From Deltaproteobacteria bacterium (GTDB taxonomy: Bacteria > Desulfobacterota > Binatia > Binatales > Binataceae): a stretch of DNA of 64,000 nt. Location of the stretch: contig JAJXZF010000040.1 in assembly GCA_021780225.1 (NCBI GenBank), positions 30,919 to 94,918 of the forward strand, read 5' to 3'. A program made the translations under genes and the position numbers. Within the stretch, counting starts at the first letter, position 1; the number at the start of each line of letters is the position of its first letter. The notes beneath the pieces are model-generated. The model had not been told where the DNA came from and ran no database searches. It saw nothing but the letters and a program-made list of their open reading frames with translations. Below, piece after piece: positions 1-64,000 of the stretch.

Positions 1-507
1 TCGAAGTTGCCAAGGCCCGAGAATCGCGGATGCCGCCACGCCCGTCCTTCGAGACGGCAGGCCGCGTGATTTGCGCGACCTGCATCTTTCTGTTTACCCC
101 GCGTGCATTTCTCCGGCAACGGGCGCCGCGACCGAAAATTACTGACTCTGCGGTCAGTTTCAAGCATCTCTAATGGCCGGAATGTCCACCGTCACGAACA
201 GCAAATTTGTTGATTATGAGACCTTCTAATGAAACTTCGAGTTGCCGCGACGGCGGTGAAGGTTGAGCTATGCGGCGCATCGGTATGTATTTGCTAGCCG
301 CCTGGAGGAAGTACAGCGGCCGAAGACGTATTAAAAGCGAAAGTTCAAGAACATGAATCAGCCATCAGCAAAGGAAATTCGCCGACCCTAAAATTAACCG
401 CGCGCATTCGCCGATTTGTTACGGTTCGGTTACCTGGACAACTCGTCGATTGAAAATTTTTCGTTCGCCGAGCATTCAAAATAACGCCAAGCGGCCGACA
501 ATCGCGA

Positions 508-1806
<1,299 letters not shown>

Positions 1807-1873
1807 GGATGCAAGTTTAGGCGGATGGCGGCGGATTATCGAGCGTAACGCCCGGAACCGCTAGAATCCGTGA

Positions 1874-2467
1874 ATGATGTTGGCGGGGATGAATGGTCTC
1901 GATTACGCGATAATCGCGATCGTCGCGGTGGCCACGCTGCACGGCGTGACGCGCGGCGCAATCCGGATGGCGACGTCGATCGTCTCGCTGATCGCGGGAA
2001 TTTATCTGGCTTCGGTTTACTACGGGCGGGCGGCTCGAATTTCAGCGACCTACCTGAAGACCGGCCCCGCGCTGAGTCAGGCGCTTGGCTACGCCGCCGT
2101 TTTCGGAATTGTTTTTATCGGGATCGAATACTTGGGCGGCCGGGCGACCCGAATCGTTCGCGCGATCCATCTCAGTTGGGCCGACCGCGCCGCCGGCGCG
2201 CTTCTCGGCGGCTCGCTCGGCGCGCTTATCGCCGGATTGCTCGTGCTGGCGTTGACCGCCGCTCTGCCCGACAACTCGCCCGTGCTGGCCGAATCGAAGC
2301 TCGCGCCCAAGGTTCTGCGCTACAATCAGATGCTGCTCGCCTACGTGCCGCCCCAAGTCAAGGAGGAGTACGAGCGCAAACGCGGCGAGCTGTTACACAA
2401 GTGGGCTCAGGAGATGGAAAACCCCGGAGCGCCTCGCCATCCGGCGGCCATTCCGGGGTCTTCGTAA
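1874..2467 (+). CDS. cvpA: CvpA-family membrane protein (colicin V production protein-like)
   Basis: Four predicted TM helices. The N-terminus MNGLDYAIIAIVAV is typical of CvpA; the true start may be ATG 1889. Confidence 0.65.
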   Translation: MMLAGMNGLDYAIIAIVAVATLHGVTRGAIRMATSIVSLIAGIYLASVYYGRAARISATYLKTGPALSQALGYAAVFGIVFIGIEYLGGRATRIVRAIHLSWADRAAGALLGGSLGALIAGLLVLALTAALPDNSPVLAESKLAPKVLRYNQMLLAYVPPQVKEEYERKRGELLHKWAQEMENPGAPRHPAAIPGSS

Positions 2468-2483
2468 AAGCGCAAGCGAGCGG

Positions 2484-2816
2484 TCAGGAGATCGCGTGTT
2501 CGACCGCCGCGACCAGGTTTTTCTTCGGCACCGCGCCGACAATCTGCTCTTTCACCTCGCCGCCCTTGACAATCACGAGGTTCGGGATGCCGCGCACGCC
2601 GAAGCGCGCCGGAGTCATTTGATTGTCGTCCACGTTAATCTTCACGACCTTGAGGCGGCCCGCATATTCGTTGGCGAGTTCGTCGACGATCGGCGCAATC
2701 GCGCGGCAGGGCGCGCACCACGGCGCCCAAAAATCGATTAGGACCGGCTGATCCGACTTCAACACTTCCTGCTCGAAGCTGGCGTCGGTCACATGATGAA
2801 CTTTATCGCTGGCCAT
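2484..2816 (-). CDS. trxA: thioredoxin
   Basis: 110 aa with the WCAPC active site and thioredoxin fold signature (IPNLVIVKGG). Confidence 0.9.
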   Translation of the reverse strand: MASDKVHHVTDASFEQEVLKSDQPVLIDFWAPWCAPCRAIAPIVDELANEYAGRLKVVKINVDDNQMTPARFGVRGIPNLVIVKGGEVKEQIVGAVPKKNLVAAVEHAIS

Positions 2817-3095
2817 CGGAACATTTCTCCTTGCCGAGGCATTACGAACTCAACTTAAGGTCGCTCGACTTTACAGTCAAGGTAAACCGGTCGGCAATGC
2901 CGCTCCAGGCGCATCCCGGATGCGGCCGGTTTCCTTGACATTTCCGGCGCGCGCATGTTCTACCACGGTCATCGTGCGGATGCTGGAGCGGGGCCATTCG
3001 GGGCCGCTGCAACGGCAACCGCGCCAATGACGATCGAAACCGGCGCGCGCGTTCCTGAAGCGCTCGGCCGCGAAGCAATCTGAAGGAGTTCCGCG

Positions 3096-4181
3096 ATGAA
3101 AGCCGCCGTATTTCACGGGCCGAATCAGCCCTTGACGATCGAACAGGTGCAGGTTGACAAGCCGCGCGAGCGCGAGGTGCTGGTGCGCACCGTGGCCAGC
3201 GGCGTATGCCACAGCGATCTGCATTTCGTCGATGGCCTCTATCCATATCCCGCTCCCGCCGTGCTCGGACACGAAGCGGCGGGCGTGGTCGAAGCGGCCG
3301 GCCGCGACGTCAGTTACGTCAAGCCGGGCGATCACGTTATCGCCTGCCTCTCGGTCTTTTGCGGCTATTGCAACGAGTGCATGTCGGGCCATCCGAATCG
3401 CTGCTCGAACCAGCAAGCGACGCAGCGCCCCAAGGACGAAGCGCCGCGGCTCGCGCAGGACGGCAAGCTGATCCGGCAGTTCGCGAACCTCTCGACCTAT
3501 GCCGAGCAGATGCTCGTGCATGAAAACGCGCTGGTGAAGATCACCAACGAGATTCCGCTCGACCGCGCGGCGCTGATCGGATGCGGTGTGACCACCGGCG
3601 TCGGCGCCGTGCTCAACACCGCGCGAATCGAGCCGGGTTCCACCGTGGCGGTGTTCGGATGCGGCGGCGTGGGCCTCGCCGCGGTGCAGGGCGCGCGCAT
3701 CGCCGGCGCCCGGATGATCATCGCGGTCGATCAGTTCGAGAACAAGCTCGCGATGGCGAAGAATCTCGGCGCGACCCATACCGTGGACGCTTCGCACAGC
3801 GACGCGGTCGAGGCGATCCGCGACCTCACCGGCGGCGGCGCCGATTATTCCTTCGAGGCGGTCGGCGTCAAGAAACTCGCCGAGCAGTGCTTCGACTGCA
3901 TCAAGGCCGGCGGCACGGCGACGATTATTGGCATGATTCCGGTCGGCCAGAAGATTGAAATCGACGGACCGAAAATTCTCACCGAGCGGGTGATCCAGGG
4001 GTCGAACATGGGCTCGAACCGCTTCCGGATCGACATGCCCCGCTACGTCGATTACTACCTGCAGGGCCGCCTCAATCTTGACGACATGATCAGCCGCCGC
4101 GGCAAACTCGAAGACGTCAACGACGCCTTCGCCGCGATGAAGCGGGGCGAGGTCGCACGGACCGTCCTGATGTTCGAGTAA
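3096..4181 (+). CDS. Zn-dependent alcohol dehydrogenase (MDR superfamily), paralog 1
   Basis: 361 aa. Catalytic-Zn motif GHEAAGVVE, structural-Zn Cys cluster CGYCNECMSGHPNRC and Rossmann GCGGVG. GAAGGAG RBS 7 nt upstream. Confidence 0.85.
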   Translation: MKAAVFHGPNQPLTIEQVQVDKPREREVLVRTVASGVCHSDLHFVDGLYPYPAPAVLGHEAAGVVEAAGRDVSYVKPGDHVIACLSVFCGYCNECMSGHPNRCSNQQATQRPKDEAPRLAQDGKLIRQFANLSTYAEQMLVHENALVKITNEIPLDRAALIGCGVTTGVGAVLNTARIEPGSTVAVFGCGGVGLAAVQGARIAGARMIIAVDQFENKLAMAKNLGATHTVDASHSDAVEAIRDLTGGGADYSFEAVGVKKLAEQCFDCIKAGGTATIIGMIPVGQKIEIDGPKILTERVIQGSNMGSNRFRIDMPRYVDYYLQGRLNLDDMISRRGKLEDVNDAFAAMKRGEVARTVLMFE

Positions 4182-4224
4182 CCGCGCGACCCGAAACAAC
4201 TCGAATTCATAGGAGCAAGCGAAA

Positions 4225-5310
4225 ATGAAAGCCGCCGTTTTTCACGGACCCAATCAGCCGCTCAAAATCGAACAGGTGGACGTCGACGAGCCGCGCGACC
4301 ATGAAGTGCTGATGCGCACCGCCGCGACCGGCGTGTGCCACAGCGATCTGCATTTTGTCGAAGGACTGTATCCGTTTCCCGCGCCGGCGATTCTGGGCCA
4401 CGAGGCCGCCGGCGTGGTCGAAAAGGTTGGCAAGGCCGTGGCCTACCTGGCGCCGGGCGACCACGTGATCTCCTGCCCATCGGTTTTCTGCGGCTACTGC
4501 GACGAATGCATGTCGGGGCATCCCAATCGATGCTCGAACCGGCGCGCGACGCAGCGCCGCAAGGACGACCCGCCGCGTCTTTCGCAGAACGGCAAACCCG
4601 TGCGCCAGTTCTCCGACCTCTCGACCTATGCAGAAAAGATGCTGGTGCATGAAAACGCGCTGGTGAAGATCACCAAGGACATCCCCCTCGACCGCGCGGC
4701 GCTGATCGGCTGCGGCGTGACCACGGGCGTCGGCGCCGCGCTCAACACCGCCAAGATCGAGCCGGGTTCGACGGTCGCGGTCTTCGGCTGCGGCGGCGTG
4801 GGAATTTCAGCGATCCAGGGCGCGCGCATCGCCGGCGCAAGAATGATCATCGCGGTCGATCAGTTCGAGAACAAGCTCGCGATGGCGAAGAAATTCGGCG
4901 CGACCCACACGATCGACGCATCGCACGCCGATGCCGTCGAGGCGATCGTCAAGATGACCGAAGGCGGCGTCGATTTTTCGTTCGAGGCGGTCGGCCTCAA
5001 AAAACTCGCCGAACAGTGCTTCGATTGCATCAAACCCGGCGGCACGGCGACGATTATCGGCATGATTCCGGTCGGCCAGAAGATCGCGCTCGACGGGCCG
5101 AAGTTCCTGACCGAACGCAAACTGCAGGGTTCGATGATGGGCGGCAATCGTTTCCGGATCGACATGCCGCGCTATATCGATTTCTACATGCAGGGCCGCT
5201 TGAACCTCGACGACATGATCAGCAAGCGGGCGAAGCTGGAAAACGTCAACGAAGCGTTCGAATCGATGAAGAAGGGCGAGGTCGCACGCACCGTCCTGAT
5301 GTTCGACTGA
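4225..5310 (+). CDS. Zn-dependent alcohol dehydrogenase (MDR superfamily), paralog 2 (tandem duplicate)
   Basis: 361 aa, about 80% identical to the upstream paralog over its full length with the same Zn motifs; near-identical 5' nucleotide sequence. Confidence 0.85.
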   Translation: MKAAVFHGPNQPLKIEQVDVDEPRDHEVLMRTAATGVCHSDLHFVEGLYPFPAPAILGHEAAGVVEKVGKAVAYLAPGDHVISCPSVFCGYCDECMSGHPNRCSNRRATQRRKDDPPRLSQNGKPVRQFSDLSTYAEKMLVHENALVKITKDIPLDRAALIGCGVTTGVGAALNTAKIEPGSTVAVFGCGGVGISAIQGARIAGARMIIAVDQFENKLAMAKKFGATHTIDASHADAVEAIVKMTEGGVDFSFEAVGLKKLAEQCFDCIKPGGTATIIGMIPVGQKIALDGPKFLTERKLQGSMMGGNRFRIDMPRYIDFYMQGRLNLDDMISKRAKLENVNEAFESMKKGEVARTVLMFD

Positions 5311-5333
5311 CCCGCGTCCGCGCTTCACGAATT

Positions 5334-5370
5334 GCGCGCCGGGGTTGATCAAACCTCGGCGCGTTTTTTC
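5334..5370 (+). terminator. rho-independent terminator after the ADH pair
   Basis: GC stem CGCGCCG...CGGCGCG with a 15-nt loop, followed by TTTTTT, 25 nt after the ADH2 stop. Confidence 0.6.
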
Positions 5371-5391
5371 GTTCGGTTGCTCCCGATGCGG

Positions 5392-7164
5392 TTATTCCCG
5401 CTCCCAGATCCGCCATTGCGGCCCCGGCTCGATTAGTTTCCAGCCGCGGCTGAGATAATCCGGCGCGGGCCGCGCGACGGGAATCGCGACAAACCGGACG
5501 TCGAACCGCCGAATTTCCGCGTCGAGGCCGGTTCCGGTCCGCGCATAGGCCCGCATCATCCCGTTTTCCACCAAATCCGGCATTCGCCGATCGGCCGATT
5601 CACCCCAGCCGTAGGATCGCGCGGCGGCACGCGCCTTTTCGTGGAATTCGTTTTCGTTCAATCCCTCCAGGCGGGCGTTGAGCGCGGCGCGCGTCTCCCA
5701 ATCCCGGTCGTTCAGAACCGCGCTGATGAACGCGGCGTATCCGGCCAGCGGCCGCGCGCCGCTCGCGATCGATTCGAATGCGCAGAATCCCGAATCGCCC
5801 GCAATCACAGCGCCGGCGGGAAATGGTCGCGGCTGATTCGCCGAGGTCTGGGAAACAAATCGCATGTAGCCATTCAACTCGATTCGGGAATTGATGCCGC
5901 GTTCCACCTCGATTTTTCTTAACATCAACCCGGAAGACGCTTCGAACAACAACACAACCGCCGCCAGCGTCGCCAATGCGGTTGGCCGTGAGCGCAGACC
6001 ATAGCGAACGATCTGCGCCGCCATCAAAATAATCAGGATCGAAACGCCAACGCCCCAGACGTAGCGCCAATGTCCCGCCCGCAAATCCATGCCGGTAAAA
6101 ATATGATTATTCGAGAGCGCGACGGCGGCGACCGCCATGCACCATAGGTAGAGACCCTCGCGGCGCGGCTTCCGCCAGATCCAAACGGCGGTAAGTACGA
6201 GCCAGCCAAGCGCGATTTTCGGCAGCAGAAAAAAGCCGAATCGGGAAACCGGCGCATAGACGCCAATGCGGCGTAGGGCTTCCGGATTCACCCGTGATCG
6301 AGCCAGAAATTCCGTGATGATCGCCGGGCCGCCGACAAGCAGGGCAATTCCGATAATGGCGGCGTACACGCGGCGGTTCCGGCGGTCGAGGAGAATGACG
6401 AGCGTCAACGCGGCCGTCGCGGAGGTCCAGTAATAAAACCAGACGTAGAACAGGGCGCCGGTCGCGATTCCGGCGGCCATGAGCGTTTGGCGCCGCTCCC
6501 GGCCTTCGACCGCGGCGCTCACGAGAAGAATTTGCAGTAACACAATCGGCAAACCGACGGCCGGATCGATAACCCGCCACTGACCCAGCAAATCTTGACC
6601 GTCATAGAGCGCCGGCAGATGGCCGACGGCGGCCTGGTACGTGCGCATTATCTGCCAGAGTCCCGGTTGTGCGAATGTGACTCCGCAATCAACCATCATC
6701 AGGATAGCGCAGAAAGCGCTGGTCCATGGCGACCGCGACCAGTAAAAAAATATACAGAACAGCAGGATGGGAATGGCTATTCCCGCCCAGATGCGCCAGA
6801 TCAGATTAACGTCCAGCACCGGCAGGCGAAGCAGCCGAACCAGCATGACGGCGGGAACGAATTGCGCGGACTGATATATCGTCGCCCCATCCGGGACGGT
6901 CACGTCTCTCAACGAAAACCCGCCCGAGTAATAGGCCTGCGACGCAAGCTGGAGATAATACTGATTGTCCTTGTCGGCGACGTAGGCGACTGACCCGGAG
7001 TTGTGGAACCAAAGCGCGTAGGGAAGCAGAGAGAAGAGCAGCCCGATCGCCACGGCGACCGTCGCCGACAATATGAGAGCCGCGCGGGAACAACGAGCCG
7101 GCTCCGCGGCCGGTGCGCCGCCGCAAAACTCGTCAATGCGCTTGAGCCAGCCGGAAGCGCTCAT
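5392..7164 (-). CDS. large polytopic membrane protein, possible GT-C-type glycosyltransferase (ArnT/PMT-like); function uncertain
   Basis: 590 aa with about 12 hydrophobic helices and a roughly 170-aa C-terminal soluble domain; the architecture resembles GT39/GT83 enzymes. No motif-level confirmation. Confidence 0.55.
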   Translation of the reverse strand: MSASGWLKRIDEFCGGAPAAEPARCSRAALILSATVAVAIGLLFSLLPYALWFHNSGSVAYVADKDNQYYLQLASQAYYSGGFSLRDVTVPDGATIYQSAQFVPAVMLVRLLRLPVLDVNLIWRIWAGIAIPILLFCIFFYWSRSPWTSAFCAILMMVDCGVTFAQPGLWQIMRTYQAAVGHLPALYDGQDLLGQWRVIDPAVGLPIVLLQILLVSAAVEGRERRQTLMAAGIATGALFYVWFYYWTSATAALTLVILLDRRNRRVYAAIIGIALLVGGPAIITEFLARSRVNPEALRRIGVYAPVSRFGFFLLPKIALGWLVLTAVWIWRKPRREGLYLWCMAVAAVALSNNHIFTGMDLRAGHWRYVWGVGVSILIILMAAQIVRYGLRSRPTALATLAAVVLLFEASSGLMLRKIEVERGINSRIELNGYMRFVSQTSANQPRPFPAGAVIAGDSGFCAFESIASGARPLAGYAAFISAVLNDRDWETRAALNARLEGLNENEFHEKARAAARSYGWGESADRRMPDLVENGMMRAYARTGTGLDAEIRRFDVRFVAIPVARPAPDYLSRGWKLIEPGPQWRIWERE

Positions 7165-7273
7165 ATCGAAATGGTTCTGGCCGGTTCTGGCGAGCAGCGC
7201 GCGGCGATGGCGCCAGAGAGCCGGTCCCGTGCGGGGCCGGCTCTCTTCGATGGCGCGGAATCCGTCCGGCGTT

Positions 7274-8521
7274 TCAGTTGATTGCGCTGGCGCGGCGGCT
7301 CAGCAGCGCGTTCACGTCGAACTTGAAGATCTTCGCGGCGTTGAGGCCCAAGATCTTCGCGCGCTGATCTTCCGTCAGATGGCCCATCTGGCGCTCGATC
7401 GCCTCCGCCGAGTGCGGCCACGAACCCTCGTGATGCGGATAGTCGTTGGCCCACATGAAGTTGTCGATCAGGTTGTATTTGACCGCGAGATCGAGGCCGA
7501 CGCGATCTTCCTGGAACGTGCAGGCGCCGTTGCTGCGGAAATATTCGCTCGGCAGCTTGGGCAGTTTCGGAAACGCCCACATATGATGCTTGCGATAGGC
7601 CTCGTCCATCGCGTCGAGCGCCCACGGCACCCAGCCGATGCCGCATTCGATCGCGGCGAAATGAATCTTCGGGAAACGCTCGATCACGCCCGACGCGCAG
7701 AGATTCGCGATCGGCTCGATGGTCGGCGAGAGCGAATGCGACACGTAATTGATCACCGCGCCGCCGTCCTTGCGCGCCGCGCGCGGATCGCGGCCAGTCG
7801 AAATATGGAACGTGATCGGCAGGCCGCAATCCTGAATCGCCGCCCACATCGGGTCGTAGATCGGCAGATTGTAATTCGGATGGCGCGCGTCGTAGTTGCC
7901 GAAAATCGGCTTGCACGGCAGCGAAATTCCGCGAAAGCCCAGCTTCGCCACGCGCTGGATCTCCGCGATCGCAAGGTTAACGTCGGCGGTCATGATCGCC
8001 GCCATCGGCGACATGAATTCGTTGTACGGGCCGAAGGTCTCCCACGCCCAATCGTTCCAGACCTTGCATTGCGCCGCGCCGAATTCGGCGTCCTGCGTCG
8101 CCCACATCAGCAGGCCCTTGTTCGGGAAGATGATCTCGGCGTCGATGCCGTCGCGCGCGTGATCCTTGATGCGCTCGGCGGTCGTATAGCCGGTCTTGTT
8201 GCGCAGCGCGTCCTCGCCCTCGAACTTGAAGGCGTGCTCGGGCGCGCGCGAGCGCTGCCAGCCCTCGGAGACCATCCACTTGACGCCTTTCTCATCGACT
8301 TCGATATGGGGCAGGCGCTTGCGGTACTTTTCGTCCATCCGCTCGAGCCACAGGCCGGTAGGCTCGTTGCAGTGGCAGTCGGTCGAGATCATCAGGTACT
8401 TGTGCGGATCGCCGGGGCGCGCCGTGCGCGACCATCCCTGATGGCCGGGAGTTTCAAGACGCCATTCATTGTTGACGTCGACAGTCTGATTGGTTTCCTC
8501 GATCATCGCTTCCTCCATCAT
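7274..8521 (-). CDS. amidohydrolase-2 family metal-dependent hydrolase (TIM-barrel)
   Basis: HxH-like metal site (DCHCNEP) and amidohydrolase_2 conserved blocks. The likely true start is ATG 8506, preceded by GGAGG. Confidence 0.75.
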   Translation of the reverse strand: MMEEAMIEETNQTVDVNNEWRLETPGHQGWSRTARPGDPHKYLMISTDCHCNEPTGLWLERMDEKYRKRLPHIEVDEKGVKWMVSEGWQRSRAPEHAFKFEGEDALRNKTGYTTAERIKDHARDGIDAEIIFPNKGLLMWATQDAEFGAAQCKVWNDWAWETFGPYNEFMSPMAAIMTADVNLAIAEIQRVAKLGFRGISLPCKPIFGNYDARHPNYNLPIYDPMWAAIQDCGLPITFHISTGRDPRAARKDGGAVINYVSHSLSPTIEPIANLCASGVIERFPKIHFAAIECGIGWVPWALDAMDEAYRKHHMWAFPKLPKLPSEYFRSNGACTFQEDRVGLDLAVKYNLIDNFMWANDYPHHEGSWPHSAEAIERQMGHLTEDQRAKILGLNAAKIFKFDVNALLSRRASAIN

Positions 8522-8661
8522 AAGCGTGGCTGATTCGTAGGATCCGACAAAATTATCTATTTGAGATTATTCAGCGCTCCGCGCCTTGTCCAGCGAAGAT
8601 CGCGCCGGGCTTATCGCTGTGCGCGCTCGGCCGCCTTACGGCGAATGGGCGAAGCGGACCG

Positions 8662-9534
8662 TCAGATCAGGCCGGCCGCCTTCATCGCGGCGCGCAGCTT
8701 TTCGGCCGCTGGCGCGGTCATCGGCACCAGCGGCATCCTGACCTCGTTCGCGCATTTGTCCATCAACGCGCACGCCTGCTTGATCGGAATCGGATTCGTT
8801 TCGACGAACAATGCGCGCATCAACGGCAGCATCCGGAAATGCAGATCGCGGGCGCGGGCGAAATCTCCTTCGAGACAGGCCGCCGCCATTTCATGCATCT
8901 CGCGCGGCATGACGTTGGTGATGACCGAAATCACGCCTTTGGCGCCCATCGCCATCAGCGGCAGCGTCAGCGAATCGTCGCCGGCCAGCAGCGTCAGCCG
9001 TTCGCCGCACAGCTTCAGGATATCCGAGCACTGATCCATCGAGCCCGACGCTTCCTTGATGCCGGCGACATTGCGGATGTCGCACATCCGGGCGAACGTC
9101 TCAGGCGCGATATTCGAGCCGGTGCGGCCCGGGATGTTGTAAACGATAAGCGGCAGATCGACCGCCGCCGCGATCGCTTTGTAATGGCGGTAGATGCCGT
9201 CCTGGGTGGGCTTGTTGTAATACGGCGAGATCAGCAGCGCGCCGTCCGCGCCGGCCTCGCGCGCATAGGTGGTCAATCGAATCGCCTCGGCGGTGGAATT
9301 CGAGCCGGTGCCGGCGACCACTGGCACGCGCCGGCGCGCCTGATCGATTACGACCTTGATCACCTGTTCATGCTCGGCGTGGCTGAGGGTCGCCGATTCG
9401 CCGGTCGAACCGCACGGCACGAGTCCGTCGATGCCCGACTGGATTTGCCATTCGACCAGCTCGCGCAGGGCTTTTTCATCGATCGCGCCGTCGCGAAACG
9501 GCGTGACCAGAGCCGAAAATGCGCCGTGAAACAT
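8662..9534 (-). CDS. dapA: 4-hydroxy-tetrahydrodipicolinate synthase
   Basis: 291 aa from ATG 9534 (MFHGAFSALVTPF...), with a GGAGG RBS. The track ORF carries a spurious 113-aa Arg-rich extension. DapA motifs GSTGE and active-site Lys context are present. Confidence 0.9.
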   Translation of the reverse strand: MFHGAFSALVTPFRDGAIDEKALRELVEWQIQSGIDGLVPCGSTGESATLSHAEHEQVIKVVIDQARRRVPVVAGTGSNSTAEAIRLTTYAREAGADGALLISPYYNKPTQDGIYRHYKAIAAAVDLPLIVYNIPGRTGSNIAPETFARMCDIRNVAGIKEASGSMDQCSDILKLCGERLTLLAGDDSLTLPLMAMGAKGVISVITNVMPREMHEMAAACLEGDFARARDLHFRMLPLMRALFVETNPIPIKQACALMDKCANEVRMPLVPMTAPAAEKLRAAMKAAGLI

Positions 9535-9539
9535 GCCGC

Positions 9540-10442
9540 TTACCTCCCGCCGGGGACAGCCGGAATCAGTTCGGCGTCGTCCAGTTCGATTTCGCCGCGG
9601 AACACCTCGACGGCTTCGCCGGTCATGAAGACGTGATTCGCGCCGGCGCCGCTTTCGCGCCATTCGATTTCGAGCGGTCCGCCGCGCAGCTCGACGGACG
9701 CGCGCCGCGCCGCGCGTCCGGTCAGGACGCCCGCGACCAGCGCCGCGCAGGCGCCCGTGCCGCAGGCGAGCGTCTCGCCCGACCCGCGCTCCCATACGCG
9801 CATCTTCAGGCGATCGCGCGCGATCGGCAGGATGAACTCGGTGTTGACGCGGCGCGGAAAAAACGGATGACACTCGAACTGCGCGCCCAGCCGGGCGAAT
9901 TCCATATCGTCGAGCGCAAAAATCCCGCCGTCTTCAACGAACACTACGCAATGCGGATTGCCCATCGAGACCGCGGTGACACGATATTCGCGGCCGCCGG
10001 CTTCGAGCGGAAAATCGATGATGCGGCCGTCGTGCGCGGCGGGAATTTCGCGTCCTTCCAGAATCGGTTCGCCCATATCGACGGTCGCGCCGACGGGGCG
10101 GCTGTCAACCACCTTGAGCGCGATCGTCCTGGCGCCGCAATCGGTATCGACGACCAGCGGATTCCTTCGGCCGCCCGAGAGTTCGTATTGCAGGCGGGCG
10201 ACGCAGCGAATGGCGTTGCCGCACATCTCGCCGCGGCTGCCGTCAGCGTTGTACATCTCCATCCGCACGTCGGCGGACGCGGACGGACAGAGCATAATCA
10301 GGCCGTCGCCGCCGATTCCGAAATGCCGGTCCGACAATCGTTTCGCCAGCGCGCCCGGATCGGCCGGCCGCACGAGGTCGGCCGCGATGTAGATATAGTC
10401 GTTGCCGCATCCGTGCATCTTGACGAACGCAAGCTTACTCAT
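9540..10442 (-). CDS. dapF: diaminopimelate epimerase
   Basis: 300 aa with MHGCGNDY at the N-terminus and the two catalytic Cys motifs (GNAIRC, ACGTGACA). Confidence 0.9.
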   Translation of the reverse strand: MSKLAFVKMHGCGNDYIYIAADLVRPADPGALAKRLSDRHFGIGGDGLIMLCPSASADVRMEMYNADGSRGEMCGNAIRCVARLQYELSGGRRNPLVVDTDCGARTIALKVVDSRPVGATVDMGEPILEGREIPAAHDGRIIDFPLEAGGREYRVTAVSMGNPHCVVFVEDGGIFALDDMEFARLGAQFECHPFFPRRVNTEFILPIARDRLKMRVWERGSGETLACGTGACAALVAGVLTGRAARRASVELRGGPLEIEWRESGAGANHVFMTGEAVEVFRGEIELDDAELIPAVPGGR

Positions 10443-11703
10443 CGGGACCGCCCCGGAACGTCACCAGATGTTCGTTGCGGACAATGTCGTCGAAACTGTC
10501 ACGGTCGCGGATCACGTGGGCGTAGTCGCCCTCGACCAGCACCTCCGCCGCGCGCGGCCGGCTGTTGTAGTTCGACGCCATTACAAATCCGTACGCGCCC
10601 GCGCTCATCACCGCCAGCAAATCGCCGGATTCGACGGCGGGCATGTCGCGCTCGCGGGCGAAGAAGTCGCCGCTTTCGCATACCGGCCCGACCACGTCGG
10701 CGACCAATCGCGCGCCGCTCGTCCGCGGCTTGACCGGCGCGATTTCGTGGTAGGCCTCGTACAGCACCGGCCGGATCAAATCGTTCATCGCGCCGTCCAC
10801 CACGATAAAGCGCTTGACGTCGGTCTCCTTGACGTAAAGCACCCTGGTCAGAAATAGGCCGGCGTTGCCGACCAGCACGCGGCCCGGCTCGATAATGATC
10901 TTGAGGCCGATATTCTTGAGCGGCCCGAGCAGCGCGCGCGCATAATCCGCGGGCGACGGCGGCTGTTCCTGATACGGAATTCCCAGCCCGCCGCCCAAAT
11001 CGAGATACTTGAGCGCGATTCCAGCCGCGCGCAGCTCGGCGACGATTTTGGCGGTCTTTTGGCCGGCCTCGGCGAACGGATCGGTCTCAGTAATCTGCGA
11101 GCCGATATGCGTGCTCAAGCCCGCCAGCTCCAGATTCGGCAGCGTGCGCGCCTCGGCGTAATATTCGTGCACCTGCGCGAGCGGCACGCCGAATTTGCTA
11201 TCGCGATGGCCGGTGGAGATGTGCGGATGGGTCCCCGGATCGAGGTCGGGATTGACGCGCAGGCTGACCGGCGCTCTAAGCTTCAGCCGCGTCGCGATCA
11301 TGGAGATACGCTGCAACTCCGGGCGCGACTCGACGTTGATCATCAGGATTTTCGCCTTGAGCGCCGCTTCAATCTCCTCGTCGGTCTTGCCGACGCCCGA
11401 AAAGACGATTTTACCGGCGTCCGCGCCCGCCTTCAGACAGCGCATCAGCTCGCCCACTGAAACGATATCGAAGCCCGCGCCCAGCTCGTTGAACAGCTTG
11501 AGCACGCTCAGGTTCGAGAGCGCCTTCATCGCGAAGCAGATCAGGCTGTCCGTTCCCTTGAAGGCCTCGGCAAGGACGCGGTAATGGCGGCGCAAAGTGC
11601 GCGCGCTATAGACGTAAAGCGGGGTGCCAAGGCGCGTCGCAAGGTCGCTTAGCGAAACGTCTTCGGCATAAAGCTGGTTGTCGCGATAAGTGAAATAGTT
11701 CAT
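10435..11703 (-). CDS. lysA: diaminopimelate decarboxylase
   Basis: 422 aa, PLP fold-III decarboxylase with conserved GGG/EPGR/CESGD motifs; overlaps dapF by 8 nt. Confidence 0.9.
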   Translation of the reverse strand: MNYFTYRDNQLYAEDVSLSDLATRLGTPLYVYSARTLRRHYRVLAEAFKGTDSLICFAMKALSNLSVLKLFNELGAGFDIVSVGELMRCLKAGADAGKIVFSGVGKTDEEIEAALKAKILMINVESRPELQRISMIATRLKLRAPVSLRVNPDLDPGTHPHISTGHRDSKFGVPLAQVHEYYAEARTLPNLELAGLSTHIGSQITETDPFAEAGQKTAKIVAELRAAGIALKYLDLGGGLGIPYQEQPPSPADYARALLGPLKNIGLKIIIEPGRVLVGNAGLFLTRVLYVKETDVKRFIVVDGAMNDLIRPVLYEAYHEIAPVKPRTSGARLVADVVGPVCESGDFFARERDMPAVESGDLLAVMSAGAYGFVMASNYNSRPRAAEVLVEGDYAHVIRDRDSFDDIVRNEHLVTFRGGPDE

Positions 11704-11943
11704 CTCGTTCGGCGCGGCCGGCGGTTCCGCCGCGATCCGCGGTAAACGACGTTTTTATCATACGGCGAGCGTTACTCGAAACGCGCGCCCGGCGCGATTG
11801 CCGCATCCGTGGCATTTCGATAGTGATGACTCCGGACCGACGCGTTCTAGCGTTTTTGGACTTTATTGCGCACCCTGAGCAGGCCGCGCCATGCAACGCC
11901 CGCGCATCGAAGACACCACGCGCGTAAACAGCGGATCAAGGTG

Positions 11944-12747
11944 ATGATTCTCGATTGGATTTACAGCAATCCGACCTGGCTATGGGGTTCGATTGTGGTC
12001 GCGACGTTTGTCAGCGCGGCCTGCGCCGGACTGTTCGCCTTCGATCGGCTGGTGCATGTCGAAGTCCGCCGCACGCATAACGAGCTGGCCGGCTTCACGA
12101 TCGCGGTGATTAGCGTGACTTATGCGGTGCTGCTCGCGTTTATCGCGATCGCGACCTGGGATTCGTTCACCAGCGCCGGGCTGATCGTCGATCGCGAGGC
12201 GGATTACGTCGGCAGCATTTATCGCGATACGCAAGGCCTGCCGCCCGACATGGGCCACGCGATACGCGCCGATATGCGCGATTACGTACGGACGGTGATC
12301 GACAAGGAATGGCCAACGCAACAACTTGGCCAAACTCCGTGGCAGGCATGGGAGCCGCTGCGCAAGGTGCATTCGGCGATCGTCACGATGCAGCCGGCGA
12401 CCCGCGGCGAAGCGGTGATTCAGGCCGAGCTGTTAAAGACGCTCAACGACCTCTATCGGGCGCGGGCGAGCCGCCTCGCCGCCGTAACCGGCCATATTCC
12501 CGGCGTAATTTGGTGGATTATCCTGATCGGCGGCGGCATCACGACCGGATACACCTATCTGTTCGGCTTTCACGACTTTCGGATGCATCTGGCGATGACG
12601 GCGGCGGTCTCGACCTCGCTGGCGCTGGTGATCGTGCTGATTATCGCGCTCGACTGGCCGTTCCGCGGCTCCGTCAGCATTTCGCCGGACGCTTTCGTCA
12701 AAACCCAGCAATCGTGGCAGGACCTTCCCTATTCCGTCGGCAATTAG
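11944..12747 (+). CDS. hypothetical membrane protein (two N-terminal and two C-terminal TM helices, DUF4239-like topology)
   Basis: Start ATG 11944 (MILDWIY) preferred over the track start. TM helices at both ends flank a soluble middle domain. Confidence 0.5.
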   Translation: MILDWIYSNPTWLWGSIVVATFVSAACAGLFAFDRLVHVEVRRTHNELAGFTIAVISVTYAVLLAFIAIATWDSFTSAGLIVDREADYVGSIYRDTQGLPPDMGHAIRADMRDYVRTVIDKEWPTQQLGQTPWQAWEPLRKVHSAIVTMQPATRGEAVIQAELLKTLNDLYRARASRLAAVTGHIPGVIWWIILIGGGITTGYTYLFGFHDFRMHLAMTAAVSTSLALVIVLIIALDWPFRGSVSISPDAFVKTQQSWQDLPYSVGN

Positions 12748-12785
12748 GGCGCCGCGCCCGGCGATGCGAACGATAGCGGCGCGCC

Positions 12786-14360
12786 TCACGGGGCCGTATT
12801 GAAATCGTTGAGCAACAGCACGGTCAGGAACGGCAGTTCGGTCGTATGGTCGATCGGTCCCGGACTGCCGAGCGGAGCGGCCAGAAAGTTGGCGTTCGGC
12901 ACCAGCGTCTCCGCGTACGAACCGTGCGGACGATTCTTGATAAAGTACGCGTACGCGACGTCGGTATTCTTGCGCGTCACCACCGAATCCTGCTCCAGCG
13001 ACACCAGATCGAGCGGAAACCGCGGTACAAACTCATAGGTGTCGGCGGTGACGAGTTGATGGTAAAGCGGATTCGTCTCGTCGTGCTGCATCAGTTCCTG
13101 CGCGTAGGTGGCCGTCAACAGCGGCGTAACCGCGTTGCTGGCCACGCTCCAGCCGGTCAATTGAGCGAGCGCATAGGTCAGGAACAGCACTTGACTGTCG
13201 TAACCCGAGGATTGCGGCGCCGTGAAGTACAATCCATCGAGGGTGTTCGACGGACCGCACGGCGAATTCGCCGGACAGTTATAGAAGTTCGCCGCCAAAA
13301 TATCGGTCGGCGCGATTCCGGAGTAATTCGCGAAACTGAGCACGAGATAGGCGCTCAGGTAGGGCTTGCTGAGCGCCGAGACCGTCGGATCGAGGGAATA
13401 CCAATTGTTGTTGGTCGAAGAGATATTGTCGAACAGGTACGGCAGCCCCGTGCCCGATAGATCGAAGAAGCCCGACATCGGCGCGTCCTCGCGCAGCGTG
13501 AATCCGAGGGTCGATCCATAGGCCGGATTGCTTTGCATCAGATGCGCCGCTTCGAGCGCATACGCCCCGCCCTCGGAATAGCCCGTAATAAACAGCGGGA
13601 GGCGCCCATCGATCAGATTATTCCGCATTAGATATGTGCGCGCGGCTTTGAGCATCGCGAGACCGCTCTGCGCGTTTTCGCGCGGATAGACGACGTAAGG
13701 ATGCACATGCGTCACGTCATCGCCCAACCCGACATAGTCCGGCATCACGACGACATAGCCCTGCGACGCCCATACCGCGGCGAGCAGGATCCCGTCGGTG
13801 TAACTTGAAACGTTGGTGATCGCGGTGAAGTTCGACGGCACGTTGGTGCGCTGCACGGTCGTGCCGTGAAAATAGAGAATCACGCCCTTTATTTGGCTTG
13901 GCGAAAGCTCGGGAATCGCGATTCCGCCCGAGACCGTGACGGGAGTATGGTCGGCGTTGACTGCGCCGTAATCGATTTTCACGGCATCGACGTTCGCGAT
14001 ACCGAGGGGATTGTCGCCAATCGGATCCGCGGCAAGGTCGAAGTTGCCGAACTCGGGCGTATTGAGATCGGCGATATTGATCGCGCAATTCGCCTGACTG
14101 AGACCTGCGCAAATCAAATTGCTGTAGAAAGCGTCTAGCCCGGTCACCGAATTGGTCGAGGCGGTTGGATAGGTCGTCACGAGTTCGGAGTTGACGAGCC
14201 GGCCTTCGCCTTTCGCGCTGTTGAACGGCGACGAAGCCGCCGCCGGCGTTGGACCGGAGGAATCGGCGCCGCAGGCCGCCAGCACAAACGTCATCGCCGC
14301 CAATATCAGCGGAAAGGCGAGCCTTTTCGCCAGGTTTGCACACTGAACCGCAAATTTCAT
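12786..14360 (-). CDS. secreted lipoprotein, alpha/beta-hydrolase of the secretory-lipase (LIP) family
   Basis: Signal peptide plus lipobox (LAAC). Nucleophile elbow GYSEGG matches the LIP-family GYSQGG consensus; 524 aa. Confidence 0.65.
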   Translation of the reverse strand: MKFAVQCANLAKRLAFPLILAAMTFVLAACGADSSGPTPAAASSPFNSAKGEGRLVNSELVTTYPTASTNSVTGLDAFYSNLICAGLSQANCAINIADLNTPEFGNFDLAADPIGDNPLGIANVDAVKIDYGAVNADHTPVTVSGGIAIPELSPSQIKGVILYFHGTTVQRTNVPSNFTAITNVSSYTDGILLAAVWASQGYVVVMPDYVGLGDDVTHVHPYVVYPRENAQSGLAMLKAARTYLMRNNLIDGRLPLFITGYSEGGAYALEAAHLMQSNPAYGSTLGFTLREDAPMSGFFDLSGTGLPYLFDNISSTNNNWYSLDPTVSALSKPYLSAYLVLSFANYSGIAPTDILAANFYNCPANSPCGPSNTLDGLYFTAPQSSGYDSQVLFLTYALAQLTGWSVASNAVTPLLTATYAQELMQHDETNPLYHQLVTADTYEFVPRFPLDLVSLEQDSVVTRKNTDVAYAYFIKNRPHGSYAETLVPNANFLAAPLGSPGPIDHTTELPFLTVLLLNDFNTAP

Positions 14361-14732
14361 AGTCGCTCCTCCCCCACACCAGGGCGCGATATCGCGATCG
14401 GTGGCATTACCCGAGAGTCGATCGCGCTGGACGCGCGCCGCCGCGCCGCCAATTGAAGGCGCGTGAATTTCACTGAAAAATTTTCAGGCGATCAGACGAA
14501 TTTCTTCGCGGACGCGCAGGCGATCCAGACCTGTCCCCCGGTTCCTCCAATCCGTTTGGCGCGGCTGGATGCTCATTTGCGCCGCGCCGCCAAGCTTGTC
14601 AACCGCGAATTAATGACTCATTCGCAGTATCGAATGACATTTAAACGAATTATTATTCGCTCGCAAGAACGGATGGCGCTGAACCTGTGAAATTATAAGC
14701 GAATGGCTGGAATAGCGATCGGCGAGCGGACG

Positions 14733-14764
14733 CCGCGCGGAGATTTCGTCAATCTCCCGCGCGG
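14733..14764 (-). terminator. bulged GC-rich hairpin downstream of the Spy-like gene (terminator candidate without a U-tract)
   Basis: CGCCGCGCGGAGAT-ttcgtca-ATCTCC(C)GCGCGGCG, about 40 nt after the stop at 14802. Confidence 0.3.
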
Positions 14765-14801
14765 CGCCGGGCGGCGATGGGTGATTTGAGTTGTTTAGGA
14801 G

Positions 14802-15299
14802 TTATTCAGCGACCTGGGGCGATGATTGCGCATTGGACGAGCGCGCGCCAGCCGCTTGCGCGCGCGCCTGCTGAAAATAGCCGTGGACCTGCTTGTGGGT
14901 ATTCTCAAGCTCGGTCAAAAGCTGCGTCGCCGCCGCGCGCTGCGAACTGTCGAGCAGCGCGGCGACCTGCTGCGCCACGCCGATTTTCTCCTCTGTCAGC
15001 GTTTTCCGCGCCGTTTCCAGATTCTGTTCCGCCGTCGTCACGTCGCCGCCGGAAATCAGCGCCTGCGCCAGGGCTTCGCGGGCGGCGCGAACATTCTGGA
15101 AATCGGCCTTCAAAGCCGGACGGGCGGATTGGTAAATCCGCTTAACCTGCGCCTTTTGATCGGGCTGGAGCACCGTCCAGACCACCTTCATGCCGGGCGT
15201 CCGGGAGCCATGATGGCCGGGATATGCAAACGCCGCCGTGGCGCTAATTCCGAGCGCGAGCGCAACGCCCGCAACCGCCGGCCATGTTTTAAATTTCAT
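14802..15299 (-). CDS. periplasmic Spy/CpxP-family (LTxxQ-motif) protein
   Basis: Signal peptide (MKFKTWPAVAGVALALGISATAAFA). Helical, Q/A-rich, with LxxxQ repeats (LQPDQK, LDSSQR). Confidence 0.5.
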   Translation of the reverse strand: MKFKTWPAVAGVALALGISATAAFAYPGHHGSRTPGMKVVWTVLQPDQKAQVKRIYQSARPALKADFQNVRAAREALAQALISGGDVTTAEQNLETARKTLTEEKIGVAQQVAALLDSSQRAAATQLLTELENTHKQVHGYFQQARAQAAGARSSNAQSSPQVAE

Positions 15300-15437
15300 A
15301 CTAACCTCCTGCGCTGGCGGGCGTCACGGTTTCCGACGGCGCGATCGATCCGCGCTCGTCTTTAGAAATCCTGCCCGCTCTTCGTAAGATCAGACGATTG
15401 GACGAACCGGCTGGTTATCACCGGCGCGCGTTCGCGG

Positions 15438-15929
15438 TCAGTTGCCCGGCGGAGGCGATGGCTTGGGCAGATTGAAATTTTCGGGATTCGGCGGGGCCGG
15501 CGGCGGTTTGCGAATAATCTCGACCTCGTTCGACGGCAGGCTGCGATATCCGTCGCGAGTTTCGGAAATCACCGCGTATCGATAACGCTTGCCCAGCTTG
15601 GTTTCGCTGTCGAGATAATTGAATTCCCGCTGGAGCTGAAACCGCTGTTGATCGGTAACGGGAATTTCGACCAGCGCCTTCATCTGGCCGTCGCCCTCGC
15701 CGCGCAGAATCACGAAGTCATTGAGATCGCGCATCGCGTGCCCGCCGGTGTAACGCGTCGGACGTCCCCAGGACAAGTCGATCCCGCCGGCCGCCACGCT
15801 GGCGCGCAGATTGAGAATTCGCTCCGGCCGCGCCATCTCCGGCGGCATCGGCGCGCTCTTCACGCCGCATCCGGCGGCGACGGCGATCGCGAGCGTGAAA
15901 ATCGATTTGCGGAAAATTCCGATCGTCAT
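15438..15929 (-). CDS. hypothetical lipoprotein
   Basis: Lipobox AAGC after the signal peptide and a Pro-rich C-terminus. The ATG overlaps the argH stop (ATGA). Confidence 0.5.
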   Translation of the reverse strand: MTIGIFRKSIFTLAIAVAAGCGVKSAPMPPEMARPERILNLRASVAAGGIDLSWGRPTRYTGGHAMRDLNDFVILRGEGDGQMKALVEIPVTDQQRFQLQREFNYLDSETKLGKRYRYAVISETRDGYRSLPSNEVEIIRKPPPAPPNPENFNLPKPSPPPGN

Positions 15930-17368
15930 CGCGATCGTTTCCTTGCGCGCCCAGGTTTCGGCGCGGCGGCGAGCCTCGCGATGCGCGCGCGGACGGTTTT
16001 GGGCGCGGGACCGCCCGGCAGCGCGCGCGCCGCGACCGAACCGCCGGCGTCAAGCGTGGTGAGCGCGTCGGGACCGAATTTCGCCGAGTATCGGCGCAGC
16101 TCATCGAGGGTCAGATCTTCCAGCGCTTTGCCGGCCGCCGCGGTCTCGCGCACCAGCGCGCCAATCGCTTCGTGCGCCTCGCGAAAAGCCACGCCGCGGG
16201 CGACAAGGTATTCCGCAAGATCCGTCGCGAGCGCGAAACCGCCCGCCGCGGCGCGCATCACGGGCGGCTTGAAGCCGAGCCGCGGCCAGAATTGCGCCAG
16301 CAAATCGAGCGCCGGCTTGAGCGTGTCGAGCGCGTCGAAAACCCGCTCCTTGTCTTCCTGCAAATCGGAATTGTAGGCGAGCGGAAGGCCTTTCAACGCG
16401 ATCAAAAGCGCCGTCAAATCGCCGATCACGCGGCCGGTCTTGCCGCGAATCAGTTCGAGCAGGTCGGGGTTCTTCTTCTGCGGCATCATCGAGCTGCCGG
16501 TCGAAAATTCGTCGGGCAGCTCGGCGAAGCCGAATTCGGCGCTGGTCCAGAGAATGATCTCCTCGGCCATCCGCGACAGATGCACCGCAAGCAGGGCGCA
16601 TGCGGCAAGGAAATCGACCGCGAAATCACGATCGGAAACCGCGTCGATGCTGTTCTCCGCGATACGGGCGAAACCCAGCTCCCGCGCGACCATCGCGCGA
16701 TCGATCGGCAGCGTCGTGCCGGCAAGCGCGCCGGCCCCGAGCGGCATCACGTCGGCGCGGGCGCGCGCCTGCGCGAAACGCTCGTCATCCCGCTCGAACA
16801 TCGCGACGTAAGCGAGCAGATGATGCGCCAGCGTCACAGGCTGGGCGCGTTGCAGATGCGTATAGCCGGGCATCACCGTTTCGACGTGATCGCCGGCGAC
16901 GCCGAGCAGGGCCGAGCGCAGGCCGCCCAGCAGCGCGCGCAGCGCGTCGATCTCTTCGCGCAGGAACAGCCGGAAATCGAGCGCCACCTGATCGTTGCGC
17001 GAGCGCGCGGTATGGAGCTTGCGGCCGGGCGCGCCCGCCAGTTCGGTCAGCCGCCGCTCGACCGCGAGATGAATATCCTCGTCGGCGACGGCGAAACGGA
17101 ATTCGCCGGCTTCGATTTCCGCCCGAATTCGATTCAGCCCCGAAACGATAGCGCGCGCCTCCGACGGTTTCAGCAAACCGGCCTTCGCCAGCATCTGCGC
17201 GTGCGCGATAGAGCCGCGGATATCGTGCGCGTACAGGCGGCGATCGAACGGCAGCGACGCGGTAAACGCCTCGACCGCCGGCAGGCGCGGACGTTTGAAC
17301 CGGCCGCGAATCAAGTTCGCGGCTTCCGCTGCCGTCGGGGATGGTTCGGTAGGTCGGCGCCGGCTCAT
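15926..17368 (-). CDS. argH: argininosuccinate lyase
   Basis: Start ATG 17368 (MSRRRP...). Fumarate-lyase family signature GSSMMPQKKNPD. Confidence 0.9.
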   Translation of the reverse strand: MSRRRPTEPSPTAAEAANLIRGRFKRPRLPAVEAFTASLPFDRRLYAHDIRGSIAHAQMLAKAGLLKPSEARAIVSGLNRIRAEIEAGEFRFAVADEDIHLAVERRLTELAGAPGRKLHTARSRNDQVALDFRLFLREEIDALRALLGGLRSALLGVAGDHVETVMPGYTHLQRAQPVTLAHHLLAYVAMFERDDERFAQARARADVMPLGAGALAGTTLPIDRAMVARELGFARIAENSIDAVSDRDFAVDFLAACALLAVHLSRMAEEIILWTSAEFGFAELPDEFSTGSSMMPQKKNPDLLELIRGKTGRVIGDLTALLIALKGLPLAYNSDLQEDKERVFDALDTLKPALDLLAQFWPRLGFKPPVMRAAAGGFALATDLAEYLVARGVAFREAHEAIGALVRETAAAGKALEDLTLDELRRYSAKFGPDALTTLDAGGSVAARALPGGPAPKTVRARIARLAAAPKPGRARKRSR

Positions 17369-17440
17369 CGGTGACGAGAAGAAATTGCCGGAACGCGCGC
17401 ACGTCCACAAGCGGGCGAACGCGATTTCACGCGCGCGGAC

Positions 17441-17617
17441 TCATCGCGGCGAATTCGATCGGCACAGGCACCCGCGCGCCGCGCAGCTCATCGCGCCATT
17501 GGGATGGGTGACGTGAACGTCCATCTTGTGGCCGCACTTCGGACATTCTCCGGTCCGCACGCGCGGAACGAGCTTGGGGGCGGGGCGCGGCGGCTTGAAT
17601 TGGATTACCTTACCCAT
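17441..17617 (-). CDS. small zinc-ribbon protein (58 aa) embedded between argG and argH
   Basis: CPKCGH...C...GC four-Cys arrangement. High GC3, consistent with coding. Start ATG 17617 (MGKVIQF). Confidence 0.4.
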   Translation of the reverse strand: MGKVIQFKPPRPAPKLVPRVRTGECPKCGHKMDVHVTHPNGAMSCAARGCLCRSNSPR

Positions 17618-17649
17618 GGCCCGTTCCGTTCGTATCCGGCGCAAATCCG

Positions 17650-18879
17650 CTAGCTGCCGCGCCGCTGATTCGCCTCCAACCGCGCCAACGCTTTGAGACG
17701 CAATGCGCCAAGGCGGATAAAACCCTCCGCGTCGGCCTGATTATAACCGCCCGCTTCCTCGAAGCTCGCGATCGCCGGATCGTAAAGAGAATTTGGCGAC
17801 TTGCGGCCGGCGATCCAGACGCCGCCCTTGAACAGCTTAAGCCGCGCCACGCCGCTCACGTTGCGTTGGCCCTCATCGATCAGGGCTTGGAGAGCCTCGC
17901 GCTCCGGCGCAAACCAATGACCGTTATAGACCATTTCGGCATAGCGAGGCGCCAGGCCATCCCGAAGATGCATCACTTCGCGATCGAGCGCCAACTGTTC
18001 GACCGCACGATGACCGTGCATCAGCATCGTCACGCCGGGACTTTCATAGACGCCCCGCGACTTGATGCCGACGTAGCGATTCTCCACCAAATCGACCCGG
18101 CCGACACCGTGACGTCCGCCGATTTGATTCGCGCGTTCGATAATCGCGGCCGGGCCCAGCCGTTCGCCGCCAATCGCGACCGGATTGCCGGCGGCGTACT
18201 CGATTTCGACATATTCGGGATGGTCGGGCGCTTTTTCGGGCGCGACGGTCAGGCGAAACATGTCTTCGTACGGCTCGCGCCATGGATCCTCGAGGATTCC
18301 ACCTTCGTAGCTGATATGCACAAGATTGCGGTCCATCGAGTAGGGTTTTTCGGCGGTGACGGGCACCGGGATGCGCTTCTCGCCGGCGTAAGCGAGCATA
18401 TCCGCGCGGCCTTTGAACGGCCAGTCCGGATTCCGCCACGGCGCTATTACCTTCAGTTCCGGGCCAAGACGCGCGAACGTAAGCTCGAACCGCACCTGAT
18501 CGTTGCCCTTGCCCGTGGCGCCGTGAGCGACCGCGTCCGCGCCTTCGCGGCGCGCGATTTCGACCTGTTTGCGCGCGATTACCGGCCGCGCGATCGATGT
18601 GCCGAGCAGATAATAGCCTTCGTAAACCGCGTTCGCCCGCATCATCGGAAAAACGAAATCGCGGGCGAACTCTTCGCGCAAATCTTCGATATAGAGTTTG
18701 CTGGCGCCGGTGCCGAGCGCCTTGGCCTCAAGCCCTTCGGTTTCGTCGCCCTGACCGACCTCGGCGCAATAGGCGACCACTTCGCATCCGTAAAAATCCT
18801 TGATCCATCGAAGAATCACGGACGTATCGAGACCGCCCGAATAGGCCAGAACCACTTTGCGGATTGATTGCCTGGACAT
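17650..18879 (-). CDS. argG: argininosuccinate synthase
   Basis: 409 aa with the [11 protein letters not shown]-loop motif at the N-terminus. Confidence 0.92.
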
Positions 18880-18890
18880 GAAAAAATCTT

Positions 18891-19910
18891 CTACAAATCC
18901 TCGTTCGCCACTGGCCCCTGATGGGCAAGAATTTCCGGGCGCAACAGCCAGACCATCACGGCTTTCTGCGCATGCAGCCGATTTTCGGCCTGGTCGAGAA
19001 CCACCGATTGCGGTCCGTCGATCACCTCGTCGGTAATTTCCTCGCCGCGATGCGCGGGCAGGCAGTGCATCACGATCGCCTCCGGCCGCGCATGCTTCAT
19101 CAGGTCCCGATTAACCTGAAATTCCTTGAAGTCGCGCCGGCGTTTTGCGGCTTCGCGCTCCTGACCCATCGACGTCCACGTATCCGTATATACCACGTCG
19201 GCGTCGCGGACGGCGGCGGCCGCGTCGCGGGTCAGCAATCCGCCGCGCAAACCGCCAAGGAGATCGCGGAACTCCTTTCCCGGCTCATAGCCGGCGGGAC
19301 AGGCCAGGCGCAGCTCGAATTGCGCGAGCGCGGCCGCCTCGATCCAGCTATTGGCGAGGTTAAAGCCGTCGCCGACGAAAGCGACTTTGAGTTTGCGCAA
19401 CCCGCCAAAACGCTCGCGCAACGTCAACAGATCGGCCAGCAACTGGCATGGATGCAGCATGTCGGTGAGGCCGTTGATCACCGGAACGGCGGCCTCGCGC
19501 GCCAGTTCCGCACAGATGGCGTGCGCAAAGGTGCGAATCATGATCAGGTCGACCCAGCGCGAAAGATTACGCGCGACGTCCTTGGCCGATTCCCGCTCGC
19601 CGATGCCGATATCCTGCGGCGCCAGATAGATCGCGTGGCCGCCCAACTGCGCCATCCCGGTTTCAAAAGTAATCCGCGTGCGCAACGACGGCTTCTGGAA
19701 GATCATCGCCAGCGTGCGCCCGCGCAGGTACGGATGCTCGAGGCCGCTTTTGAGCTCCGCCTTCAAGCGCGCGGCAAGCCGCAGCAGACCGCCGAGCTCG
19801 GACGCCGAGAGCGCGCTTAACTCCAGGAAGTCGCGTTTGATCGCGAGGTTTTCCGGGCGCGCCGGCGGAACGCCGCGCTTGTTTTGAATCGCTCGCCCCA
19901 CGTCAGCCAT
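18891..19910 (-). CDS. argF: ornithine carbamoyltransferase
   Basis: SLRTR carbamoyl-phosphate motif and HCLP ornithine-binding motif; lies within the arg cluster. Confidence 0.88.
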
Positions 19911-19937
19911 CCGTTGCCGTCCGCGATCGCCGGCGCG

Positions 19938-21146
19938 TCACGCCGAAGCCGCCGCCTTGCGGAGCGCGCGCTCAATAATTTCGAGTCCCGTGTCGGCCTC
20001 TTCGCGCGTGAGGTTGAGCGGCGGCAGCAGCCGCAGGACGGTGTCGGCCGTGCCGTTCACGAGCAGCTTGTCGGCGAGGCAGCTATCGACCACGGCTTTC
20101 GCCGAATGGCTCAGCGCCACGCCGATGATCATCCCCTGCCCGCGGACTTCCCGAACGTTGGGGCAGCTTTTCGCGATTTCGCGCAAACGCCCGGCAAGGT
20201 AGCCGCCGACCTCGGCGGCGTTGGCGATTACGCGATCCTGCTCGAGCGCGTCAATCACCGCGAGCGCGGCGGCGCAGGCGATCGGATTTCCACCGAAGGT
20301 CGAACCATGCGTGCCGGGCGTCATCACCGATGCGATTTCCGCCCGCGCGACCATCGCGCCGATCGGCAGTCCGCCGCCGAGCGCCTTGGCGAGCGTGATA
20401 ATGTCTGGTTTGACGCCGGCCTGCTGATACCCGAACATCTTGCCGGTGCGGCCCATTCCGACCTGGACTTCGTCGGCAATCAACAAAATGCCCGACCGAT
20501 CGCAAAGGTCGCGCAGCCGTCCCAGATAGTCCGCGGCCGGCGTGACCACTCCGCCTTCGCCCTGAATCGGTTCGACCATCACCGCCGCCGTCCGCGGCGA
20601 AATCGCCCGCTCGATCGCGCCGACATCGTTGTAGGGCACGAGCTTGAAACCGGGCACGAGCGGCTGAAACCCCTGATGGTATTTCTCCTGGCCCGTGGCG
20701 CTGAGCGTGCCGAGCGTGCGGCCATGAAAGGAACCCAGCGTCGAGACGATCTCGAACCGGCCCGAGCCGTGGCCCCATCGCCGTGCGACTTTGATCGCGG
20801 CCTCGTTCGCTTCGGCGCCGGAATTGGCGAAAAAAACCCGTCCGTCGCCGAACAGCGTCGAAAGCTTCTCCGCCAGCCGCGCCATCGGCTCGGTATGGAA
20901 AACGTTTGAGACGTGGGTCAGCTTGTCGGCCTGCTCCTTGATCGCGCGGACGACCCGCGGATGGCCGTGGCCGAGGCTGGTGACCGCGAGTCCGCAGAAA
21001 AAATCGAGATAGCGATTGCCGTCGGCGTCATAAAGATAGGCGCCGTGGCCGCGCACGAACGCGAGCGGCGTGCAGCCGTAAGTGTTGACCAGGTGGCGAT
21101 GGGCCAAATCGACAATTTCCGCGTTATTCATCGCAGTTCCTTTCAC
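19938..21146 (-). CDS. argD: acetylornithine aminotransferase
   Basis: 402 aa class-III PLP aminotransferase with conserved Lys context (TLAKALGGG). Confidence 0.88.
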   Translation of the reverse strand: MKGTAMNNAEIVDLAHRHLVNTYGCTPLAFVRGHGAYLYDADGNRYLDFFCGLAVTSLGHGHPRVVRAIKEQADKLTHVSNVFHTEPMARLAEKLSTLFGDGRVFFANSGAEANEAAIKVARRWGHGSGRFEIVSTLGSFHGRTLGTLSATGQEKYHQGFQPLVPGFKLVPYNDVGAIERAISPRTAAVMVEPIQGEGGVVTPAADYLGRLRDLCDRSGILLIADEVQVGMGRTGKMFGYQQAGVKPDIITLAKALGGGLPIGAMVARAEIASVMTPGTHGSTFGGNPIACAAALAVIDALEQDRVIANAAEVGGYLAGRLREIAKSCPNVREVRGQGMIIGVALSHSAKAVVDSCLADKLLVNGTADTVLRLLPPLNLTREEADTGLEIIERALRKAAASA

Positions 21147-21263
21147 TCAGCCGCCGAAGCTCTTTCACCGGCAAGTCCGCGCGGCGGCCGGCCGGAACGA
21201 CAAAACTGCGCCGTCGCCGCATGGTCGTCAAGCCGCCTGCGCTTGCGTAATCCGGCCGCGCCG

Positions 21264-22244
21264 TCAACGCCGGGCCGCCGCGCGGCGGATGCGCGGCGCG
21301 CGCGCGGCCGCCGGCCGGGTCACCACCTCGGTGCCGGCGCCGGCGTCAGTGAAGATCTCCAGCAGCACCGCGTGACGCAAACGCCCGTCGATAACGTGGG
21401 CCCGCCCGGCGCCCGCGGCCAGCGCCTTCAAGCAGCATTCGACCTTGGGGATCATCCCTTCGCCGATCGAGCCGTCGGCGATCATCCGGCGGGCGCGCGC
21501 CGCGTCGAGCGACGGAATCAGCGCGCCCTTGGCGTCGTTGACGCCTTCGACGTCGGTCAGCAGGATCAATTTTTCGGCCGCGAGCGCGCCGGCGATTTCG
21601 CCCGCCGCGACGTCGGCGTTGATATTATAGGTTTCGCCGTCGCGGCCGTGGCCGACCGGCGCGACCACCGGAATAAAGCCGGCTTCACGGAGCGTCGCCA
21701 GCACGGCGGGATTGACCTCCGCGACTTCGCCAACCAGACCGACGTCGACGTTGGTCGCGCGCCCGTTGCCGTCCTTCACGACCATCTTCAGCTTGCGCGC
21801 GATCAGCAGGTCGCCGTCCTTGCCGGAGATGCCGACGGCGCGGCCGCCCTTGCGCGAAATGAGCGCGACGATTTCCTTGTTGATCTTCTGCAGCACCATC
21901 TCGGCCGCGTCCATGGTCGCCGCGTCGGTCACGCGCATCCCGCGCACGAAGCTCGACTTGAGGCCGAGCCTGCCGATCATCTCGGTGATTTGCGGACCGC
22001 CGCCGTGAACGACGACGACGTTGATCCCGACCGCCCGCAGCAGGATTACGTCCTCGGCGAAGCCGGCGCGCAGCTCCGGCGTGAGCATCGCATGCCCGCC
22101 ATATTTGACGACGAAAGTTTTGCCGCGAAAACGCTGAATGTAGGGCAGCGCCTCGATAAGTACGTTGGCTTTGTCGATCAGGTTCTGCACTGGTCTGATG
22201 GCGTCCGCCGGTCTGGCGCCGGGTGCGCGCGCACGAGCCGGCAT
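21264..22244 (-). CDS. argB: acetylglutamate kinase
   Basis: AAK family (LIEALPYIQRFRGKTFVVKYGG). The start may be the in-frame GTG 18 codons downstream. Confidence 0.85.
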   Translation of the reverse strand: MPARARAPGARPADAIRPVQNLIDKANVLIEALPYIQRFRGKTFVVKYGGHAMLTPELRAGFAEDVILLRAVGINVVVVHGGGPQITEMIGRLGLKSSFVRGMRVTDAATMDAAEMVLQKINKEIVALISRKGGRAVGISGKDGDLLIARKLKMVVKDGNGRATNVDVGLVGEVAEVNPAVLATLREAGFIPVVAPVGHGRDGETYNINADVAAGEIAGALAAEKLILLTDVEGVNDAKGALIPSLDAARARRMIADGSIGEGMIPKVECCLKALAAGAGRAHVIDGRLRHAVLLEIFTDAGAGTEVVTRPAAARAPRIRRAAARR

Positions 22245-22266
22245 GCGCCCCCGGATTATCGTCTCC

Positions 22267-23655
22267 CTACAGGATGTACCGCGAAAGATCTTCGTTCTTC
22301 ACGATCGGATCGAGCCGCTGATGCACATAGGCGTCATCGATCGAAATTTCGCGCCCCGCCATCTCCGGCGCGTCGAACGACAAATCCTCGAGCAGGCGTT
22401 CGAGCACGGTATGGAGCCGGCGGGCGCCAATATTCTCCGAACGGGCGTTGACCAGCGCGGCGATTTCGGCCAGCGCCGCGATCGCGTCCGCGGTGAAGTC
22501 GATGCGCACCTTTTCGGTCGCCAGCAGCGCCGTATATTGCCGGGTGAGCGCATTTTCAGGCTCGGTCAGGATGCGGATGAAATCGTCCCGGCTCAGCGCG
22601 TTGAGCTCGACGCGGATCGGAAAACGCCCCTGAAACTCCGGAATCAGGTCCGAAGGCTTGGAGGTGTGAAAGGCTCCGGACGCGACGAACAGAACATGAT
22701 CGGTGCGGACCACGCCATATTTCGTATTGACGGTCGAACCCTCGACGATCGGCAGCAGGTCGCGCTGCACGCCTTCGCGCGAAACGTCGGGGCCGTGCGA
22801 AGATTCGCGGCCGGCGATTTTGTCGATCTCGTCGATGAAGACGATGCCCGACTGCTCGGCGCGCACGATCGCCTCGCGCGTGACGTTATCCATGTCGACC
22901 AGCCGCGCGGCTTCCTCCTGCGCGAGAATTTCAAGCGCTTCCGGCACCTTCACTTTGCGCTTGCGGCTCTTGCGCGGCATCATCTGGCTGAGCAGGTCCT
23001 TCATGTTCGCGCCCATCTCCTCCATCCCCTGCGGAGTGAGCACTTCGAGCGCGGGCGCCGCCTGCTGCGTGACTTCGATTTCGACTTCGCGTTCGTTGAG
23101 ATAGCCGTCGCGCAACAGACGGCGCAGTTTTTCGCGCGTCTCGTTGTGCGAATCCGATTCGGCGACGTGCAGCGCGCCCGCGGAGTCAACCGTCGCGGGC
23201 TTGCGGGTTTTGCCGGGCGAAGCCGGGTAGAGGATATCGAGCAGGCGCTCCTCGGCGCCGTCGCGCGCTTTGGCGGCGACGCGCTCGCGCTCCTCCTCGC
23301 GAACCATCTTGATCGCGATTTCGACCAGGTCGCGAATCATCGACTCGACGTCGCGGCCGACGTATCCGACCTCGGTGTAGCGCGAGGCTTCGACTTTGAC
23401 GAACGGCGCCTGCGCGAGTTTCGCCAGCCGCCGGGCGATTTCGGTTTTGCCCACGCCGGTCGGACCAATCATCAGGATATTCTTCGGCGCGATTTCGTCG
23501 CGCAGGTCGGGCGCGACGTTCTGCCGGCGCCATCGATTCCTGAGCGCGATCGCGACCGCGCGCTTGGCGTCGTGCTGGCCGACGATATAACGGTCCAGCT
23601 CGGATACGATCTCGCGCGGCGTCATTACGTTCGGTGATCCCATCTCTCCAGTCAT
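22267..23655 (-). CDS. hslU: ATP-dependent protease ATPase subunit HslU
   Basis: Walker [16 protein letters not shown] and the HslU I-domain; 462 aa. Confidence 0.92.
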
Positions 23656-23682
23656 GGCGCATCCGCGCGCACGCGGCCGCGT

Positions 23683-24252
23683 CTACAATTCCTCGATAAC
23701 AAATTGATCGTTGGTGTACACGCAAATCTCCGCCGCGACGCGCATCGCGCTCTCCGCGATCGCGCGCGCGTCGAGCGCGCCGCCGTGGCGGATCAGGGCG
23801 CGCGCCGCGGCCAGGGCGTAGTTGCCGCCCGATCCGATCGCGATCAATCCGTCGTCCGGCTCGATCACGTCGCCGGCGCCGGTGATTAACAGCGAGCTTT
23901 CCACATCGGCCACGATCAGCATCGCCTCCAGCCGGCGCAGAATTCGATCGGTCCGCCAGTCCTTGGCCAGTTCGACGGCCGCCCGCCTGAGATTGCCGTT
24001 GACCGACTGAAGTTTGCTTTCGAACTTGTCGAACAGCGTCAGCGCGTCGGCGGTCGAGCCGGCGAATCCGGCCAGCACGGCGTTGTTGTGCAGCCGGCGG
24101 ACCTTGCGCGCGCCGCGCTTCATGATCGTCTGGCCGACGCTGACCTGTCCGTCGCCCGCCATCACCAGCTTGCCGCCGTGGCGCACGCAGAGAATCGTGG
24201 TGGCGCGCACCCGAACATCGGGCGCTTCGGCCTCATGCGCGCGGATGGGCAC
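23683..24252 (-). CDS. hslV: ATP-dependent protease subunit HslV
   Basis: Ntn-hydrolase core [10 protein letters not shown]...GDGQVS. Confidence 0.88.
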
Positions 24253-25168
24253 GGCGATAGACCTCCTGCAGATGTTTGACGCTGACGTGAGTATAGCGCT
24301 GGGTGGTGCTCAGGCTGGCGTGGCCCAGCATCTCCTGAATCGCACGCAGGTCGGCGCCCGCGTCGAGCAGGTGGGTGGCGAAACAATGGCGCAGGCCGTG
24401 CGGAGTGAGCGTGGAATCAAGACCGGCGTCGCGCAGGCGGCGCTCGACCAGCTTCTGCACCCAGCGCACGGACAATCGGCTTCCGCGCAAATTGGTGAAT
24501 ACGGGACGGTCCGGAGCCGCGGCGGCCGGCGCGGCGGCGCGCCACGCCCGGATTGCGTCGAGCGCGACCTCGCCGATCGGGACGACGCGATCTTTATTGC
24601 CCTTGCCGGCGCGCACCGTGACCATCCCGAGTTCTTCGTCGAGGTCGCGCCAGCATAATCCAACCAGCTCGCTGACGCGGAGTCCGGCCGAATAAAGCGC
24701 CTCCAGAATCGCGCGGTCGCGCGCCGCCGCCGCGCCCGCGACCGTCTCTGGCGCTTCGATCAGGCGCGCAACCTCCGCGGCCGGCATCACCTGCGGCAGG
24801 CGCCGGCCGACTTTGGGCGCGCGAATCGAACGGGCGGGATTATCGGCGCCGAGGTTTGTCTCTCGCCAGCGGAAATAAGCTTTGATTGCAAACAGGCGGC
24901 GCTGAGTGGTGGCGCGGCTTGCGTGCTTCATCGTTTCGGCAAGGTAGCCGCGGATATGATCGGCCGATATCAGCTCGGGCCGCGCGTCGCGCCGGTTTGC
25001 GTCGCATACGGACGGCGCGCGTTCCAGCAGGTGAAGGCGAAAATCCCGCAGGTCGCGCAGATAGCTTTTGACCGTGTTCGCCGCCGCCCGCGACGCCATC
25101 CCGAGCGCTTCGCCGAAGCGTTCGATTTCGCGTTCCATCGGCGCCGCCGCCTCGCCCGTGACCGTCAT
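24233..25168 (-). CDS. xerC: tyrosine recombinase XerC/XerD family (chromosome dimer resolution)
   Basis: 311 aa from ATG 25168. C-terminal catalytic R..HxxR..Y region ([39 protein letters not shown]). The xerC-hslVU linkage is conserved. Confidence 0.8.
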
Positions 25169-25233
25169 TCGGTTTATGCTATCAGCAGCTTCGGGCAGGC
25201 AAAAGGCGACGCCCGCCCCGAACCTGATCGGCG

Positions 25234-25521
25234 ATGAACTGTTTTCATTGCGGACGCGCGATCGCGGTGGATGAGCGGGTGGGCTTCCGCGATCGATGTC
25301 CCGGATGCGACCGGCCGCAGCACGCATGCCTCAACTGCACGCATCACGACTCCGCGTATCACAACCAGTGCCGGGAAACGCAGGCCGAGCTCGTGGCGGA
25401 CAAGGGCCGCGCGAATTTTTGCGAGTATTTCCGGCCGCACGCCGACGCGCCCGCGCGTGCCGCATCCAAAACGGACGACACGCGCGCGCGGCTCGATGCG
25501 CTCTTCAAAAAGAAACCTTGA
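25234..25521 (+). CDS. Cys-rich zinc-ribbon protein (95 aa), hypothetical
   Basis: Paired CxxC motifs (CFHCG, CPGC, CLNC). High GC3. Its stop lies 4 nt before the glmU ATG. Confidence 0.5.
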   Translation: MNCFHCGRAIAVDERVGFRDRCPGCDRPQHACLNCTHHDSAYHNQCRETQAELVADKGRANFCEYFRPHADAPARAASKTDDTRARLDALFKKKP

Positions 25522-25525
25522 TGCG

Positions 25526-26962
25526 ATGGAACGCCAGTTAGCCGCCGTCGTGCTGGCCGCGGGATTGGGAACGCGGATGCGCTCGGAGCGCGCGAAAGTG
25601 CTGCACGAGATCGCCGGCCGCGCGATTCTCGCGCGGGCGCTTGAACCGATCGCGAAGCTTAAGCCGGAGCCCATCGTGCTCGTGGTCGGCCATCAGGCCG
25701 AGGCCGTCGCAACCACGGCGCGCGTGGCGGCGCCGGACGCCGTGATCCGCTGCGCGCGGCAGGCCGAACAGCGCGGCACCGGCGACGCGGCGCGCGCCGC
25801 GCTCGGCGCGATCGATCGCGAATTCGCGGGCGAGATTCTGATCGGCTACGGCGATACTCCGTTGATCCGGACGGAAACGCTGCGCGAATTCGTCCGCGCC
25901 CATCGCGCGGGCGGCGCGGAGCTTTCGTTCATCAGCGCCGAGATGGATGAACCCGGAGCGTACGGCCGGGTGGCGCGCGACGAAACCGGAGCCGTCGCCG
26001 CGATCGTCGAGGCGCGCGACGCGACGCCGGCACTGCTCGCTATTAACGAAATCAATACCGGCGTGTATCTGTCGGAAGCGCGCTTGCTGCGCGCGGCGGT
26101 CGCGGAATTACGCGCCGACAATGCTCAACACGAGTATTATTTGACCGACATCGTCGCGATCGCGCGCCGCCGCGGCTGCCGCGTCAACGCCTGGCGCGCG
26201 CCGGACGCGGCGGAATTCGCAGGCGTCAATTCGCGCGAGGAGATGGCCCGCATGGAAGAGTCGCTTCGCCACGACGTGAACCGCCGCCTGATGGCCGCGG
26301 GAGTTACGCTGATCGATCCGGCGACCGCATATATCGCGCCGGAAGCGGAAATCGGCCGCGACACGATTATCGGCCCCAACGTGCGGATTCTGGGACGTTC
26401 GCGTATCGGGGCGGGCGTGGTGATCGAGGGCACGGCCTGGCTCGACGGCGTGATCGTCGGCGACCGGTCGCATCTCAAGATCTGCGTCCGCGCCGAGCAT
26501 TGCGAAATCGGTCCGGATTGCGAAATCGGTCCGTTCGCGAATCTTCGTGAAGGCACGGAACTGGAGGGCCGCAACCGGATCGGGAATTTCGTCGAAACCA
26601 AAAAGGCGCGCATCGGAAGCGGCACCAAGGCGAGCCATCTGAGCTACCTCGGCGACGCGATTATCGGGCGCGAAACCAATATCGGATGCGGCGTGATTAC
26701 GGTCAATTACGACGGCTACGACAAGCACGTCACGAGGATCGGCGATCGCTGCATGGTCGGATGCGATACGCAACTGGTCGCGCCGGTAACCGTCGGCGAC
26801 GACGTGTACGTCGCGTCGGGCACAACGATCTTGCGCGACGTCGAACCGGGCGCGCTCGCCGTCTCGCATCATCCGCAACGTGAAAAATCCGGATGGACCG
26901 CAGGCTGGCGCGCGCGCCACGCCGGCCATCCGAAGGCGCCCAAGCATGGCGCTGGCGAATGA
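25526..26962 (+). CDS. glmU: bifunctional UDP-N-acetylglucosamine pyrophosphorylase / glucosamine-1-phosphate N-acetyltransferase
   Basis: Start ATG 25526 (MERQLAAVVLAAGLGTRM). N-terminal nucleotidyltransferase domain plus a C-terminal left-handed beta-helix of hexapeptide repeats. Confidence 0.9.
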   Translation: MERQLAAVVLAAGLGTRMRSERAKVLHEIAGRAILARALEPIAKLKPEPIVLVVGHQAEAVATTARVAAPDAVIRCARQAEQRGTGDAARAALGAIDREFAGEILIGYGDTPLIRTETLREFVRAHRAGGAELSFISAEMDEPGAYGRVARDETGAVAAIVEARDATPALLAINEINTGVYLSEARLLRAAVAELRADNAQHEYYLTDIVAIARRRGCRVNAWRAPDAAEFAGVNSREEMARMEESLRHDVNRRLMAAGVTLIDPATAYIAPEAEIGRDTIIGPNVRILGRSRIGAGVVIEGTAWLDGVIVGDRSHLKICVRAEHCEIGPDCEIGPFANLREGTELEGRNRIGNFVETKKARIGSGTKASHLSYLGDAIIGRETNIGCGVITVNYDGYDKHVTRIGDRCMVGCDTQLVAPVTVGDDVYVASGTTILRDVEPGALAVSHHPQREKSGWTAGWRARHAGHPKAPKHGAGE

Positions 26963-27013
26963 TCGGCCGCGCCGGCAGATTCGAGGCGAACGGTGGATTA
27001 AAATAGAGCCGTC

Positions 27014-28846
27014 ATGTGCGGAATTATTGGATACGTCGGTTCGCGCGACGCCGCGCCGATTCTGATCGGCGCCCTGCGGCGGCTCGAATATCGCGGTTAT
27101 GATTCCGCCGGAGTCGCCGCGCTCGACGGCGGCGCCCGGCTGGAAATCCGCCGCGCGGTCGGCAAGCTCGACAATCTGTGCGCCGCGCTGGAGCGCGCTC
27201 CCGTGCCCGGCCATATCGGGATCGGCCATACGCGATGGGCCACGCACGGCCGCCCGTCCGAAGAGAACGCGCATCCGCACAAGGCCGGGCCGGTCGCGGT
27301 CATCCACAACGGCATTATCGAGAACTACGTGGAGTTGCGCGCGGCATTGCTCGCGCGCGGCCACAAACTCAGATCGGAGACTGACACCGAACTGATTTCC
27401 CATCTGATCGAGGAGCGGCTCAAAGCCGGCGACGATTTGACCGCGGCCGTGCGCGCGGCCGTGCGCGAGCTCAAAGGATCGTTCTCGATTGTGGCGCTCG
27501 CGGAAAACGATCCCGGCCGGCTGGTCGCCGCCAAGACCGCGACGCCGCTGGTGCTGGGCTTCGGCGACGGTGAAAATTTCGTCGCTTCGGATATTCCCGC
27601 GCTGCTCGAACACACCCGGCGCGCGCTCGTGATGGAGGACGGCGAGCTTGCCGAAATCTCCGCCGGCGGAATCCGCCTGACCACTTTTGACGGCGCGCCG
27701 ATCGTGCGCGCGCCGCGGCTCGTCGAATGGGACGCCGTCGCCGCGACCAAGGGCGGCTATCGGCACTATCTGCGCAAGGAAATCAGCGAACAGCCGCAGG
27801 CCTGGATCGATACCCTGAGCGGACGCGCCGGCGCCGGAGCGGCGGAGGTGAACTTCGAGACGCCGATTCTGCCGCCGGCCGGCCCCGAAACGATCCGGCG
27901 CATCGTGATGGTCTCGGCGGGCGCGTCGTGGATTTCCTCGCTGATCGGCAAATTCATGATCGAAGAGCTGACCGGCATCCCGGCGGAGGTCGATTATTCG
28001 GCCGAATTCCGCTATCGCCGGCCGGCGATCGACGAGCGCAGTCTGATCGTCGCGGTTTCGCAGTCCGGCGAGACCGCCGACACCCTGGCCGCGATGGAAG
28101 AAGGACGCCGCCGCGGCTCCTGGCTGGTCGCGCTGACCAACACCGTCGATTCGTCGATCGCGCGCAAGGCCGACGCCCGGCTCTACACGCGCTGCGGCCC
28201 CGAAATCAGCGTCACCACGACCAAGTGTTTCCTGACCCAAATCGAGGCTTTCTACCTCTTCGCGATTCATCTGGCGCGGGCGCTCGGCCGCATCGATGCG
28301 CGCGAGGCCGAGGAGTTGCTGCGGCCCGCGTTCGCGATTCCGCAGCAAATCGAGATGGCGATTTCGCACGAGCGGCAAATCGAGAAGATCGCGCGCAAGT
28401 ACGGCAAGGCGCGCGACTTTCTCTATCTCGGCCGCGGCGTCAACTATCCCGTCGCGCTCGAAGGCGCGCTCAAGTTGAAGGAAATTTCCTATATCCACGC
28501 CGAGGGCTATTCGGCCGGCGAAATGAAACACGGGCCGATCGCGCTGATCGACGAAGAGATGCCGGTCGTAGTGATTATTCCGAACGACAACGTTTTCGAT
28601 AAAACGCTGTCGAACCTCAAAGAAGTCGAATCGCGCAACGGCCGGATCATCGCCGTCACCGATCGGCGCACGCCCGAACTCGAAGAAGTCGCATGGGAAA
28701 TTATCGACGTTCCGGCGACGAACCGCTTCCTGATGCCGGCGTTGACCACCGTGCCTTTGCAACTGCTCGCCTATCATATCGCGGTCTATCGCGGCGCCGA
28801 CGTCGATCAGCCGCGCAATCTCGCCAAATCCGTCACCGTCGAATAG
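27014..28846 (+). CDS. glmS: glutamine--fructose-6-phosphate aminotransferase
   Basis: MCGIIGY N-terminal nucleophile Cys and two SIS domains; 610 aa. Confidence 0.92.
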   Translation: MCGIIGYVGSRDAAPILIGALRRLEYRGYDSAGVAALDGGARLEIRRAVGKLDNLCAALERAPVPGHIGIGHTRWATHGRPSEENAHPHKAGPVAVIHNGIIENYVELRAALLARGHKLRSETDTELISHLIEERLKAGDDLTAAVRAAVRELKGSFSIVALAENDPGRLVAAKTATPLVLGFGDGENFVASDIPALLEHTRRALVMEDGELAEISAGGIRLTTFDGAPIVRAPRLVEWDAVAATKGGYRHYLRKEISEQPQAWIDTLSGRAGAGAAEVNFETPILPPAGPETIRRIVMVSAGASWISSLIGKFMIEELTGIPAEVDYSAEFRYRRPAIDERSLIVAVSQSGETADTLAAMEEGRRRGSWLVALTNTVDSSIARKADARLYTRCGPEISVTTTKCFLTQIEAFYLFAIHLARALGRIDAREAEELLRPAFAIPQQIEMAISHERQIEKIARKYGKARDFLYLGRGVNYPVALEGALKLKEISYIHAEGYSAGEMKHGPIALIDEEMPVVVIIPNDNVFDKTLSNLKEVESRNGRIIAVTDRRTPELEEVAWEIIDVPATNRFLMPALTTVPLQLLAYHIAVYRGADVDQPRNLAKSVTVE

Positions 28847-28962
28847 TCCCGCCGTGCGCGCGGCTTTGACGGCGGCGACGAAATCGGCGTAAATCGCGGG
28901 AACCCAGGTCCGCGGCCGCGGCGTCCGCCCGGCCGCCCGATGCGCGCTGAAGGAGTTGGCCC

Positions 28963-30147
28963 ATGCCCGAAAATCCGCCGCTTGCCGGAATCAAGGTCGT
29001 CGATTTCACCCGCTACCTCGCCGGGCCCTTCTGCACGCAGATTCTCGGCGATTACGGCGCCGATATTTTCAAAATCGAGCCGGTCGAAGGCGCGCGCGGC
29101 GAGATGGGCGACTACAGCGGCAAAGATACCTATTTCTTCCTGAGCGCCAACCGCTCGAAAAAAAGCGTGCAGGTTTCGACCAAGACTCCCGAGGGGCGCG
29201 CGGTGTTGCAGCGGATGCTCGATAGCGCCGACGTCGTGATCGACAATTTCCGCCCCGGCGTGATGGAGGCGCTCGGTTTCGGCTACGCGACGCTCGCCGC
29301 GCGCAATCCGCGGATTATCGCGTGTTCAATCTCAGGATTCGGCGCCAGCGGGCCGATGCGCGACTATCCCGGCTTCGACCAGATCGCGCAGGGTTTTTCG
29401 GGCCTGATGAGCGTGACGGGCACGCAGGAAAGCGGACCGATGCGCGTCGGCATCGCGATTTGCGATTTGCTGGGCGGCATCTTCGCCGCGCAGGGAATTT
29501 TGCTCGCCCTTGAGGCTCGCCATCGCACCGGCCGCGGCCAGAAGGTCGAAACCTCGCTGCTTGAAGCGATCGCCAGCATCCTGAGCTGGTCCGCCGGCAT
29601 CTATTTCGACACCGGCAAAACGCCCGGACCCGCCGGCAACCATCATCCGCTCTCTTCGCCGCACGGCGTCCACATGGCCGCGGACCGGCCTTTCAATATC
29701 GCGTGCGGGAACGAAGCGATGTGGCGCACGTTCGTCAAGACGATCGGCCGGCCCGAACTCGCCGCCGACCCGCGCTTCGACAAGCTCGGCCATCGGATCA
29801 AGAACCGCGCCGCGCTCACCGCCGAAATCAACGCGGCGCTCAAGGACCATCCGGCGCAATACTGGATCGATCGTTTCAACGAAGCGGGCATTCCCTCCGG
29901 CCCGATTCTGACGATCGAGGAGATGTTCAACCATCCGCAGGCCGCGGCGCGCGAGCTGATGCTGCGGATGGCCCATCCGGCGCACGGCGAAATCAAGACC
30001 GCGGGCCTTGCGGTCAAGCTGGGCGAAACGCCCGGCCGGCCGTCGCGCCCGCCGCTGGTCGGCGAGCATACGGCGGACGCGCTCGCGGCGCTCGGCTACA
30101 CGCCCGAGGAGCTCGACCATCTGCGCAAAATCAAAGCCATCCGCTGA
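28963..30147 (+). CDS. CoA-transferase family III (CaiB/BaiF-like)
   Basis: 394 aa. The N-terminal GIKVVDFTRYLAGPFCTQILGDYGADIFKIE block is diagnostic of the family. Confidence 0.85.
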   Translation: MPENPPLAGIKVVDFTRYLAGPFCTQILGDYGADIFKIEPVEGARGEMGDYSGKDTYFFLSANRSKKSVQVSTKTPEGRAVLQRMLDSADVVIDNFRPGVMEALGFGYATLAARNPRIIACSISGFGASGPMRDYPGFDQIAQGFSGLMSVTGTQESGPMRVGIAICDLLGGIFAAQGILLALEARHRTGRGQKVETSLLEAIASILSWSAGIYFDTGKTPGPAGNHHPLSSPHGVHMAADRPFNIACGNEAMWRTFVKTIGRPELAADPRFDKLGHRIKNRAALTAEINAALKDHPAQYWIDRFNEAGIPSGPILTIEEMFNHPQAAARELMLRMAHPAHGEIKTAGLAVKLGETPGRPSRPPLVGEHTADALAALGYTPEELDHLRKIKAIR

Positions 30148-30191
30148 AGCCGCAAAGATTTTTGTGATGGGATTTTTCGCTCCGGGAACTT

Positions 30192-30260
30192 GCGCTCAGA
30201 ATGACCGTGAAGTTGCGGTTCAGGTTGTCATTCTGAGCGCAGCGAAGAATCCATCTTCTC
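30192..30260. repeat. REP/MITE-like palindromic unit (14-bp perfect inverted repeat plus a second short hairpin)
   Basis: GCGCTCAGAATGAC (30192-30205) and GTCATTCTGAGCGC (30227-30240) around a 21-nt spacer, followed by GAAGAATCCATCTTC. Sits 45 nt downstream of the CoA-transferase stop with no U-tract. Confidence 0.5.
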
Positions 30261-30371
30261 AGCTTTTCGCTCCAAAATGTCCGGAATACGCGGGTGCGCT
30301 TTCAAATTCCTTGACGTTCGATTTGCTCCGCGCCAACGATCGATCAGGGTCCGCAACGAAAGGAATCCGCG

Positions 30372-30545
30372 ATGCCAACCCTGGAAATGACCGCCGAGGA
30401 AGCGGAGGAACTGCGCTTCGTGCTGGAGAACTATTTCGCCGAACTGCGGATGGAGATCGAGCGCACCGAAAGCGGCGCCTTCCGCGCCAAGCTCAAGGAC
30501 CGCGAAAATCTGATCAAGCGCATGCTCGACGACCTCTCGAAATAA
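30372..30545 (+). CDS. small highly charged helical protein (57 aa), hypothetical; absent from the ORF track
   Basis: The ATG is preceded by AAAGGAA. Pronounced GC third-position bias. Sequence MPTLEMTAEEAEELRFVLENYFAELRMEIERTESGAFRAKLKDRENLIKRMLDDLSK. The antisense 126-aa track ORF is rejected. Confidence 0.45.
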   Translation: MPTLEMTAEEAEELRFVLENYFAELRMEIERTESGAFRAKLKDRENLIKRMLDDLSK

Positions 30546-30617
30546 TCGCTGAACCGGCGCTCGCTTGGGTTCGGCATTACGTGCAAAATCATACCCTACG
30601 GTACTCAAGGGTTGCGC

Positions 30618-31112
30618 CTATGAATCGTCTCTGTAGACGGCGTATCCATTCTTCTGCGCCCAATCCTCAGAGAACCCCACGTGCGAAATGGCGTTTCTAC
30701 TCGCGTCCAATTGGCGTTTCGCTTCCTTGACCACGATTTCAGGCTGCAATTTGTAAATTACCTTGCACTTCATTTGATCGCTCGCATAGAATACCGCGAA
30801 ATAAATATAACGATTTCGCGTGATGCGATTGAGCGACTCGTTACGTTTGTTTGTGGGCTCTTTAAACATCCGATCAAGTTGGCCTGTTCCGCCTTCCTTG
30901 CACGAAAGATATTCGTATTTCTCTTCCGGGTTATCCAAGGCATGCGCATCGGCATCACGTTTTGAGTGAATGAGCTCGTGCCCAAGGATATCAGCAATAA
31001 TCATTTCTTTCACTAACCCGGGTTGGAGCAGATTCTCAATACCAATCGACCGTGCAATCTTTGCCGCCCTAATCACAAGATCAATGATCTTGCGGTAAAT
31101 ATCGCGCGCCAT
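30618..31112 (-). CDS. putative type II restriction endonuclease, PvuII-like
   Basis: 164 aa. The segment KRDADAHALDNPEEKYEYLSCK resembles the R.PvuII catalytic segment (GNDAVDNAGQEYELK). Its start overlaps the MTase stop. Confidence 0.45.
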   Translation of the reverse strand: MARDIYRKIIDLVIRAAKIARSIGIENLLQPGLVKEMIIADILGHELIHSKRDADAHALDNPEEKYEYLSCKEGGTGQLDRMFKEPTNKRNESLNRITRNRYIYFAVFYASDQMKCKVIYKLQPEIVVKEAKRQLDASRNAISHVGFSEDWAQKNGYAVYRDDS

Positions 31113-31113
31113 G

Positions 31114-31926
31114 TCAGAATAGCCTTGCGGCTAGATCGTTATTTACTTTCTTCAACCGACTATTTACGGTCGCGGCGAATTCACGATTCCATTCAAATGC
31201 GATGAAGTGTCTGTTGAGCTCTCTGCAAACAGCAGGACAGGTTCCAACACCAGCGAACGGATCTAGAACAAGATCACCTTCGATCGAACTCGCTTGGAGA
31301 AGCCTGTCGATGAGTTTAGCTGGTTTTTGGATCGTGTTGAGAAATTCCCTACTAACAAGCTCTTTTGATCTATACGTGAGTTGTTTGATATCGCCCCATA
31401 CGTCCCCTGGATTCTTGCCTTCGTGGTGAAATTTCGTTCTACCAAATTTCCCATTCAAGACAGAGGGAACTCTCTCGCATCGGAGGCGATGTTCCAACTC
31501 CACAAGTTGTGGAACTCGGATCGCATCCAGATTAAAGACTCTAGGCTTGTCACCCTTAATAAAATAACAGATGATATCATAATTATTTGTGTAATTAATT
31601 CTGCCTTGAGCGAGCCTGCTTGGCTGATACCAGACGATCTTGGACCGGAGGTTCAGATAGGGTCGATAATCTATGAAATCGATACAGTCCGGCTTCCCAA
31701 AAAGATATAGTGCTCCTCCTTCTTTCAATTTCCGCGCAAAAATCTGGATTAATTCGAGATTGAACTCCTGAATACTCGGAATCCGATCCCACCTATTGGC
31801 CGTCACACCATACGGACCGTCGCAAATAACCAGATCAACCGTTCCGTCTTCAATCTTTGGGAACATCTCGAAGGCGTCAGCACAGTAGATGCGGTCAATT
31901 TCTAGCATTGCTCGAACACTTCCCAC
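31114..31926 (-). CDS. DNA methyltransferase, beta-class (N4-cytosine or N6-adenine)
   Basis: Motif IV-like LVICDGPYG near the N-terminus and motif I LDPFAGVGT near the C-terminus (beta permutation); 270 aa. Confidence 0.8.
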   Translation of the reverse strand: MGSVRAMLEIDRIYCADAFEMFPKIEDGTVDLVICDGPYGVTANRWDRIPSIQEFNLELIQIFARKLKEGGALYLFGKPDCIDFIDYRPYLNLRSKIVWYQPSRLAQGRINYTNNYDIICYFIKGDKPRVFNLDAIRVPQLVELEHRLRCERVPSVLNGKFGRTKFHHEGKNPGDVWGDIKQLTYRSKELVSREFLNTIQKPAKLIDRLLQASSIEGDLVLDPFAGVGTCPAVCRELNRHFIAFEWNREFAATVNSRLKKVNNDLAARLF

Positions 31927-32135
31927 ATGCGCTCAGCGGGGTTGGTGGCCGCTCAGCCGGAGTCACGAGGTTTCTATGTCGCCCGGTTTATAAACGCTGC
32001 GTGCTTTGTCCGGATATGGAGTGATTCATATGCGTGAAATCGGTTGAAATCGAGGCCAAAATAGAGATCACAATTCACGCCGCCGGCAGGTCCAGCCATC
32101 GTCTCCCGCGTATAATTTAAAAAGGCTCAGAGACG

Positions 32136-33278
32136 TCAGTTCGTCGCGGCGCGTTCACCGATCAGGCGATCGACCTCCGACTTCAACCGCGGCAGCACGT
32201 CGTCGTATTTGAAGTTGCCGAGCTTCTGCGCCTTGCGCTTCAGATTGACCGTCGTCGGCCCGCACCACAGCCCCAAATCGGCGTCGTCGGTCTCGCCCGG
32301 GCCGTTGACCCTGCAGCCCATCACCGCGATCGTGATTTTGTATTGCGCCGCGTAGGCGGTCAGTTCCTTGACCTGCTGCGCCAGCTCGACGAATTTCTCG
32401 TTTTCCACGCGCGAGCACGACGGGCACGAGATGATGTTCAGGCCCGAGCCGAAATCCGGCGCCGAGATGAACCGGCCGGCCCGCACGTCCTCGACGATCT
32501 GGTGGCCGACCAGCACTTCTTCGTGCTTGCGCTCGTTCGGCAGCGTCAGCGAAACCCGAATCGTGTCGCCCACGTCCTGCGCCAGCAACTGCTCGAAGGC
32601 GACGCGGGTCTTGACGATGCCGTCGGGCGGCAGGCCCGCTTCGGTCACGCCCAGATGAATCGGCACGTCGGGGCGGCGCTGATGGAACCGGCGGTTGGCT
32701 TCGACCACCTTGGCCGGGTCGCTGTCCTTGAGCGACACGACGAAGCGGTCGAACCCATATTCCTCCATCAGCCCGCAATGCCATGCCGCCGACTCGACGA
32801 TCGCGGTCAACTGGTCGCCGGGATATTTCTCCAGGAAGGCGGGCGCCACCGAGCCGCAATTGACTCCGATCCGGATCGCAAGGTTGTTGTCGCGGGCCAC
32901 CTCGACCAGCCACTTGACCTTCTGCGGAATCGTTTTGGACTTCTCGATATGGTGCAGATGGCCGGGGTTGTAGCGAATCTTGTCAACGTATGGCGCGACC
33001 TTGCCGGCGATACGGTAGTTCTCCTGCAGATCGACCGAGAGGGTCACGCCCGGCGTCGCCGCGCGGATTTCCCTGAGCGCCGCCACCTCTTTTTCATTGT
33101 CGAGCGCGATTCGCACGATGCCGGCGCCGGCCGCCGCCAACTGCCGCGCCTGCGCGATCGTCGCGTCGATATCCATTGTGCGGGTCGCGCACATTGACTG
33201 CACCACAATCGGCGCGCCGCCGCCGACCTCGACGCCGCCAATTCGAATCCGCCTCGTCGTCCGTTCCGTCTCGCTCAT
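32136..33278 (-). CDS. ispG: 4-hydroxy-3-methylbut-2-enyl diphosphate synthase
   Basis: 380 aa with the GcpE TIM-barrel N-terminal domain and C-terminal 4Fe-4S Cys motif (CPSCSR...GC). Confidence 0.9.
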
Positions 33279-33282
33279 CGCC

Positions 33283-33636
33283 TCAGCCCTTGCGCTCCGC
33301 CGCCGCCGCGTTGACCTGATCGGTCACGGCCATCGCCACGCACGCATGCGCGAAGGGACCGCCCGCCCGCAGCGCCATCGCGACAAACGCCGCCTCGGCG
33401 ATCTCTTCGTCGGTCGCGCCCTGTTTCTTCGCGCGTTTGGTGTGGTCCTCGATACACCACATGCACTGGGTGACATGCGCCGCCGTCACCGCCATCAGTT
33501 CCTTGGTCCGCGCCGGCAGCGCGCCGTCCTTGAACACGGCCTGATCGAAATCCATGAAGCTCTTGAACAGGTCGGGCTTGAGCAGGCGCAGTTTGCGCAG
33601 GCTCTTGATCGTATCGCGCGCGAATAGTTCAGCCAT
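33283..33636 (-). CDS. carboxymuconolactone decarboxylase / AhpD-like family protein
   Basis: 117 aa with the CMWCIEDH (CxxCxxxH) AhpD core motif; its stop lies 4 nt before the ispG start. Confidence 0.8.
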
Positions 33637-34088
33637 CGCGGATCCTCCTGGACGCCAGCCGCCGGACGCGCCGCGGCGTCCGTATGCCGTCGCGTCACGC
33701 TTTCGCCAACCGCCATCGCCGTGGCGCTCGGGCTGGCCGATTAAATATAGCAGACGGCCGCGCGGCGGCCATCCAGACCCTCCAATGGCTCAATTCGGCC
33801 CGCTCGACGGTCGTCTCAAGGTTCGGCGCTAATGCCTCATTCTGAGATATTCCAGTCTATTCTTGCCAATTAGAAGCAAAATAACCAACGTATCCATACG
33901 GCATGAAATCACAAAAAATTACAAAAAATTCAGTGTCAAATGACTTGCGTACATGTTTTCTTGATGCTAATAGAGCTTTAGCAGTATCTATGGCGGTCAG
34001 ACGTGCCTGAAAGGGCAGATCCGCAACGCCTGGTGGTTGGACCAGTTTTTGATATGCGAATCGCTCGTTCAGGAAGGAGCGGATAGCG

Positions 34089-34535
34089 ATGGATCAGGCG
34101 AAGCACGAAATGGACGCGATGGACTCGATCGGGTTTGCCGACATCATTCTTCCCAGCCAGTTTTACGGCGCGATGGGCGGGGGCGCTTTGTGCAGCGAAC
34201 AACGCCTGATGCTCGCGGTGCTGGTCGATGCGATCAACATCTTGCAGGGATGGAACCGCACGGGTAGCGCGCGCAAGCGCCGGGCGTTCGCCGAAGCCGG
34301 ACAATGGGTCGGCGCCCGGGGCACGTCTTATCCGTTTTCGTTCGACAGCGTTTGCGACGCGCTCGGAATCGATTCCGAAGTATTGCGCGGCCGGCTTGGA
34401 CCGCTGGCGATCGGTCACGGCGGAATCGACCGGATGGGTGGACGGCTGCGCCTGAAGGAATCCAGCCGTGCGCAGCATATGACGGCGAATCGCATCCGTC
34501 GGCGCAAACGGGACCGGATGGTCGCGGCGCGCTGA
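34089..34535 (+). CDS. hypothetical protein (148 aa), first gene of a three-gene accessory module
   Basis: GGAAGGAG RBS 7 nt before the ATG. High GC3. Basic C-terminal tail (RIRRRKRDR). No recognisable domain. Confidence 0.6.
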   Translation: MDQAKHEMDAMDSIGFADIILPSQFYGAMGGGALCSEQRLMLAVLVDAINILQGWNRTGSARKRRAFAEAGQWVGARGTSYPFSFDSVCDALGIDSEVLRGRLGPLAIGHGGIDRMGGRLRLKESSRAQHMTANRIRRRKRDRMVAAR

Positions 34536-34568
34536 TTCGCTTGCGCGCCCGGCGCCCGCCGGGCGCGA

Positions 34569-35198
34569 TTGACTGCTTCGCGCCGGCCTCCGTATGATCG
34601 CTATGCTCTGTTCCGGAGGCATCTTCCAGTGCGAATGCTGTTACCGCCGATCGTGCGCCGCCGCGAGATGGATAAAGGCTTGGTGGAGTTCTTCCACAGC
34701 CATCGGAAAAGCGCGTTTCGACGTGCGATAGCGGATTTTTGCGTATTTTACCACCTACGCCGTCCACGAATCGAATGGTACGAGTACATAGACTGGGGTA
34801 AAACGGCCGGACGCACGTTTGAAGACGGCCGCATCCACATGGTCCATCCTGAAAATTGGAAACGGGGCCGCGTCTATAATTCCGAACGGATGTGGGTTCA
34901 GACCGTCTATCACGAACTGGCGCACTATCTCTTCTGGACCGACGCCGAGCGCAAAGCCGAAGCGTTTACGCGGCGGATGGTGCGAGGATTGCGCCGTCCG
35001 GCGCGGCGGATAGCCAAGCCGGCGGCCGCGCAAAAGACCAGGCGCATCTCCGCTGGCCGGCGGAATGCCGCCGCCACCCGCGTCCGATCGGCCGGCCGCC
35101 GGCGCGCCGGACGCGAACGGATCGCGCCGACTCGCGCCGCCCAGGTGCGCGCCGAAGCGCGTGGTGCGCGGCGCGCCACGCGCCGGGCTGTTCGGTAG
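34569..35198 (+). CDS. HExxH-motif protein (putative zinc metallopeptidase-like) with Arg/Ala-rich tail
   Basis: VYHELAHYLFW zincin-like motif and a roughly 80-residue Arg/Ala-rich low-complexity C-terminus. Start uncertain (ATG 34635 or 34668 also possible). Confidence 0.5.
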   Translation: MTASRRPPYDRYALFRRHLPVRMLLPPIVRRREMDKGLVEFFHSHRKSAFRRAIADFCVFYHLRRPRIEWYEYIDWGKTAGRTFEDGRIHMVHPENWKRGRVYNSERMWVQTVYHELAHYLFWTDAERKAEAFTRRMVRGLRRPARRIAKPAAAQKTRRISAGRRNAAATRVRSAGRRRAGRERIAPTRAAQVRAEARGARRATRRAVR

Positions 35199-35204
35199 GC
35201 GCGG

Positions 35205-35774
35205 GTGCGCGCTGGATTATCGGCGATGTCGCAAAAACCGACCGTGGAAAATCGCTGGTGGGTCGAAACCAGTTTCAAAAAGCCTCGCCAGGCGCGCGCG
35301 GAAACCGAACTTCCCCAGTTGCCGATCGCGATGAGCTTTTACGCCGTCGCCAAGGATTACGATCAGGATCGCGCGAAGGACGACCTCACCGACAATAATC
35401 TTCGTATCGCGCGCGCCGCCGATCCGCCGGCCGGCGATTGGGCATACGTGGCGATGACCGACGAGCATTTTCCGCCCCGGATGGTCAAACGGATCAAGGA
35501 AGAGTTTCGCATCCCGCACGAGGCGCGCGGCGTGATCCTCGACCATGGCCGGCTCTTACGCCTGCTGATTTGCGGTCCAGAGCTCGAAGATTGGATGATC
35601 GACGTGACGCTGAGCGACGAACCGTCGGTTGACGTTTATGTCTGGAACGTGATGCATCGCGAGCGGCTTTTCCGGCGCGCCGAAGACGCGCTCAAGCAGG
35701 CGCGGCGATGGGCGATCAATCTGTTGCGGAATCCGCCGCCGCGCGACGAACCGTTCCGCGGCGCGCTCCTCTAG
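35205..35774 (+). CDS. hypothetical protein (about 180 aa)
   Basis: Co-oriented with and 6 nt after the previous ORF. GC3-rich. No recognisable domain. Confidence 0.5.
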   Translation: MRAGLSAMSQKPTVENRWWVETSFKKPRQARAETELPQLPIAMSFYAVAKDYDQDRAKDDLTDNNLRIARAADPPAGDWAYVAMTDEHFPPRMVKRIKEEFRIPHEARGVILDHGRLLRLLICGPELEDWMIDVTLSDEPSVDVYVWNVMHRERLFRRAEDALKQARRWAINLLRNPPPRDEPFRGALL

Positions 35775-35827
35775 AAAACGCCGAAATGTTCTAATGTCCT
35801 GCTGACGCGGCCGCAAAGCAATGGACT

Positions 35828-36253
35828 TCAAGACGGCCGAATGGTCAGGACCGGCCGCGGCGATTCGCGGATGACCCGCTCGGCGACGCTGCCCAGCACC
35901 AAGCGTTTTAGACCCCTGCGGCCATGTGTGGCCATCATGACGACGTCGATCGCCGGACTCGCCGCGGCGCTCAGAATTTCCATCGCCGGGTCGCCCGAAG
36001 AGACCGCGACTTCATACAGCGCGGGCTCTTTGAGCCGTTCCGCCGCCAGACGCTCAAGACGCTGGCGCGCCTCGTGCTCCGGCGGACTGAATTGCTCCAA
36101 CGGCACCGGCTCGCCAAACGATTCGCGCGGCACCGGCACGACGTAAAGCAAATGAAGCTTGCCGTGATTCGCGCGGGCCAGTTCGGCCGCGGCGTCGAGT
36201 ACGCTCAGCGATACCGGATCGAAATCGACAGGACACAAGATATTCTGGAACAT
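35828..36253 (-). CDS. universal stress protein UspA family
   Basis: 141 aa with the ATP-binding motif MATHGRRGLKRLVLGSVAERV (G-2x-G-9x-GS). Confidence 0.85.
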   Translation of the reverse strand: MFQNILCPVDFDPVSLSVLDAAAELARANHGKLHLLYVVPVPRESFGEPVPLEQFSPPEHEARQRLERLAAERLKEPALYEVAVSSGDPAMEILSAAASPAIDVVMMATHGRRGLKRLVLGSVAERVIRESPRPVLTIRPS

Positions 36254-36421
36254 CGCCGGCTTCCGCGATAATGATCGCGCCTCTATGATTCAACATCACC
36301 GTCTGCGCGCAGAAATGGAAGCAAAAGCGGCCTGTGCTCCGGCGCGATTCGCGTTTCGGCGAAACGCTTGTCCAGAGGATGCTGTCACGACGCCGGCGCC
36401 TGGCGACGACGGCCGGACTTC

Positions 36422-36859
36422 ATGTCGCGAAAGGTTCCGGCGGTTCGTTTGAAGCAGCACGTGGTAAAGCGCGGGCGGGTGCTGGCCGCATCTTTGGTCG
36501 CAATCGCCACACTATCGTCTTCCGCAAAGAGCGCAGCCGCTCCGGCCGCTCTCTACCAACAGCAGTGCGCGCGATGCCACGGCGCGGACGGCGCCGCCGA
36601 AAGCCGTTCAGACTCCGGCAGCGCGTTGCCATCGCATAGTTTGCGCGATTGCTCCTGGATGGACCTGATGTCGAACGCGACGCTGTTTCTCGCGATCAAA
36701 AATGGCGGCGGCGCAATCGGCATTAGCCCCTCGATGCCCGCGTTCAGCGGCCATCTGACAAACGACGAAATGGCGGGATTGGTAAGCTATATCCGGGGTT
36801 TTTGCGCCGAACCTGAGCCACGGACCGACTCGATTATCATCCCCTCGGCGCGCCGCTGA
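36422..36859 (+). CDS. c-type cytochrome (class I, monoheme)
   Basis: Signal peptide, CARCHG heme-binding motif and a downstream Met ligand region. Confidence 0.7.
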   Translation: MSRKVPAVRLKQHVVKRGRVLAASLVAIATLSSSAKSAAAPAALYQQQCARCHGADGAAESRSDSGSALPSHSLRDCSWMDLMSNATLFLAIKNGGGAIGISPSMPAFSGHLTNDEMAGLVSYIRGFCAEPEPRTDSIIIPSARR

Positions 36860-37274
36860 GCGCCAATCGTACGATCCAGGCTGGCTCGACGCCGGGATCG
36901 GCTGGGCATCAGCCTCGGATACCGGTCCAAATTTATCCAAATCAGCCTGAAATAATTAAGAACCTGGATCGTCTATATTTCGAGGGCATTACGAAGCGTC
37001 TCTCAACCATGGTAGAGATCGTCCGACTTTCGCACTCATGGAGGTTGCGGCGCAAAACAGCATCAAAGCTTGAAATTGCAATAACATCAGTCTATAAAAT
37101 CTAGATAACAGCTGATTTTGAATCGTTTGACAAAATTTCGGATGTTTCGCCATGATTCGTGAGTTGTGGATAAAATCTGATGAAATGAGCTAGATTTCCT
37201 AGCAAATTTCGTTACATGGCTGCTAAAATGAGTGTTGATCACCATTCCTTAGGTTGAGCCAAAGAGGAGATAAC

Positions 37275-37526
37275 GTGGAAGAGAATCGGACAAAGAAACA
37301 CGGGGCGCATGGTTTGCCCCCAAAGGTCCTCACCGTTCGTGAGTTGTCGGAATATCTTCGGGTTCATCCGACGACCGTCTATCGGCTGCTCCGCGCGCGG
37401 CAGCTGCCGGGATTTCGAGTCGGCAGCGAATGGCGTTTCAGCATCGATATGATCGAGCGCTGGCGTTCCGAGGAAGAACAGTCGTCGGTCGAGATCAAGG
37501 CGCGGCGCGGCAAGCGAGCCGGCTGA
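37275..37526 (+). CDS. excisionase-family helix-turn-helix DNA-binding protein
   Basis: GTG 37275, 6 nt after AGGAG. HTH core LTVRELSEYLRVHPTTVYRLLRARQLPGFRVGSEWRF, MerR/excisionase-type. Paralog of the 60086-60292 gene. Confidence 0.7.
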   Translation: MEENRTKKHGAHGLPPKVLTVRELSEYLRVHPTTVYRLLRARQLPGFRVGSEWRFSIDMIERWRSEEEQSSVEIKARRGKRAG

Positions 37527-37780
37527 TCGCACGACAGGCCGCGGAATCCGCTTCCGTACCGTTTCAAAACGGCGCGATTGGCGCGGATGATCGGTTCAAG
37601 ATCCGAAAGTTTCGAACGTTGGTTTTATTTACCTTGATTTGATAGCCCCACGTGCGTCGTCGGCGCACCGTGTTCAAGTTAACCCAGTTGGGCTTAGCGA
37701 TCCGCAGGTCTGTTCGGATTCATCGGACGCGATCCACGAGATATGCGTCGGCGCATGCGTGCGTCTAGGACTTTTACGAG

Positions 37781-39430
37781 TTGCCGGATGATCATAAGTT
37801 GATCAAAACTGGCAACGCGATGATGTCCTCACCCGAAGCCGAACGCTTCCGCACCCTCTACGAGCTCGGCTGCGCCTTTTCGGCAAAGACGGAACTCGCC
37901 GAACTTGTTCCTTACGTGATCGAGAAATGCCGCGAGGCTTTGAATGCCGAAGCCGCTTCGGTCCTGATGCTCGATCGGGACCGCAATGAACTTTACTTTC
38001 CGTACGTGTCGGACTCGAACCAGGGCGTGGCCGACGTGTTGCGCAGCCTGCGGCTGCCGGCCGACAAGGGCATCGCCGGCGCGGCGTTGAACCATAATCA
38101 AACCATCGTCGTGAATGACGCTCAGAATGACGCGCGGCTTTACCGCGCGATCGATCGCCAGACCGGCGCCGTGACGCGCAGCCTTGTCGCCACGCCGCTG
38201 CAAGGCCGCAATGGCGTGATCGGCGTGCTTGAAATTCTCAATCGGCGCGGAAACGGGACCTTCGACAACAGCGATATCGCATTTCTCGAGGCGGTTTCGG
38301 AAAGCATCGCGATCGCGATCGAAAACGCCAGCCTCTACGCGCAGCTTCGCGACTCCGAAGCGATCCTGCGCACTCAAGTCGGCGCTTTGCGCCGCGATCT
38401 CGCCAAGAACGACCTCTTTACGGAAATCATCGGCTCGAGCGCGCCGATGTTTGAAGTATTCCAGCTCATGGAAGCGGCGGCCACGTCTTCGATCGCCGTA
38501 ATGATTCAGGGCGATACGGGAACCGGAAAGGAATTGGTCGCGCGCGGAATCCATCGCGCCAGCGCGCGGTGCGAGGCGCCGTTCGTCGCGGTCAATTGCG
38601 CGGCGATGCCGGAGACGCTGCTCGAAAGCGAATTGTTCGGGCATCGCAAAGGAGCCTTTACCGGCGCGATCCGGGACAACCCCGGCGTCTTTCGAGCCGC
38701 GTCGGGAGGCGTGGTTTTTCTCGATGAAGTCGCGGAAATGCCAGTTCGGATGCAGGCCAAGCTGCTGCGGGTTCTCGAACAGGAGGAAGTGATTCCGGTC
38801 GGCGAAACCTTTCCGGTGCGCGTCGATGTGAGAATCGTCTCGGCCACCAATCGCGACTTGAAGACGGAGATCGCCGCGGGCGCATTTCGGGAAGATCTCT
38901 ACTACCGGCTTGCGGCCTTCCCGATCCGGCTGCCTCCGCTGCGCGCCCGGCGGGAAGATATCGAATCGCTCGCGAGCCGTTTCCTGACCGTCTCCGCCGA
39001 ACGCCATCACAAGCGTCTGGCCGGTTTCGATCCCGCGGTGCTCGCGATCTTTTCCAACTACGATTGGCCGGGCAATGTGCGGCAGTTGCGCAATGAAATC
39101 GATCGCGCCGTCGCGATGGCGCGCGAGGGCGACACTATCGGCGTGCCTCAGCTCTCCCAGGATTTGCGAGCGGCTGCAAGCCATTCCGCGCCGATCAAAG
39201 CCGACGCCGCGACTGCGTCCGCGCCGGTCACAGCCGCCTCCGCCGCCGACGGCGTTGAGGGTCACGAGAGCCACACTCGTTCGCTACGGCAGGCGCGCGC
39301 GGAATTCGAAGCTGCTTTCATCAATGAGGCTCTGGCGCGCCATCACGGCAACGTCTCGCGCGCGGCGCAGGCGCTGGGGATTTCGCGCCCCGCGCTGCAA
39401 GAGAAGATAAAAACCTACCATCTCCGATAA
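37781..39430 (+). CDS. sigma-54-dependent transcriptional activator with N-terminal GAF domain (Fis-type C-terminal HTH)
   Basis: GAF domain, AAA+ domain with Walker A GDTGTGKE and GAFTGA motif, and C-terminal HTH. Alternative start ATG 37820. Confidence 0.88.
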   Translation: MPDDHKLIKTGNAMMSSPEAERFRTLYELGCAFSAKTELAELVPYVIEKCREALNAEAASVLMLDRDRNELYFPYVSDSNQGVADVLRSLRLPADKGIAGAALNHNQTIVVNDAQNDARLYRAIDRQTGAVTRSLVATPLQGRNGVIGVLEILNRRGNGTFDNSDIAFLEAVSESIAIAIENASLYAQLRDSEAILRTQVGALRRDLAKNDLFTEIIGSSAPMFEVFQLMEAAATSSIAVMIQGDTGTGKELVARGIHRASARCEAPFVAVNCAAMPETLLESELFGHRKGAFTGAIRDNPGVFRAASGGVVFLDEVAEMPVRMQAKLLRVLEQEEVIPVGETFPVRVDVRIVSATNRDLKTEIAAGAFREDLYYRLAAFPIRLPPLRARREDIESLASRFLTVSAERHHKRLAGFDPAVLAIFSNYDWPGNVRQLRNEIDRAVAMAREGDTIGVPQLSQDLRAAASHSAPIKADAATASAPVTAASAADGVEGHESHTRSLRQARAEFEAAFINEALARHHGNVSRAAQALGISRPALQEKIKTYHLR

Positions 39431-39462
39431 GTTTTCCGGCGGCGATCCGACGGAAAACTTTA
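39431..39462 (+). terminator. hairpin immediately after the sigma-54 activator stop
   Basis: GTTTTCCG-12 nt-CGGAAAAC followed by TTTACG. Confidence 0.4.
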
Positions 39463-39607
39463 CGCCAAGGCGATCGACGCCAATCGATTGGCGCTCGAAT
39501 GAACCAAACTATTCAGTCTTTTCAAACACTTAGAAAATAAACGCGGCCATCAGGCCGATGGCGCCCTAATTGCTCAATAAGTTTTCCCAGCAGCGGGGAG
39601 AAAACCA

Positions 39608-39916
39608 ATGACAATTCGGCGCGCCAGATTAGAACATCGGGGACCTGCACACGCGACTGGCCGACTATATCGTTCATCGCGGCGCCAGACCACGGACGTC
39701 GGCAACGCGATTTTGCGGATCGCCCGGCTTCGCTACGAAATTTTCCGGGAGCGGTTTGGCCGCGATCCTGAACCCGACGAACCCTTGTTTTTCGATGTCT
39801 CTCATGGCCGGCCAGTAATCGCGAATGAGACCGAAATGTTCCGACAGGTATCGGACGCGGCTTCTGCGACCCGCGCGGATTTCCTCTCGGTCGCCAAATT
39901 TCTTGGGCTCGGATAA
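39608..39916 (+). CDS. hypothetical small protein (102 aa), weak call
   Basis: GGGAGA 6 nt before the ATG. Non-repetitive composition. Located inside a palindrome-rich non-coding stretch. Confidence 0.3.
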   Translation: MTIRRARLEHRGPAHATGRLYRSSRRQTTDVGNAILRIARLRYEIFRERFGRDPEPDEPLFFDVSHGRPVIANETEMFRQVSDAASATRADFLSVAKFLGLG

Positions 39917-40101
39917 GGCGTCAGAGCGGCGGAATGGGTGAAGAGGGGGGCTCTGACGCGCCCATCCGGCTTTGAAGCCGGCGATAAACCTCCGGCGACG
40001 CCCGAAGCCTGCGTCCAAAACAGATAAAAACCAGACAAATAATTCGCCAAAGCCGGTCGGCGCGCCATTGACGGAATTACCCTGCCAGGTCCGTCGTGGC
40101 T

Positions 40102-40119
40102 GCCGGCCGGCGTCTTTTT
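40102..40119 (+). terminator. GC palindrome plus T-run (terminator-like) in the 39.9-40.3 kb non-coding stretch
   Basis: GCCGGCCGGC followed by GTCTTTTTA. Confidence 0.35.
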
Positions 40120-40335
40120 AATCCGTCCGGCTATTTGATATTGCGCGCCGGCCTCCGCGCTTGTCGGCGATTGGCCTAATCGCCTATGTAAAGGGATGCG
40201 CCGCGCGACACATACGCCGGGGCGCGAGTCCCAGGATCGCAACGCCTTCAATGGCGCCGCGCCGGAATATCGGCGACCCGCGCGAAGCCATCCGGTCGCG
40301 CGCGCAAATCATTCAACTCGGAGGAACTCAGGACA

Positions 40336-41100
40336 ATGGCAGGAATACTCGACGGCAAAGTGGCGATCATCACGGGCGCGGCATCGGGAATCGGACGCGC
40401 GACTTCGCTGATTTTCGCGCGCGAAGGAGCAAAGCTGCTGCTCGCCGACCTGCAGGAAGAGGGCGGCGCCGAAACGCTCAAAATGGTCAAGGCGGCCGGC
40501 GGCGACGCGACCTTCTTCAAGGTCGATGTCTCGAAATCGGCCGAAACCGAGGCGATGGTGGCAAAAGCGGTCGCGACCTACGGCAAGCTCGATTGCGCGT
40601 TCAACAACGCCGGTATCGACGGCAGGGGCGGCCGCGTGCACGAGTGCACCGAGGAGAACTGGAACCGCGTGATGTCGATCAATCTGACCGGCGTATGGCT
40701 CTGCATGAAGGCGGAGATCGCGCAGATGCTGAAGCAGGGCAAAGGCGGCGCGATCGTGAACACCTCTTCGGACGCGGGCCTGATTGGCGTCGCCGGATTG
40801 CCGGCCTATGTCGCGGCCAAGCACGGCGTCGCCGGACTGACCAAGGCGGCCGCGATGGAGTACGGACGGCACAATATCCGCGTCAATGCGGTCTGTCCGG
40901 GGCCGATCCGCACGCCGATGCTGGGCCGGTTGCTGAACGCGCGACCCGAGGCCGAATCCAAAATGGCGCGGTCGGAGCCGCTCAAGCGGCTCGGCGAGCC
41001 GTCGGAGATCGGCGAGGCGGTGGCGTGGCTCTGCTCGGACCGCGCCTCGTATGTGCACGGCTTGCCGATGCCGGTGGACGGCGGCTTCATGGCCCAGTAA
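40336..41100 (+). CDS. short-chain dehydrogenase/reductase (SDR), glucose-1-dehydrogenase/FabG-like
   Basis: TGAASGIG NAD-binding motif, NNAG, and the catalytic S...YVAAK triad; 254 aa. Confidence 0.9.
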   Translation: MAGILDGKVAIITGAASGIGRATSLIFAREGAKLLLADLQEEGGAETLKMVKAAGGDATFFKVDVSKSAETEAMVAKAVATYGKLDCAFNNAGIDGRGGRVHECTEENWNRVMSINLTGVWLCMKAEIAQMLKQGKGGAIVNTSSDAGLIGVAGLPAYVAAKHGVAGLTKAAAMEYGRHNIRVNAVCPGPIRTPMLGRLLNARPEAESKMARSEPLKRLGEPSEIGEAVAWLCSDRASYVHGLPMPVDGGFMAQ

Positions 41101-41233
41101 CGACGGGTTCGATACGTTCAAATCGCCTATCCGCCGTCCGCAAGGTCAACCATATGTTGACAGAAGCGGCGGATTTGATAGGATTTTGCCCGGATAACGA
41201 ATCCGCTACGCCCGTAGGCGGGCATTATACGAG

Positions 41234-41269
41234 AGGCCCTTCCGCGTAATGTGGGAGGGCCTTTTCTTT
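41234..41269 (+). terminator. rho-independent terminator (stem with one G-U pair, then TTTCTTT)
   Basis: AGGCCCTTCC-gcgtaatgt-GGGAGGGCCT-TTTCTTT. The NYN gene RBS follows directly. Confidence 0.55.
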
Positions 41270-41282
41270 ATGGAGTCAAGAT

Positions 41283-41864
41283 GTGGCCAGGATCGCGATT
41301 TTGATCGATGGCGGATGCCTGCGAACGCGCACCAAGCAGGCAAACCTTCAGTACGACCCGAATCATATCGAAGCCGTCGCGCTCAAATGCCCGCTGACTG
41401 ACGAAAATCTACTGCGTATTCTTTATTATGATTGCGCTCCATACGGAGGCAGCGTGAAACTGCCCGTGTCTGGAAAACCGCATACGTTTCCCGGCTCCGA
41501 CGCTTGGTTGAGGGAATTGGCGCGCAAAGATCTTTTCGCCGTGCGCCGAGGCGTGCTCAAATTCCGCGGCTTCGTGCCGAACAAGATACCACTTGCTTCG
41601 ACCCATTTGACCGATGCGGATTTCAAGCCCTCGTTTGAACAAAAAGGCGTCGATATGAGGATAGGTTTGGACATCGCGCAATACGCCAACGCGAAATCAG
41701 TTGAGCGAATTGTGCTGTTAACCGAAGACACTGATTGTGTCCCAGCGATGAAACACGCGCGTAAGGCGGGCTTGCAAGTCGTGTTGATATCGCTGCCGAA
41801 TTCTCATCTCGCGCCGGAACTCAGAGAGCACAGCGATTTCTTGCGATCCGTGGCATGGCCGTAA
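41283..41864 (+). CDS. NYN-domain (LabA-like PIN-fold) protein
   Basis: IAILIDGGCL N-terminus with a conserved Asp, and the GVDMRIGLDI and LLTEDTDCVP acidic blocks typical of NYN/LabA. Confidence 0.75.
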   Translation: MARIAILIDGGCLRTRTKQANLQYDPNHIEAVALKCPLTDENLLRILYYDCAPYGGSVKLPVSGKPHTFPGSDAWLRELARKDLFAVRRGVLKFRGFVPNKIPLASTHLTDADFKPSFEQKGVDMRIGLDIAQYANAKSVERIVLLTEDTDCVPAMKHARKAGLQVVLISLPNSHLAPELREHSDFLRSVAWP

Positions 41865-41967
41865 GGAAAGGCCCCCGGCCGCTCGTCCATGTTTCCGAAA
41901 AACGACGGGGGCGGAGACCATCAAGGTCGCCGCCCCCGTTTGCGTCATTGCGATTTAATCGCGAACG

Positions 41968-43095
41968 TCAGCCGAGCAGGGATTTTGCGACCGTCTCGCG
42001 ATGCACCGGCGCGTTGCCCAAGTTCGCCTCGCCGGCGAGCGCCCGGCGATGGTACAGGTGCATGTCGTGCTCCCAGGTGAAGCCGATGCCGCCGTGGACC
42101 TGAATCGCCTCCGAAGTGACGTTCTTGGCCATGTCCGACGCATACGCCTTGGCCATCGGCACGGCCGCCGCCGCTTCGGCCACGCGCTCGTCAACCGTCC
42201 AGCAGGCGTAGTAGGTCAGCGAGCGAGCGTTCTCGACCGCGACCATCATATCGACGCACTTGTGCTTGACGGCCTGAAAGGAGCCGATCGGCTTGCCGAA
42301 CTGGACGCGGGTCTTGGCGTAATCGACCGCGATATCGAGCGCCTTCTGCGCCGTACCGACCATCTCGGCCGCGAGTCCGGCCGTCGCGATATCGAGCGTG
42401 CGGCGCAGAATCGGCCATCCGCCGTCGGCCCCGCCGATCACTTCGCTGGCCGCGACGTCATCGAACTTCACGTGGCACATCCGGCGCGTCATATCGACGG
42501 TTTTTAGCTGCGTAACCGTGACGCCTTTTTCCTTCGCCGGAACGCAGAGCAGCGTGATTCCGTTTTCGCCCGCGCCGCCAGTGCGCACCGCGACGATAAT
42601 CGCGTCGGCGACGTGCGCGTCAGGCACGAAGAATTTCTCGCCCGTGATCGTGTAGCCGGAGCCTTTTTTCGCCGCCTTGAGCTCGATTCCACCAGCGTCG
42701 AAACGGCCCGACGCTTCCGCGATCGCGACCGTCGCGATCAATTTGCCCGCCGCGATCTTCGGCAGCAGGTCTTTCTTCTGCGCCTCCGATCCGCCTTCCA
42801 TGATCGCCGGCCCGCCGAGCATCGTCGCGGCGAAGAACGGTCCCGGCACGATCGCCTTGCCGGCCTCTTCCGCAATCACGGTAAGGTCGAGGAACGAACC
42901 GCCCTGCCCGCCGTAATTCTCCGGGATAATCAGTCCGGGCCATCCGAGTCCGACCAGTTTTTCCCAAAACGCCCCGTCATGCGCGGTCTCATGCGCCATC
43001 ATCTGACGCACGAACTTGGTGGAACAGTTGTCGGTCAGGAACCGCTTGGCGGCGTCCCGCAGCATCTCCTGCTCTTCTGAAAACCCGAAGTCCAA
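41968..43095 (-). CDS. acyl-CoA dehydrogenase family protein
   Basis: 375 aa with ACAD N-terminal, middle and C-terminal domain signatures (QVHGGIGFTWE). Confidence 0.88.
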   Translation of the reverse strand: MDFGFSEEQEMLRDAAKRFLTDNCSTKFVRQMMAHETAHDGAFWEKLVGLGWPGLIIPENYGGQGGSFLDLTVIAEEAGKAIVPGPFFAATMLGGPAIMEGGSEAQKKDLLPKIAAGKLIATVAIAEASGRFDAGGIELKAAKKGSGYTITGEKFFVPDAHVADAIIVAVRTGGAGENGITLLCVPAKEKGVTVTQLKTVDMTRRMCHVKFDDVAASEVIGGADGGWPILRRTLDIATAGLAAEMVGTAQKALDIAVDYAKTRVQFGKPIGSFQAVKHKCVDMMVAVENARSLTYYACWTVDERVAEAAAAVPMAKAYASDMAKNVTSEAIQVHGGIGFTWEHDMHLYHRRALAGEANLGNAPVHRETVAKSLLG

Positions 43096-43243
43096 GGCGA
43101 TCTCCTTATTGGTCCGGAGCGCGCGGGCGTCCGGCCGCGATCAACGCTCAATTTTTCACGAATTGGGGTAGCATTATCGCGCGCGCCGCCGCAAGCGAAA
43201 ATTCGGCGGCGCAACGAGCGCCAGAGGCGCAAGGAGGCCATCC

Positions 43244-44038
43244 ATGGCGGACGCGACCGCGGGCGAAACCGAACGGCACAAAGCGGCGGTGCGCGACGAA
43301 TTCACGCGCCAGGCGCCGGTCTATGCGACCGCGGCGGTAATCACCGACGCGCAGCGGCTGGCGCGGCTGGTTGACGCGATCGATCCGCGGCCGGGCGATC
43401 GTGCGCTTGAAGTCGCGACCGGACCAGGACACGTCGCGATGGCGCTGGCGGCGCGATGCGGCGAAGTGGTGGGCGTCGATCTTACGCCGGCGCCGCTGGA
43501 GATCGCGCGGCGCTTGAGCCGCGAGCGCGGCATCGCCAACGTCAGCTTTGAGCTCGGCGAGGCCGACCGGCTCCGTTTCGCCGACGGCGAATTTCAAATC
43601 GTCGTCTGCCGCTTCGCCTTCCATCATTTTGAAAACCCCGAGGCGATTCTCGGCGAGATGCGCCGGGTATGCGCGGCGGGCGGAACGGTCGCGATCGAGG
43701 ACCTTTTCGCCAGCGAGCATCCCGAACGGGCGCGGCGCTACAACCATGTCGAGCGCCTGCGCGACAGCTCGCATACGCGGGCGTTGGCGCCCTCGGATTT
43801 GATCGCGATGACGGCGCGCGCGGGATTGGAACTCGAGCGGCTGTATTCGCTCGGCGGCAAGGTCGAGGTCGAGCCCTGGATGGCCGCGGCGCAAACGCCG
43901 CCGGAAAAGGCCCAGGAAGTGCGGCGCCTGCTCAACGAGGACGCGCTGCGCGATCTGAGCGGCTCGCGCCCGGCGATCGAGCACGGCCAGCTCACCTTCA
44001 TCCAGCGCACGCTGGCCGTGGTCTGCCGCAAGCTCTGA
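43244..44038 (+). CDS. class I SAM-dependent methyltransferase (UbiE/COQ5-like)
   Basis: Motif I ALEVATGPGHVA and post-I VVGVDLTP. Confidence 0.8.
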   Translation: MADATAGETERHKAAVRDEFTRQAPVYATAAVITDAQRLARLVDAIDPRPGDRALEVATGPGHVAMALAARCGEVVGVDLTPAPLEIARRLSRERGIANVSFELGEADRLRFADGEFQIVVCRFAFHHFENPEAILGEMRRVCAAGGTVAIEDLFASEHPERARRYNHVERLRDSSHTRALAPSDLIAMTARAGLELERLYSLGGKVEVEPWMAAAQTPPEKAQEVRRLLNEDALRDLSGSRPAIEHGQLTFIQRTLAVVCRKL

Positions 44039-44059
44039 GCGCGCGGCGCCGAAAGCCGC

Positions 44060-45241
44060 TCAGTGAAGGCGGCGCGGCGAAAGCAGCGCGAGCACGCCGC
44101 AGTACTGCAGCAGTCCGGCGCGATCCGCAAGCGGGCCGATTTCGAAACCGGTGAAAAATCCCGCCAGCGGAAGATTCGGGAATTGCCGCCCGATATAGGC
44201 GGAATCGTGGTCCGGGATTCCGTAAAGACCGGAACCACGCGAGACGCAATCGAAATATAGTCCGAGCGCGGGCGGCGCGCCGGCGACCGCCCGCTCGAGC
44301 CGTTCGAGTTCGGCTTTGAGCTCCGCGCGCGATCGCTCGCCGTCGCGCAAAGCGAAACCGATTAAATCGCCGGCGCGCGGGCGATGCGCGACCGCGATCG
44401 CGCCGTGCTCGGGGCTTGCGCCAACGACATTGCGAACGACGAAGCGGTTGCGTTCAAGCGCTTGCGCCTCGGGATCGAGCGGGATTGCGGCGAAAACGTA
44501 GGCGAGCGCGCGCGGCAAATCGTCGGCGAGCTGGCCCGCCACGTCGGCGAACACGTCCCACGCGCGGCGCTCGTCGAGTTCGAAGATCACGTTGTCGCGC
44601 ACGGAGGTCACGCGATGGAGCCGGCCGAGCGGCGCGCACGCGTTGGCCGCTCCGATCGTGACGTCGAAATTTCCGCTGAGCAGCATCCCGGCGACCGCAT
44701 TGGAACTCACGACGTCGCCGCAGAACTGAAAAGTCTCGCCGACCGCGCCGTCTTCGGTGGCGCCGCCACCGACGATCGCGACGCCGGGAAGTTCGCGCGC
44801 GAGCGCGCCCAGAAACGGCTCGGCTTCGAGATTGTAGCTGTCGGGGAACAAACAGAGGAGGTTGTTCGGGCCGAGCTGGGGCCGCGCCGCGCCGGCCAGC
44901 TCGGCCGCCGCAGCGGCGGCGCGTCCGCGCAGCGGCGCGGCGAACATCCGCGTCGCTTTGACGCCGCCGAAGACCATCACCGCGAGCGACCGGCCTGACT
45001 CGAATTCATGGCCGTTGGCGATCGCGCCCAGCGCGCCACATCCCGCGACCTCGCGCGTGCCGGCGGCCTCGGCGACCGCCCGCAAAATCATCGGAAAGGC
45101 CCCGCCGTAGGCGCTCGCGGCGAAACAGAGCGCGCCTTCCGCGACCCGCAGGCCGGCCTGCGCGAGCGCGGCGCCAGTCGCCTCGAGCGCCGCCGCGCGC
45201 GGATTTGCGGCGGTCGAATATCCCACGCCCGCGCGAATCAT
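44060..45241 (-). CDS. FIST-domain sensory protein (FIST_N plus FIST_C)
   Basis: 393 aa, Gly/Ala-rich, with FIST signature blocks. Start overlaps the upstream M20 peptidase stop by 4 nt. Confidence 0.7.
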   Translation of the reverse strand: MIRAGVGYSTAANPRAAALEATGAALAQAGLRVAEGALCFAASAYGGAFPMILRAVAEAAGTREVAGCGALGAIANGHEFESGRSLAVMVFGGVKATRMFAAPLRGRAAAAAAELAGAARPQLGPNNLLCLFPDSYNLEAEPFLGALARELPGVAIVGGGATEDGAVGETFQFCGDVVSSNAVAGMLLSGNFDVTIGAANACAPLGRLHRVTSVRDNVIFELDERRAWDVFADVAGQLADDLPRALAYVFAAIPLDPEAQALERNRFVVRNVVGASPEHGAIAVAHRPRAGDLIGFALRDGERSRAELKAELERLERAVAGAPPALGLYFDCVSRGSGLYGIPDHDSAYIGRQFPNLPLAGFFTGFEIGPLADRAGLLQYCGVLALLSPRRLH

Positions 45242-46749
45242 CGATGCCGCTCCTCATTCGATCGCGCACGCCCGCCGGCCAACTCCAGCAGCTCGACCAT
45301 CCGGCGAATCCCCGCGCCGAGTTCCTTCACGGAAATCCGCTCGTTGACGCCATGCACGCCCTTCATTTCGCCGGGCGTCAGAAGAATCGGAATGAAGCCG
45401 TAGCAGTCGATATGTCTTTCGCGGAAATAGTGGCTGTCCGTGAAGCCGGCGATCATCGTCGGCACGACCGCGGCGTGCTCGCGCGCCGCCAGCTCCTGAA
45501 TCGCGGTCATCATCCGGGAGTCGCGCGGCGACGAGACCGACGGAAAATTCAGCAGCACCTCGGTCTTTAAACTCGAATCGTCCATCGCCTTGCGCACATC
45601 GGCCATCGCCGTGACCGGATTCTCTCCCGGCAGCAGGCGTCCGTCAATTTCGGCCTCGGCGACCGGCGGAATCACGTTGGTCTTGTCGCCGGCGCGCAAC
45701 ACGGTCGGGGTGAAGGTGTCGCGGACGAGGACGTCGTGATGCGGGTCCTGGGTGAATTTGCGCACAAACTCGGGAGTGCGCAGCGCGCGCGCCAGGTTGC
45801 GATACTGCGGCGGCCCGCCGTCGAGATTCGCCAATTCGTGGAAATAGTCGCGCACCGGATCGACCAGGCGAAGCGGCGCGCGCCAACCGTCGAGCCGATC
45901 GAGCGCGCGCGCCAGCCGCGTGACCGCCGTTTCGTCGGGCGGAACCGCGGCATGGCCGGCCGGTCCGGTCGCGGTGACGCGAATCCAGAGCGGCGTCTTT
46001 TCGGCGATCGAAACGGCGAAATATCGCTTTCCGTTCGGCCGTTTTTCGATCGCGCCGCCTTCATTGAGCAGGTAGCCGGCGTCGGCGAAGATGTCGCTCT
46101 CATGCGCGACCGTCCAGCCCGCGCCCATCCTGCCGCCCTCTTCCTCGTCGCCGGTGGCGATAAAGATGACGTCGCGGTCGAGCAGGATTCCGGCCCGTTT
46201 GATCGCCAGCATCGCCATCAGCTCGATCACGCCCGGACCTTTGTCATCGAGCGAACCGCGCCCCCAGATTTCGCCGTTCCTGATCTCGCCCGAGAAGGGC
46301 GGAACTTGCCACTCTTTGGGGTTCGCCGGCACGACATCCATATGGCTCAACAGCACGATCGATTTCGTATGACGGCCGATTCCGTGCAGGCGCGCGGCAA
46401 TCACGCCGCGACCCGGCGCCGGTTCCCATACGGTGGCCGGCACGCCGTCGGCGAGGAACTTCTCTTTCAGCATCCGCGCCGCGCCAAGCTCGTTGCCGGG
46501 CGGATTGGTGGTGTCGATCCTGATGTAATTCTGGAGCAGCGTCGCCGCTTCCTGCGTGAGCTGCGCGTAATCGATCGGCCGCGGAGGAGGCGCCGGTTCA
46601 ACCAGCCGATGACGACCGTTATGCGCGGCGGCGGCCGGCCGCGCCGACAGGGCAACGCCGGCGACAATCGCAATCAGCGCGAGCGCGATTCGAGTCGCGC
46701 GGCGATTCGTCAAACGGTCCGCAATGCGGCCGATAGCGCGGATTCGCAC
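45238..46749 (-). CDS. M20/M25/M40 family metallopeptidase with N-terminal signal/anchor
   Basis: HMDVVP, GRGSLDDKG and TGDEEEGG metal-binding motifs. Confidence 0.85.
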   Translation of the reverse strand: MRIRAIGRIADRLTNRRATRIALALIAIVAGVALSARPAAAAHNGRHRLVEPAPPPRPIDYAQLTQEAATLLQNYIRIDTTNPPGNELGAARMLKEKFLADGVPATVWEPAPGRGVIAARLHGIGRHTKSIVLLSHMDVVPANPKEWQVPPFSGEIRNGEIWGRGSLDDKGPGVIELMAMLAIKRAGILLDRDVIFIATGDEEEGGRMGAGWTVAHESDIFADAGYLLNEGGAIEKRPNGKRYFAVSIAEKTPLWIRVTATGPAGHAAVPPDETAVTRLARALDRLDGWRAPLRLVDPVRDYFHELANLDGGPPQYRNLARALRTPEFVRKFTQDPHHDVLVRDTFTPTVLRAGDKTNVIPPVAEAEIDGRLLPGENPVTAMADVRKAMDDSSLKTEVLLNFPSVSSPRDSRMMTAIQELAAREHAAVVPTMIAGFTDSHYFRERHIDCYGFIPILLTPGEMKGVHGVNERISVKELGAGIRRMVELLELAGGRARSNEERHR

Positions 46750-46753
46750 GAGG

Positions 46754-47998
46754 CTAACGCTCGCCGTAATTGAAGATTTCCACGACCGTCCGCAGAAACG
46801 CCGCGGACGGCGCGCCGTCGATCGCGCGATGGTCGAAGGTCAGGCTGAGCGTCATCATCGAGCGGCGCGTGATTTCGCCGCGCCACACCGCCGGCTTTTC
46901 GACGATCCGGCCGACGCCGAGAATGCCGGTCTCGCCCACGTTGAGAATCGGCGTGAAGGCGTCAATTCCGTAATTTCCGAGGTTGGTGATCGTGAAAGCG
47001 CCGCCGCTCACGTCTTCAAGCGTGAGCTTGCCAGCGCGCGCACGTTCGCCCAGCTCGTTCGTGCGCGCCGCGATCTCCCTGAGCGTCATTCGATTCGCGC
47101 CCGCGATCACGGGCACGATCAAACCGTCATCGAGCGCCACCGCGAGTCCGACGTTCACTTCGTCATTCAGCAGGATTGCGCCGTCGCCGAATCGCGCATT
47201 CATCCGCGGATGGCGCGTCAGGGCGCGCGCGACCGCATGAATCAACAAATCCGTGTAAGTGAAATCGAATTGCGGCTTCAGCCGTTCGCGCAGTTCCACC
47301 GCCGCGCTCACGTCGGCCTCGGTCGTAATAGTAAGCTGCGCCGAATCGCGCAAGCTCGCATGCATCCGCTGCGCGATCGTGCGGCGCATTGCGGTGAGCG
47401 GCATCGTGCGGACCGTGGGCTTCCCGGCGGAGGCGGACGGCGCGGCTGGCGCCGCCGGCAATATCGTCGGCGCAGGCGCGGCCGGCGGTTCCGCGCCCTT
47501 CGCCGCCCCCGCGCGCTCCACGTCTTCGCGCGTCACCCGTCCGCCGGGTCCGCTGCCGGCGACCGAATCGAGATTTACGCCCAATTCGGCGGCGCGTTTG
47601 CGGGCAATCGGAGTGATCGCGCGGCGCGCCCCGGCCGGCGCCGGCTCGGCGGCCGGCGCGGCCGATCGCTCGGCGCCGCCGTTCGCCAATGATCCTTGCG
47701 CGCTTCGCGCAGCCGGCGCGCCATTGCCGGCAGTCGCGGCGATCGCCGCTGCGTCCTCGCCCGGCGCGGCGATCAGCGCGACCGCAAGACCGCACGCCAC
47801 CACCGCGCCTTCCGCATAGAGCCACGCCGCGAGCGTGCCGGCGGCGGGCGCTTCGACGACATAGAGCACCTTTTCGGTCTCGACCTCGTAAAGCGGTTCG
47901 CCCGCCGCAACCGTTTCGCCCGGATGCTTGAAGAAACGCTGGATCGTCCCCTCATGCATCGTCAGGCCGAACTTGGGCATCGTGACTTCGACCGCCAT
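46754..47998 (-). CDS. 2-oxoacid dehydrogenase E2 component (dihydrolipoyl acyltransferase) with lipoyl domain
   Basis: Start ATG 47998 (MAVEVTMPKFGLTMHEG...ETEKV lipoyl-Lys motif). The C-terminal catalytic domain carries DHRAIDG. Confidence 0.85.
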   Translation of the reverse strand: MAVEVTMPKFGLTMHEGTIQRFFKHPGETVAAGEPLYEVETEKVLYVVEAPAAGTLAAWLYAEGAVVACGLAVALIAAPGEDAAAIAATAGNGAPAARSAQGSLANGGAERSAAPAAEPAPAGARRAITPIARKRAAELGVNLDSVAGSGPGGRVTREDVERAGAAKGAEPPAAPAPTILPAAPAAPSASAGKPTVRTMPLTAMRRTIAQRMHASLRDSAQLTITTEADVSAAVELRERLKPQFDFTYTDLLIHAVARALTRHPRMNARFGDGAILLNDEVNVGLAVALDDGLIVPVIAGANRMTLREIAARTNELGERARAGKLTLEDVSGGAFTITNLGNYGIDAFTPILNVGETGILGVGRIVEKPAVWRGEITRRSMMTLSLTFDHRAIDGAPSAAFLRTVVEIFNYGER

Positions 47999-48042
47999 GG
48001 CAGGTGTTTCCGGTGCAAGCGGCGCGCGCGGCGCTCGTTCCC

Positions 48043-49017
48043 CTAGCGGCCGACCGCGGCGCGGATGGCCGCCTCGATTTTCGCCTCGTTGGCCAGCGCG
48101 GCTTTTTCCAGCGGCGGGCTGAACGGAATCGGCACGTCGAGCGTCGTCACGCGCCGGACGGGACCGTCGAGGAAGTCGAACGCCTTCTCGCCGATAATCG
48201 CGGCGATATCGGCCGCGGCGCCGCCGCGCCAATGGCCCTCGTCAACCACCACGGCGCGATTGGTTTTTTCCACCGACGCGAGGATCGCCGCTTCGTCGAG
48301 CGGAACCAGCGTGCGCGGATCGATCACCTCGACGCTGACGTCCTCCTTGGCGAGTTTGTCGGCGACGCGAAGCGTGCGCGGAACCATCGCGCCGATCGCG
48401 ACGACCGTCACGTGCTCGCCGGCGCGCTTGACGGCGGCCTGGCCGAGCGGAACGAGATGGTCGCCGGCGGGAATTTCCTCGCGCTGGCCGCCGAGGGCGC
48501 CATGCTCGAAGACAATCACCGGATTGTCGTCGCGAATCGCGCTTTTCAGCAGTCCCTTCATATCGGACGGATTCGAGGGCACGACCAGCTTGATGCCCGG
48601 CACGCTCAGGAACTGCGCGTAAACGGTCTCCGAATGTTGCGCCGCCGCGCCGCCCATCGCGCCGTACACGCAGCGGAAAGTAATCGGCATCCGCGCTTGG
48701 CCGCCGGACATATAGCGGAGCTTGGCGGCTTGATTGCACACCTGATCCATCGCGCAATAGAAGAAGCTCGCGAATTCGACTTCGCAGATGGGCCGCGTGC
48801 CGGCCATCGCGGCGCCGACCGCCGCGCCAACGAAGCCGGCCTCCGCGATCGGCGTATTGCGCACGCGGCGCGGGCCGAATTTGTCGATCAGTCCCTTGGT
48901 CGCGCCAAAGGCGCTCAGCACCACGTCCTCGCCCATCACGAAGGTCAGCGGATCGCGCTCCATTTCTTCGCTGAGCGCCTGGTTGATCGCCTGAATAAAG
49001 GTTGTAGGCATCGCCAA
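48043..49017 (-). CDS. 2-oxoacid dehydrogenase E1 beta subunit (transketolase-like)
   Basis: 324 aa with the typical E1-beta Pyr and C-terminal domains. Confidence 0.9.
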   Translation of the reverse strand: MAMPTTFIQAINQALSEEMERDPLTFVMGEDVVLSAFGATKGLIDKFGPRRVRNTPIAEAGFVGAAVGAAMAGTRPICEVEFASFFYCAMDQVCNQAAKLRYMSGGQARMPITFRCVYGAMGGAAAQHSETVYAQFLSVPGIKLVVPSNPSDMKGLLKSAIRDDNPVIVFEHGALGGQREEIPAGDHLVPLGQAAVKRAGEHVTVVAIGAMVPRTLRVADKLAKEDVSVEVIDPRTLVPLDEAAILASVEKTNRAVVVDEGHWRGGAAADIAAIIGEKAFDFLDGPVRRVTTLDVPIPFSPPLEKAALANEAKIEAAIRAAVGR

Positions 49018-49053
49018 TCGCCTCCGCCGCGCCTGATTCGTAAAATTGCGAAT

Positions 49054-50031
49054 TCAGCCTGAATAAACGTCTTCGGTCACTTCGGCCGGATCGGGCAGCG
49101 GACTTTCGCGCGCGAACTTGACCGCGGCTTCCAGTTCCGCCCCGGTCTCCTCGCGGATTTGCTTGAGTTCGGCGGCGTTGATCTTGCCGGACTCGGCGGC
49201 GAACTTCTCGAAGCGAATCAGCGGGCATCGCGCCCTCCATTCCGCGACTTCCGTTTCGCTGCGATACGACGCCTTGCCGAGGAACGCCTGCTCGCCGACG
49301 ACATGCCCCTCCCATCGGTAGGTCTTGCACTCGATCAGCGTCGGCCCCTCGCCGGCGCGGGTGCGCGCGATCGCTTCGCTGGCGCAGCGATAGACTTCGA
49401 GCACGTCGTTGCCGTCGATTATGACGCCCGGGATGCCGTAGGCCTGCGCGCGGACCGCGATGTCAGTCACCGACGTCACCGTCCGCATCGGGGTGAATTC
49501 GCCGAAGCCGTTGTTCTCGCAAACATAGATGACGGGCAGCTTCCACACCGCGGCAAGATTGAGCGATTCGTGAAAGGTTCCTTCGTTCGACGCGCCGTCG
49601 CCGAAAAAGCACGCCGTCACTTCGTCGCGCTGCGCGATTACCGCGGCCAGCGCGGAGCCGGTCGCGAGCGGGATGCCGCCGCCGACGATGCCGTTGGCGC
49701 CGAGAATCCCAAGGGAAAAATCGACGATGTGCATCGAGCCGCCCTTGCCTTTGCAGTAGCCCGTGCGCTTGCCGAAAATCTCCGCCATCATCCGATCGAG
49801 CCGGCCGCCTTTGGCGATCAAATGGCCGTGGCCGCGATGGGTCGAAGTGATGCGGTCGGTCGCGCGCAGCGCCGCGCAAACGCCGGTCGCGCTCGCCTCC
49901 TCGCCGATCGAAACATGCACGAAGCCGGGTATTTCGTTGGCGGTCGCCAAATCGCGCACTTGCGCTTCGAACAGCCGGATCCGCGTCATCATGCGGTACA
50001 TCTCGAGCATCTTGTCTTTGCCGAGATCCAT
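49054..50031 (-). CDS. 2-oxoacid dehydrogenase E1 alpha subunit (TPP-dependent; pyruvate/acetoin/branched-chain type)
   Basis: TPP-binding GDGASNEG...ENN motif; 325 aa. Confidence 0.9.
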   Translation of the reverse strand: MDLGKDKMLEMYRMMTRIRLFEAQVRDLATANEIPGFVHVSIGEEASATGVCAALRATDRITSTHRGHGHLIAKGGRLDRMMAEIFGKRTGYCKGKGGSMHIVDFSLGILGANGIVGGGIPLATGSALAAVIAQRDEVTACFFGDGASNEGTFHESLNLAAVWKLPVIYVCENNGFGEFTPMRTVTSVTDIAVRAQAYGIPGVIIDGNDVLEVYRCASEAIARTRAGEGPTLIECKTYRWEGHVVGEQAFLGKASYRSETEVAEWRARCPLIRFEKFAAESGKINAAELKQIREETGAELEAAVKFARESPLPDPAEVTEDVYSG

Positions 50032-50102
50032 CGATCGTCACCTCGCCGGCGGCGGAACTTCGCGGCTACTCTGCGCCGATCCGGCGGCCCCGGTCAAATC
50101 CG

Positions 50103-50924
50103 ATGCGACCGCGGTTTGATCGCGCGGCGCGCCGCGCTAGAACATCGGCGATGGTTCCGGAAACGACCGCCGCCGATGAAGTTCGAGCGCGTTCGCACGC
50201 CCGCCCGTCGAAGTCCGTGGACGACGCTCGCCCAAAAGGCCGGGAAACGCCGCCACGACCAAATCCGATCGACGGCGCGGCGGTTGGCCGCGCGCTGCGG
50301 ATACTGCGCCGCGAAGCGCGCAACTGGAACGCTCCCGTGCTCACTTTGATGGCGGCGGAGAAGCACGATCCGTTTCTTACCTTGATCGGCTGCATCCTCA
50401 GTCTCCGCACCAAGGACGAAACCACGGCGGTCGCCGCGCCGCGATTGTTCGAGCGCGCGCGCACGCCGCGGGCGATGCTGGAACTGACGGCCGCGGAAAT
50501 CGAACGGCTGATTTTCCCGGTCGGCTTCTACCGCACCAAGGCGCGCGTTATCCATGGCGTCTGCCGCGACCTGCTCGACCGTTTCGACGGACGCGTGCCC
50601 GACGATCTCGACGCGCTCATCACGCTCAAGGGCGTCGGCCGCAAGACCGCGAACCTCGTAATTACGGAATCGTTCCGCAAGCCGGGCATCTGCGTCGATA
50701 CGCACGTTCACCGCATCTCGAACCGCTGGGGATTGGCGCGCACGAAAACTCCCGACCATACGGAGCAGGCGCTCCGCAAAGTTTTGCCGCGGCGCTATTG
50801 GCTTGAGATCAATCCGCTGCTGGTGGCGCTGGGACAGACGATTTGCCATCCAACGTCGCCGCGATGCTCGCAGTGCCCGGTTGCGCATCTGTGTCCGCGT
50901 CTCGGGGTGACGCGCTCGCGCTGA
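50103..50924 (+). CDS. nth: endonuclease III-like HhH-GPD base-excision DNA glycosylase
   Basis: HhH (LKGVGRKTANLV), catalytic Lys/Asp region, and the C-terminal 4Fe-4S motif CHPTSPRCSQCPVAHLC. Start uncertain (ATG 50151 possible). Confidence 0.8.
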   Translation: MRPRFDRAARRARTSAMVPETTAADEVRARSHARPSKSVDDARPKGRETPPRPNPIDGAAVGRALRILRREARNWNAPVLTLMAAEKHDPFLTLIGCILSLRTKDETTAVAAPRLFERARTPRAMLELTAAEIERLIFPVGFYRTKARVIHGVCRDLLDRFDGRVPDDLDALITLKGVGRKTANLVITESFRKPGICVDTHVHRISNRWGLARTKTPDHTEQALRKVLPRRYWLEINPLLVALGQTICHPTSPRCSQCPVAHLCPRLGVTRSR

Positions 50925-50966
50925 CGCCGGGGATCGGCGCGCTACCGCGAAAAATCTGGAAGGAGC

Positions 50967-51860
50967 ATGACCATGGCGATCGAAGCAGGATTTATCGGAC
51001 TGGGCGCGATGGGCTTGCCGATGGCGACGAATCTGCTCGCCGCCGGCGTCAAGCTTGCGGTCCATAACCGCACCGCCGCCAAGGCTGAACCATTGCGCGC
51101 GCACGGCGCGATCGTCGCGCCGACCGCTGGCGCCGCCGCGCGGCCGGGCGGCATCGCGATGACGATGCTGGCCGATGACGCGGCGGTGGAAGGTATCGTC
51201 GGCGGACCGGACGGAATCGCCGCGCGGCTCGGCGCCGGCGGCGTGCACGTATCGATGAGCACGATCGCGCCGGCCACATCGCGCCGCCTCGCGCGGATCC
51301 ATCAGGAGCACGGCGGCGTTTACCTCGCCGCGCCCGTGTTCGGCCGTCCCGACAATGCGGCGGCCCGCCAGCTCGTCGTATGCGTCTCCGGGCCGGCCGC
51401 GGCCAAGGAGCGGGTACGGCCGCTGCTCGACGCGGTCGGCCGCGCCGTCTTCGATTACGGCGAGGACGCCGGCGCCGCCAACGTCGCCAAGTTGACCGGC
51501 AATTTCCTGATTGCGGCGGCGCTGGAAGCGATGGGCGAAGCGTTCACGATGGCCGAACGCAACGGCGTCGAGCGAACCAAGGTCGCCGAGATGCTCGGTA
51601 AAACGCTATTCGCCTGTCCGGTCTATCAGCGCTATGGCGAAGCGGTCGCGAAAAAGGCGCATCTTCCCGCCGGCTTCGCTCTGCCGTTGGGCCTGAAAGA
51701 TGTTGAACTGGTGCTTAAGACCGGGCGCGAGGCGAACGTGCCGATGCCGGTCGCGTCGCTCGTCCGCGACCGGCTGATCGCGGCGCTCGCGCACGGCCGG
51801 GCCGAGATGGATTGGTCGGCCCTCGCCCTCGGCGTGCTCGACGACGCGGGCATCGAATGA
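50967..51860 (+). CDS. NAD(P)-dependent 3-hydroxyisobutyrate dehydrogenase-family oxidoreductase
   Basis: GFIGLGAMG Rossmann N-terminus and HIBADH signature blocks. GGAG RBS. Confidence 0.85.
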   Translation: MTMAIEAGFIGLGAMGLPMATNLLAAGVKLAVHNRTAAKAEPLRAHGAIVAPTAGAAARPGGIAMTMLADDAAVEGIVGGPDGIAARLGAGGVHVSMSTIAPATSRRLARIHQEHGGVYLAAPVFGRPDNAAARQLVVCVSGPAAAKERVRPLLDAVGRAVFDYGEDAGAANVAKLTGNFLIAAALEAMGEAFTMAERNGVERTKVAEMLGKTLFACPVYQRYGEAVAKKAHLPAGFALPLGLKDVELVLKTGREANVPMPVASLVRDRLIAALAHGRAEMDWSALALGVLDDAGIE

Positions 51861-52007
51861 ACCGGACCGAAAATCGTCAAATCGTGCGGGGAATGCGTAT
51901 GAACCCGGCTGCGCGAGGAAGATTCGCGTCGAACTTAAATCCGATTCATCGAACGTCGCGTAGCTTCACAGGTATGCGAGAGCGCGCAATCTTCATCCGG
52001 TAATATT

Positions 52008-52035
52008 TTGATTGCCAAACAAATCAGGCTAAATT
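52008..52035 (+). promoter_or_regulatory. candidate sigma-70-type promoter for the MoxR/vWA operon
   Basis: TTGATT, 16-nt spacer, TAAATT, about 50 nt upstream of the first operon gene. Confidence 0.25.
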
Positions 52036-52084
52036 AGTGTCGAGGCAAGAGTCGCATTGGCGATCGCGCCTTTAGTCAAATCAA

Positions 52085-53442
52085 GTGCCAGAATCCCGCC
52101 GCGACGAGCAGAAACTCTGGCTGATCCTCTTCCAGATCAGGGGCGTACGGTCGCGTTTGAATATGCTGGCCGCCCAGCAGTGGTTGTTTACGACGTTCGC
52201 GCTGTTAATCGGCGGCGCGGCGTTGATTCTGATCGCTGCCGCCAAGTTAGGCCCATTTGGCTTTCTGAGCGTTTCAGCAATCTTACTTATCGTCGCCGCG
52301 AGCGGAATCTTCACAGCGGCGCGGCGCGGATGGGCTGCGCGAGTCGATGTCGCAAGCGCGGCCGGATTGGCCGATCGGCGCGCCGGCCTGAAAGGCCGCC
52401 TGACGACCGTTCTCGCCCTTTCCGATTCGGCTAAACAAGCTCAATTGTGGCCATTTCTGGTTGAAGATACTTATGCGATGCGCGACGATTTCGAACCGCG
52501 GCGAATTGAGCCACGTTTGGTTTCGCGCTCGGTAGGCGCTCTGCTGGCCGCTTTTTTCCTCGCCCTGCTGGCTTTGCCCGATCTGAATCGCGGCGCCGCG
52601 GCGCGCCAAATCGCGTCCGCCGGCGCCGGAGGCGGCCAAGCCGCCGCCGATTTGAGCCAACTCGAGATCCAGCCCGCCGACCCCGCGTTGCAGCCCAACG
52701 CGCAAATTTACGCCGACCCGGAAACGCTCCGCCGCCTGCAACGGAAACTCGCGGCCGAGGGCGCCTCGCATCAGCACAAAGGACTTGGCGGGATGATGGA
52801 CAAGGCGCGGCAGTTCGCCGACGCCTTTCAACATAAATTGACCGGACGCAATCCTGAATCCGGCGCTCCGCTCAATCTCCGCCTGACCGACCACAATGCG
52901 GGCCGCATACCGGACGAACGCGGCGGCGGCGATCGATCGCGGCAAATGGCGCAAGGCTCCCGCAACGCGAATCCGCATCGCGGCGCGAACGGCTCAGCCT
53001 CCAATCGCCATGGCGCGAATCGGCCGGGCGCGCCGCCGGCTGCGCTTTCGGGCTCGCAAGCCGATCAAATGGCGAAGCGCGAGCCGGGCGCAGCTTCCCA
53101 ATCGAATCAGAGTTCGAACTCCAATCAGGCGGGCTCCAACAACGACGCAAATCCTCCGGAGCAGGATGCGGCGAATGATTTTGGCGGCGGCGCCAATCAC
53201 GGAATCGGCGCGGACCCTGAGCATCTGTTCGGCCCGCCTTCCGCGCAACCGTTCGGCAGCGACAGCTTCAAAATCGCGATCGACGCGGAACCTTCGGACG
53301 AAGCCAGCGCGCCCGGCAGCCCGGCCTATCTGCCGCCCAAAGTGCGCGTGCCGCTCAATCCGAATCAGTTGCCTGATGAGCCGATCGCCCGCGCCGCCGT
53401 GCCGGCCGGCGATCAAACGATAATCAAGCGAGTATTCGACCG

Positions 53443-53446
<4 letters not shown>
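52085..53446 (+). CDS. membrane protein with long Gly/Asn/Ser/Ala-rich low-complexity region; first gene of the MoxR operon
   Basis: Two TM helices near the N-terminus, then about 250 residues of low-complexity sequence. Stop overlaps the moxR ATG. Alternative start ATG 52163. Confidence 0.55.
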
Positions 53447-54489
<1,043 letters not shown>

Positions 54490-54504
54490 TCCGGTCGTCT
54501 AGCC

Positions 54505-55410
54505 ATGCTCGCCGCACGCGCGTTCGAGCCCGAATTTCTCCGCCGACTCGACGGCCTGATGATTCAGGCGCGGCGCAGCCGGGCGCCGCGCGCCGGCCGG
54601 CGCGTGCTGGGACGCAACCTGGGCGCTGGAATCGAGCTGGAGGATTTCCGGGAATACGCGCCCGGCGACGATTTGCGTTTCCTCGACTGGAACGCGCTCG
54701 CCCGCCTTGACGATCTGAAAATCCGCACCTTTCGCCCCGAACGGCAAATCGAAGTGACGATCATGGCCGACGCGAGCGCCTCGATGAGCCGGCCGGCCGG
54801 CGACGACAAGCTCGGCTTCGCGCTGACGCTCGCGGCGGGGCTGGCGTATATCGGGATGAGCGAGAACGATCCCGTCCGCATCGCGGTTTTTTCCGGCCAC
54901 GGGCCATCCGCCCGTTTTGAAGCAACGCCTTTTTACCGCCGCCGCGAATCCTACGCGGAATTCCGTCCTTTCTTCGCCACGGTGCGGAGCCTCGGCGAAA
55001 CCCGGCTGAGCGAGGCGGCCGGCCAACTCCTGGGTCAGCGCCGCGCGCCCGGAGTCGCAATCATCATTTCCGATTTTCTGGTCGGGCCGGGCGACTACGA
55101 AACCGCCTTCAACAATCTGCTCGGGGCGGGCTTCGAGGCCAAGGCCGTCCACGTGATGGGCGATCGCGAGAGCGCGGTGGACTACCCGCCCGGCAACTAT
55201 CGGGTGCGCGATTGCGAAACCGGCGTCGTGCGCGACGTGAGCTTCGGCCCGCGCGAAATGGAGGCGTGCCGGCGGCGGATCGCGGCGCACGCCGACGCGC
55301 TGGCGGATTTCTGCAAGCGGCGCGGCGTGATGTACGCGCGGGCCTTCGGCGCGTCAAAGCTCGACGAGATCGTCGTCAAGGAATTTCCGCGGCTGGGAGT
55401 GATCGCCTGA
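54505..55410 (+). CDS. DUF58-domain protein (vWA-like, MoxR partner)
   Basis: RFLDWNALARLD..., typical DUF58 block. The standard partner of MoxR. Confidence 0.85.
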   Translation: MLAARAFEPEFLRRLDGLMIQARRSRAPRAGRRVLGRNLGAGIELEDFREYAPGDDLRFLDWNALARLDDLKIRTFRPERQIEVTIMADASASMSRPAGDDKLGFALTLAAGLAYIGMSENDPVRIAVFSGHGPSARFEATPFYRRRESYAEFRPFFATVRSLGETRLSEAAGQLLGQRRAPGVAIIISDFLVGPGDYETAFNNLLGAGFEAKAVHVMGDRESAVDYPPGNYRVRDCETGVVRDVSFGPREMEACRRRIAAHADALADFCKRRGVMYARAFGASKLDEIVVKEFPRLGVIA

Positions 55411-55412
55411 CG

Positions 55413-57287
55413 ATGGGCCTGCTGAAACCCGCCAATCTGCTTTACGCGCTCAGTATCGCCGCGCTGATCGCAATCTATCTGCGCGCGCGTTCGCGGCCGA
55501 CGATCGAAGTTTCGAGCCTGATAATTTTCGAGGAAGCGCCCGCGCCGGTCGCCAACAGCCGGGTGCTGCGTCTCGACTTGCCGTTTTGGCTCGAGGCGCT
55601 GGCGCTGGCCGCGCTCTCGCTGGCGATCGCCGGTCTTTATTTCCGGGTTTACGGCGTCGCCGGCGGCCATCGCACCCACGCGCTGGTTTTCGATTTGGGC
55701 GCCGCGATGGGCGCGCAGGGGGACGGCGGCACGGCGCTCGACGACGCCCGCGCGGCCGCGCGCCGCGTGATCTCCGCGGCGCCTGAGGGCGATTCGTTCG
55801 CAATCATCACCTACGCGCTCGCGGCCGCGGCGGCGGGCGCGCCCACTTCCGACCGCGCCGAATTAAACCGCGCTCTCGACCATCTCAAGCCAATGGACGT
55901 GGCCGCGAATCCGGCCGCGCTGCGGGCGGCGCTGGTTGACGCGCGCGCGGCCGATACGATCGACCTTTTCGCCACTGCGCCGGCGCCGCCGGTAATCGTC
56001 GAAGACGCCGGCCTGTCCGGACCGCCGCGGTTCCATCGCGCGGGGGTCGCCGCGGCGAATCTGGCGATCGTCTCGCTCGATCCGGGCGTGCCGCGTTCGA
56101 GCCTCGGCCGAGCGGTAATTCGCAACTTCTCCTACCATCCGCAGACCTGCGAGCTTGAAATCACCGCCGGCGGGCGCGCCGTATTCCATTCGAGCTTTAT
56201 CGTCGAACCGCGCGCCGAAGTGGTCGCGCCATTCGGGCCGGTGCATGACGGCGGGCTGGTCGAGGCGCGGATTCTGACCCGCGACGGACTGGCGGCCGAC
56301 AACGTCCGCTATGCGCTCGCGCCCTCGATCGCGCAGATGCACGCTTTGGTGTTGTCGCCCGACCCGGGAGTGCGCGACGATCTCGCGCGCATCCTGCTGG
56401 CGATAAATCCGAACTTCCTGGTCGCCACGGCCGATCCGAACCTCGCCAACTCCTTTGACCGCCGGCAGCATTACGCGCTTGCGATGCTGCACGATTGCGG
56501 CGACGCCGGCGTCGCCGCCGATGCGCGGCTGTACATTTTTCCCGAACCGGCGCTGATCGGCGACCAGCGGCCCTCGATCCTTCCGGTGGCCGGCTCGGTC
56601 GCGACCGCGGAGATGAGGCGGCGCGCGGGCGCTGGCGAATTGGCGACTCCGGTGCTGCTCGGCCCGGCGCGAATCGTAAGGCTGCCCGGATGGATGGAGG
56701 CGACGTCCGAGGGCGGCGGCGCCGGCGAGCGCGGCGATTTCGCGCTGACCGCCGTCGGGCGCGTGCGCAGCGGCAAGATTGGCATGATCGCGTTCGACGT
56801 GCGCGGCCATCTGCTGCTCGATCCCGACCGGCTGGACGCGTTGCTCGCGGCCATCGGCACGATTCGGCGCCTGATCGCGCCGGAGGATGTGATGATCGAG
56901 CCGACCGGCGCGATCGTCAGGGCGCCGGTATTCGCGCGCGCCGCGCTGGCCGCGCCCGACGGAAGCCGTCGCACGCTGACGCCGGATCGTTGGGGCCAAG
57001 TGCGCTTCCAGCCGCTGCTCGCGGGGCCCTACACCCTTGCCGCAGGCGGCAAAACGATCGCCATTTACGCCAATTACTACGACGCCGGCGAATCGGATCT
57101 GAGCGGCGCGGCGCCGCCAACATCCGTATCCAATCGGCCAAACGTACTTCCGGCGGTGGCGAACGAGGGACATTTCCAGGTGCGGACGATCGGATTCATG
57201 CTCGCCGCGATCGCGCTGCTGCTCTTCCTGCTCGAATCGATCGTGCTGACGCGGCGGGCCGCGCGGTGGAGCGCACGTCATGTTTGA
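55413..57287 (+). CDS. BatA-like membrane protein (aerotolerance-regulator N-terminal domain)
   Basis: Start ATG 55413 (MGLLKPANLLYALSIAALIAIYLRARSRP), characteristic BatA_N double-TM, and a C-terminal TM anchor. The track ORF has a spurious 67-aa extension. Confidence 0.75.
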   Translation: MGLLKPANLLYALSIAALIAIYLRARSRPTIEVSSLIIFEEAPAPVANSRVLRLDLPFWLEALALAALSLAIAGLYFRVYGVAGGHRTHALVFDLGAAMGAQGDGGTALDDARAAARRVISAAPEGDSFAIITYALAAAAAGAPTSDRAELNRALDHLKPMDVAANPAALRAALVDARAADTIDLFATAPAPPVIVEDAGLSGPPRFHRAGVAAANLAIVSLDPGVPRSSLGRAVIRNFSYHPQTCELEITAGGRAVFHSSFIVEPRAEVVAPFGPVHDGGLVEARILTRDGLAADNVRYALAPSIAQMHALVLSPDPGVRDDLARILLAINPNFLVATADPNLANSFDRRQHYALAMLHDCGDAGVAADARLYIFPEPALIGDQRPSILPVAGSVATAEMRRRAGAGELATPVLLGPARIVRLPGWMEATSEGGGAGERGDFALTAVGRVRSGKIGMIAFDVRGHLLLDPDRLDALLAAIGTIRRLIAPEDVMIEPTGAIVRAPVFARAALAAPDGSRRTLTPDRWGQVRFQPLLAGPYTLAAGGKTIAIYANYYDAGESDLSGAAPPTSVSNRPNVLPAVANEGHFQVRTIGFMLAAIALLLFLLESIVLTRRAARWSARHV

Positions 57288-59865
57288 GCGGCCTGAATAT
57301 CTTTGGCTGCTGGCGGCGGCGCCGCTGATCGCCGCTCCCGCCCTGCTGGCCTATCGAGCGGGAGCGCGGTTGGCCGGAGCGCTTTCATTCGCGATGCGGC
57401 TGGCGGCGCTGGTGGCGATAGTTATGACGCTGGCGGGCGCCCGGCGGCCGGTTGCGACCGGCGCGCGCCACATGTCAGTGGTCGTGGCGCTCGACCAGTC
57501 GGCATCGATTGCGCCCGATCAGGCAGCTTGGATGGAGACGCGAATCGCGAGTCTGCGCGCGGCGATGGACCCGCGCGATCGGCTGGGAGCGATCGGCTTC
57601 GGACGCGATGCCCGCCTGCTCGCGCCGCTGCGGGACCCGCGGCTGCTGGCGCTGGCGCATACGAGCGCGGACTCCGGCGCGACCGATATCGGCGGCGCGC
57701 TGACGATGGCCGCCGGCCTGTTCGCGCCGAACGCCGAAAAACGCGTGTACCTGTTGACCGACGGCAATCAGACGACCGGCGGCGCGCGGGCCGCGGCGGC
57801 AAGCCTGGCCGAGAACGGCATCCGGATTTTCACGGCGGCGCCGCCGCCCGCCGCCAAGGCAAGGATCGCGCTGGTAAATTTCGCGGCGCCAGCCGCCGTT
57901 CACGCGGGCGAAAGCTTCGCTCTGAATCTGGAACTCGTCAGCGAAGCGCCGCATCCGGTCGCGGCGCGGATAGCGCTGGCGGCGGACGGCGAAAATCTGG
58001 GCGACCGGAACGTCGCGCTCAAGCCGGGCGTCAACCGCTTCAAACTTCCGTACCAGGTCAACCGGCCGGGCGCTTATCTGATGACGGCGGCGGTTACCGT
58101 GGCCCCCCCCGCGATAAGCATGAATTCAACCGCGACGACGGCAATCTCAGTGATTGCGCCGCCGCACGTCCTGATGATCGCGACCACGCCGCCGGAAAGC
58201 GTCCTCGGCGCGCTGCGCCTGCGCCATTACACCGTTTCCAGCGCGCCGCAGCGCGGATTGCCCGCCGATCCGCGCGCCTATCTCGCCTACCAAGCGGTGA
58301 TTATCGCCAACGTCGCGGCGGACGCGATTTCGCCGGAGGCGGAGACGGCGCTGAGCCGTTATGTCGCCGATTATGGCGGCGGTTTGGTCGTCACCGGCGA
58401 TACTTTGCGCGATTCGCGCTTTCACGGCACGCCGCTCGAAAAGGTTCTGCCGATCAAATTCGAGCCGCAGCCGCCGCCGCCCACGCGCGAGCCGATCGCC
58501 GTCTATCTGCTTATCGATCGCTCGAATTCGATGAGCTACAACTCGCGGTTTCCCGCGGTGCGCGACGGCGAGCGGATTCGCTACGCGAAGGAAGCGGCGA
58601 TCGCCCTGCTCAATCAGCTCGACGACACCGACTACGCGGGCGTCATCGCCTTCGATTCGGAACCCTACGTGCTGGGCCATCTGAAGCCGCTTGGCGAAGA
58701 CCGGGGGGAACTGATCGGCCGGGTCGAACGGCTGGAGCCCGGCGGCGGAACCGATTTCAAGGAGGCGCTGGAGATCGCCGAGCGCGAAATCCTGGCGACC
58801 GGATTGCCGGTGCGCGAAGTGATTCTGCTGACCGATGGCGACACCAACCGCCAGTATCACGACCACGACCAGTTGATGGCCGATTACGCGAAGGAGGGGA
58901 TTCCGGTCTCGACCATCCGGATTGGCCCGGACCTCGAAAATCTGCGCCTGTTGCAGGATTTCGCGCACGCGACGGGCGGGATCTTTTACCGCGTCGAGGA
59001 CATCACGAAGCTCCCGCAACTGCTGGTGCATCTGACGCACGAGGCGCAAAACTTCAAGCATCGTGAGCGCACCACGGTCGAGATGGCCGCGACCAGCGCG
59101 ATTCTAAATGGAATTGCGCCGCGCGAAGTGCCGCCGATGGAATTCTTCGCGGTGACGACGCCCAAAGAGGGCGCCGAGGTTCCGCTGCTGATTCGCAGTC
59201 CGAGCCGGGCCACGCCGCTGCTGGTCACGTGGCAATATCAGCTTGGCCGCAGCGCCGCGTTCGTGGCGGATCCGGACTCGATCGGATCGCTGGCGTGGCT
59301 GCGCTGGGATCGTTACGCCGAATTCTGGTCGCAACTGGTGGATTGGGTGGCGCGGCCGGGAGATTCGGGATTGTTCACGGTGCGGGTGCGGCCGGCCGCC
59401 AACGGCGCGCTGGCGATCGAAGCGGATACGGCCGACGCGGCGCCGGCGCCGAATCTCTACGCGCGCATCGCCGGCGGCGGCCACGCCACCGATATCGCGA
59501 TGACGCAAATTGGTCCCGCACGCTATCGCGGGGAGTCGGCGCCGCTGCCGCGCGGGAAATACGCCGTCACGCTCATGCTGAAAGTGGGCGACACCGAAAA
59601 GGCGCTGCTCGAACGGCCGATCGCGGTGGCCGGCTCGGAACCGTCGGACGCGGCGGAGATGCGAATCCGGCCGGAAGATCAGCGGCTGCTGCGCGAGATT
59701 GCGAGTGATTCGGGCGGCGCGTTCGCACCCTCAATTGCCAAATTGGCGCGCCGCGCGGGCGCGACGGTCACCGGGTACCGATCGATCGCGCCGATTTTGC
59801 TGCCGCTGGCGATCCTGCTGCTGCTCGGCGACGTGTTTGTGCGCCGGCGGTTAATCGGCGATTAA
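57280..59865 (+). CDS. von Willebrand factor A domain membrane protein (BatA/BatB-like, two vWA domains)
   Basis: N-terminal BatA-like TM. MIDAS motifs DQSAS and DRSNSMS. C-terminal TM. 861 aa. Confidence 0.8.
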   Translation: MFERPEYLWLLAAAPLIAAPALLAYRAGARLAGALSFAMRLAALVAIVMTLAGARRPVATGARHMSVVVALDQSASIAPDQAAWMETRIASLRAAMDPRDRLGAIGFGRDARLLAPLRDPRLLALAHTSADSGATDIGGALTMAAGLFAPNAEKRVYLLTDGNQTTGGARAAAASLAENGIRIFTAAPPPAAKARIALVNFAAPAAVHAGESFALNLELVSEAPHPVAARIALAADGENLGDRNVALKPGVNRFKLPYQVNRPGAYLMTAAVTVAPPAISMNSTATTAISVIAPPHVLMIATTPPESVLGALRLRHYTVSSAPQRGLPADPRAYLAYQAVIIANVAADAISPEAETALSRYVADYGGGLVVTGDTLRDSRFHGTPLEKVLPIKFEPQPPPPTREPIAVYLLIDRSNSMSYNSRFPAVRDGERIRYAKEAAIALLNQLDDTDYAGVIAFDSEPYVLGHLKPLGEDRGELIGRVERLEPGGGTDFKEALEIAEREILATGLPVREVILLTDGDTNRQYHDHDQLMADYAKEGIPVSTIRIGPDLENLRLLQDFAHATGGIFYRVEDITKLPQLLVHLTHEAQNFKHRERTTVEMAATSAILNGIAPREVPPMEFFAVTTPKEGAEVPLLIRSPSRATPLLVTWQYQLGRSAAFVADPDSIGSLAWLRWDRYAEFWSQLVDWVARPGDSGLFTVRVRPAANGALAIEADTADAAPAPNLYARIAGGGHATDIAMTQIGPARYRGESAPLPRGKYAVTLMLKVGDTEKALLERPIAVAGSEPSDAAEMRIRPEDQRLLREIASDSGGAFAPSIAKLARRAGATVTGYRSIAPILLPLAILLLLGDVFVRRRLIGD

Positions 59866-60085
59866 GGCGTTAAATCAATTATAGCGGCGCCGAACCCGTT
59901 GGGCTGGCGCTCAAAGCATCGCCCCAGCGCCGGAAGAAACGGCATGGCGCCTGGATGGATGAAACGCCGGATGGCCTCGCTTCGGGCGGGAATGGACTGT
60001 GCGCCGCCCGAAGTTTGCCGTCGCGAATATCGCTATGGTTGACGTGTTCCGCAGGAGGGATCCACGCCGAAACGGACGCGCGGCT

Positions 60086-60292
60086 TCACCCGAGATTGCG
60101 AAGCTCTTCGAGTTGCGCAGCGCCCTGATGCATCCGCCACTCGTCGATCGCCTCGACGTTAAAGCGCCAGTCGCTGCCAATCTTGAAGCCGGGCAATTGC
60201 CCCTTCTTCAGCAACCGGTAGATGGTCGAGCGATGAACGCGCAGATAATCGGAAAGCTCGCTGACAGTCAGGACTTTTGCATCGGCCAACAT
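60086..60292 (-). CDS. excisionase-family helix-turn-helix DNA-binding protein (paralog of 37275-37526)
   Basis: Start ATG 60292. LTVSELSDYLRVHRSTIYRLLKKGQLPGFKIGSDWRF is more than 60% identical to the other copy. The track ORF carries a junk N-terminal extension. Confidence 0.65.
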   Translation of the reverse strand: MLADAKVLTVSELSDYLRVHRSTIYRLLKKGQLPGFKIGSDWRFNVEAIDEWRMHQGAAQLEELRNLG

Positions 60293-60829
60293 TGCAGATT
60301 TCTTCCTTTTCTCGCGCCCTTGCCGCGCGCCATCCGCCTCAGCACTCTGATGCGGGGCGGGGTTTGGACGCGGGACGCTGTTTTGCCTCGAACTTCTCAT
60401 CGTAAGATCATTCCGCCTTGATCGGTCTTGTCGTCGCGACAGTCGCGCCACGCTGACAGCTCAAGTTAAAAACCTTACCGACCTCTGAACCGCGCTTTTA
60501 GCGTTCTGACGACGCGGATATAGACAATCTGATTAGAATAATTGCAGGCCATGATCAAGCTGTCGTTTAATGATTCTACAGATTTTTTCATTCGTTTTAT
60601 AGCTACAAACGACGCTTTAGCTGCACATTCAAACTTCCCCGCCTTGACCGGGAAAGCATGCGCTCGATTCAATGGCTTAATCGAAAGGCTTTCGCCTTAT
60701 AAGACGTGCATTCTCCGATTCGGTTACAGAAATCTTTGCGATCGATCTTGCGAGACAACGACCGTCGATAAGAGCGCAACCGCGCTTGCGGCGTGACGCG
60801 CGTTGCCGCGACAATGGCGGGAGTTCGCG

Positions 60830-61432
60830 ATGCCGATACCGTACGGAACGTATCGTTATGAAATCTGGCGGACGGGCGCGTTGACCGCCGTCGAAGAAAC
60901 CTTCGTCGCGCCCGGGCTGTTGCGCGGCGCGCGCCGCTCGCCCGAGGGCGGCAATCTGCACGCGGTCGAGGCGGCGCTGGCGGCGGACGGCGCAATCATG
61001 CGGATCGTGCTGCGTTATCAGCGCGGCATGTTCAAGCGCGACGCCGTGTACGACGCCGTGGAGGAGACTCTGCGGGGCAGCGTGAGCGCGATGGCCGGGC
61101 GCAACGAAGTCATCGCCAAGCTCGGCCGTTTTCGCGAGCTCGATGCGGACTTGGTGCTATGCCGGGCGCTGATCATCGCGCGGACGCGCGCGCGGGGTCA
61201 ACGTCGTTTCACCGGAAGGGTGGCGGTCATCGATCCGAATACGCTGGTCGCTGCATCTTACAAGCAAACCTACAGCCAGGTGGACGAAACGGGCTTGCGC
61301 TGGCGTCGCGAGGCGCGGATGGGCGAAAGCGAAACGATCGAACTTGAGGCCGACGGCCGGATCGCTCGAATTCGCGATGATTGGGGAGGCGAAGCCCGGC
61401 TTGCGGAATTCGCCCCCGCCGAGCCGCGTTGA
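60830..61432 (+). CDS. hypothetical protein (200 aa)
   Basis: GGGAG RBS 6 nt before ATG 60830. No recognisable domain. Confidence 0.5.
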   Translation: MPIPYGTYRYEIWRTGALTAVEETFVAPGLLRGARRSPEGGNLHAVEAALAADGAIMRIVLRYQRGMFKRDAVYDAVEETLRGSVSAMAGRNEVIAKLGRFRELDADLVLCRALIIARTRARGQRRFTGRVAVIDPNTLVAASYKQTYSQVDETGLRWRREARMGESETIELEADGRIARIRDDWGGEARLAEFAPAEPR

Positions 61433-61435
61433 CCC

Positions 61436-61783
61436 TCAGGCCGCGGCTTTCTCCACCGGCATCTTGCAATCGCCGTCGAAGATTGCGCCCTCATTGAGGA
61501 CCAAACGCGGCGTGCTGATGGTGCATCGCAAACGCGCAGTGGGCAGCGCTTCGACGCGTTCACGCGCGATAATTTCGCCGCTCAGAGTTCCGGCGATCGT
61601 GATTCGATTGGCCGCGATGCGCGCGGTCACGACCGCGCCTTGCGCGATCACAAGGTCGTCGGCGCTGATCTCGCCTTCGACTTCGCCTTCGATTTTAGCC
61701 GGCGCCTTGAATATCAGTTTGCCGGAAACTTTGGCGCCCTTGCCGATACGTGAACTGAAAGCAGTCTCGTCGAGCACGGCCAT
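61436..61783 (-). CDS. bactofilin-family cytoskeletal protein
   Basis: Start ATG 61783 with a GGGGG RBS. Beta-helical repeat core (KIEGEVEGEISADDLVIAQGAVVTARIAANRITIAG) typical of DUF583/bactofilin. Confidence 0.75.
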   Translation of the reverse strand: MAVLDETAFSSRIGKGAKVSGKLIFKAPAKIEGEVEGEISADDLVIAQGAVVTARIAANRITIAGTLSGEIIARERVEALPTARLRCTISTPRLVLNEGAIFDGDCKMPVEKAAA

Positions 61784-61949
61784 CCGAGTCGATCCCCCTT
61801 TTCGCGACTGAGTGGAAATGATGCCGAGAATGGATGTGTGGAGCAATCGAAATCGGCCGCCTGCCAAACAACGCTCAAGCCAGCCGATGCGGACCTGTGT
61901 TATGCTGCGTGATAATACTCTTTAACGAGGATTTTTGGGGGTCGTCCGA

Positions 61950-62369
61950 ATGGGTCGGGGATTGCTGGCGGGACTGCTCGCGATGCTGCTCGGCGCCGCG
62001 CCGATCGCCGGCGCGGGATGTGCGCGCAAGCCGCCGGGCGCGCCGCCGAACACGAGTTCCTCGATGGCCGCTCCGGCGCCGCCGGGAAGTTCGCCGGGCG
62101 ATTCCGGCGTCTATGGTTTTTCGGGCGCGAAAGTTCCGGATGGCGATCCGCAGGGAGTGATTGGCGAATGTATTTGGATCTACGACGCCGCCAATCGCAA
62201 TCAGGTAGCCAAAGGCGACTGTATCGAAAGCGCACCCGGAAAATTCCGCGTCAGGCTGAAACCCGGCCGCTATGTCGTGCGCGGGCCGGGCGGAAACAAA
62301 CCGATCGAAATCAAACCGAGTGGTTGGATCAGAATCATGTCGATTATCGCCCTGCCGATGGCGCCGTAA
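61950..62369 (+). CDS. hypothetical lipoprotein
   Basis: Signal peptide with lipobox (AGAGC). Pro/Ser-rich linker followed by a beta-rich domain. Confidence 0.5.
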   Translation: MGRGLLAGLLAMLLGAAPIAGAGCARKPPGAPPNTSSSMAAPAPPGSSPGDSGVYGFSGAKVPDGDPQGVIGECIWIYDAANRNQVAKGDCIESAPGKFRVRLKPGRYVVRGPGGNKPIEIKPSGWIRIMSIIALPMAP

Positions 62370-62493
62370 GATCGGTCTGTCGCCGATCGCGGTCGCGCGG
62401 CCGGGCCGAATTGAATTCGGTGGCGGACGCGATTTAAGTTCAATCATCAGGACGTGCGCGAGCGCGCATCAAACCAATTCACGGAAGTGCGGA

Positions 62494-63264
62494 ATGTTCG
62501 ATTTTAGAAACAAGGTCGCGTTGATCACGGGCGGAACGCGCGGACTCGGCCGCGCGATCGCGATGCAGTTGGCAAAGGGCGGCGCGACCATCGCGCTCAA
62601 TTACCGGCGCGACGAGGAAAGCGCCAGGCGCACGCTCGAAGAAGTGCGCGCGCATGCGCCGCGGTCGATTTTAATCCGCGCCGACATGGAGCACGATGCG
62701 GAGGTGCGCGCGCTGGTCGCGGCGGCGGCGCAGGAATTCGGCCGGCTCGACTTTCTGGTCGTTAACGCCGCGGCGACCGCGTTCAAGCCGCTGCTCGAAG
62801 CGAAGCCGCACAACCTGACGCGCACCTTCAATCTAAGCGTGGGCGGTTTCGTCGCGGCGGTGCAGGAAGCCGGCAAGTTCATGGGCGAGGGCGGACGAAT
62901 CGTAATGATTTCCGGAATCGACTCGATTCGCCATCTGCCCGGCCACGGCGTGCTCGGCGCCGCCAAAGCCGCGATGGAAGCGATGGTGCGCGACTTCGCG
63001 TTTGAGCTGGGACGCCGCGAGATCACCGTCAATGGCGTGAATTTCGGCATGATCGACAGCGATTCGTCGCGAATCTATTTTGGCGGCGATTTTCAACGCG
63101 CGCTCGACGTGACCGCCGCTCGCACCGCCTTGGGCCGGCTGCCGGAACTGGACGAAATCGCCGCGGTGGTCGCGCTCCTGTGCACGCCCGCGGCGCGCTA
63201 TCTGACGGCGCAGACGTTGATGGTTGATGGCGGTCTGACGCTGGCGTCGCCCCTTGCGCGCTGA
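62494..63264 (+). CDS. short-chain dehydrogenase/reductase (SDR), FabG/FabL-like
   Basis: Start ATG 62494 (MFDFRNKVALITGGTRGLGRAIA). NAD(P)-binding TGGTRGLG and catalytic Tyr/Lys region. Confidence 0.88.
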   Translation: MFDFRNKVALITGGTRGLGRAIAMQLAKGGATIALNYRRDEESARRTLEEVRAHAPRSILIRADMEHDAEVRALVAAAAQEFGRLDFLVVNAAATAFKPLLEAKPHNLTRTFNLSVGGFVAAVQEAGKFMGEGGRIVMISGIDSIRHLPGHGVLGAAKAAMEAMVRDFAFELGRREITVNGVNFGMIDSDSSRIYFGGDFQRALDVTAARTALGRLPELDEIAAVVALLCTPAARYLTAQTLMVDGGLTLASPLAR

Positions 63265-63316
63265 CGCCGGGCGTTTTGATTCGCCAGCCCGCGATTAGCG
63301 CGGATGGAGTTTTAAT

Positions 63317-63682
63317 ATGGAGAGCGAAAATCAATCGACATGGACGGCGGGTGAGCCTGTCGACGGCATCGTTCACCTCAAGACCGCCGACGAAATCGCC
63401 CGGCTGAAACGCGGCGCGCTATGGGCCGGCGGCGATCGCGCCGCTGAAGGTCTGGCGAAGAACGGCGAATTGAGCGTGACGCTGATCGCGTTGAAGCGCG
63501 GCGCCGCGCTCAAGGAGCATCAGGCGCGCGGCACGGTCGCGGTGACGGTTCTGGCGGGCGCTATCCGGCTCAATGGCGCGAACTACGCGGCCGGCGACGT
63601 GGCGGTAATCGATCGCGGGATTCCGCACGCGGTCGAGGCGCTTGAGGAAAGCGCGCTATTGCTGACAGCGGCCCTCCGCTAG
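63317..63682 (+). CDS. cupin-domain protein
   Basis: 121 aa with two-motif cupin beta-barrel spacing (H..H....E ... G.........H-like blocks). Confidence 0.65.
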   Translation: MESENQSTWTAGEPVDGIVHLKTADEIARLKRGALWAGGDRAAEGLAKNGELSVTLIALKRGAALKEHQARGTVAVTVLAGAIRLNGANYAAGDVAVIDRGIPHAVEALEESALLLTAALR

Positions 63683-63736
63683 TGTGACGGCCCCTAAATA
63701 AGTTTGCACTCTGCATCGATCTTGCGCTGCGCGTGG

Positions 63737-63800
63737 ATGCCCGGATCAAGTCCGGGCATGACCAACTCTGTTCGTCATTGCCGGGCCCAGACCCGGCAAT
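63737..63800. repeat. REP-like twin perfect hairpins in a convergent intergenic region
   Basis: ATGCCCGG-atcaagt-CCGGGCAT (8-bp stem) and ATTGCCGGG-cccaga-CCCGGCAAT (9-bp stem) 17 nt apart, between the cupin (+) and SDR (-) 3' ends. Confidence 0.5.
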
Positions 63801-63823
63801 CCATCTCTATCAGGCCGCGCGAA

Positions 63824-64000
63824 CTAAACGCGGCAGAGCAGGCCGCCGTCAACCGCGACCGCCTCGCCCGTCACGAAACTGGAGGCGGGCGCCGCCAGAT
63901 AGAGCAGCGCGCCCGCAATCTCTTCGGGTTTGAGCAGGCGGCGATAGGGCAGATATTTAATCAGCCTGTCGCCGAATTCTCCCGCTTCCAACGCCGGGCT
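63824..64000 (-). CDS. SDR-family oxidoreductase, C-terminal fragment (gene runs off the window end)
   Basis: ...EEIAGALLYLAAPASSFVTGEAVAVDGGL is the classic SDR C-terminus. TAG stop at 63824-63826. Confidence 0.6.
   Translation of the reverse strand, partial: SPALEAGEFGDRLIKYLPYRRLLKPEEIAGALLYLAAPASSFVTGEAVAVDGGLLCRV

What the first reader, a model, noticed from the sequence alone, without database searches (positions are those of the whole stretch)
30560..32135. Low-GC restriction-modification island with a PvuII-like nuclease and an atypical DGPY methyltransferase, inserted next to ispG
GC content falls abruptly over about 1.5 kb, and the two genes in that stretch use AT-ending codons unlike every other gene in the window. 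The 270-aa protein is a beta-class MTase (motif I LDPFAGVGT at the C-terminus). Its motif IV reads DGPY rather than the canonical D/N/S-PPY. The downstream 164-aa protein, coupled by start/stop overlap, has a segment DADAHALDNPEEKYEYLSCK and an N-terminal hydrophobic block resembling R.PvuII (DAVDNAGQEYELK catalytic segment). This suggests an M-to-R ordered PvuII-family type II system with no visible C (controller) gene. The island sits between a CoA-transferase and ispG, and REP-like hairpins mark its left edge.
Basis: partly seen in the sequence, partly recalled or inferred. Interest (0 to 1): 0.6.

Follow-up and report, generated by a model that had tools for sequence, protein, structure and literature searches.

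The report
Foreign restriction-modification gene pair, PvuII-fold nuclease
A 1.6-kb low-GC piece of foreign DNA inserted just after ispG in a Candidatus Binataceae genome carries a two-gene restriction-modification system whose nuclease belongs to a widespread, unannotated, distant branch of the PvuII restriction-enzyme superfamily; it is an ordinary kind of system with a few unusual sequence features.

Summary
Window 30546-32135 is the lowest-GC stretch of the 64 kb (0.44-0.47 against 0.63). It holds two minus-strand genes: a 264-aa beta-class DNA amino-methyltransferase (31114-31908) and a 164-aa protein (30618-31112), joined by TGAcATG. Their GC3 is 0.47 and 0.55, against 0.75-0.86 in neighbouring genes.

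The two closest relatives (ispG 94% identical, collinear for about 17 kb) have only about 48 bp at this spot, and none of 80 related loci has either gene. So this is a recent insertion.

The methyltransferase resembles N6-adenine enzymes (M.MboIIA), not M.PvuII. Its DGPY motif is conserved in 69 of 70 partner enzymes. The pair is linked in 78 of 80 loci with room.

Verdict: a type II restriction-modification module of unknown, non-PvuII specificity. It is a new variant of a known kind, of moderate-to-low interest.

The parts
30546..32135 (.). Inserted segment (about 1.59 kb) in the tail-to-tail spacer between ispG and the 57-aa ORF; relatives L008 and L009 have only about 48 bp here.
   Evidence: blastn collinearity with L008/L009 breaks at window about 32138-32159 and resumes at about 30538-30539. 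Relatives' spacer read directly. Lowest GC of the window.
31114..31908 (-). M gene: 264-aa beta-class DNA amino-methyltransferase. The mechanical ORF extends to a GTG at 31926 (270 aa), but homologues start at this ATG.
   Evidence: PF01555 E 8e-33. Best solved relative is M.MboIIA, E 3.8e-26. PADLOC MTase_II 1.5e-40. 2460 homologues, the top 120 at 73-80% identity.
31810..31821 (-). Motif IV, DGPY (residues 30-33), in place of the canonical (D/N/S)PPY.
   Evidence: Aligned to DPPY of M.MboIIA. C29-D-G-P-Y-G34 invariant in 30 of 30 homologues. DGPY in 69 and DGPF in 1 of 70 partner methyltransferases.
31240..31266 (-). Motif I, LDPFAGVGT (residues 215-223), the SAM-binding loop. Its C-terminal position gives the beta-class order.
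   Evidence: Read from the sequence. Aligned to the corresponding motif of M.MboIIA. D216 P217 F218 G220 V221 G222 T223 invariant.
31110..31116 (-). M-R junction TGAcATG: M stop, 1-nt spacer, R start. Inferred to give translational coupling.
   Evidence: Sequence. The same 4-nt distance between the end of M and the start of R in most of 78 loci. A 4-nt overlap in Thermosynechococcus.
30618..31112 (-). R gene: 164-aa PvuII-fold PD-(D/E)xK protein, the putative restriction endonuclease.
30897..30956 (-). Predicted active-site hairpin, residues 53-72 (DADAHALDNPEEKYEYLSCK). D55 aligns with PvuII D58, E67 with E68, and L69 with K70.
   Evidence: hhalign residue mapping. D55 in 47 of 51, E67 in 47 of 51, and position 69 always L/F/V/I/C in the broad family.
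31909..32135 (-). 227-bp upstream spacer (GC 0.53). It is unique to this insertion, has no C-protein ORF, and presumably carries the promoter.
   Evidence: Not shared with other modules or with relatives. The only minus-strand ORFs are 41 aa or shorter. No sigma-70-like site on the minus strand.
30546..30617 (-). 72-bp downstream spacer between the R stop and the stop of the 57-aa ORF.
   Evidence: No significant structure and no terminal repeats.
32136..33278 (-). ispG (GcpE), the native right-hand neighbour, on the same strand as M-R.
   Evidence: PF04551 2.7e-100. 94% identical in L008/L009.
30372..30545 (+). Native 57-aa ORF, the left-hand neighbour, convergent with R.
   Evidence: 91% identical in L008/L009, lying 48 bp from ispG there.

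Best explanation
This is a horizontally acquired, two-gene type II restriction-modification module.

The upstream gene encodes a beta-class SAM-dependent DNA amino-methyltransferase. It most probably methylates adenine N6 (inferred) in a short specific sequence and so protects the host chromosome.

The downstream gene encodes a small PvuII-fold PD-(D/E)xK endonuclease. It is inferred to act as a homodimer on the same, probably palindromic, site when that site is unmethylated. Metal ions would be held by D55 and E67, perhaps with help from E36. Cleavage of both strands is probably blunt, as in the PvuII/EcoRV lineage.

The canonical catalytic lysine (PvuII K70) is replaced by a hydrophobic residue throughout the family. 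A lysine from elsewhere, with K51 the best candidate, is inferred to take its place.

There is no C protein. The order M then R with a TGAnATG junction suggests that R is translated only by ribosomes that have finished M, which keeps R low and late.

The recognition sequence is unknown. It is unlikely to be CAGCTG, because the positions that read DNA in PvuII differ.

Shown here: the insertion, the fold, the remote homology, the motif conservation and the gene linkage. Inferred: nuclease activity, the target base, the cleavage geometry, the translational coupling and the lysine relocation.
For: Foreign origin:
- GC and GC3 contrast with the flanks.
- The module is absent from the collinear closest relatives and from 80 of 80 related loci.
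- The identical arrangement appears in contigs from four separate samples.
- The module has lower GC than its flanks in 32 of 35 other hosts.

Methyltransferase:
- PF01555, E 8e-33.
- Full-length alignment to M.MboIIA, then to M.RsrI and CcrM (N6-adenine enzymes). N4-cytosine enzymes appear only at E about 2e-5.
- DGPY is invariant.

Nuclease:
- AF2 model with pLDDT 90.4.
- R.PvuII takes the first 10 Foldseek ranks, TM 0.60-0.64.
- hhalign of the family against the PvuII family: 96.3%, E 1.9e-9, 155 columns.
- 22 of 51 divergent members hit PF09225.
- The D55 and E67 equivalents are nearly invariant.

Linkage:
- M lies immediately upstream on the same strand in 78 of 83 loci; 3 of the other 5 have no room upstream.
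- The pair occurs in hosts as diverse as Planctomycetota, Verrucomicrobia, an archaeon and Thermosynechococcus.
- DNA similarity between copies ends within 3 nt of the M start and the R stop.
Against: - No biochemical data exist for any member.
- The window protein has no sequence-level hit to PF09225 or to any PADLOC REase model.
- The canonical ExK lysine is missing: Leu69 here, hydrophobic in 51 of 51 members.
- Motif IV has Gly where nearly all characterised amino-methyltransferases have Pro, and its catalytic competence is untested.
- No promoter-like or terminator-like site was found on the coding strand.
- Two phage contigs carry the R homologue without this methyltransferase. The nuclease can therefore exist outside the pair.
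Confidence: 0.85

Rival explanations
1. It is a true PvuII-type system, an isoschizomer: R cuts CAGCTG, M makes N4-methylcytosine, and the only difference from the Proteus system is the loss of the C gene.
For: R.PvuII is the best structural match and the best profile match.
Against: - The PvuII DNA-reading positions differ. H83-H84-H85 align with D80-R81-M82, N140-N141 with S143-H144, and D34 with P31.
- The window protein does not reach PF09225, whereas genuine PvuII homologues all carry it.
- The methyltransferase matches N6-adenine enzymes best, has Asp rather than Ser in motif IV, and does not find M.PvuII at E <= 0.001.
Confidence: 0.04
2. The 164-aa protein is not a classical restriction nuclease. 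Because it lacks the catalytic lysine, it could be an inactive DNA-binding partner or regulator of the methyltransferase. Alternatively it could be a modification-dependent nuclease like the next-best structural matches NhoI, Eco15I and DpnI.
For: - Leu69 sits at the K70 position throughout the family.
- NhoI, Eco15I and DpnI are the next structural hits.
- Orphan copies occur in phage contigs.
Against: - The two metal-binding carboxylates, plus E36, H45 and K51, are conserved across members down to 24% identity. That pattern is expected for an enzyme, not for a degenerate binder.
- A methyl-dependent nuclease translationally coupled to a methyltransferase would be self-destructive.
- The strict M-R linkage and the repeated low-GC island context are the signature of a type II restriction-modification pair.
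- Other PD-(D/E)xK restriction enzymes lack the Lys at this position, for example BamHI and BglII (my own knowledge, not tested here).
Confidence: 0.08
3. The two genes are native to the lineage, or the low-GC block is an assembly chimera rather than a real insertion.
For: No integrase, transposase, tRNA, target-site duplication or terminal repeat marks the ends.
Against: - The identical arrangement, with both junctions, appears in contigs from four separate samples, including contigs of 69 kb and 52 kb.
- It is absent from 80 of 80 related loci.
- GC3 is 0.3-0.4 below every neighbouring gene.
Confidence: 0.02

Closest known systems
R.PvuII (Pfam PF09225 Endonuc-PvuII; PDB 1PVI, 1PVU, 1NI0, 3KSK)
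   Same: - Same size (164 against 157 aa).
- The order of predicted helices and strands follows the PvuII alignment along the whole length.
- Profile-profile match over 155 columns.
- The D58 and E68 equivalents are conserved.
- Encoded in a two-enzyme type II system.
   Different: - Only 14-17% identity; the window protein does not reach PF09225.
- K70 aligns with Leu69.
- The DNA-reading residues differ (D34, H83-85, N140-141).
- The partner methyltransferase is not M.PvuII-like.
- There is no C.PvuII controller, and the gene order is M then R on one strand.
NhoI / Eco15I N-terminal domain and DpnI (modification-dependent PD-(D/E)xK nucleases; PDB 8Q5N, 8Q5M, 4ESJ)
   Different: They cut methylated DNA and are not paired with a cognate methyltransferase. 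Here a methyltransferase is coupled directly upstream in 78 of 80 loci with room.
M.MboIIA and M.RsrI (beta-class N6-adenine DNA methyltransferases, PF01555; PDB 1G60, 1EG2)
   Same: - Full-length alignment (E 3.8e-26 and 5.6e-15).
- Same permuted motif order: motif IV, then the target-recognition region, then motifs X and I.
   Different: - Motif IV is DGPY rather than DPPY.
- The target-recognition region is not alignable with confidence, so the specificity cannot be transferred.
- NCBIfam equivalog scores fall far below cut-off: 109.6 against 292 for PRK11524.

Membership tests
Type II restriction-modification system | A DNA methyltransferase with a SAM-binding motif I and a catalytic motif IV | tested here: met
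   PF01555 E 8e-33. Motif I is LDPFAGVGT and motif IV is DGPY, both aligned to M.MboIIA.
Type II restriction-modification system | A separate endonuclease gene adjacent to the methyltransferase and co-inherited with it | tested here: met
   The PvuII-fold protein lies 1 nt downstream. The pair is linked in 78 of 83 loci, and 3 of the other 5 lack room. It also occurs in unrelated genomes.
Type II restriction-modification system | The nuclease cleaves a defined site, and methylation of that same site by the partner blocks cleavage | not testable with these tools
   This needs a cleavage assay and a methylome. No literature or annotated homologue was found.
R.PvuII family (Pfam PF09225) | Sequence match to the family model above threshold | tested here: not met
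   The window protein has no hit at E <= 1. Of 51 divergent relatives, 22 give weak hits, the best at 1.4e-5. Genuine PvuII homologues all carry PF09225.
R.PvuII family (Pfam PF09225) | PvuII three-dimensional fold | tested here: met
R.PvuII family (Pfam PF09225) | Catalytic triad D58 / E68 / K70 (PD...ExK) | tested here: not met
   D55 and E67 align with D58 and E68. Position 69 aligns with K70 and is L/F/V/I/C in 51 of 51 members.
R.PvuII family (Pfam PF09225) | CAGCTG-reading residues D34, H83-H85 and N140-N141 | tested here: not met
   These align to P31, D80-R81-M82 and S143-H144.
PvuII-type system architecture | N4-cytosine methyltransferase (SPPY) plus a C controller protein co-transcribed with R | tested here: not met
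   The methyltransferase matches N6-adenine enzymes best, and M.PvuII is not found at E <= 0.001. There is no ORF above 41 aa upstream on the coding strand.
Beta-class N6/N4 DNA amino-methyltransferases (PF01555) | Permuted order with motif IV N-terminal and motifs X and I C-terminal | tested here: met
   DGPY at residues 30-33 and FxGxG at 218-222. The match to the Pfam model is end to end, positions 1-218 of 221.
Beta-class N6/N4 DNA amino-methyltransferases (PF01555) | Motif IV consensus (D/N/S)-P-P-(Y/F/W) | tested here: not met
   The second position is Gly. This is invariant in the subfamily, so it is a conserved variant and not a lesion.
Modification-dependent (type IV/IIM) PvuII-like nucleases (NhoI, Eco15I, DpnI) | Stand-alone nuclease with no cognate methyltransferase | tested here: not met
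   A methyltransferase is coupled directly upstream. Only the two phage copies are orphan.

The most novel reading that the evidence does not exclude
The 164-aa protein represents a large, environmentally widespread restriction-endonuclease family: at least 1466 90%-identity clusters and 165 50%-identity clusters. Pfam, NCBIfam and PADLOC all miss it. Under this reading the family has a new recognition specificity and a rearranged PD-(D/E)xK active site, with the lysine recruited from outside the ExK strand. It always works with a methyltransferase subfamily whose catalytic motif is DGPY. That would show the first proline of the (D/N/S)PPY motif to be dispensable in a DNA amino-methyltransferase.
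Probability: 0.5. Interest if true: 0.45.

Novelty: new variant of a known kind. Interest (0 to 1): 0.35.

Why it matters
It shows that a common environmental restriction nuclease family is invisible to the standard annotation and defence-finder libraries. In such genomes the methyltransferase would be called an orphan and the restriction-modification system would go uncounted.

If expressed, the family could yield a restriction enzyme of new specificity. It could also provide two small mechanistic lessons: a PvuII fold working without the ExK lysine, and a DGPY catalytic loop in a DNA amino-methyltransferase.

For the host genome it is simply a recent mobile defence or addiction module. It lies in a spot that also varies in relatives, which carry a NERD-helicase gene one gene away. 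Nothing here changes the general picture of restriction-modification biology.

Tried and rejected
- Sequence searches with the 164-aa protein found nothing. This covers Pfam and NCBIfam at E <= 1, PADLOC at E <= 0.01, PDB sequences with the single protein and with a profile, PLSDB plasmids and INPHARED phages by tblastn.
- hhalign of the narrow alignment A1 against the single PvuII sequence was weak (E 0.071). It became convincing only with broad profiles on both sides.
- The afdb50 fold library was unavailable. The BFVD viral library gave only unnamed, weak matches.
- Literature searches found nothing usable. I searched for DGPY in methyltransferases, for PvuII-like folds, and for a Thermosynechococcus methylome that could reveal the target site.
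- A search for a C-protein gene, a promoter or a terminator in the 227-bp leader found nothing.
- Rfam and tRNA scans, made to test for an RNA element or a tRNA-targeted island, found nothing.
- A search for target-site duplications or terminal inverted repeats at the island ends found only chance 8-mers. A shared TAGGCGCAA after the R stop and after ispG of L008 was considered and set aside as unconfirmed.
- The 'REP-like hairpins mark the left edge' claim is rejected. The hairpin lies in a different intergenic spacer and belongs to a separate indel.
- The search for related loci with the broad alignment A3 failed for lack of conserved stretches, so A1 was used instead.
- I did not try to infer the recognition site from palindrome avoidance. 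The island is recent, and only 64 kb of host sequence is available.

Full report
**1. The observation**

Two ORFs lie on the minus strand: 31114..31926 (270 aa from a GTG) and 30618..31112 (164 aa). Homologues and independent gene calls begin the first one at the ATG at 31908, giving 264 aa.

GC falls from about 0.65 to 0.43-0.47 across about 30600-31950. In 500-nt windows the minimum of the whole 64 kb, 0.436, lies here; the mean is 0.634 with sd 0.048. GC3 is 0.468 for the first gene and 0.545 for the second, against 0.75-0.86 for six neighbouring genes.

The junction is TGA-c-ATG, a 1-nt spacer and not an overlap.

**2. It is an insertion**

An ispG query retrieved 80 loci, nearly all from Candidatus Binataceae / Binatia metagenome-assembled genomes, which identifies the host lineage. 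None of the 80 has a homologue of either gene near ispG.

The two closest relatives, L008 and L009 (ispG 94% identical), are collinear with the window over about 17 kb. Collinearity breaks at window about 32138-32159 and resumes at about 30538. In both relatives the stop of ispG is separated by about 48 bp from the stop of a convergent 57-aa ORF. In the window these two stops are 1590 bp apart.

The same arrangement, with both junctions, occurs in contigs from four separate samples, so it is not a chimera.

There is no tRNA, Rfam hit, integrase, target duplication or terminal repeat at the ends. The insertion mechanism is therefore unknown.

**3. The methyltransferase**

- It matches PF01555 end to end (E 8e-33) and PADLOC type II methyltransferase models (1.5e-40).
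- Its best solved relatives are M.MboIIA (3.8e-26, full length), a pair of unnamed methyltransferases (8URK, 9C3U), M.RsrI and CcrM. N4-cytosine enzymes appear only at about 2e-5, and M.PvuII does not appear at all.
- Motif IV lies at residues 30-33 and motif I at residues 215-223, which is the beta-class order.
- DGPY aligns with DPPY of M.MboIIA. It is invariant in 30 of 30 aligned homologues. It is present in 69 of 70 partner methyltransferases from metagenomes, and the remaining one has DGPF. So it is a conserved subfamily trait.
- Adenine N6 as the target is an inference from the Asp in motif IV and from the nearest relatives.
- I found no literature on a DGPY motif in DNA methyltransferases in the searchable library.

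**4. The 164-aa protein**

It has no sequence hit in Pfam, NCBIfam, PADLOC or the PDB. It does have 1466 homologous 90%-identity clusters and 165 50%-identity representatives. The few that carry a source name are all called hypothetical.

Structure and profile evidence:
- An AlphaFold2 model built on 39 homologues is confident (pLDDT 90.4, pTM 0.86).
- Foldseek against the PDB gives R.PvuII in all of the first ten ranks (E 1.8e-6, TM 0.60-0.64), followed by NhoI, Eco15I and DpnI.
- I checked my recalled PvuII sequence against the PDB and it matched the wild-type PvuII chains over its full length. I then built a PvuII family alignment and compared it with a broad alignment of the new family, whose members are 24-66% identical to the query. 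hhalign gave 96.3% probability, E 1.9e-9 and 155 aligned columns.
- Scanned individually, 22 of the 51 divergent members hit PF09225 weakly (best 1.4e-5). The window protein itself does not.

The family is therefore a remote branch of the PvuII superfamily, not a member of the Pfam family.

**5. Active site and specificity**

In the profile alignment:

| Window protein | R.PvuII |
|---|---|
| D55 | D58 |
| E67 | E68 |
| L69 | K70 |
| P31 | D34 |
| D80-R81-M82 | H83-H84-H85 |
| S143-H144 | N140-N141 |

Conservation across the 51 broad-family sequences:

| Position | Residue count |
|---|---|
| D55 | 47 of 51 |
| E67 | 47 of 51 |
| E36 | 46 of 51 |
| H45 | 49 of 51 |
| K51 | 45 of 51 |
| K35 | K or R in 48 of 51 |
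| 69 | L/F/V/I/C in 51 of 51, never Lys |

I infer a metal site formed by D55 and E67, possibly with E36, and a lysine supplied from elsewhere, K51 being the best candidate. I could not verify this geometrically, because model coordinates are not exposed.

The PvuII residues that contact CAGCTG are known from the crystal structures (my own knowledge). They are all different here, so a different recognition sequence is expected.

**6. Linkage and mobility**

Among 83 loci carrying a homologue of the nuclease, 78 have the methyltransferase immediately upstream on the same strand. Three of the other five end too close to the gene to tell. The remaining two are phage contigs with an orphan copy.

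The usual distance is a stop codon plus 1 nt. In Thermosynechococcus the genes overlap by 4 nt.

Nucleotide similarity between copies stops within 3 nt of the M start codon and the R stop codon. The conserved unit is therefore the two ORFs alone.

In 32 of 35 loci with enough flank, the module has lower GC than its surroundings: mean 0.478 against 0.572. Hosts include Planctomycetota, Verrucomicrobia, an archaeon, Nitrospira and Thermosynechococcus. In one genome the pair sits beside an AlwI-type nuclease, another methyltransferase and type III CRISPR genes. All of this is typical of a frequently transferred restriction-modification cassette.

**7. Regulation**

The 227-bp leader has no ORF longer than 41 aa on the coding strand, so there is no C protein. 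The methyltransferase begins almost directly with motif IV, leaving no room for an N-terminal DNA-binding domain. No sigma-70-like promoter or intrinsic terminator was found on the coding strand.

I infer that the order M then R, together with the TGAnATG or ATGA junction, provides translational coupling. That would keep the nuclease low and dependent on prior methyltransferase translation. Read-through from ispG is possible, since it is on the same strand.

**8. Comparison and verdict**

The system works like a classical type IIP restriction-modification pair.
- Its nuclease is closest to R.PvuII in fold and remote homology. It fails three family-defining tests: the Pfam match, the ExK lysine and the recognition residues.
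- Its methyltransferase is M.MboIIA/RsrI-like, not M.PvuII-like, and it lacks the PvuII controller.
Minor errors are the claimed overlap, the hairpin as an edge marker, and the immediate left neighbour.

It is a new variant of a known kind. The interest is moderate to low. The value lies in flagging an unannotated, widespread nuclease family, an untested DGPY catalytic motif and a likely new specificity. Culturable Thermosynechococcus strains offer a route to test all three.

Noticed in passing
L008 9430-11206; L009 9499-11416; window 30149-30304: The closest relatives carry a gene of about 1.8 kb for a NERD + UvrD-like helicase between the 57-aa ORF and the CoA-transferase (Pfam NERD 8.9e-13; PADLOC 'NERD+UvrD' 3.7e-19). 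The window has instead a short spacer with a perfect 15-nt hairpin (30191-30205 / 30227-30241). This is a second indel, one gene away from the restriction-modification island, so the locus looks like a small defence hot spot.
   Followed up: partly
L168 3995-4480 and L169 (IMGVR_UViG_3300025676_000004, 134.8 kb; IMGVR_UViG_3300025770_000026): Two large phage contigs carry an orphan homologue of the nuclease (161 aa, 64% identical). It is followed by a dUTPase and a large polymerase-like ORF. No partner methyltransferase lies within 4 kb, and the viral collection holds no close homologue of the methyltransferase.
   Followed up: partly
L174 5001-6301 (CP096573.1) and L175 (CP134200.1), Thermosynechococcus sp.: Two complete genomes of a culturable thermophilic cyanobacterium carry the same pair between ileS and gltX: M of 266 aa at 75% identity, and R of 167 aa overlapping it by 4 nt. 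This is a convenient organism for a methylome and cleavage test.
   Followed up: partly
window 33800-34100, 36700-37100, 60200-60500: Three other short low-GC patches (0.46, 0.46 and 0.51 in 300-500-nt windows). What they contain was not examined.
   Followed up: no
window 30372-30545 (+): A conserved 57-aa ORF (91% identical in relatives) of unknown function. Its only hit is a weak NCBIfam RDAC-family match (E 0.017, below cut-off).
   Followed up: no
window 30191-30241; window 38117-38131; L014 33-47; L083 4549-4563: The 15-mer GTCATTCTGAGCGCA of the hairpin recurs once more in the window (with 2 mismatches) and in two other Binataceae loci. It may be a low-copy dispersed repeat of the lineage.
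   Followed up: partly
L005 3095-12043: In an unrelated 4.3-Mb contig the module sits in a defence cluster next to an AlwI-family nuclease, a second N6_N4 methyltransferase and type III CRISPR genes (RAMP, Csm1-like).
   Followed up: no
PvuII family proteins P0391-P0510: The genuine R.PvuII family (PF09225) shows the same pattern as the new family: thousands of proteins (4856 hits), with the 120 best listed hits mostly 70-80% identical to the query, from very different hosts.
   Followed up: no

Follow-up and report, generated by a model that had tools for sequence, protein, structure and literature searches.

The two small helix-turn-helix proteins encoded in the window (the whole 64-kb stretch of DNA that was analysed), termed HTH1 and HTH2, are paralogous HTH_17/TIGR01764 winged-helix proteins on separate chromosomal sites. 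We think it probable that they are stand-alone excisionase/MerR-like regulators with a BldC-like fold that have expanded in Binatia, and that HTH1 lies beside a complete sigma-54 module. In this module, a GAF-sensor EBP would be followed by upstream palindromes, an IHF-like site, a -24/-12 promoter and a small gene, orf102. The HTH paralogs, AT-rich leaders and nearby EBP reported in a preliminary description were all confirmed; as to its interpretation, the HTH1-EBP adjacency proved to be conserved and unusual, but the repeated cassette that it proposed did not hold up. Binatia are an uncultured phylum found worldwide in soil and sediment, and to our knowledge no regulator has yet been characterised in them. 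The features of the two loci are:

36860-37274, no strand: intergenic region upstream of HTH1, 415 nt, AT-rich core ~36901-37274
37164-37175, plus strand: invariant box TTGTGGATA(A/G)A, containing TGTGGATAA, the reverse complement of the DnaA-box consensus
37200-37229, plus strand: candidate sigma-70 promoter of HTH1, TAGCAA-N18-TAAAAT, predicted from a conserved -10
37275-37526, plus strand: HTH1, 83-aa stand-alone excisionase-family winged-helix protein
37527-37819, no strand: HTH1-EBP intergenic region, 293 nt in the window and 170-452 nt in orthologs
37820-39430, plus strand: EBP, with GAF, AAA+ (GAFTGA) and HTH_8 domains (Pfam)
39463-39493, no strand: UAS-like half-sites including the perfect palindrome CGCCAATCGATTGGCG (39478-39493), read from the sequence
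39520-39533, plus strand: putative IHF-like site TTTCAAACACTTAG, lying 3' of the UAS and 5' of the promoter
39559-39574, plus strand: sigma-54 (-24/-12) promoter TGGCGCCCTAATTGCT, the window's best consensus match (1 mismatch)
39608-39916, plus strand: orf102, small conserved hypothetical protein, candidate sigma-54/EBP target
39918-39981, plus strand: two hairpins 3' of orf102, GCGTCAGAGC...GCTCTGACGC and CCGGCTTTGAAGCCGG, read from the sequence, possible terminators
40336-41100, plus strand: SDR oxidoreductase (adh_short_C2, 7.8e-72), end of the block HTH1-EBP-orf102-SDR
60086-60292, minus strand: HTH2, 68-aa paralog of HTH1
60293-60802, no strand: region upstream of HTH2, shared with a divergent gene (60803-61432), AT-rich core 60452-60720
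60578-60573, minus strand: candidate HTH2 -10, TAGAAT, in the upstream region

HTH1 starts at a GTG with GAGGAG 5' of it (37264-37269). The start of HTH2 was set at ATG 60292 because ortholog comparison places it there, and its upstream gap is therefore 60293-60802. Pfam HTH_17 matched HTH1 at 1.8e-14 (54.1 bits) and HTH2 at 7.7e-17 (61.7 bits; cut-off 27), and the TIGR01764 scores, 46.1 and 57.3 bits respectively, both exceeded the cut-off of 28.8. HTH_17 was the sole domain detected in either protein, with no coiled coil or effector domain. The two are 48% identical over 80 aa (BLASTP). By hand count, 29 of the 46 residues of the core VLTV...W are identical (63%), so the figure of more than 60% first given for the DNA-binding helix was right. 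An AlphaFold model of HTH1 (core pLDDT 86-87) has the topology b1-a1-a2-b2-b3-a3, with strands at residues 18-20, 47-49 and 52-56 and helices at 21-28, 32-40 and 57-77; b1-a1-a2-b2-b3 is the winged helix-turn-helix fold of the HTH_17/TIGR01764 family.

A Foldseek search with this model placed BldC (6ama/6amk) first, with an E-value of ~1e-2 and a probability of 1.0; RacA, Pukovnik Xis (4j2n) and RdfS (8dgl) were also among the top matches. BldC is the best structural match of HTH1 (target TM-score 0.7-0.8, rmsd 1.2-1.8 A, 28-31% identity) and also the best PDB profile match of the HTH family, although a marginal one (6amk, E = 0.019; 6ama, E = 0.091). BldC binds DNA as head-to-tail oligomers on 9-bp direct repeats (AATTNNNNC). 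The Streptomyces protein (6AMA, 6AMK) resembles the HTH proteins in being a chromosomal, stand-alone MerR/excisionase-like winged helix of ~70 residues with neither a dimerisation nor an effector domain. It differs in being a single developmental regulator of an actinomycete, whereas the HTH family belongs to a different phylum and numbers 6-7 paralog groups or more, and no AATTNNNNC-type phased repeats were detected in the HTH leaders. The wing of BldC reads AT-rich minor grooves (PMC5859096), and such reading would fit AT-rich target DNA of the HTH proteins. If the HTH proteins work like BldC, the reach of the BldC family would extend to another phylum, and automatic 'excisionase' annotations in Binatia genomes would prove misleading.

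Judged by E-value, the best NCBIfam and PADLOC match was MAD1, a helix-turn-helix protein belonging to the methylation-associated defence system (MADS) (1.5e-14 to 3e-17 and 5.6e-9 to 3.4e-10, respectively), but the scores of HTH1 and HTH2, 53.9 and 62.5 bits, lie below the curated cut-off of 80. None of mad2-mad8 is adjacent; the only methyltransferase is 5.3 kb off, in a separate two-gene island, and PADLOC gave no matches among the HTH neighbours. A defence-system or phage origin was rejected, as PADLOC, PHROGs, phage and plasmid searches gave nothing specific.

By the count of genomic matches, the HTH family is expanded in Binatia: 328 stretches were confirmed in Binatia MAGs, with several copies per genome, and fall into at least six large groups plus singletons. 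HTH1 had 181 homologs, and those with names are from Binataceae; orthologs occur at 13 or more loci from GTDB species-representative genomes (72-98% identity). HTH2 orthologs are 100% (L067), 90% (L072) and 75-78% (L027 and L028) identical. Neighbours of the other paralog groups include aroB, lspA, ileS, a phosphotriesterase, an MMPL transporter and a TetR regulator, and most groups sit amid housekeeping genes, away from recombinases, with stable synteny. This expanded family of stand-alone excisionase-fold proteins behaves like core chromosomal regulators, unlike mobile-element genes.

The EBP carries GAF, Sigma54_activat (8.5e-68), AAA_lid_14 and HTH_8 (3.3e-12) domains in Pfam, and GAFTGA can be read in its translation, in agreement with the NtrC-type activator with a GAF sensor first described near HTH1. 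Its start was taken as ATG 37820 rather than TTG 37781, since the orthologous locus L001 has a frame-breaking 1-nt deletion in the putative TTG extension. Orthologs in 12 loci are 62-88% identical. The EBP is no equivalog of NifA, NorR, FhlA or other named activators, because all of its NCBIfam scores are below cut-off (NorR 352 vs 476, NifA 346 vs 529, FhlA 287 vs 830).

Downstream of the EBP, the palindrome CGCCAATCGATTGGCG is one of two GCCAA-N(2-8)-TTGGC sites in the window, and similar TTGGCR/YGCCAA dyads occur just 3' of the EBP stop codon in orthologs. A WWTCAA-N4-TTA-like stretch, read by eye, recurs at the matching position in most of the orthologous loci. The expected partner of a sigma-54 EBP, a cognate -24/-12 promoter with upstream sites, is represented by TGGCGCCCTAATTGCT with the dyads 5' of it: all 12 orthologous loci carry GGC[AG][CT]-N5-TTGC 41-50 nt 5' of orf102, counted from its start, against a background of 4.1e-5 per nt per strand. 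Sigma-54 sites are not enriched 5' of the HTH genes, where 84 regions held 3 matches vs 1.6 expected, one of the three inside a CDS; the -24/-12 promoter that had been suggested as worth looking for does exist, but 3' of the EBP. A conserved CTGGT...GC box in nine HTH1 leaders (L005-L013) was rejected as a sigma-54 promoter, its spacing being GG-N9-GC and not N10.

The product of orf102 is 52-88% identical in 10 orthologous loci (tblastn), has 32 homologs, every one of them hypothetical, and matched no Pfam, NCBIfam, PHROG or PADLOC family. Distant orf102 homologs are always immediately 3' of a GAF-EBP; TGGCAT-N5-TTGC is found 5' of them as well, and these EBP-orf102 pairs have no HTH_17 gene. 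The arrangement makes orf102 a likely target of sigma-54 and the EBP, and a ligand sensed via the GAF domain would then lead to orf102 activation. In its GAF domain, GAFTGA AAA+ domain, HTH_8, and conserved dyad UAS, IHF-like site and TGGCGC-N5-TTGCT, the module resembles sigma-54 modules of the NtrC/NifA/NorR type; it differs in that the EBP target is a single small protein of no named family and in that an HTH_17 gene is fixed 5' in one clade. It offers a concrete regulatory unit for Binatia, made up of a GAF-sensing EBP, an enhancer, a -24/-12 promoter and one small target gene; otherwise, the locus is ordinary, with no sign of a new mechanism. The SDR gene (85-98% identical and syntenic in 9 loci) is 420 nt from orf102 and is therefore probably transcribed separately.

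An HTH1 ortholog (72-98% identity) is followed by the EBP ortholog in all 12 orthologous loci with downstream sequence, and orf102 comes next in 10 of these, that is, in all those extending far enough. The DNA 5' of HTH1 shows six unrelated contexts, synteny breaking exactly 5' of HTH1, while the EBP neighbour is constant. No HTH_17 gene was present within 3.5 kb at any of 80 unrelated EBP loci, a background drawn from a generic AAA+ pattern scan of metagenomes in which the matches listed were all non-orthologous EBPs (31-52% identity). A search of one literature library found no paper joining 'excisionase family' with sigma-54 terms, and the pairing does look as unusual as first proposed. It is confined to the HTH1 clade, however. 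Next in similarity are EBP orthologs of 57-59% identity, which retain orf102 and the sigma-54 promoter but no HTH_17 neighbour; an EBP neighbour was found in 1 of the 6-7 or more HTH paralog groups only, and of seven more distant HTH1-like genes six lack an EBP in the vicinity. Nor is HTH1 'directly' upstream of the EBP in the sense of immediate contact; the two are neighbours across a 293-nt gap that holds a conserved promoter-like box of the EBP's own, TTGCCG (37781-37786), 16 nt, TCAAAA (37803-37808) and 11 nt to the ATG, which aligns among orthologs as TTGC[CG]G-N16-T[AC]NNA[AG]. On these comparisons, the conserved core consists of EBP-orf102, with HTH1 as a syntenically fixed neighbour in one clade.

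Judging by synteny alone, HTH1 may modulate the EBP-orf102 locus. A stronger version is that selection has kept HTH1 and the EBP adjacent as a functional pair, with HTH1 controlling the EBP promoter or acting as an IHF-like helper at the orf102 enhancer, or with the EBP binding sites that flank HTH1. The adjacency in 12 of 12 testable loci despite six upstream contexts would be explained in this way, as would the 80 unrelated EBP loci lacking an HTH_17 gene nearby, and at one locus (L082) another, different EBP adjoins tandem HTH_17 genes. The UAS 9-mer CGCCAATCG also occurs at 36861 and 37575, flanking HTH1, so that four of its nine copies in the window fall within 2.7 kb (3.8 expected in the whole window), and a TTGGCGAT-N7-8-ATCGCCA dyad lies between HTH1 and EBP in the two orthologous loci L001 and L002. 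However, the sharing of UAS words with the HTH1 flanks that is seen in the window (P ~0.035) is missing in these closest relatives and gives only P = 0.04 when the loci are pooled, and EBP sites around HTH1 were rejected on this ground. The separation of the genes by 170-452 nt, the EBP's own promoter-like box, the 57-59% EBP orthologs and the distant HTH1-like genes without an EBP also count against a pair, and at such divergence synteny can last without a functional link. We regard selection for a functional pair as rather unlikely.

The second trait of the HTH genes is the DNA upstream of them. The GC content of the HTH1 leader is 0.33-0.53 in 100-nt bins, compared with 0.63 for the window. 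Only four stretches of the 64-kb window (mean 0.634) have a 200-nt GC below 0.47, and two of them, 36901-37360 and 60401-60780 (GC 0.47; 200-nt minimum 0.415), are the leaders of HTH1 and HTH2, which bears out the long AT-rich leaders initially noted; for HTH2, the AT-rich region stands, but the limits of 60452-60830 give way to the true gap, 60293-60802. The same holds more widely: in 78% of 77 HTH loci, the stretch from -300 to -50 was in the lowest 5% GC of its own locus. Compared with other gaps of the same loci, HTH upstream gaps had a greater median length (372 vs 236 nt, P = 5e-8) and a lower GC content (0.535 vs 0.597, P = 3e-18), with the across-locus statistics inflated by shared ancestry and rough gene calls. 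As far as these loci indicate, long AT-rich upstream DNA is a trait of the whole HTH family.

The leaders evolve fast, with many indels in ortholog alignments: the DNA of the HTH1 leader is 72% identical to that of L001, while the protein is 98% identical, and the HTH2 upstream DNA is 75% identical to that of L067. Aligned with each other, as had been proposed, the HTH1 and HTH2 leaders showed no similarity and no common motif (MAFFT; blastn, word size 7), and a k-mer comparison (k = 6-8) of the DNA upstream of the six large paralog groups gave no shared word beyond the level of shuffles; the leader alignments drew on 80 retrieved of the 328 genomic HTH matches. BldC-type phased direct repeats were considered at 37136-37161 (TTTCGG/TTTCGC/ATTCGT, 9-10-bp spacing) and rejected, the chains being no better than shuffles; across the leaders, no repeat chains at 9-11-bp spacing exceeded shuffles (P = 0.58-0.99). 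The 'duplicated leader-plus-HTH cassette' thus dissolves, as the leaders have neither sequence nor motif, repeat array or RNA structure in common; on present alignments, leader-plus-HTH is a common architecture of long AT-rich upstream DNA, not a repeated element. The leaders had also been described as free of ORFs, which is literally untrue, since both contain ORFs of 52-84 aa; these are not genes, because they are less conserved as protein (50-58%) than as DNA (72-75%), and small leader-encoded proteins were rejected on that account.

With no phased repeat arrays and no common leader motif, auto-regulation by the HTH proteins is a conjecture. A bolder reading combines the two traits: the Binatia BldC-like family, with at least seven paralogs, would form a nucleoid-associated or global layer on AT-rich hubs that include its own upstream regions, HTH1 having been recruited as a dedicated architectural co-factor of EBP-orf102. 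We consider this improbable. If HTH1 were such a co-factor, a protein of the excisionase fold would be partnering a sigma-54 activator in a way not described before.

The family names suggest another role, in which the HTH genes would encode excisionases (recombination directionality factors) or be what is left of them, marking the edges of integrated elements, and the AT-rich DNA would be an attachment-site or junction scar. The HTH proteins do resemble excisionases such as lambda and Pukovnik Xis, RdfS and TorI in family (HTH_17/TIGR01764), fold and small size, and their PHROG matches, phrog_66 and phrog_1840, are classed under integration and excision. The break in synteny exactly 5' of HTH1 and the GC3 of the block (0.59-0.74, below the ~0.80-0.85 of core genes) would also fit. 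Distant HTH1-like proteins (54-67% identity) are found in variable regions rich in small hypothetical genes, where one has a large serine recombinase with DUF2924 in its vicinity (L081) and another a transposase, and for this reason it is possible that the HTH1 clade derives from a mobile element. However, HTH1 and HTH2 have no integrase or recombinase nearby: none was present among the genes examined ~3.5 kb either side, and a domain scan of the neighbours (34089-43095 for HTH1, 57280-61867 for HTH2) showed no recombinase. No long direct (att-like) repeats were found in the 1.1-1.2 kb searched around each HTH gene. A phage search gave no close relative, and plasmid matches were only distant (44% identity or less). 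The variable presence expected of an excisionase was not seen either, as the HTH1-EBP-orf102-SDR block is conserved across orthologous loci and HTH1 itself is retained in the species-representative genomes; across these loci, positions are stable among housekeeping or regulatory genes, also for other paralog groups. Working excisionases or their relics are thus very unlikely, and by analogy with BldC the HTH proteins are likely to be small transcription or architectural factors.

A sigma-70-type promoter of its own is probable for each HTH gene. Of 5 close orthologs, 4 retain the candidate HTH1 -10 (TAAAAT/TAAAGT; alignment A3); a consensus scanner proposes other HTH1 promoters at 37127-37156 and 37147-37176. 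In the HTH2 upstream region, the block CTGTA[AG]AATC is kept in L027 and L028. It is very unlikely that transcription of the long leaders yields cis-regulatory RNAs (riboswitch, attenuator or sRNA) that control the HTH genes: the conserved TAGAAT, if it is the HTH2 promoter, would give a 5' UTR of ~270 nt, and a hairpin at 37189-37203, marked as terminator-like by the scanner, keeps its pairing by two-sided changes at 2 of 5 pairs among five sequences, but no Rfam match was found anywhere in the window, folding z-scores are -0.31 (HTH1) and -0.75 (HTH2), the alifold consensus reaches just -4.2 kcal/mol and its covariation term is positive (unfavourable), leader sequences change quickly and carry many indels, and from the likely HTH1 promoter the 5' UTR would be only ~40 nt long.

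Within the HTH1 leader, the box TTGTGGATA(A/G)A is unchanged in the window and in L001-L004, where mean column identity of the alignment is 66%, and is absent from L005-L013. The TGTGGATAA within it is the sole perfect match in the window; a replication origin was rejected on the basis of this single perfect box and of the number of sites with at most one mismatch (3 observed vs 3.5 expected).

HTH1 and HTH2, the two genes for small helix-turn-helix proteins, were delimited as follows:

37275-37526, + strand: HTH1, GTG start, GAGGAG upstream at 37264-37269
60086-60292, - strand: HTH2, ATG start at 60292, set by ortholog comparison

Both products match Pfam HTH_17 (HTH1, 1.8e-14; HTH2, 7.7e-17) and exceed the curated cut-off of TIGR01764 ('excisionase family DNA-binding protein'). 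They are 48% identical across 80 residues by BLASTP, and the identity of more than 60% given for their core in the preliminary description was confirmed (63%, counted across 46 residues). An AlphaFold model made from the family alignment is confident in its core (pLDDT 86-87) and shows the topology b1-a1-a2-b2-b3-a3. The top matches among solved structures were the BldC-DNA complexes 6ama and 6amk (target TM-score 0.7-0.8, rmsd 1.2-1.8 A, 28-31% identity), followed by RacA, Pukovnik Xis, RdfS and TraN, and BldC also ranked first, as a weak match (E = 0.019), when the PDB was searched with the family profile. BldC, a stand-alone MerR-like protein of 68 residues, binds head to tail on 9-bp direct repeats, its wing reading an AT-rich narrowed minor groove (PMC5859096). 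HTH1 and HTH2 are best read as two paralogs from a family of BldC-like mini-regulators with the excisionase fold that has expanded in Binatia, each gene lying behind AT-rich control DNA; their function is inferred by analogy.

When GTDB species-representative genomes were scanned for the family, 328 stretches were confirmed. All 80 of the loci retrieved come from Binatia-type MAGs, and the named HTH1 homologs derive from 'Candidatus Binataceae' MAGs. The proteins sort into six large groups plus singletons, and the groups are true paralogs, since several co-occur in one MAG. A single contig (JAJZAI010000005.1) carries an HTH1 ortholog at 98% identity (related locus L001) and, ~22.6 kb away, an HTH2 ortholog at 100% (L067). 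Each group has its own neighbours, mostly housekeeping genes: aroB (upstream of two groups), lspA and ileS, a phosphotriesterase, an MMPL transporter and a TetR regulator. HTH2 is flanked on one side by a VWA-containing operon and on the other by a divergent gene of no known identity (60803-61432), after which comes a bactofilin gene (61436-61867). The one gene examined of the run from 53380 (57280-59865) encodes an 861-aa product with VWA and GATase1-like domains, and the layout of 53380-61867 is kept in L067 and in a second related locus, L072. A phage search found no relative of the HTH proteins and plasmid matches were at most 44% identical; the family genes act like core chromosomal genes.

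Window GC is ~63%, and 200-nt GC falls below 0.47 in only four stretches, two of which are the leaders of HTH1 (leader 1, 36901-37360) and HTH2 (leader 2, 60401-60780), bearing out the AT-rich upstream DNA first noted for both genes. The leaders had been said to hold no ORFs; short ORFs are present in both, though they are not genes, because their DNA is better conserved than their protein. The whole family is marked by long AT-rich DNA upstream of the gene. The stretch from -300 to -50 lies within the lowest 5% GC of its own 14-kb locus in 78% of 77 loci, and gaps ahead of HTH genes are longer (median 372 vs 236 nt, P=5e-8) and more AT-rich (GC 0.535 vs 0.597, P=3e-18) than other gaps in the same loci, these P-values being inflated by shared ancestry and rough gene calls.

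The proposal that leader and gene form a repeated regulatory cassette fails at the sequence level. Alignment of leaders 1 and 2 found no shared sequence or common motif, k-mer analysis of the upstream regions of six HTH groups gave nothing common beyond shuffles, and no phased repeat arrays stood out in the leaders. Rfam had no match for either (folding z-scores -0.31 for leader 1 and -0.75 for leader 2). The leaders are therefore not copies of a single element. They change quickly, DNA identity dropping to 72-75% where the HTH proteins are 98-100% identical. Two conserved elements precede HTH1:

37164-37175: invariant box TTGTGGATA(A/G)A, in the window and related loci L001-L004, containing the reverse complement of the DnaA-box consensus
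37224-37229: putative -10, TAAAAT, conserved in the window and L001-L004

More distant HTH1 orthologs have GAGTATC...GGGCTGGT in common instead. The HTH2 group shares CTGTA[AG]AATC, with TAGAAT at 60578-60573; if this is the HTH2 promoter, the 5' UTR in the window would be ~270 nt. A small hairpin at 37189-37203 (GCTAGATTTCCTAGC then AAATTTCGTT), which follows the invariant TTGTGGATAAA box and precedes the putative -10, was scored terminator-like by a scanner, and its pairing is kept via two-sided changes at 2/5 pairs in five orthologs.

The region downstream of HTH1 contains:

37820-39430, + strand: EBP, a GAF/sigma-54/HTH_8 enhancer-binding protein
39478-39493: perfect palindrome CGCCAATCGATTGGCG, a dyad resembling an upstream activator site (UAS), upstream of the orf102 promoter
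39559-39574: predicted sigma-54 promoter TGGCGCCCTAATTGCT, the window's best consensus match, between the EBP stop codon and orf102
39608-39916, + strand: orf102, a small hypothetical protein
40336-41100, + strand: SDR, the end of the conserved block

EBP lies 293 nt downstream of HTH1 (170-452 nt in orthologs), has GAF, Sigma54_activat (8.5e-68), AAA_lid_14 and HTH_8 domains, and contains GAFTGA in its translation. Its start was placed at ATG 37820, not TTG 37781, because L001 has a frame-breaking deletion within the putative extension. As a named equivalog (NifA, NorR, FhlA or others) it was ruled out, since every score fell below the cut-off. The HTH1-EBP adjacency is real and conserved within one Binataceae clade: an EBP ortholog (62-88%) is downstream in 12/12 HTH1 orthologs (72-98% identity) that have downstream sequence, orf102 (52-88%) follows in all ten HTH1-EBP loci extending far enough, and SDR (85-98%) in nine. 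Six unrelated contexts occupy the 3 kb upstream of HTH1 across these loci; synteny therefore breaks just upstream of the leader, and HTH1 moves with the EBP block.

The suggested co-occurrence of the HTH family with EBPs held in this clade and not in the other paralog groups, none of which has an adjoining EBP (the only other matches are in the group-E loci L054, L064 and L076, at distances of 2.4-5.5 kb), nor in 80 unrelated metagenome EBP loci, none with HTH_17 genes within 3.5 kb. Of seven more distant HTH1-like genes, six lack an EBP in their vicinity; in the seventh case, L082, a different EBP precedes two HTH_17 genes in tandem. A coupling of HTH1 to EBP may be suggested on the basis of synteny. 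A conserved box, TTGC[CG]G-N16-T[AC]NNA[AG], stops ~11 nt short of the EBP start codon and suggests that EBP is transcribed separately, on a nearly leaderless mRNA. Within 37781-37822, TTGCCG-N16-TCAAAA ends 11 nt before ATG 37820 with no Shine-Dalgarno evident, and the orthologs are alike.

The suggested search for -24/-12 sites found no enrichment upstream of HTH genes; the best window match instead precedes orf102. In 12/12 orthologous loci the orf102 start is preceded, at 41-50 nt, by GGC[AG][CT]-N5-TTGC (background 4.1e-5 per nt per strand, so that 120 nt would be expected to hold ~0.005), other orthologous loci have TTGGCA-N5-YGCCAA dyads upstream of the promoter, and an IHF-like WWTCAA-N4-TTA stretch lies between dyads and promoter. 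The orf102 family comprises 32 hypothetical proteins, and a domain search on orf102 gave no match. Distant homologs (~50% identity) come immediately after a GAF-sigma-54-HTH_8 EBP and are preceded by TGGCAT-N5-TTGC; the intact EBPs of these loci are 57-59% identical to that of the window over their full length, and none of the loci has an HTH_17 gene. EBP with orf102 is accordingly the functional unit that has been conserved, and HTH1 joined it later, as a neighbour specific to one clade. The predicted sigma-54 circuitry is complete without HTH1, which would be parked beside an otherwise textbook module whose target is a small protein of no known function.

The promoter 14-mer GGCGCCCTAATTGC recurs exactly at 12740-12753 (-), where two convergent genes meet and no gene follows in that orientation, and may be there by chance or as an antisense promoter. 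In L168, a further related locus (3960-5255), an orf102 homolog has a perfect TGGCAT-N5-TTGC promoter; the upstream EBP consists of N-terminal (residues 1-108) and C-terminal (416-536) pieces without the AAA+ domain, and is a decayed or split activator.

The UAS 9-mer CGCCAATCG is also present on either side of HTH1, at 36861 and 37575. The window has nine copies vs 3.8 expected, and four (36861, 37575, 39478, 39485) fall within 2.7 kb, in non-coding DNA of the HTH1-EBP-orf102 locus. A systematic test for words common to the UAS and the HTH1 flanks gave P ~0.035 in the window and a pooled P of 0.04; neither L001 nor L002 passes it, and the clustering is not reproduced in the closest relatives. 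Possible cross-talk between EBP sites and the HTH1 flanks is thus an unconfirmed lead.

More distant HTH1-like proteins, at 54-67% identity, differ in being encoded in variable regions rich in small hypothetical genes, at times as tandem copies; a large serine recombinase with DUF2924 is present in one such region and a transposase in another, so that a mobile-element origin of the HTH1 lineage is plausible. Adjacent HTH_17 pairs of HTH1-like genes (61-76% identity) are tandem in L082 (2-2818), directly downstream of the unrelated EBP, and convergent in L081 (2358-6681), ~2 kb from a large serine recombinase with DUF2924.

An AT-rich (GC ~0.46) two-gene island at 30618-31926 (-) in this 63% GC genome encodes an N6/N4 DNA methyltransferase (31114-31926; Pfam 8e-33; PADLOC type II MTase 1e-40) and, next to it, a 164-aa protein with no family match; the two are probably a type II restriction-modification pair gained by horizontal transfer. 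Three co-oriented genes, orf148, orf209a and orf189 (region 33741-35774), follow a third stretch of AT-rich non-coding DNA (33741-34100) and have no Pfam, NCBIfam, PHROG or PADLOC family; orf209a has an HExxH motif and a faint SprT-like match. L001-L003 carry orf189 and only L001-L002 carry orf148 and orf209a, while in L036 homologs of orf209a and orf189 lie 6.5 kb from a different HTH paralog.

Follow-up and report, generated by a model that had tools for sequence, protein, structure and literature searches.

The interval between positions 39431 and 40335 of the analysed window (a stretch of 64,000 nucleotides to which all coordinates refer unless a related locus is named) is probably composed of well-known elements: an ordinary sigma-54 control region, the gene of a conserved small protein, a structured 3' UTR with its terminator and, behind it, a promoter-like block and leader of the next gene, an SDR. 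In the first-pass annotation the same interval was described as a candidate small-RNA or regulatory locus without strong open reading frames (ORFs), containing a single weak ORF of 102 amino acids. The regulatory half of this description holds true, whereas the stand-alone small RNA (sRNA) is not what we find and the 102-aa ORF is a real gene. The upstream third of the interval is organised by a sigma-54 -24/-12 promoter and an IHF-like site, both missing from that earlier description. The nearest relatives are MAGs labelled either Candidatus Binataceae or with the older name “Deltaproteobacteria”.

The small protein gene

The gene of the small protein occupies positions 39608–39916 on the forward strand and was characterised by its homologues, by dN/dS and by a structure model. 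A word-indexed search yielded 32 homologues of the 102-aa ORF, and a profile search with the small protein reached 656 clusters at 50% identity (E ≤ 1e-3). Towards orthologues with 73–88% identity dN/dS is only 0.10–0.13. With this number of homologues and a dN/dS of about 0.1 the ORF is a real gene under purifying selection. The family is held together by a core in which FRERFGRDPxPDxPLFFD is invariant. In the AlphaFold model residues 31–100 have pLDDT values above 90, and the modelled fold would consist of a long helix, a conserved proline/acidic loop and two short helices. The N-terminus is rich in arginine, predicted to be disordered and found on the 102-aa forms only. Neither sequence nor fold found a match in the PDB, and searches of Pfam, NCBIfam, PHROGs and PADLOC gave no match for this protein.

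Distant homologues of 150–165 aa were detected in Kitasatospora/Streptomyces and in Acidobacteriaceae (L048, 2812–3306; L050, 2845–3303). These proteins carry a C-terminal extension and no activator is encoded nearby, which means that the core domain has a life outside the cassette described below. To our knowledge actinobacteria have no sigma-54.

The activator gene and the conserved cassette

Directly upstream on the same strand (37781–39430) lies the gene of an enhancer-binding protein that is composed, according to Pfam, of a GAF sensor (GAF_2, 2.9e-17), a sigma-54 AAA+ domain (Sigma54_activat, 8.5e-68) and a Fis-type helix-turn-helix (HTH_8, 3.3e-12). The GAFTGA loop that contacts sigma-54 is encoded at 38651. 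In NCBIfam this activator reaches the cut-off of no named equivalog (NorR and NifA were among them). Of 32 Binataceae genome loci examined by tblastn, about 28 have an orthologue of the activator directly 5' of the small gene, on the same strand and ending 150–400 nt before it. The pairing persists in lineages that have a different, convergent gene downstream, and the SDR gene follows the small gene in the wider clade of the window only. Judged by this gene order, the activator gene and the small gene are kept together as a cassette. The recognition helices of the activator are nearly invariant across both the window subclade and its sister clade. No ORF with an RpoN box is present in the 64-kb window, and the presence of sigma-54 in the organism is assumed from the activator.

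In one metagenome contig (L080, 2–93) a tRNA-Ser gene takes the place of the activator 5' of the IHF-like site, the sigma-54 promoter and the small gene, so that the activator can apparently be unlinked from the small gene. In a distant lineage (L005–L007, about 700–1900) the activator gene is divergent from genes of a type III polyketide synthase (chalcone-synthase-like) and of a methyltransferase of the PEMT/ICMT family. Upstream of the activator gene in the window a gene for a 90-aa HTH_17 protein (excisionase/MerR-like) is located at 37254–37526, and L001–L004 carry other genes in this place. Just 5' of it, at 37000–37300, there is an island of low GC content (38–40% compared with about 60%). 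This zone may be the boundary of mobile or acquired DNA.

The sigma-54 control region

The -24/-12 promoter TGGCGCCCTAATTGCT was recognised on the forward strand at 39559–39574 by consensus match and by conservation. It agrees with the consensus TGGCAC-N5-TTGCW in 10 of 12 positions, has the exact GG-N10-GC spacing and ends 34 nt before the ATG of the small gene; the predicted start of transcription is at about 39585. A single -24/-12 site matching in at least 9 of 12 positions is found between activator stop and small-gene start in all analysed Binataceae loci save L034 and L040, in which no such site is recognisable. As background, 214 sites of this quality occur in the 798,654 nt compared, approximately one per 4 kb. 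A Shine–Dalgarno sequence, GGGGAG, can be read on the same strand at 39595–39600, 7 nt before the ATG, and a G-rich sequence of this kind is kept in the orthologues of the small gene.

Two further observations concern this part of the DNA. As a raw pattern count, TGGC-N7-TTGC occurs nine times in the whole window compared with 3.1 expected, a number reached by 2 of 100 shuffles. The direct repeat TAAGTTTTCC is found at 39428–39437 and again at 39578–39587, where it overlaps the predicted start site; this second copy and GGGGAGAAAAC could form a weak hairpin sequestering the Shine–Dalgarno sequence, which is kept in L012 and L017 and not in L001. The possible 5'-UTR hairpin (39582–39601) is not significant (-7.7 kcal/mol, z -1.6).

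Upstream of the promoter an AT-rich spacer contains an IHF-like site, TTTCAAACACTTA (39520–39532, forward strand), which matches 8 of the 9 specified positions of WATCAANNNNTTR. In 21 of 28 distinct loci a site of at least this quality precedes the -24 element by 37–41 nt; the background frequency is 2.3e-4 per position.

Farther upstream, centred about 100 bp before the predicted start, half-site conservation points to a candidate upstream activator sequence at 39459–39493. It comprises CTTTACG, GCCAAG and the palindrome CGCCAATCGATTGGCG, which is 16 bp long (39478–39493); the 14-bp palindrome GCCAATCGATTGGC reported earlier for 39479–39492 is its inner part. The earlier suggestion that this palindrome resembles the operator of a regulator is consistent with its conservation pattern. 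Within the window subclade CTTKRCG and GCCAA-N4-TTGGC are retained, and the centre of the palindrome varies between TCGA, GCGC, ATGA and TTTT (comparison with L012, L017 and L001) while the half-sites are kept. At the equivalent position, right after the activator stop codon, the sister clade has TTGGCA-N5-TGCCAA dyads of fixed spacing, followed by CTTGGCA and a GCCA-N5-TGGC element. TTGGC/GCCAA reaches a density of 13.2 per kb in these upstream regions against 3.2 per kb elsewhere, i.e. about fourfold. Since the recognition helices of the activator hardly differ between the subclades, the shared GCCAA/TTGGC half-sites, represented in the window by the 16-bp palindrome, appear to be the best candidate for its enhancer site. 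Their orientation is everted in the window (GCCAA-N4-TTGGC) if compared to the TTGGCA-N5-TGCCAA of the sister clade, and therefore binding of the activator at the window palindrome is not secure.

The first hairpin of the interval, GTTTTCCG...CGGAAAAC (39431–39458, forward strand), was defined by RNA folding and follows immediately after the stop codon of the activator gene. Its arms at 39431–39438 and 39451–39458 can be extended to 14 nt with 93% complementarity, and it folds with -17.0 kcal/mol (z -4.0); no U-tract comes after it. This hairpin is kept in the window subclade with an arm spacing of 15–20 nt and is missing from the sister clade, in which the HTH of the activator is nearly invariant. 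It was thus rejected as a binding site of the activator. The same variation in spacing and the absence from the sister clade make a 3' stem-loop likelier than an operator, so that 39431–39458 is probably a 3' stem-loop or a U-less terminator of the activator mRNA.

The 3' untranslated region

The segment 39917–40120 is best read as the 3' UTR of the small-gene mRNA. Two nucleotides past the stop codon it starts with the stem-loop GCGTCAGAGC/GCUCUGACGC (39918–39959, forward strand; -19.2 kcal/mol, z -2.9), defined by its fold and by conserved structure. The earlier annotation had this hairpin, GCGTCAGAGC/GCTCTGACGC, with a start that was off by one; its arms are at 39918–39927 and 39950–39959. 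The loop ends in a conserved purine motif, AAGAGGGGG (39941–39949). Seven of eight orthologues of the window subclade adopt the same fold with the same loop motif by means of four unrelated stem sequences; the stem co-varies and the loop that it encloses is conserved. Each locus has a single copy of the motif, invariably on the forward strand and downstream of the small gene, and there is one copy in the 64-kb window, where pattern searches revealed no convincing second copy either of this motif or of the palindromes.

In the sister clade the motif is directly followed by a long hairpin, CCGCGUCG...CGACGCGG, which shows some compensatory changes. A search of about 284 kb with a covariance model of this sister-clade element gave matches solely downstream of the small gene and none in the window, which means that only the loop motif is shared and not the topology. 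More distant loci without SDR gene (L029, L033, L037, L081 and L083) also have a G-rich motif and a hairpin after the stop codon; the 3' element is consequently assigned to the small gene rather than to the SDR gene. Two other interpretations of this element were discarded. The motif AAGAGGGGG could be taken for the Shine–Dalgarno sequence of a hidden small ORF, but no conserved start codon comes after it. An alternative stem, CGGAAUGGGUG/CGCCCAUCCG, in which 39929–39940 pairs with 39960–39969, overlaps the GCGTCAGAGC hairpin, and a pseudoknot of both (39918–27/39950–59 with 39929–40/39960–69) would have loops of 2, 9 and 0 nt that do not fit the H-type; hence the two stems are treated as alternative structures. 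The alternative stem resembles the upper stem AUGGGGUG/CCCCAUCC of the sister-clade element.

The middle 90 nt of the 3' UTR are not conserved. They include the small hairpin CCGGCU-uuga-AGCCGG (39966–39981, forward strand; -9.6 kcal/mol, z -1.9, defined by fold), the sequence of which is not kept in L017, L012 and L001. The 3' end is formed by an intrinsic terminator (40052–40119, forward strand) with a stem of 22 pairs (40052–40111) followed by GUCUUUUU, which was detected by a terminator scan and by folding (-42.1 kcal/mol, z -4.5). Across five orthologues 94.5% of the cells of this stem are paired, and three pairs show compensatory change; the U-run after the stem is weaker in the relatives, with three U. 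The palindrome GCCGGCCGGC (40102–40111) with the following GTCTTTTT up to 40119 had already been called terminator-like, and terminator scan, fold energy and conserved pairing agree that it is part of a good terminator.

In some close relatives the small gene is separated from its downstream neighbour by an additional ORF of 169 aa (L013, 1108–1617; L014, 1447–1956), this neighbour being the SDR gene in L014 and a gene with sulfotransferase domain in L013. This ORF lies downstream of the AAGAGGGGG hairpin, whose motif is degenerate in L013 (TGAGAGGAC).

Alternative readings of the palindromes

All inverted repeats listed in the first-pass annotation are present at or within one base of the given coordinates, CCGGCT-ttga-AGCCGG at 39966–39981 among them. 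Its description of the region as palindrome-rich is right insofar as the 905 nt contain three perfect inverted repeats whose stems measure 8 bp or more, where first-order Markov simulations give 0.69 ± 0.81. However, 7 of 200 simulations reach three, and 12 of 70 tiles of the same size in the 64-kb window contain three or more, which makes the palindrome richness weakly unusual. This modest excess, together with the lack of significance of both the CCGGCT hairpin and the 5'-UTR hairpin, would suit an explanation of the repeats as chance features or as members of a genome-wide REP-like family without specific role. Such an explanation is nevertheless hardly credible. Among the five structures, three occupy a conserved position (the CCGGCT hairpin is none of these), two of them with compensatory change, no palindrome family is seen within the 64 kb, and no further copies were found in about 280 kb of related loci.

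The earlier annotation also held an sRNA of about 200 nt (39917–40120) plausible, here taken as a stand-alone, trans-acting RNA that would run from the GCGTCAGAGC hairpin to the terminator. This segment indeed begins with a conserved stem-loop with invariant loop motif, ends in a conserved terminator, folds as a whole better than its shuffles (z -2.9) and contains no conserved ORF. We nonetheless regard an independent sRNA gene as unlikely. The stop codon of a genuine, equally oriented gene lies 2 nt ahead of the segment, whose middle 90 nt lack conservation. No promoter-like site was found for it: a scan for consensus promoters detected no sigma-70-like promoter in 39200–40500, and the lone sigma-54 site precedes the ORF. 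Rfam did not offer support either, as a permissive scan of 39200–40500 gave no match with an E value below 3.9, i.e. chance-level matches alone, and a scan of four orthologous loci at gathering scores gave none. From the mRNA 3' UTR, which we prefer as reading of this segment, a processed sRNA may still be derived. About as improbable as an independent sRNA gene is the assignment of the palindromes at 39431–39458 and 39479–39492 to another dimeric regulator of the repressor type, e.g. the HTH_17 protein (37254–37526). Dimeric HTH regulators typically have perfect palindromes of 14–16 bp as binding sites, the everted order of the half-sites is unlike the dyads of the sister clade and the HTH_17 gene is located only 0.25 kb upstream of the activator gene. 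But the half-sites match those repeated 5' of the same promoter in all orthologues, where the activator HTH is nearly invariant, and the HTH_17 gene is not constant in its place, since L001–L004 carry other genes there. The position around -100 and the IHF-like site, moreover, suit an enhancer, and an enhancer of the adjacent activator is the reading that we follow here.

The promoter-like block and leader of the SDR gene

Upstream of the SDR gene the block CTTGTCG-N16-CCTATGTA (40160–40190, forward strand) was noticed by its conservation. It is found in nearly every locus in which an SDR gene comes after the small gene, with the far element degenerate in L078 and L013, and it is presumably the promoter of the SDR gene. 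As the block fails the criteria of the sigma-70 scan, conservation is the sole evidence for this promoter. The following leader (40191–40335, forward strand) is partly conserved in alignments of the orthologous spacers, and its blocks GAGTCCCAGG (40226–40235) and CCGGAATATC (40262–40271) recur in nearly all orthologous loci. The leader has no match in Rfam; with these blocks it could represent either a leader RNA or sites for regulators. Downstream of the SDR gene an ORF of 193 aa (41283–41864) encodes an NYN (RNase-like) domain; at its position L001–L003 have a gene of 153 aa for which no Pfam match was recorded.

Proposed mechanism and significance

We propose that 39431–39607 contains a sigma-54-dependent promoter together with its control elements. 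Sites of the GCCAA/TTGGC type about 100 bp upstream would be bound by the neighbouring enhancer-binding protein with its GAF domain, and the AT-rich spacer at 39520–39532 would be bent by an IHF-like protein, two steps which we infer from the conserved motifs. With its GAFTGA loop the activator would remodel the sigma-54 holoenzyme that is closed on TGGCGC-N5-TTGCT (39559–39574), and transcription should begin near 39585. The transcript would code for a conserved 102-aa protein (39608–39916), predicted to be cytoplasmic and helical, whose gene is the one constant neighbour of the activator across Binataceae and its probable target. Positions 39917–40119 would form the 3' UTR of this mRNA, which opens with the AAGAGGGGG stem-loop and closes with the long conserved terminator hairpin and its U-run. 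The remaining 40160–40335 would be part of the next gene, the SDR, and equip it with its own conserved promoter-like block and leader.

The regulatory architecture predicted here is of the textbook NifA/NtrC/XylR type and the kind of unit is already known. A more far-reaching interpretation is conceivable, although we consider it doubtful. Activator and small protein would then represent a hitherto undescribed sigma-54 signalling cassette, self-contained and belonging to the uncultured Binatota, in which the protein (84–102 aa, no PDB fold match) would serve as dedicated output or feedback partner. The 3' element of the mRNA, i.e. the AAGAGGGGG purine loop beside a co-varying stem, would be new and either bound by a protein (possibly by the Arg-rich N-terminus) or set free as a regulatory RNA derived from the 3' UTR.

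The phylum Binatota is uncultured (PMC8262859). In a literature search we found no published work on sigma-54 regulation in this phylum. Here, an apparent non-coding oddity becomes an annotated regulatory unit of a phylum without cultured member, with a predicted transcript start and end, a candidate activator motif (TTGGCA/TGCCAA half-sites) and a conserved IHF-like site. Additionally, a small-protein family of 656 clusters (at 50% identity) is presented, whose expression is likely to be coupled to an activator with GAF sensor. For annotation in general this means that “weak” ORFs of about 100 aa beside enhancer-binding proteins merit a scan for -24/-12 elements, and for RNA biologists the AAGAGGGGG loop motif offers a modest yet tangible starting point.

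Comparison with known systems

Classical sigma-54 promoters that depend on an enhancer and an IHF bend are those of NifA/nifH, NtrC/glnHp2 and XylR/Pu; an IHF site between enhancer and promoter is frequent in such systems but not obligatory. The region described here shares with them the -24 GG / -12 GC element of fixed spacing, a GAFTGA-bearing AAA+ activator ending in a Fis-type HTH and, as far as motifs can tell, dyad candidate activator sites about 100–150 bp upstream with an IHF consensus site in between. In contrast with NifA, NtrC and XylR, the activator of the window has a GAF domain and stands outside the named equivalog families, its half-site (TTGGCA/TGCCAA-like) is deduced from conservation alone, and of the genes around it one small gene alone is constant, which is also the probable target.

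Regarding RNA, LuxO-qrr1, a sigma-54-dependent small RNA gene beside the gene of its activator, is the closest precedent for an sRNA at this locus. In both cases a short sigma-54-dependent unit with strong terminator adjoins an activator gene, but the transcript of the window encodes a protein under purifying selection and matches neither Qrr nor any other Rfam family. Regulatory RNAs embedded in 3' UTRs are represented by CpxQ, SroC and DapZ. As in these, a conserved and structured 3' UTR makes use of the terminator of the mRNA; unlike them, the element of the window consists of a purine-rich loop beside a stem and has a stem topology that differs between subclades.

In PspF-pspA and HrpS-hrpV, finally, an enhancer-binding protein is subject to feedback from a partner protein whose expression depends on sigma-54. 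The small protein has no similarity to PspA or HrpV in sequence or fold, so that the likeness is one of analogy only, and it is pure conjecture that it might interact with its activator in the manner of PspA and PspF. The genes in the window are furthermore arranged in tandem and not divergently. What the systems have in common is that the gene of an enhancer-binding protein adjoins the gene, driven (in the window by prediction) by sigma-54, of a small, helical and non-enzymatic protein, and that such a pair is retained as a cassette amid changing neighbours.
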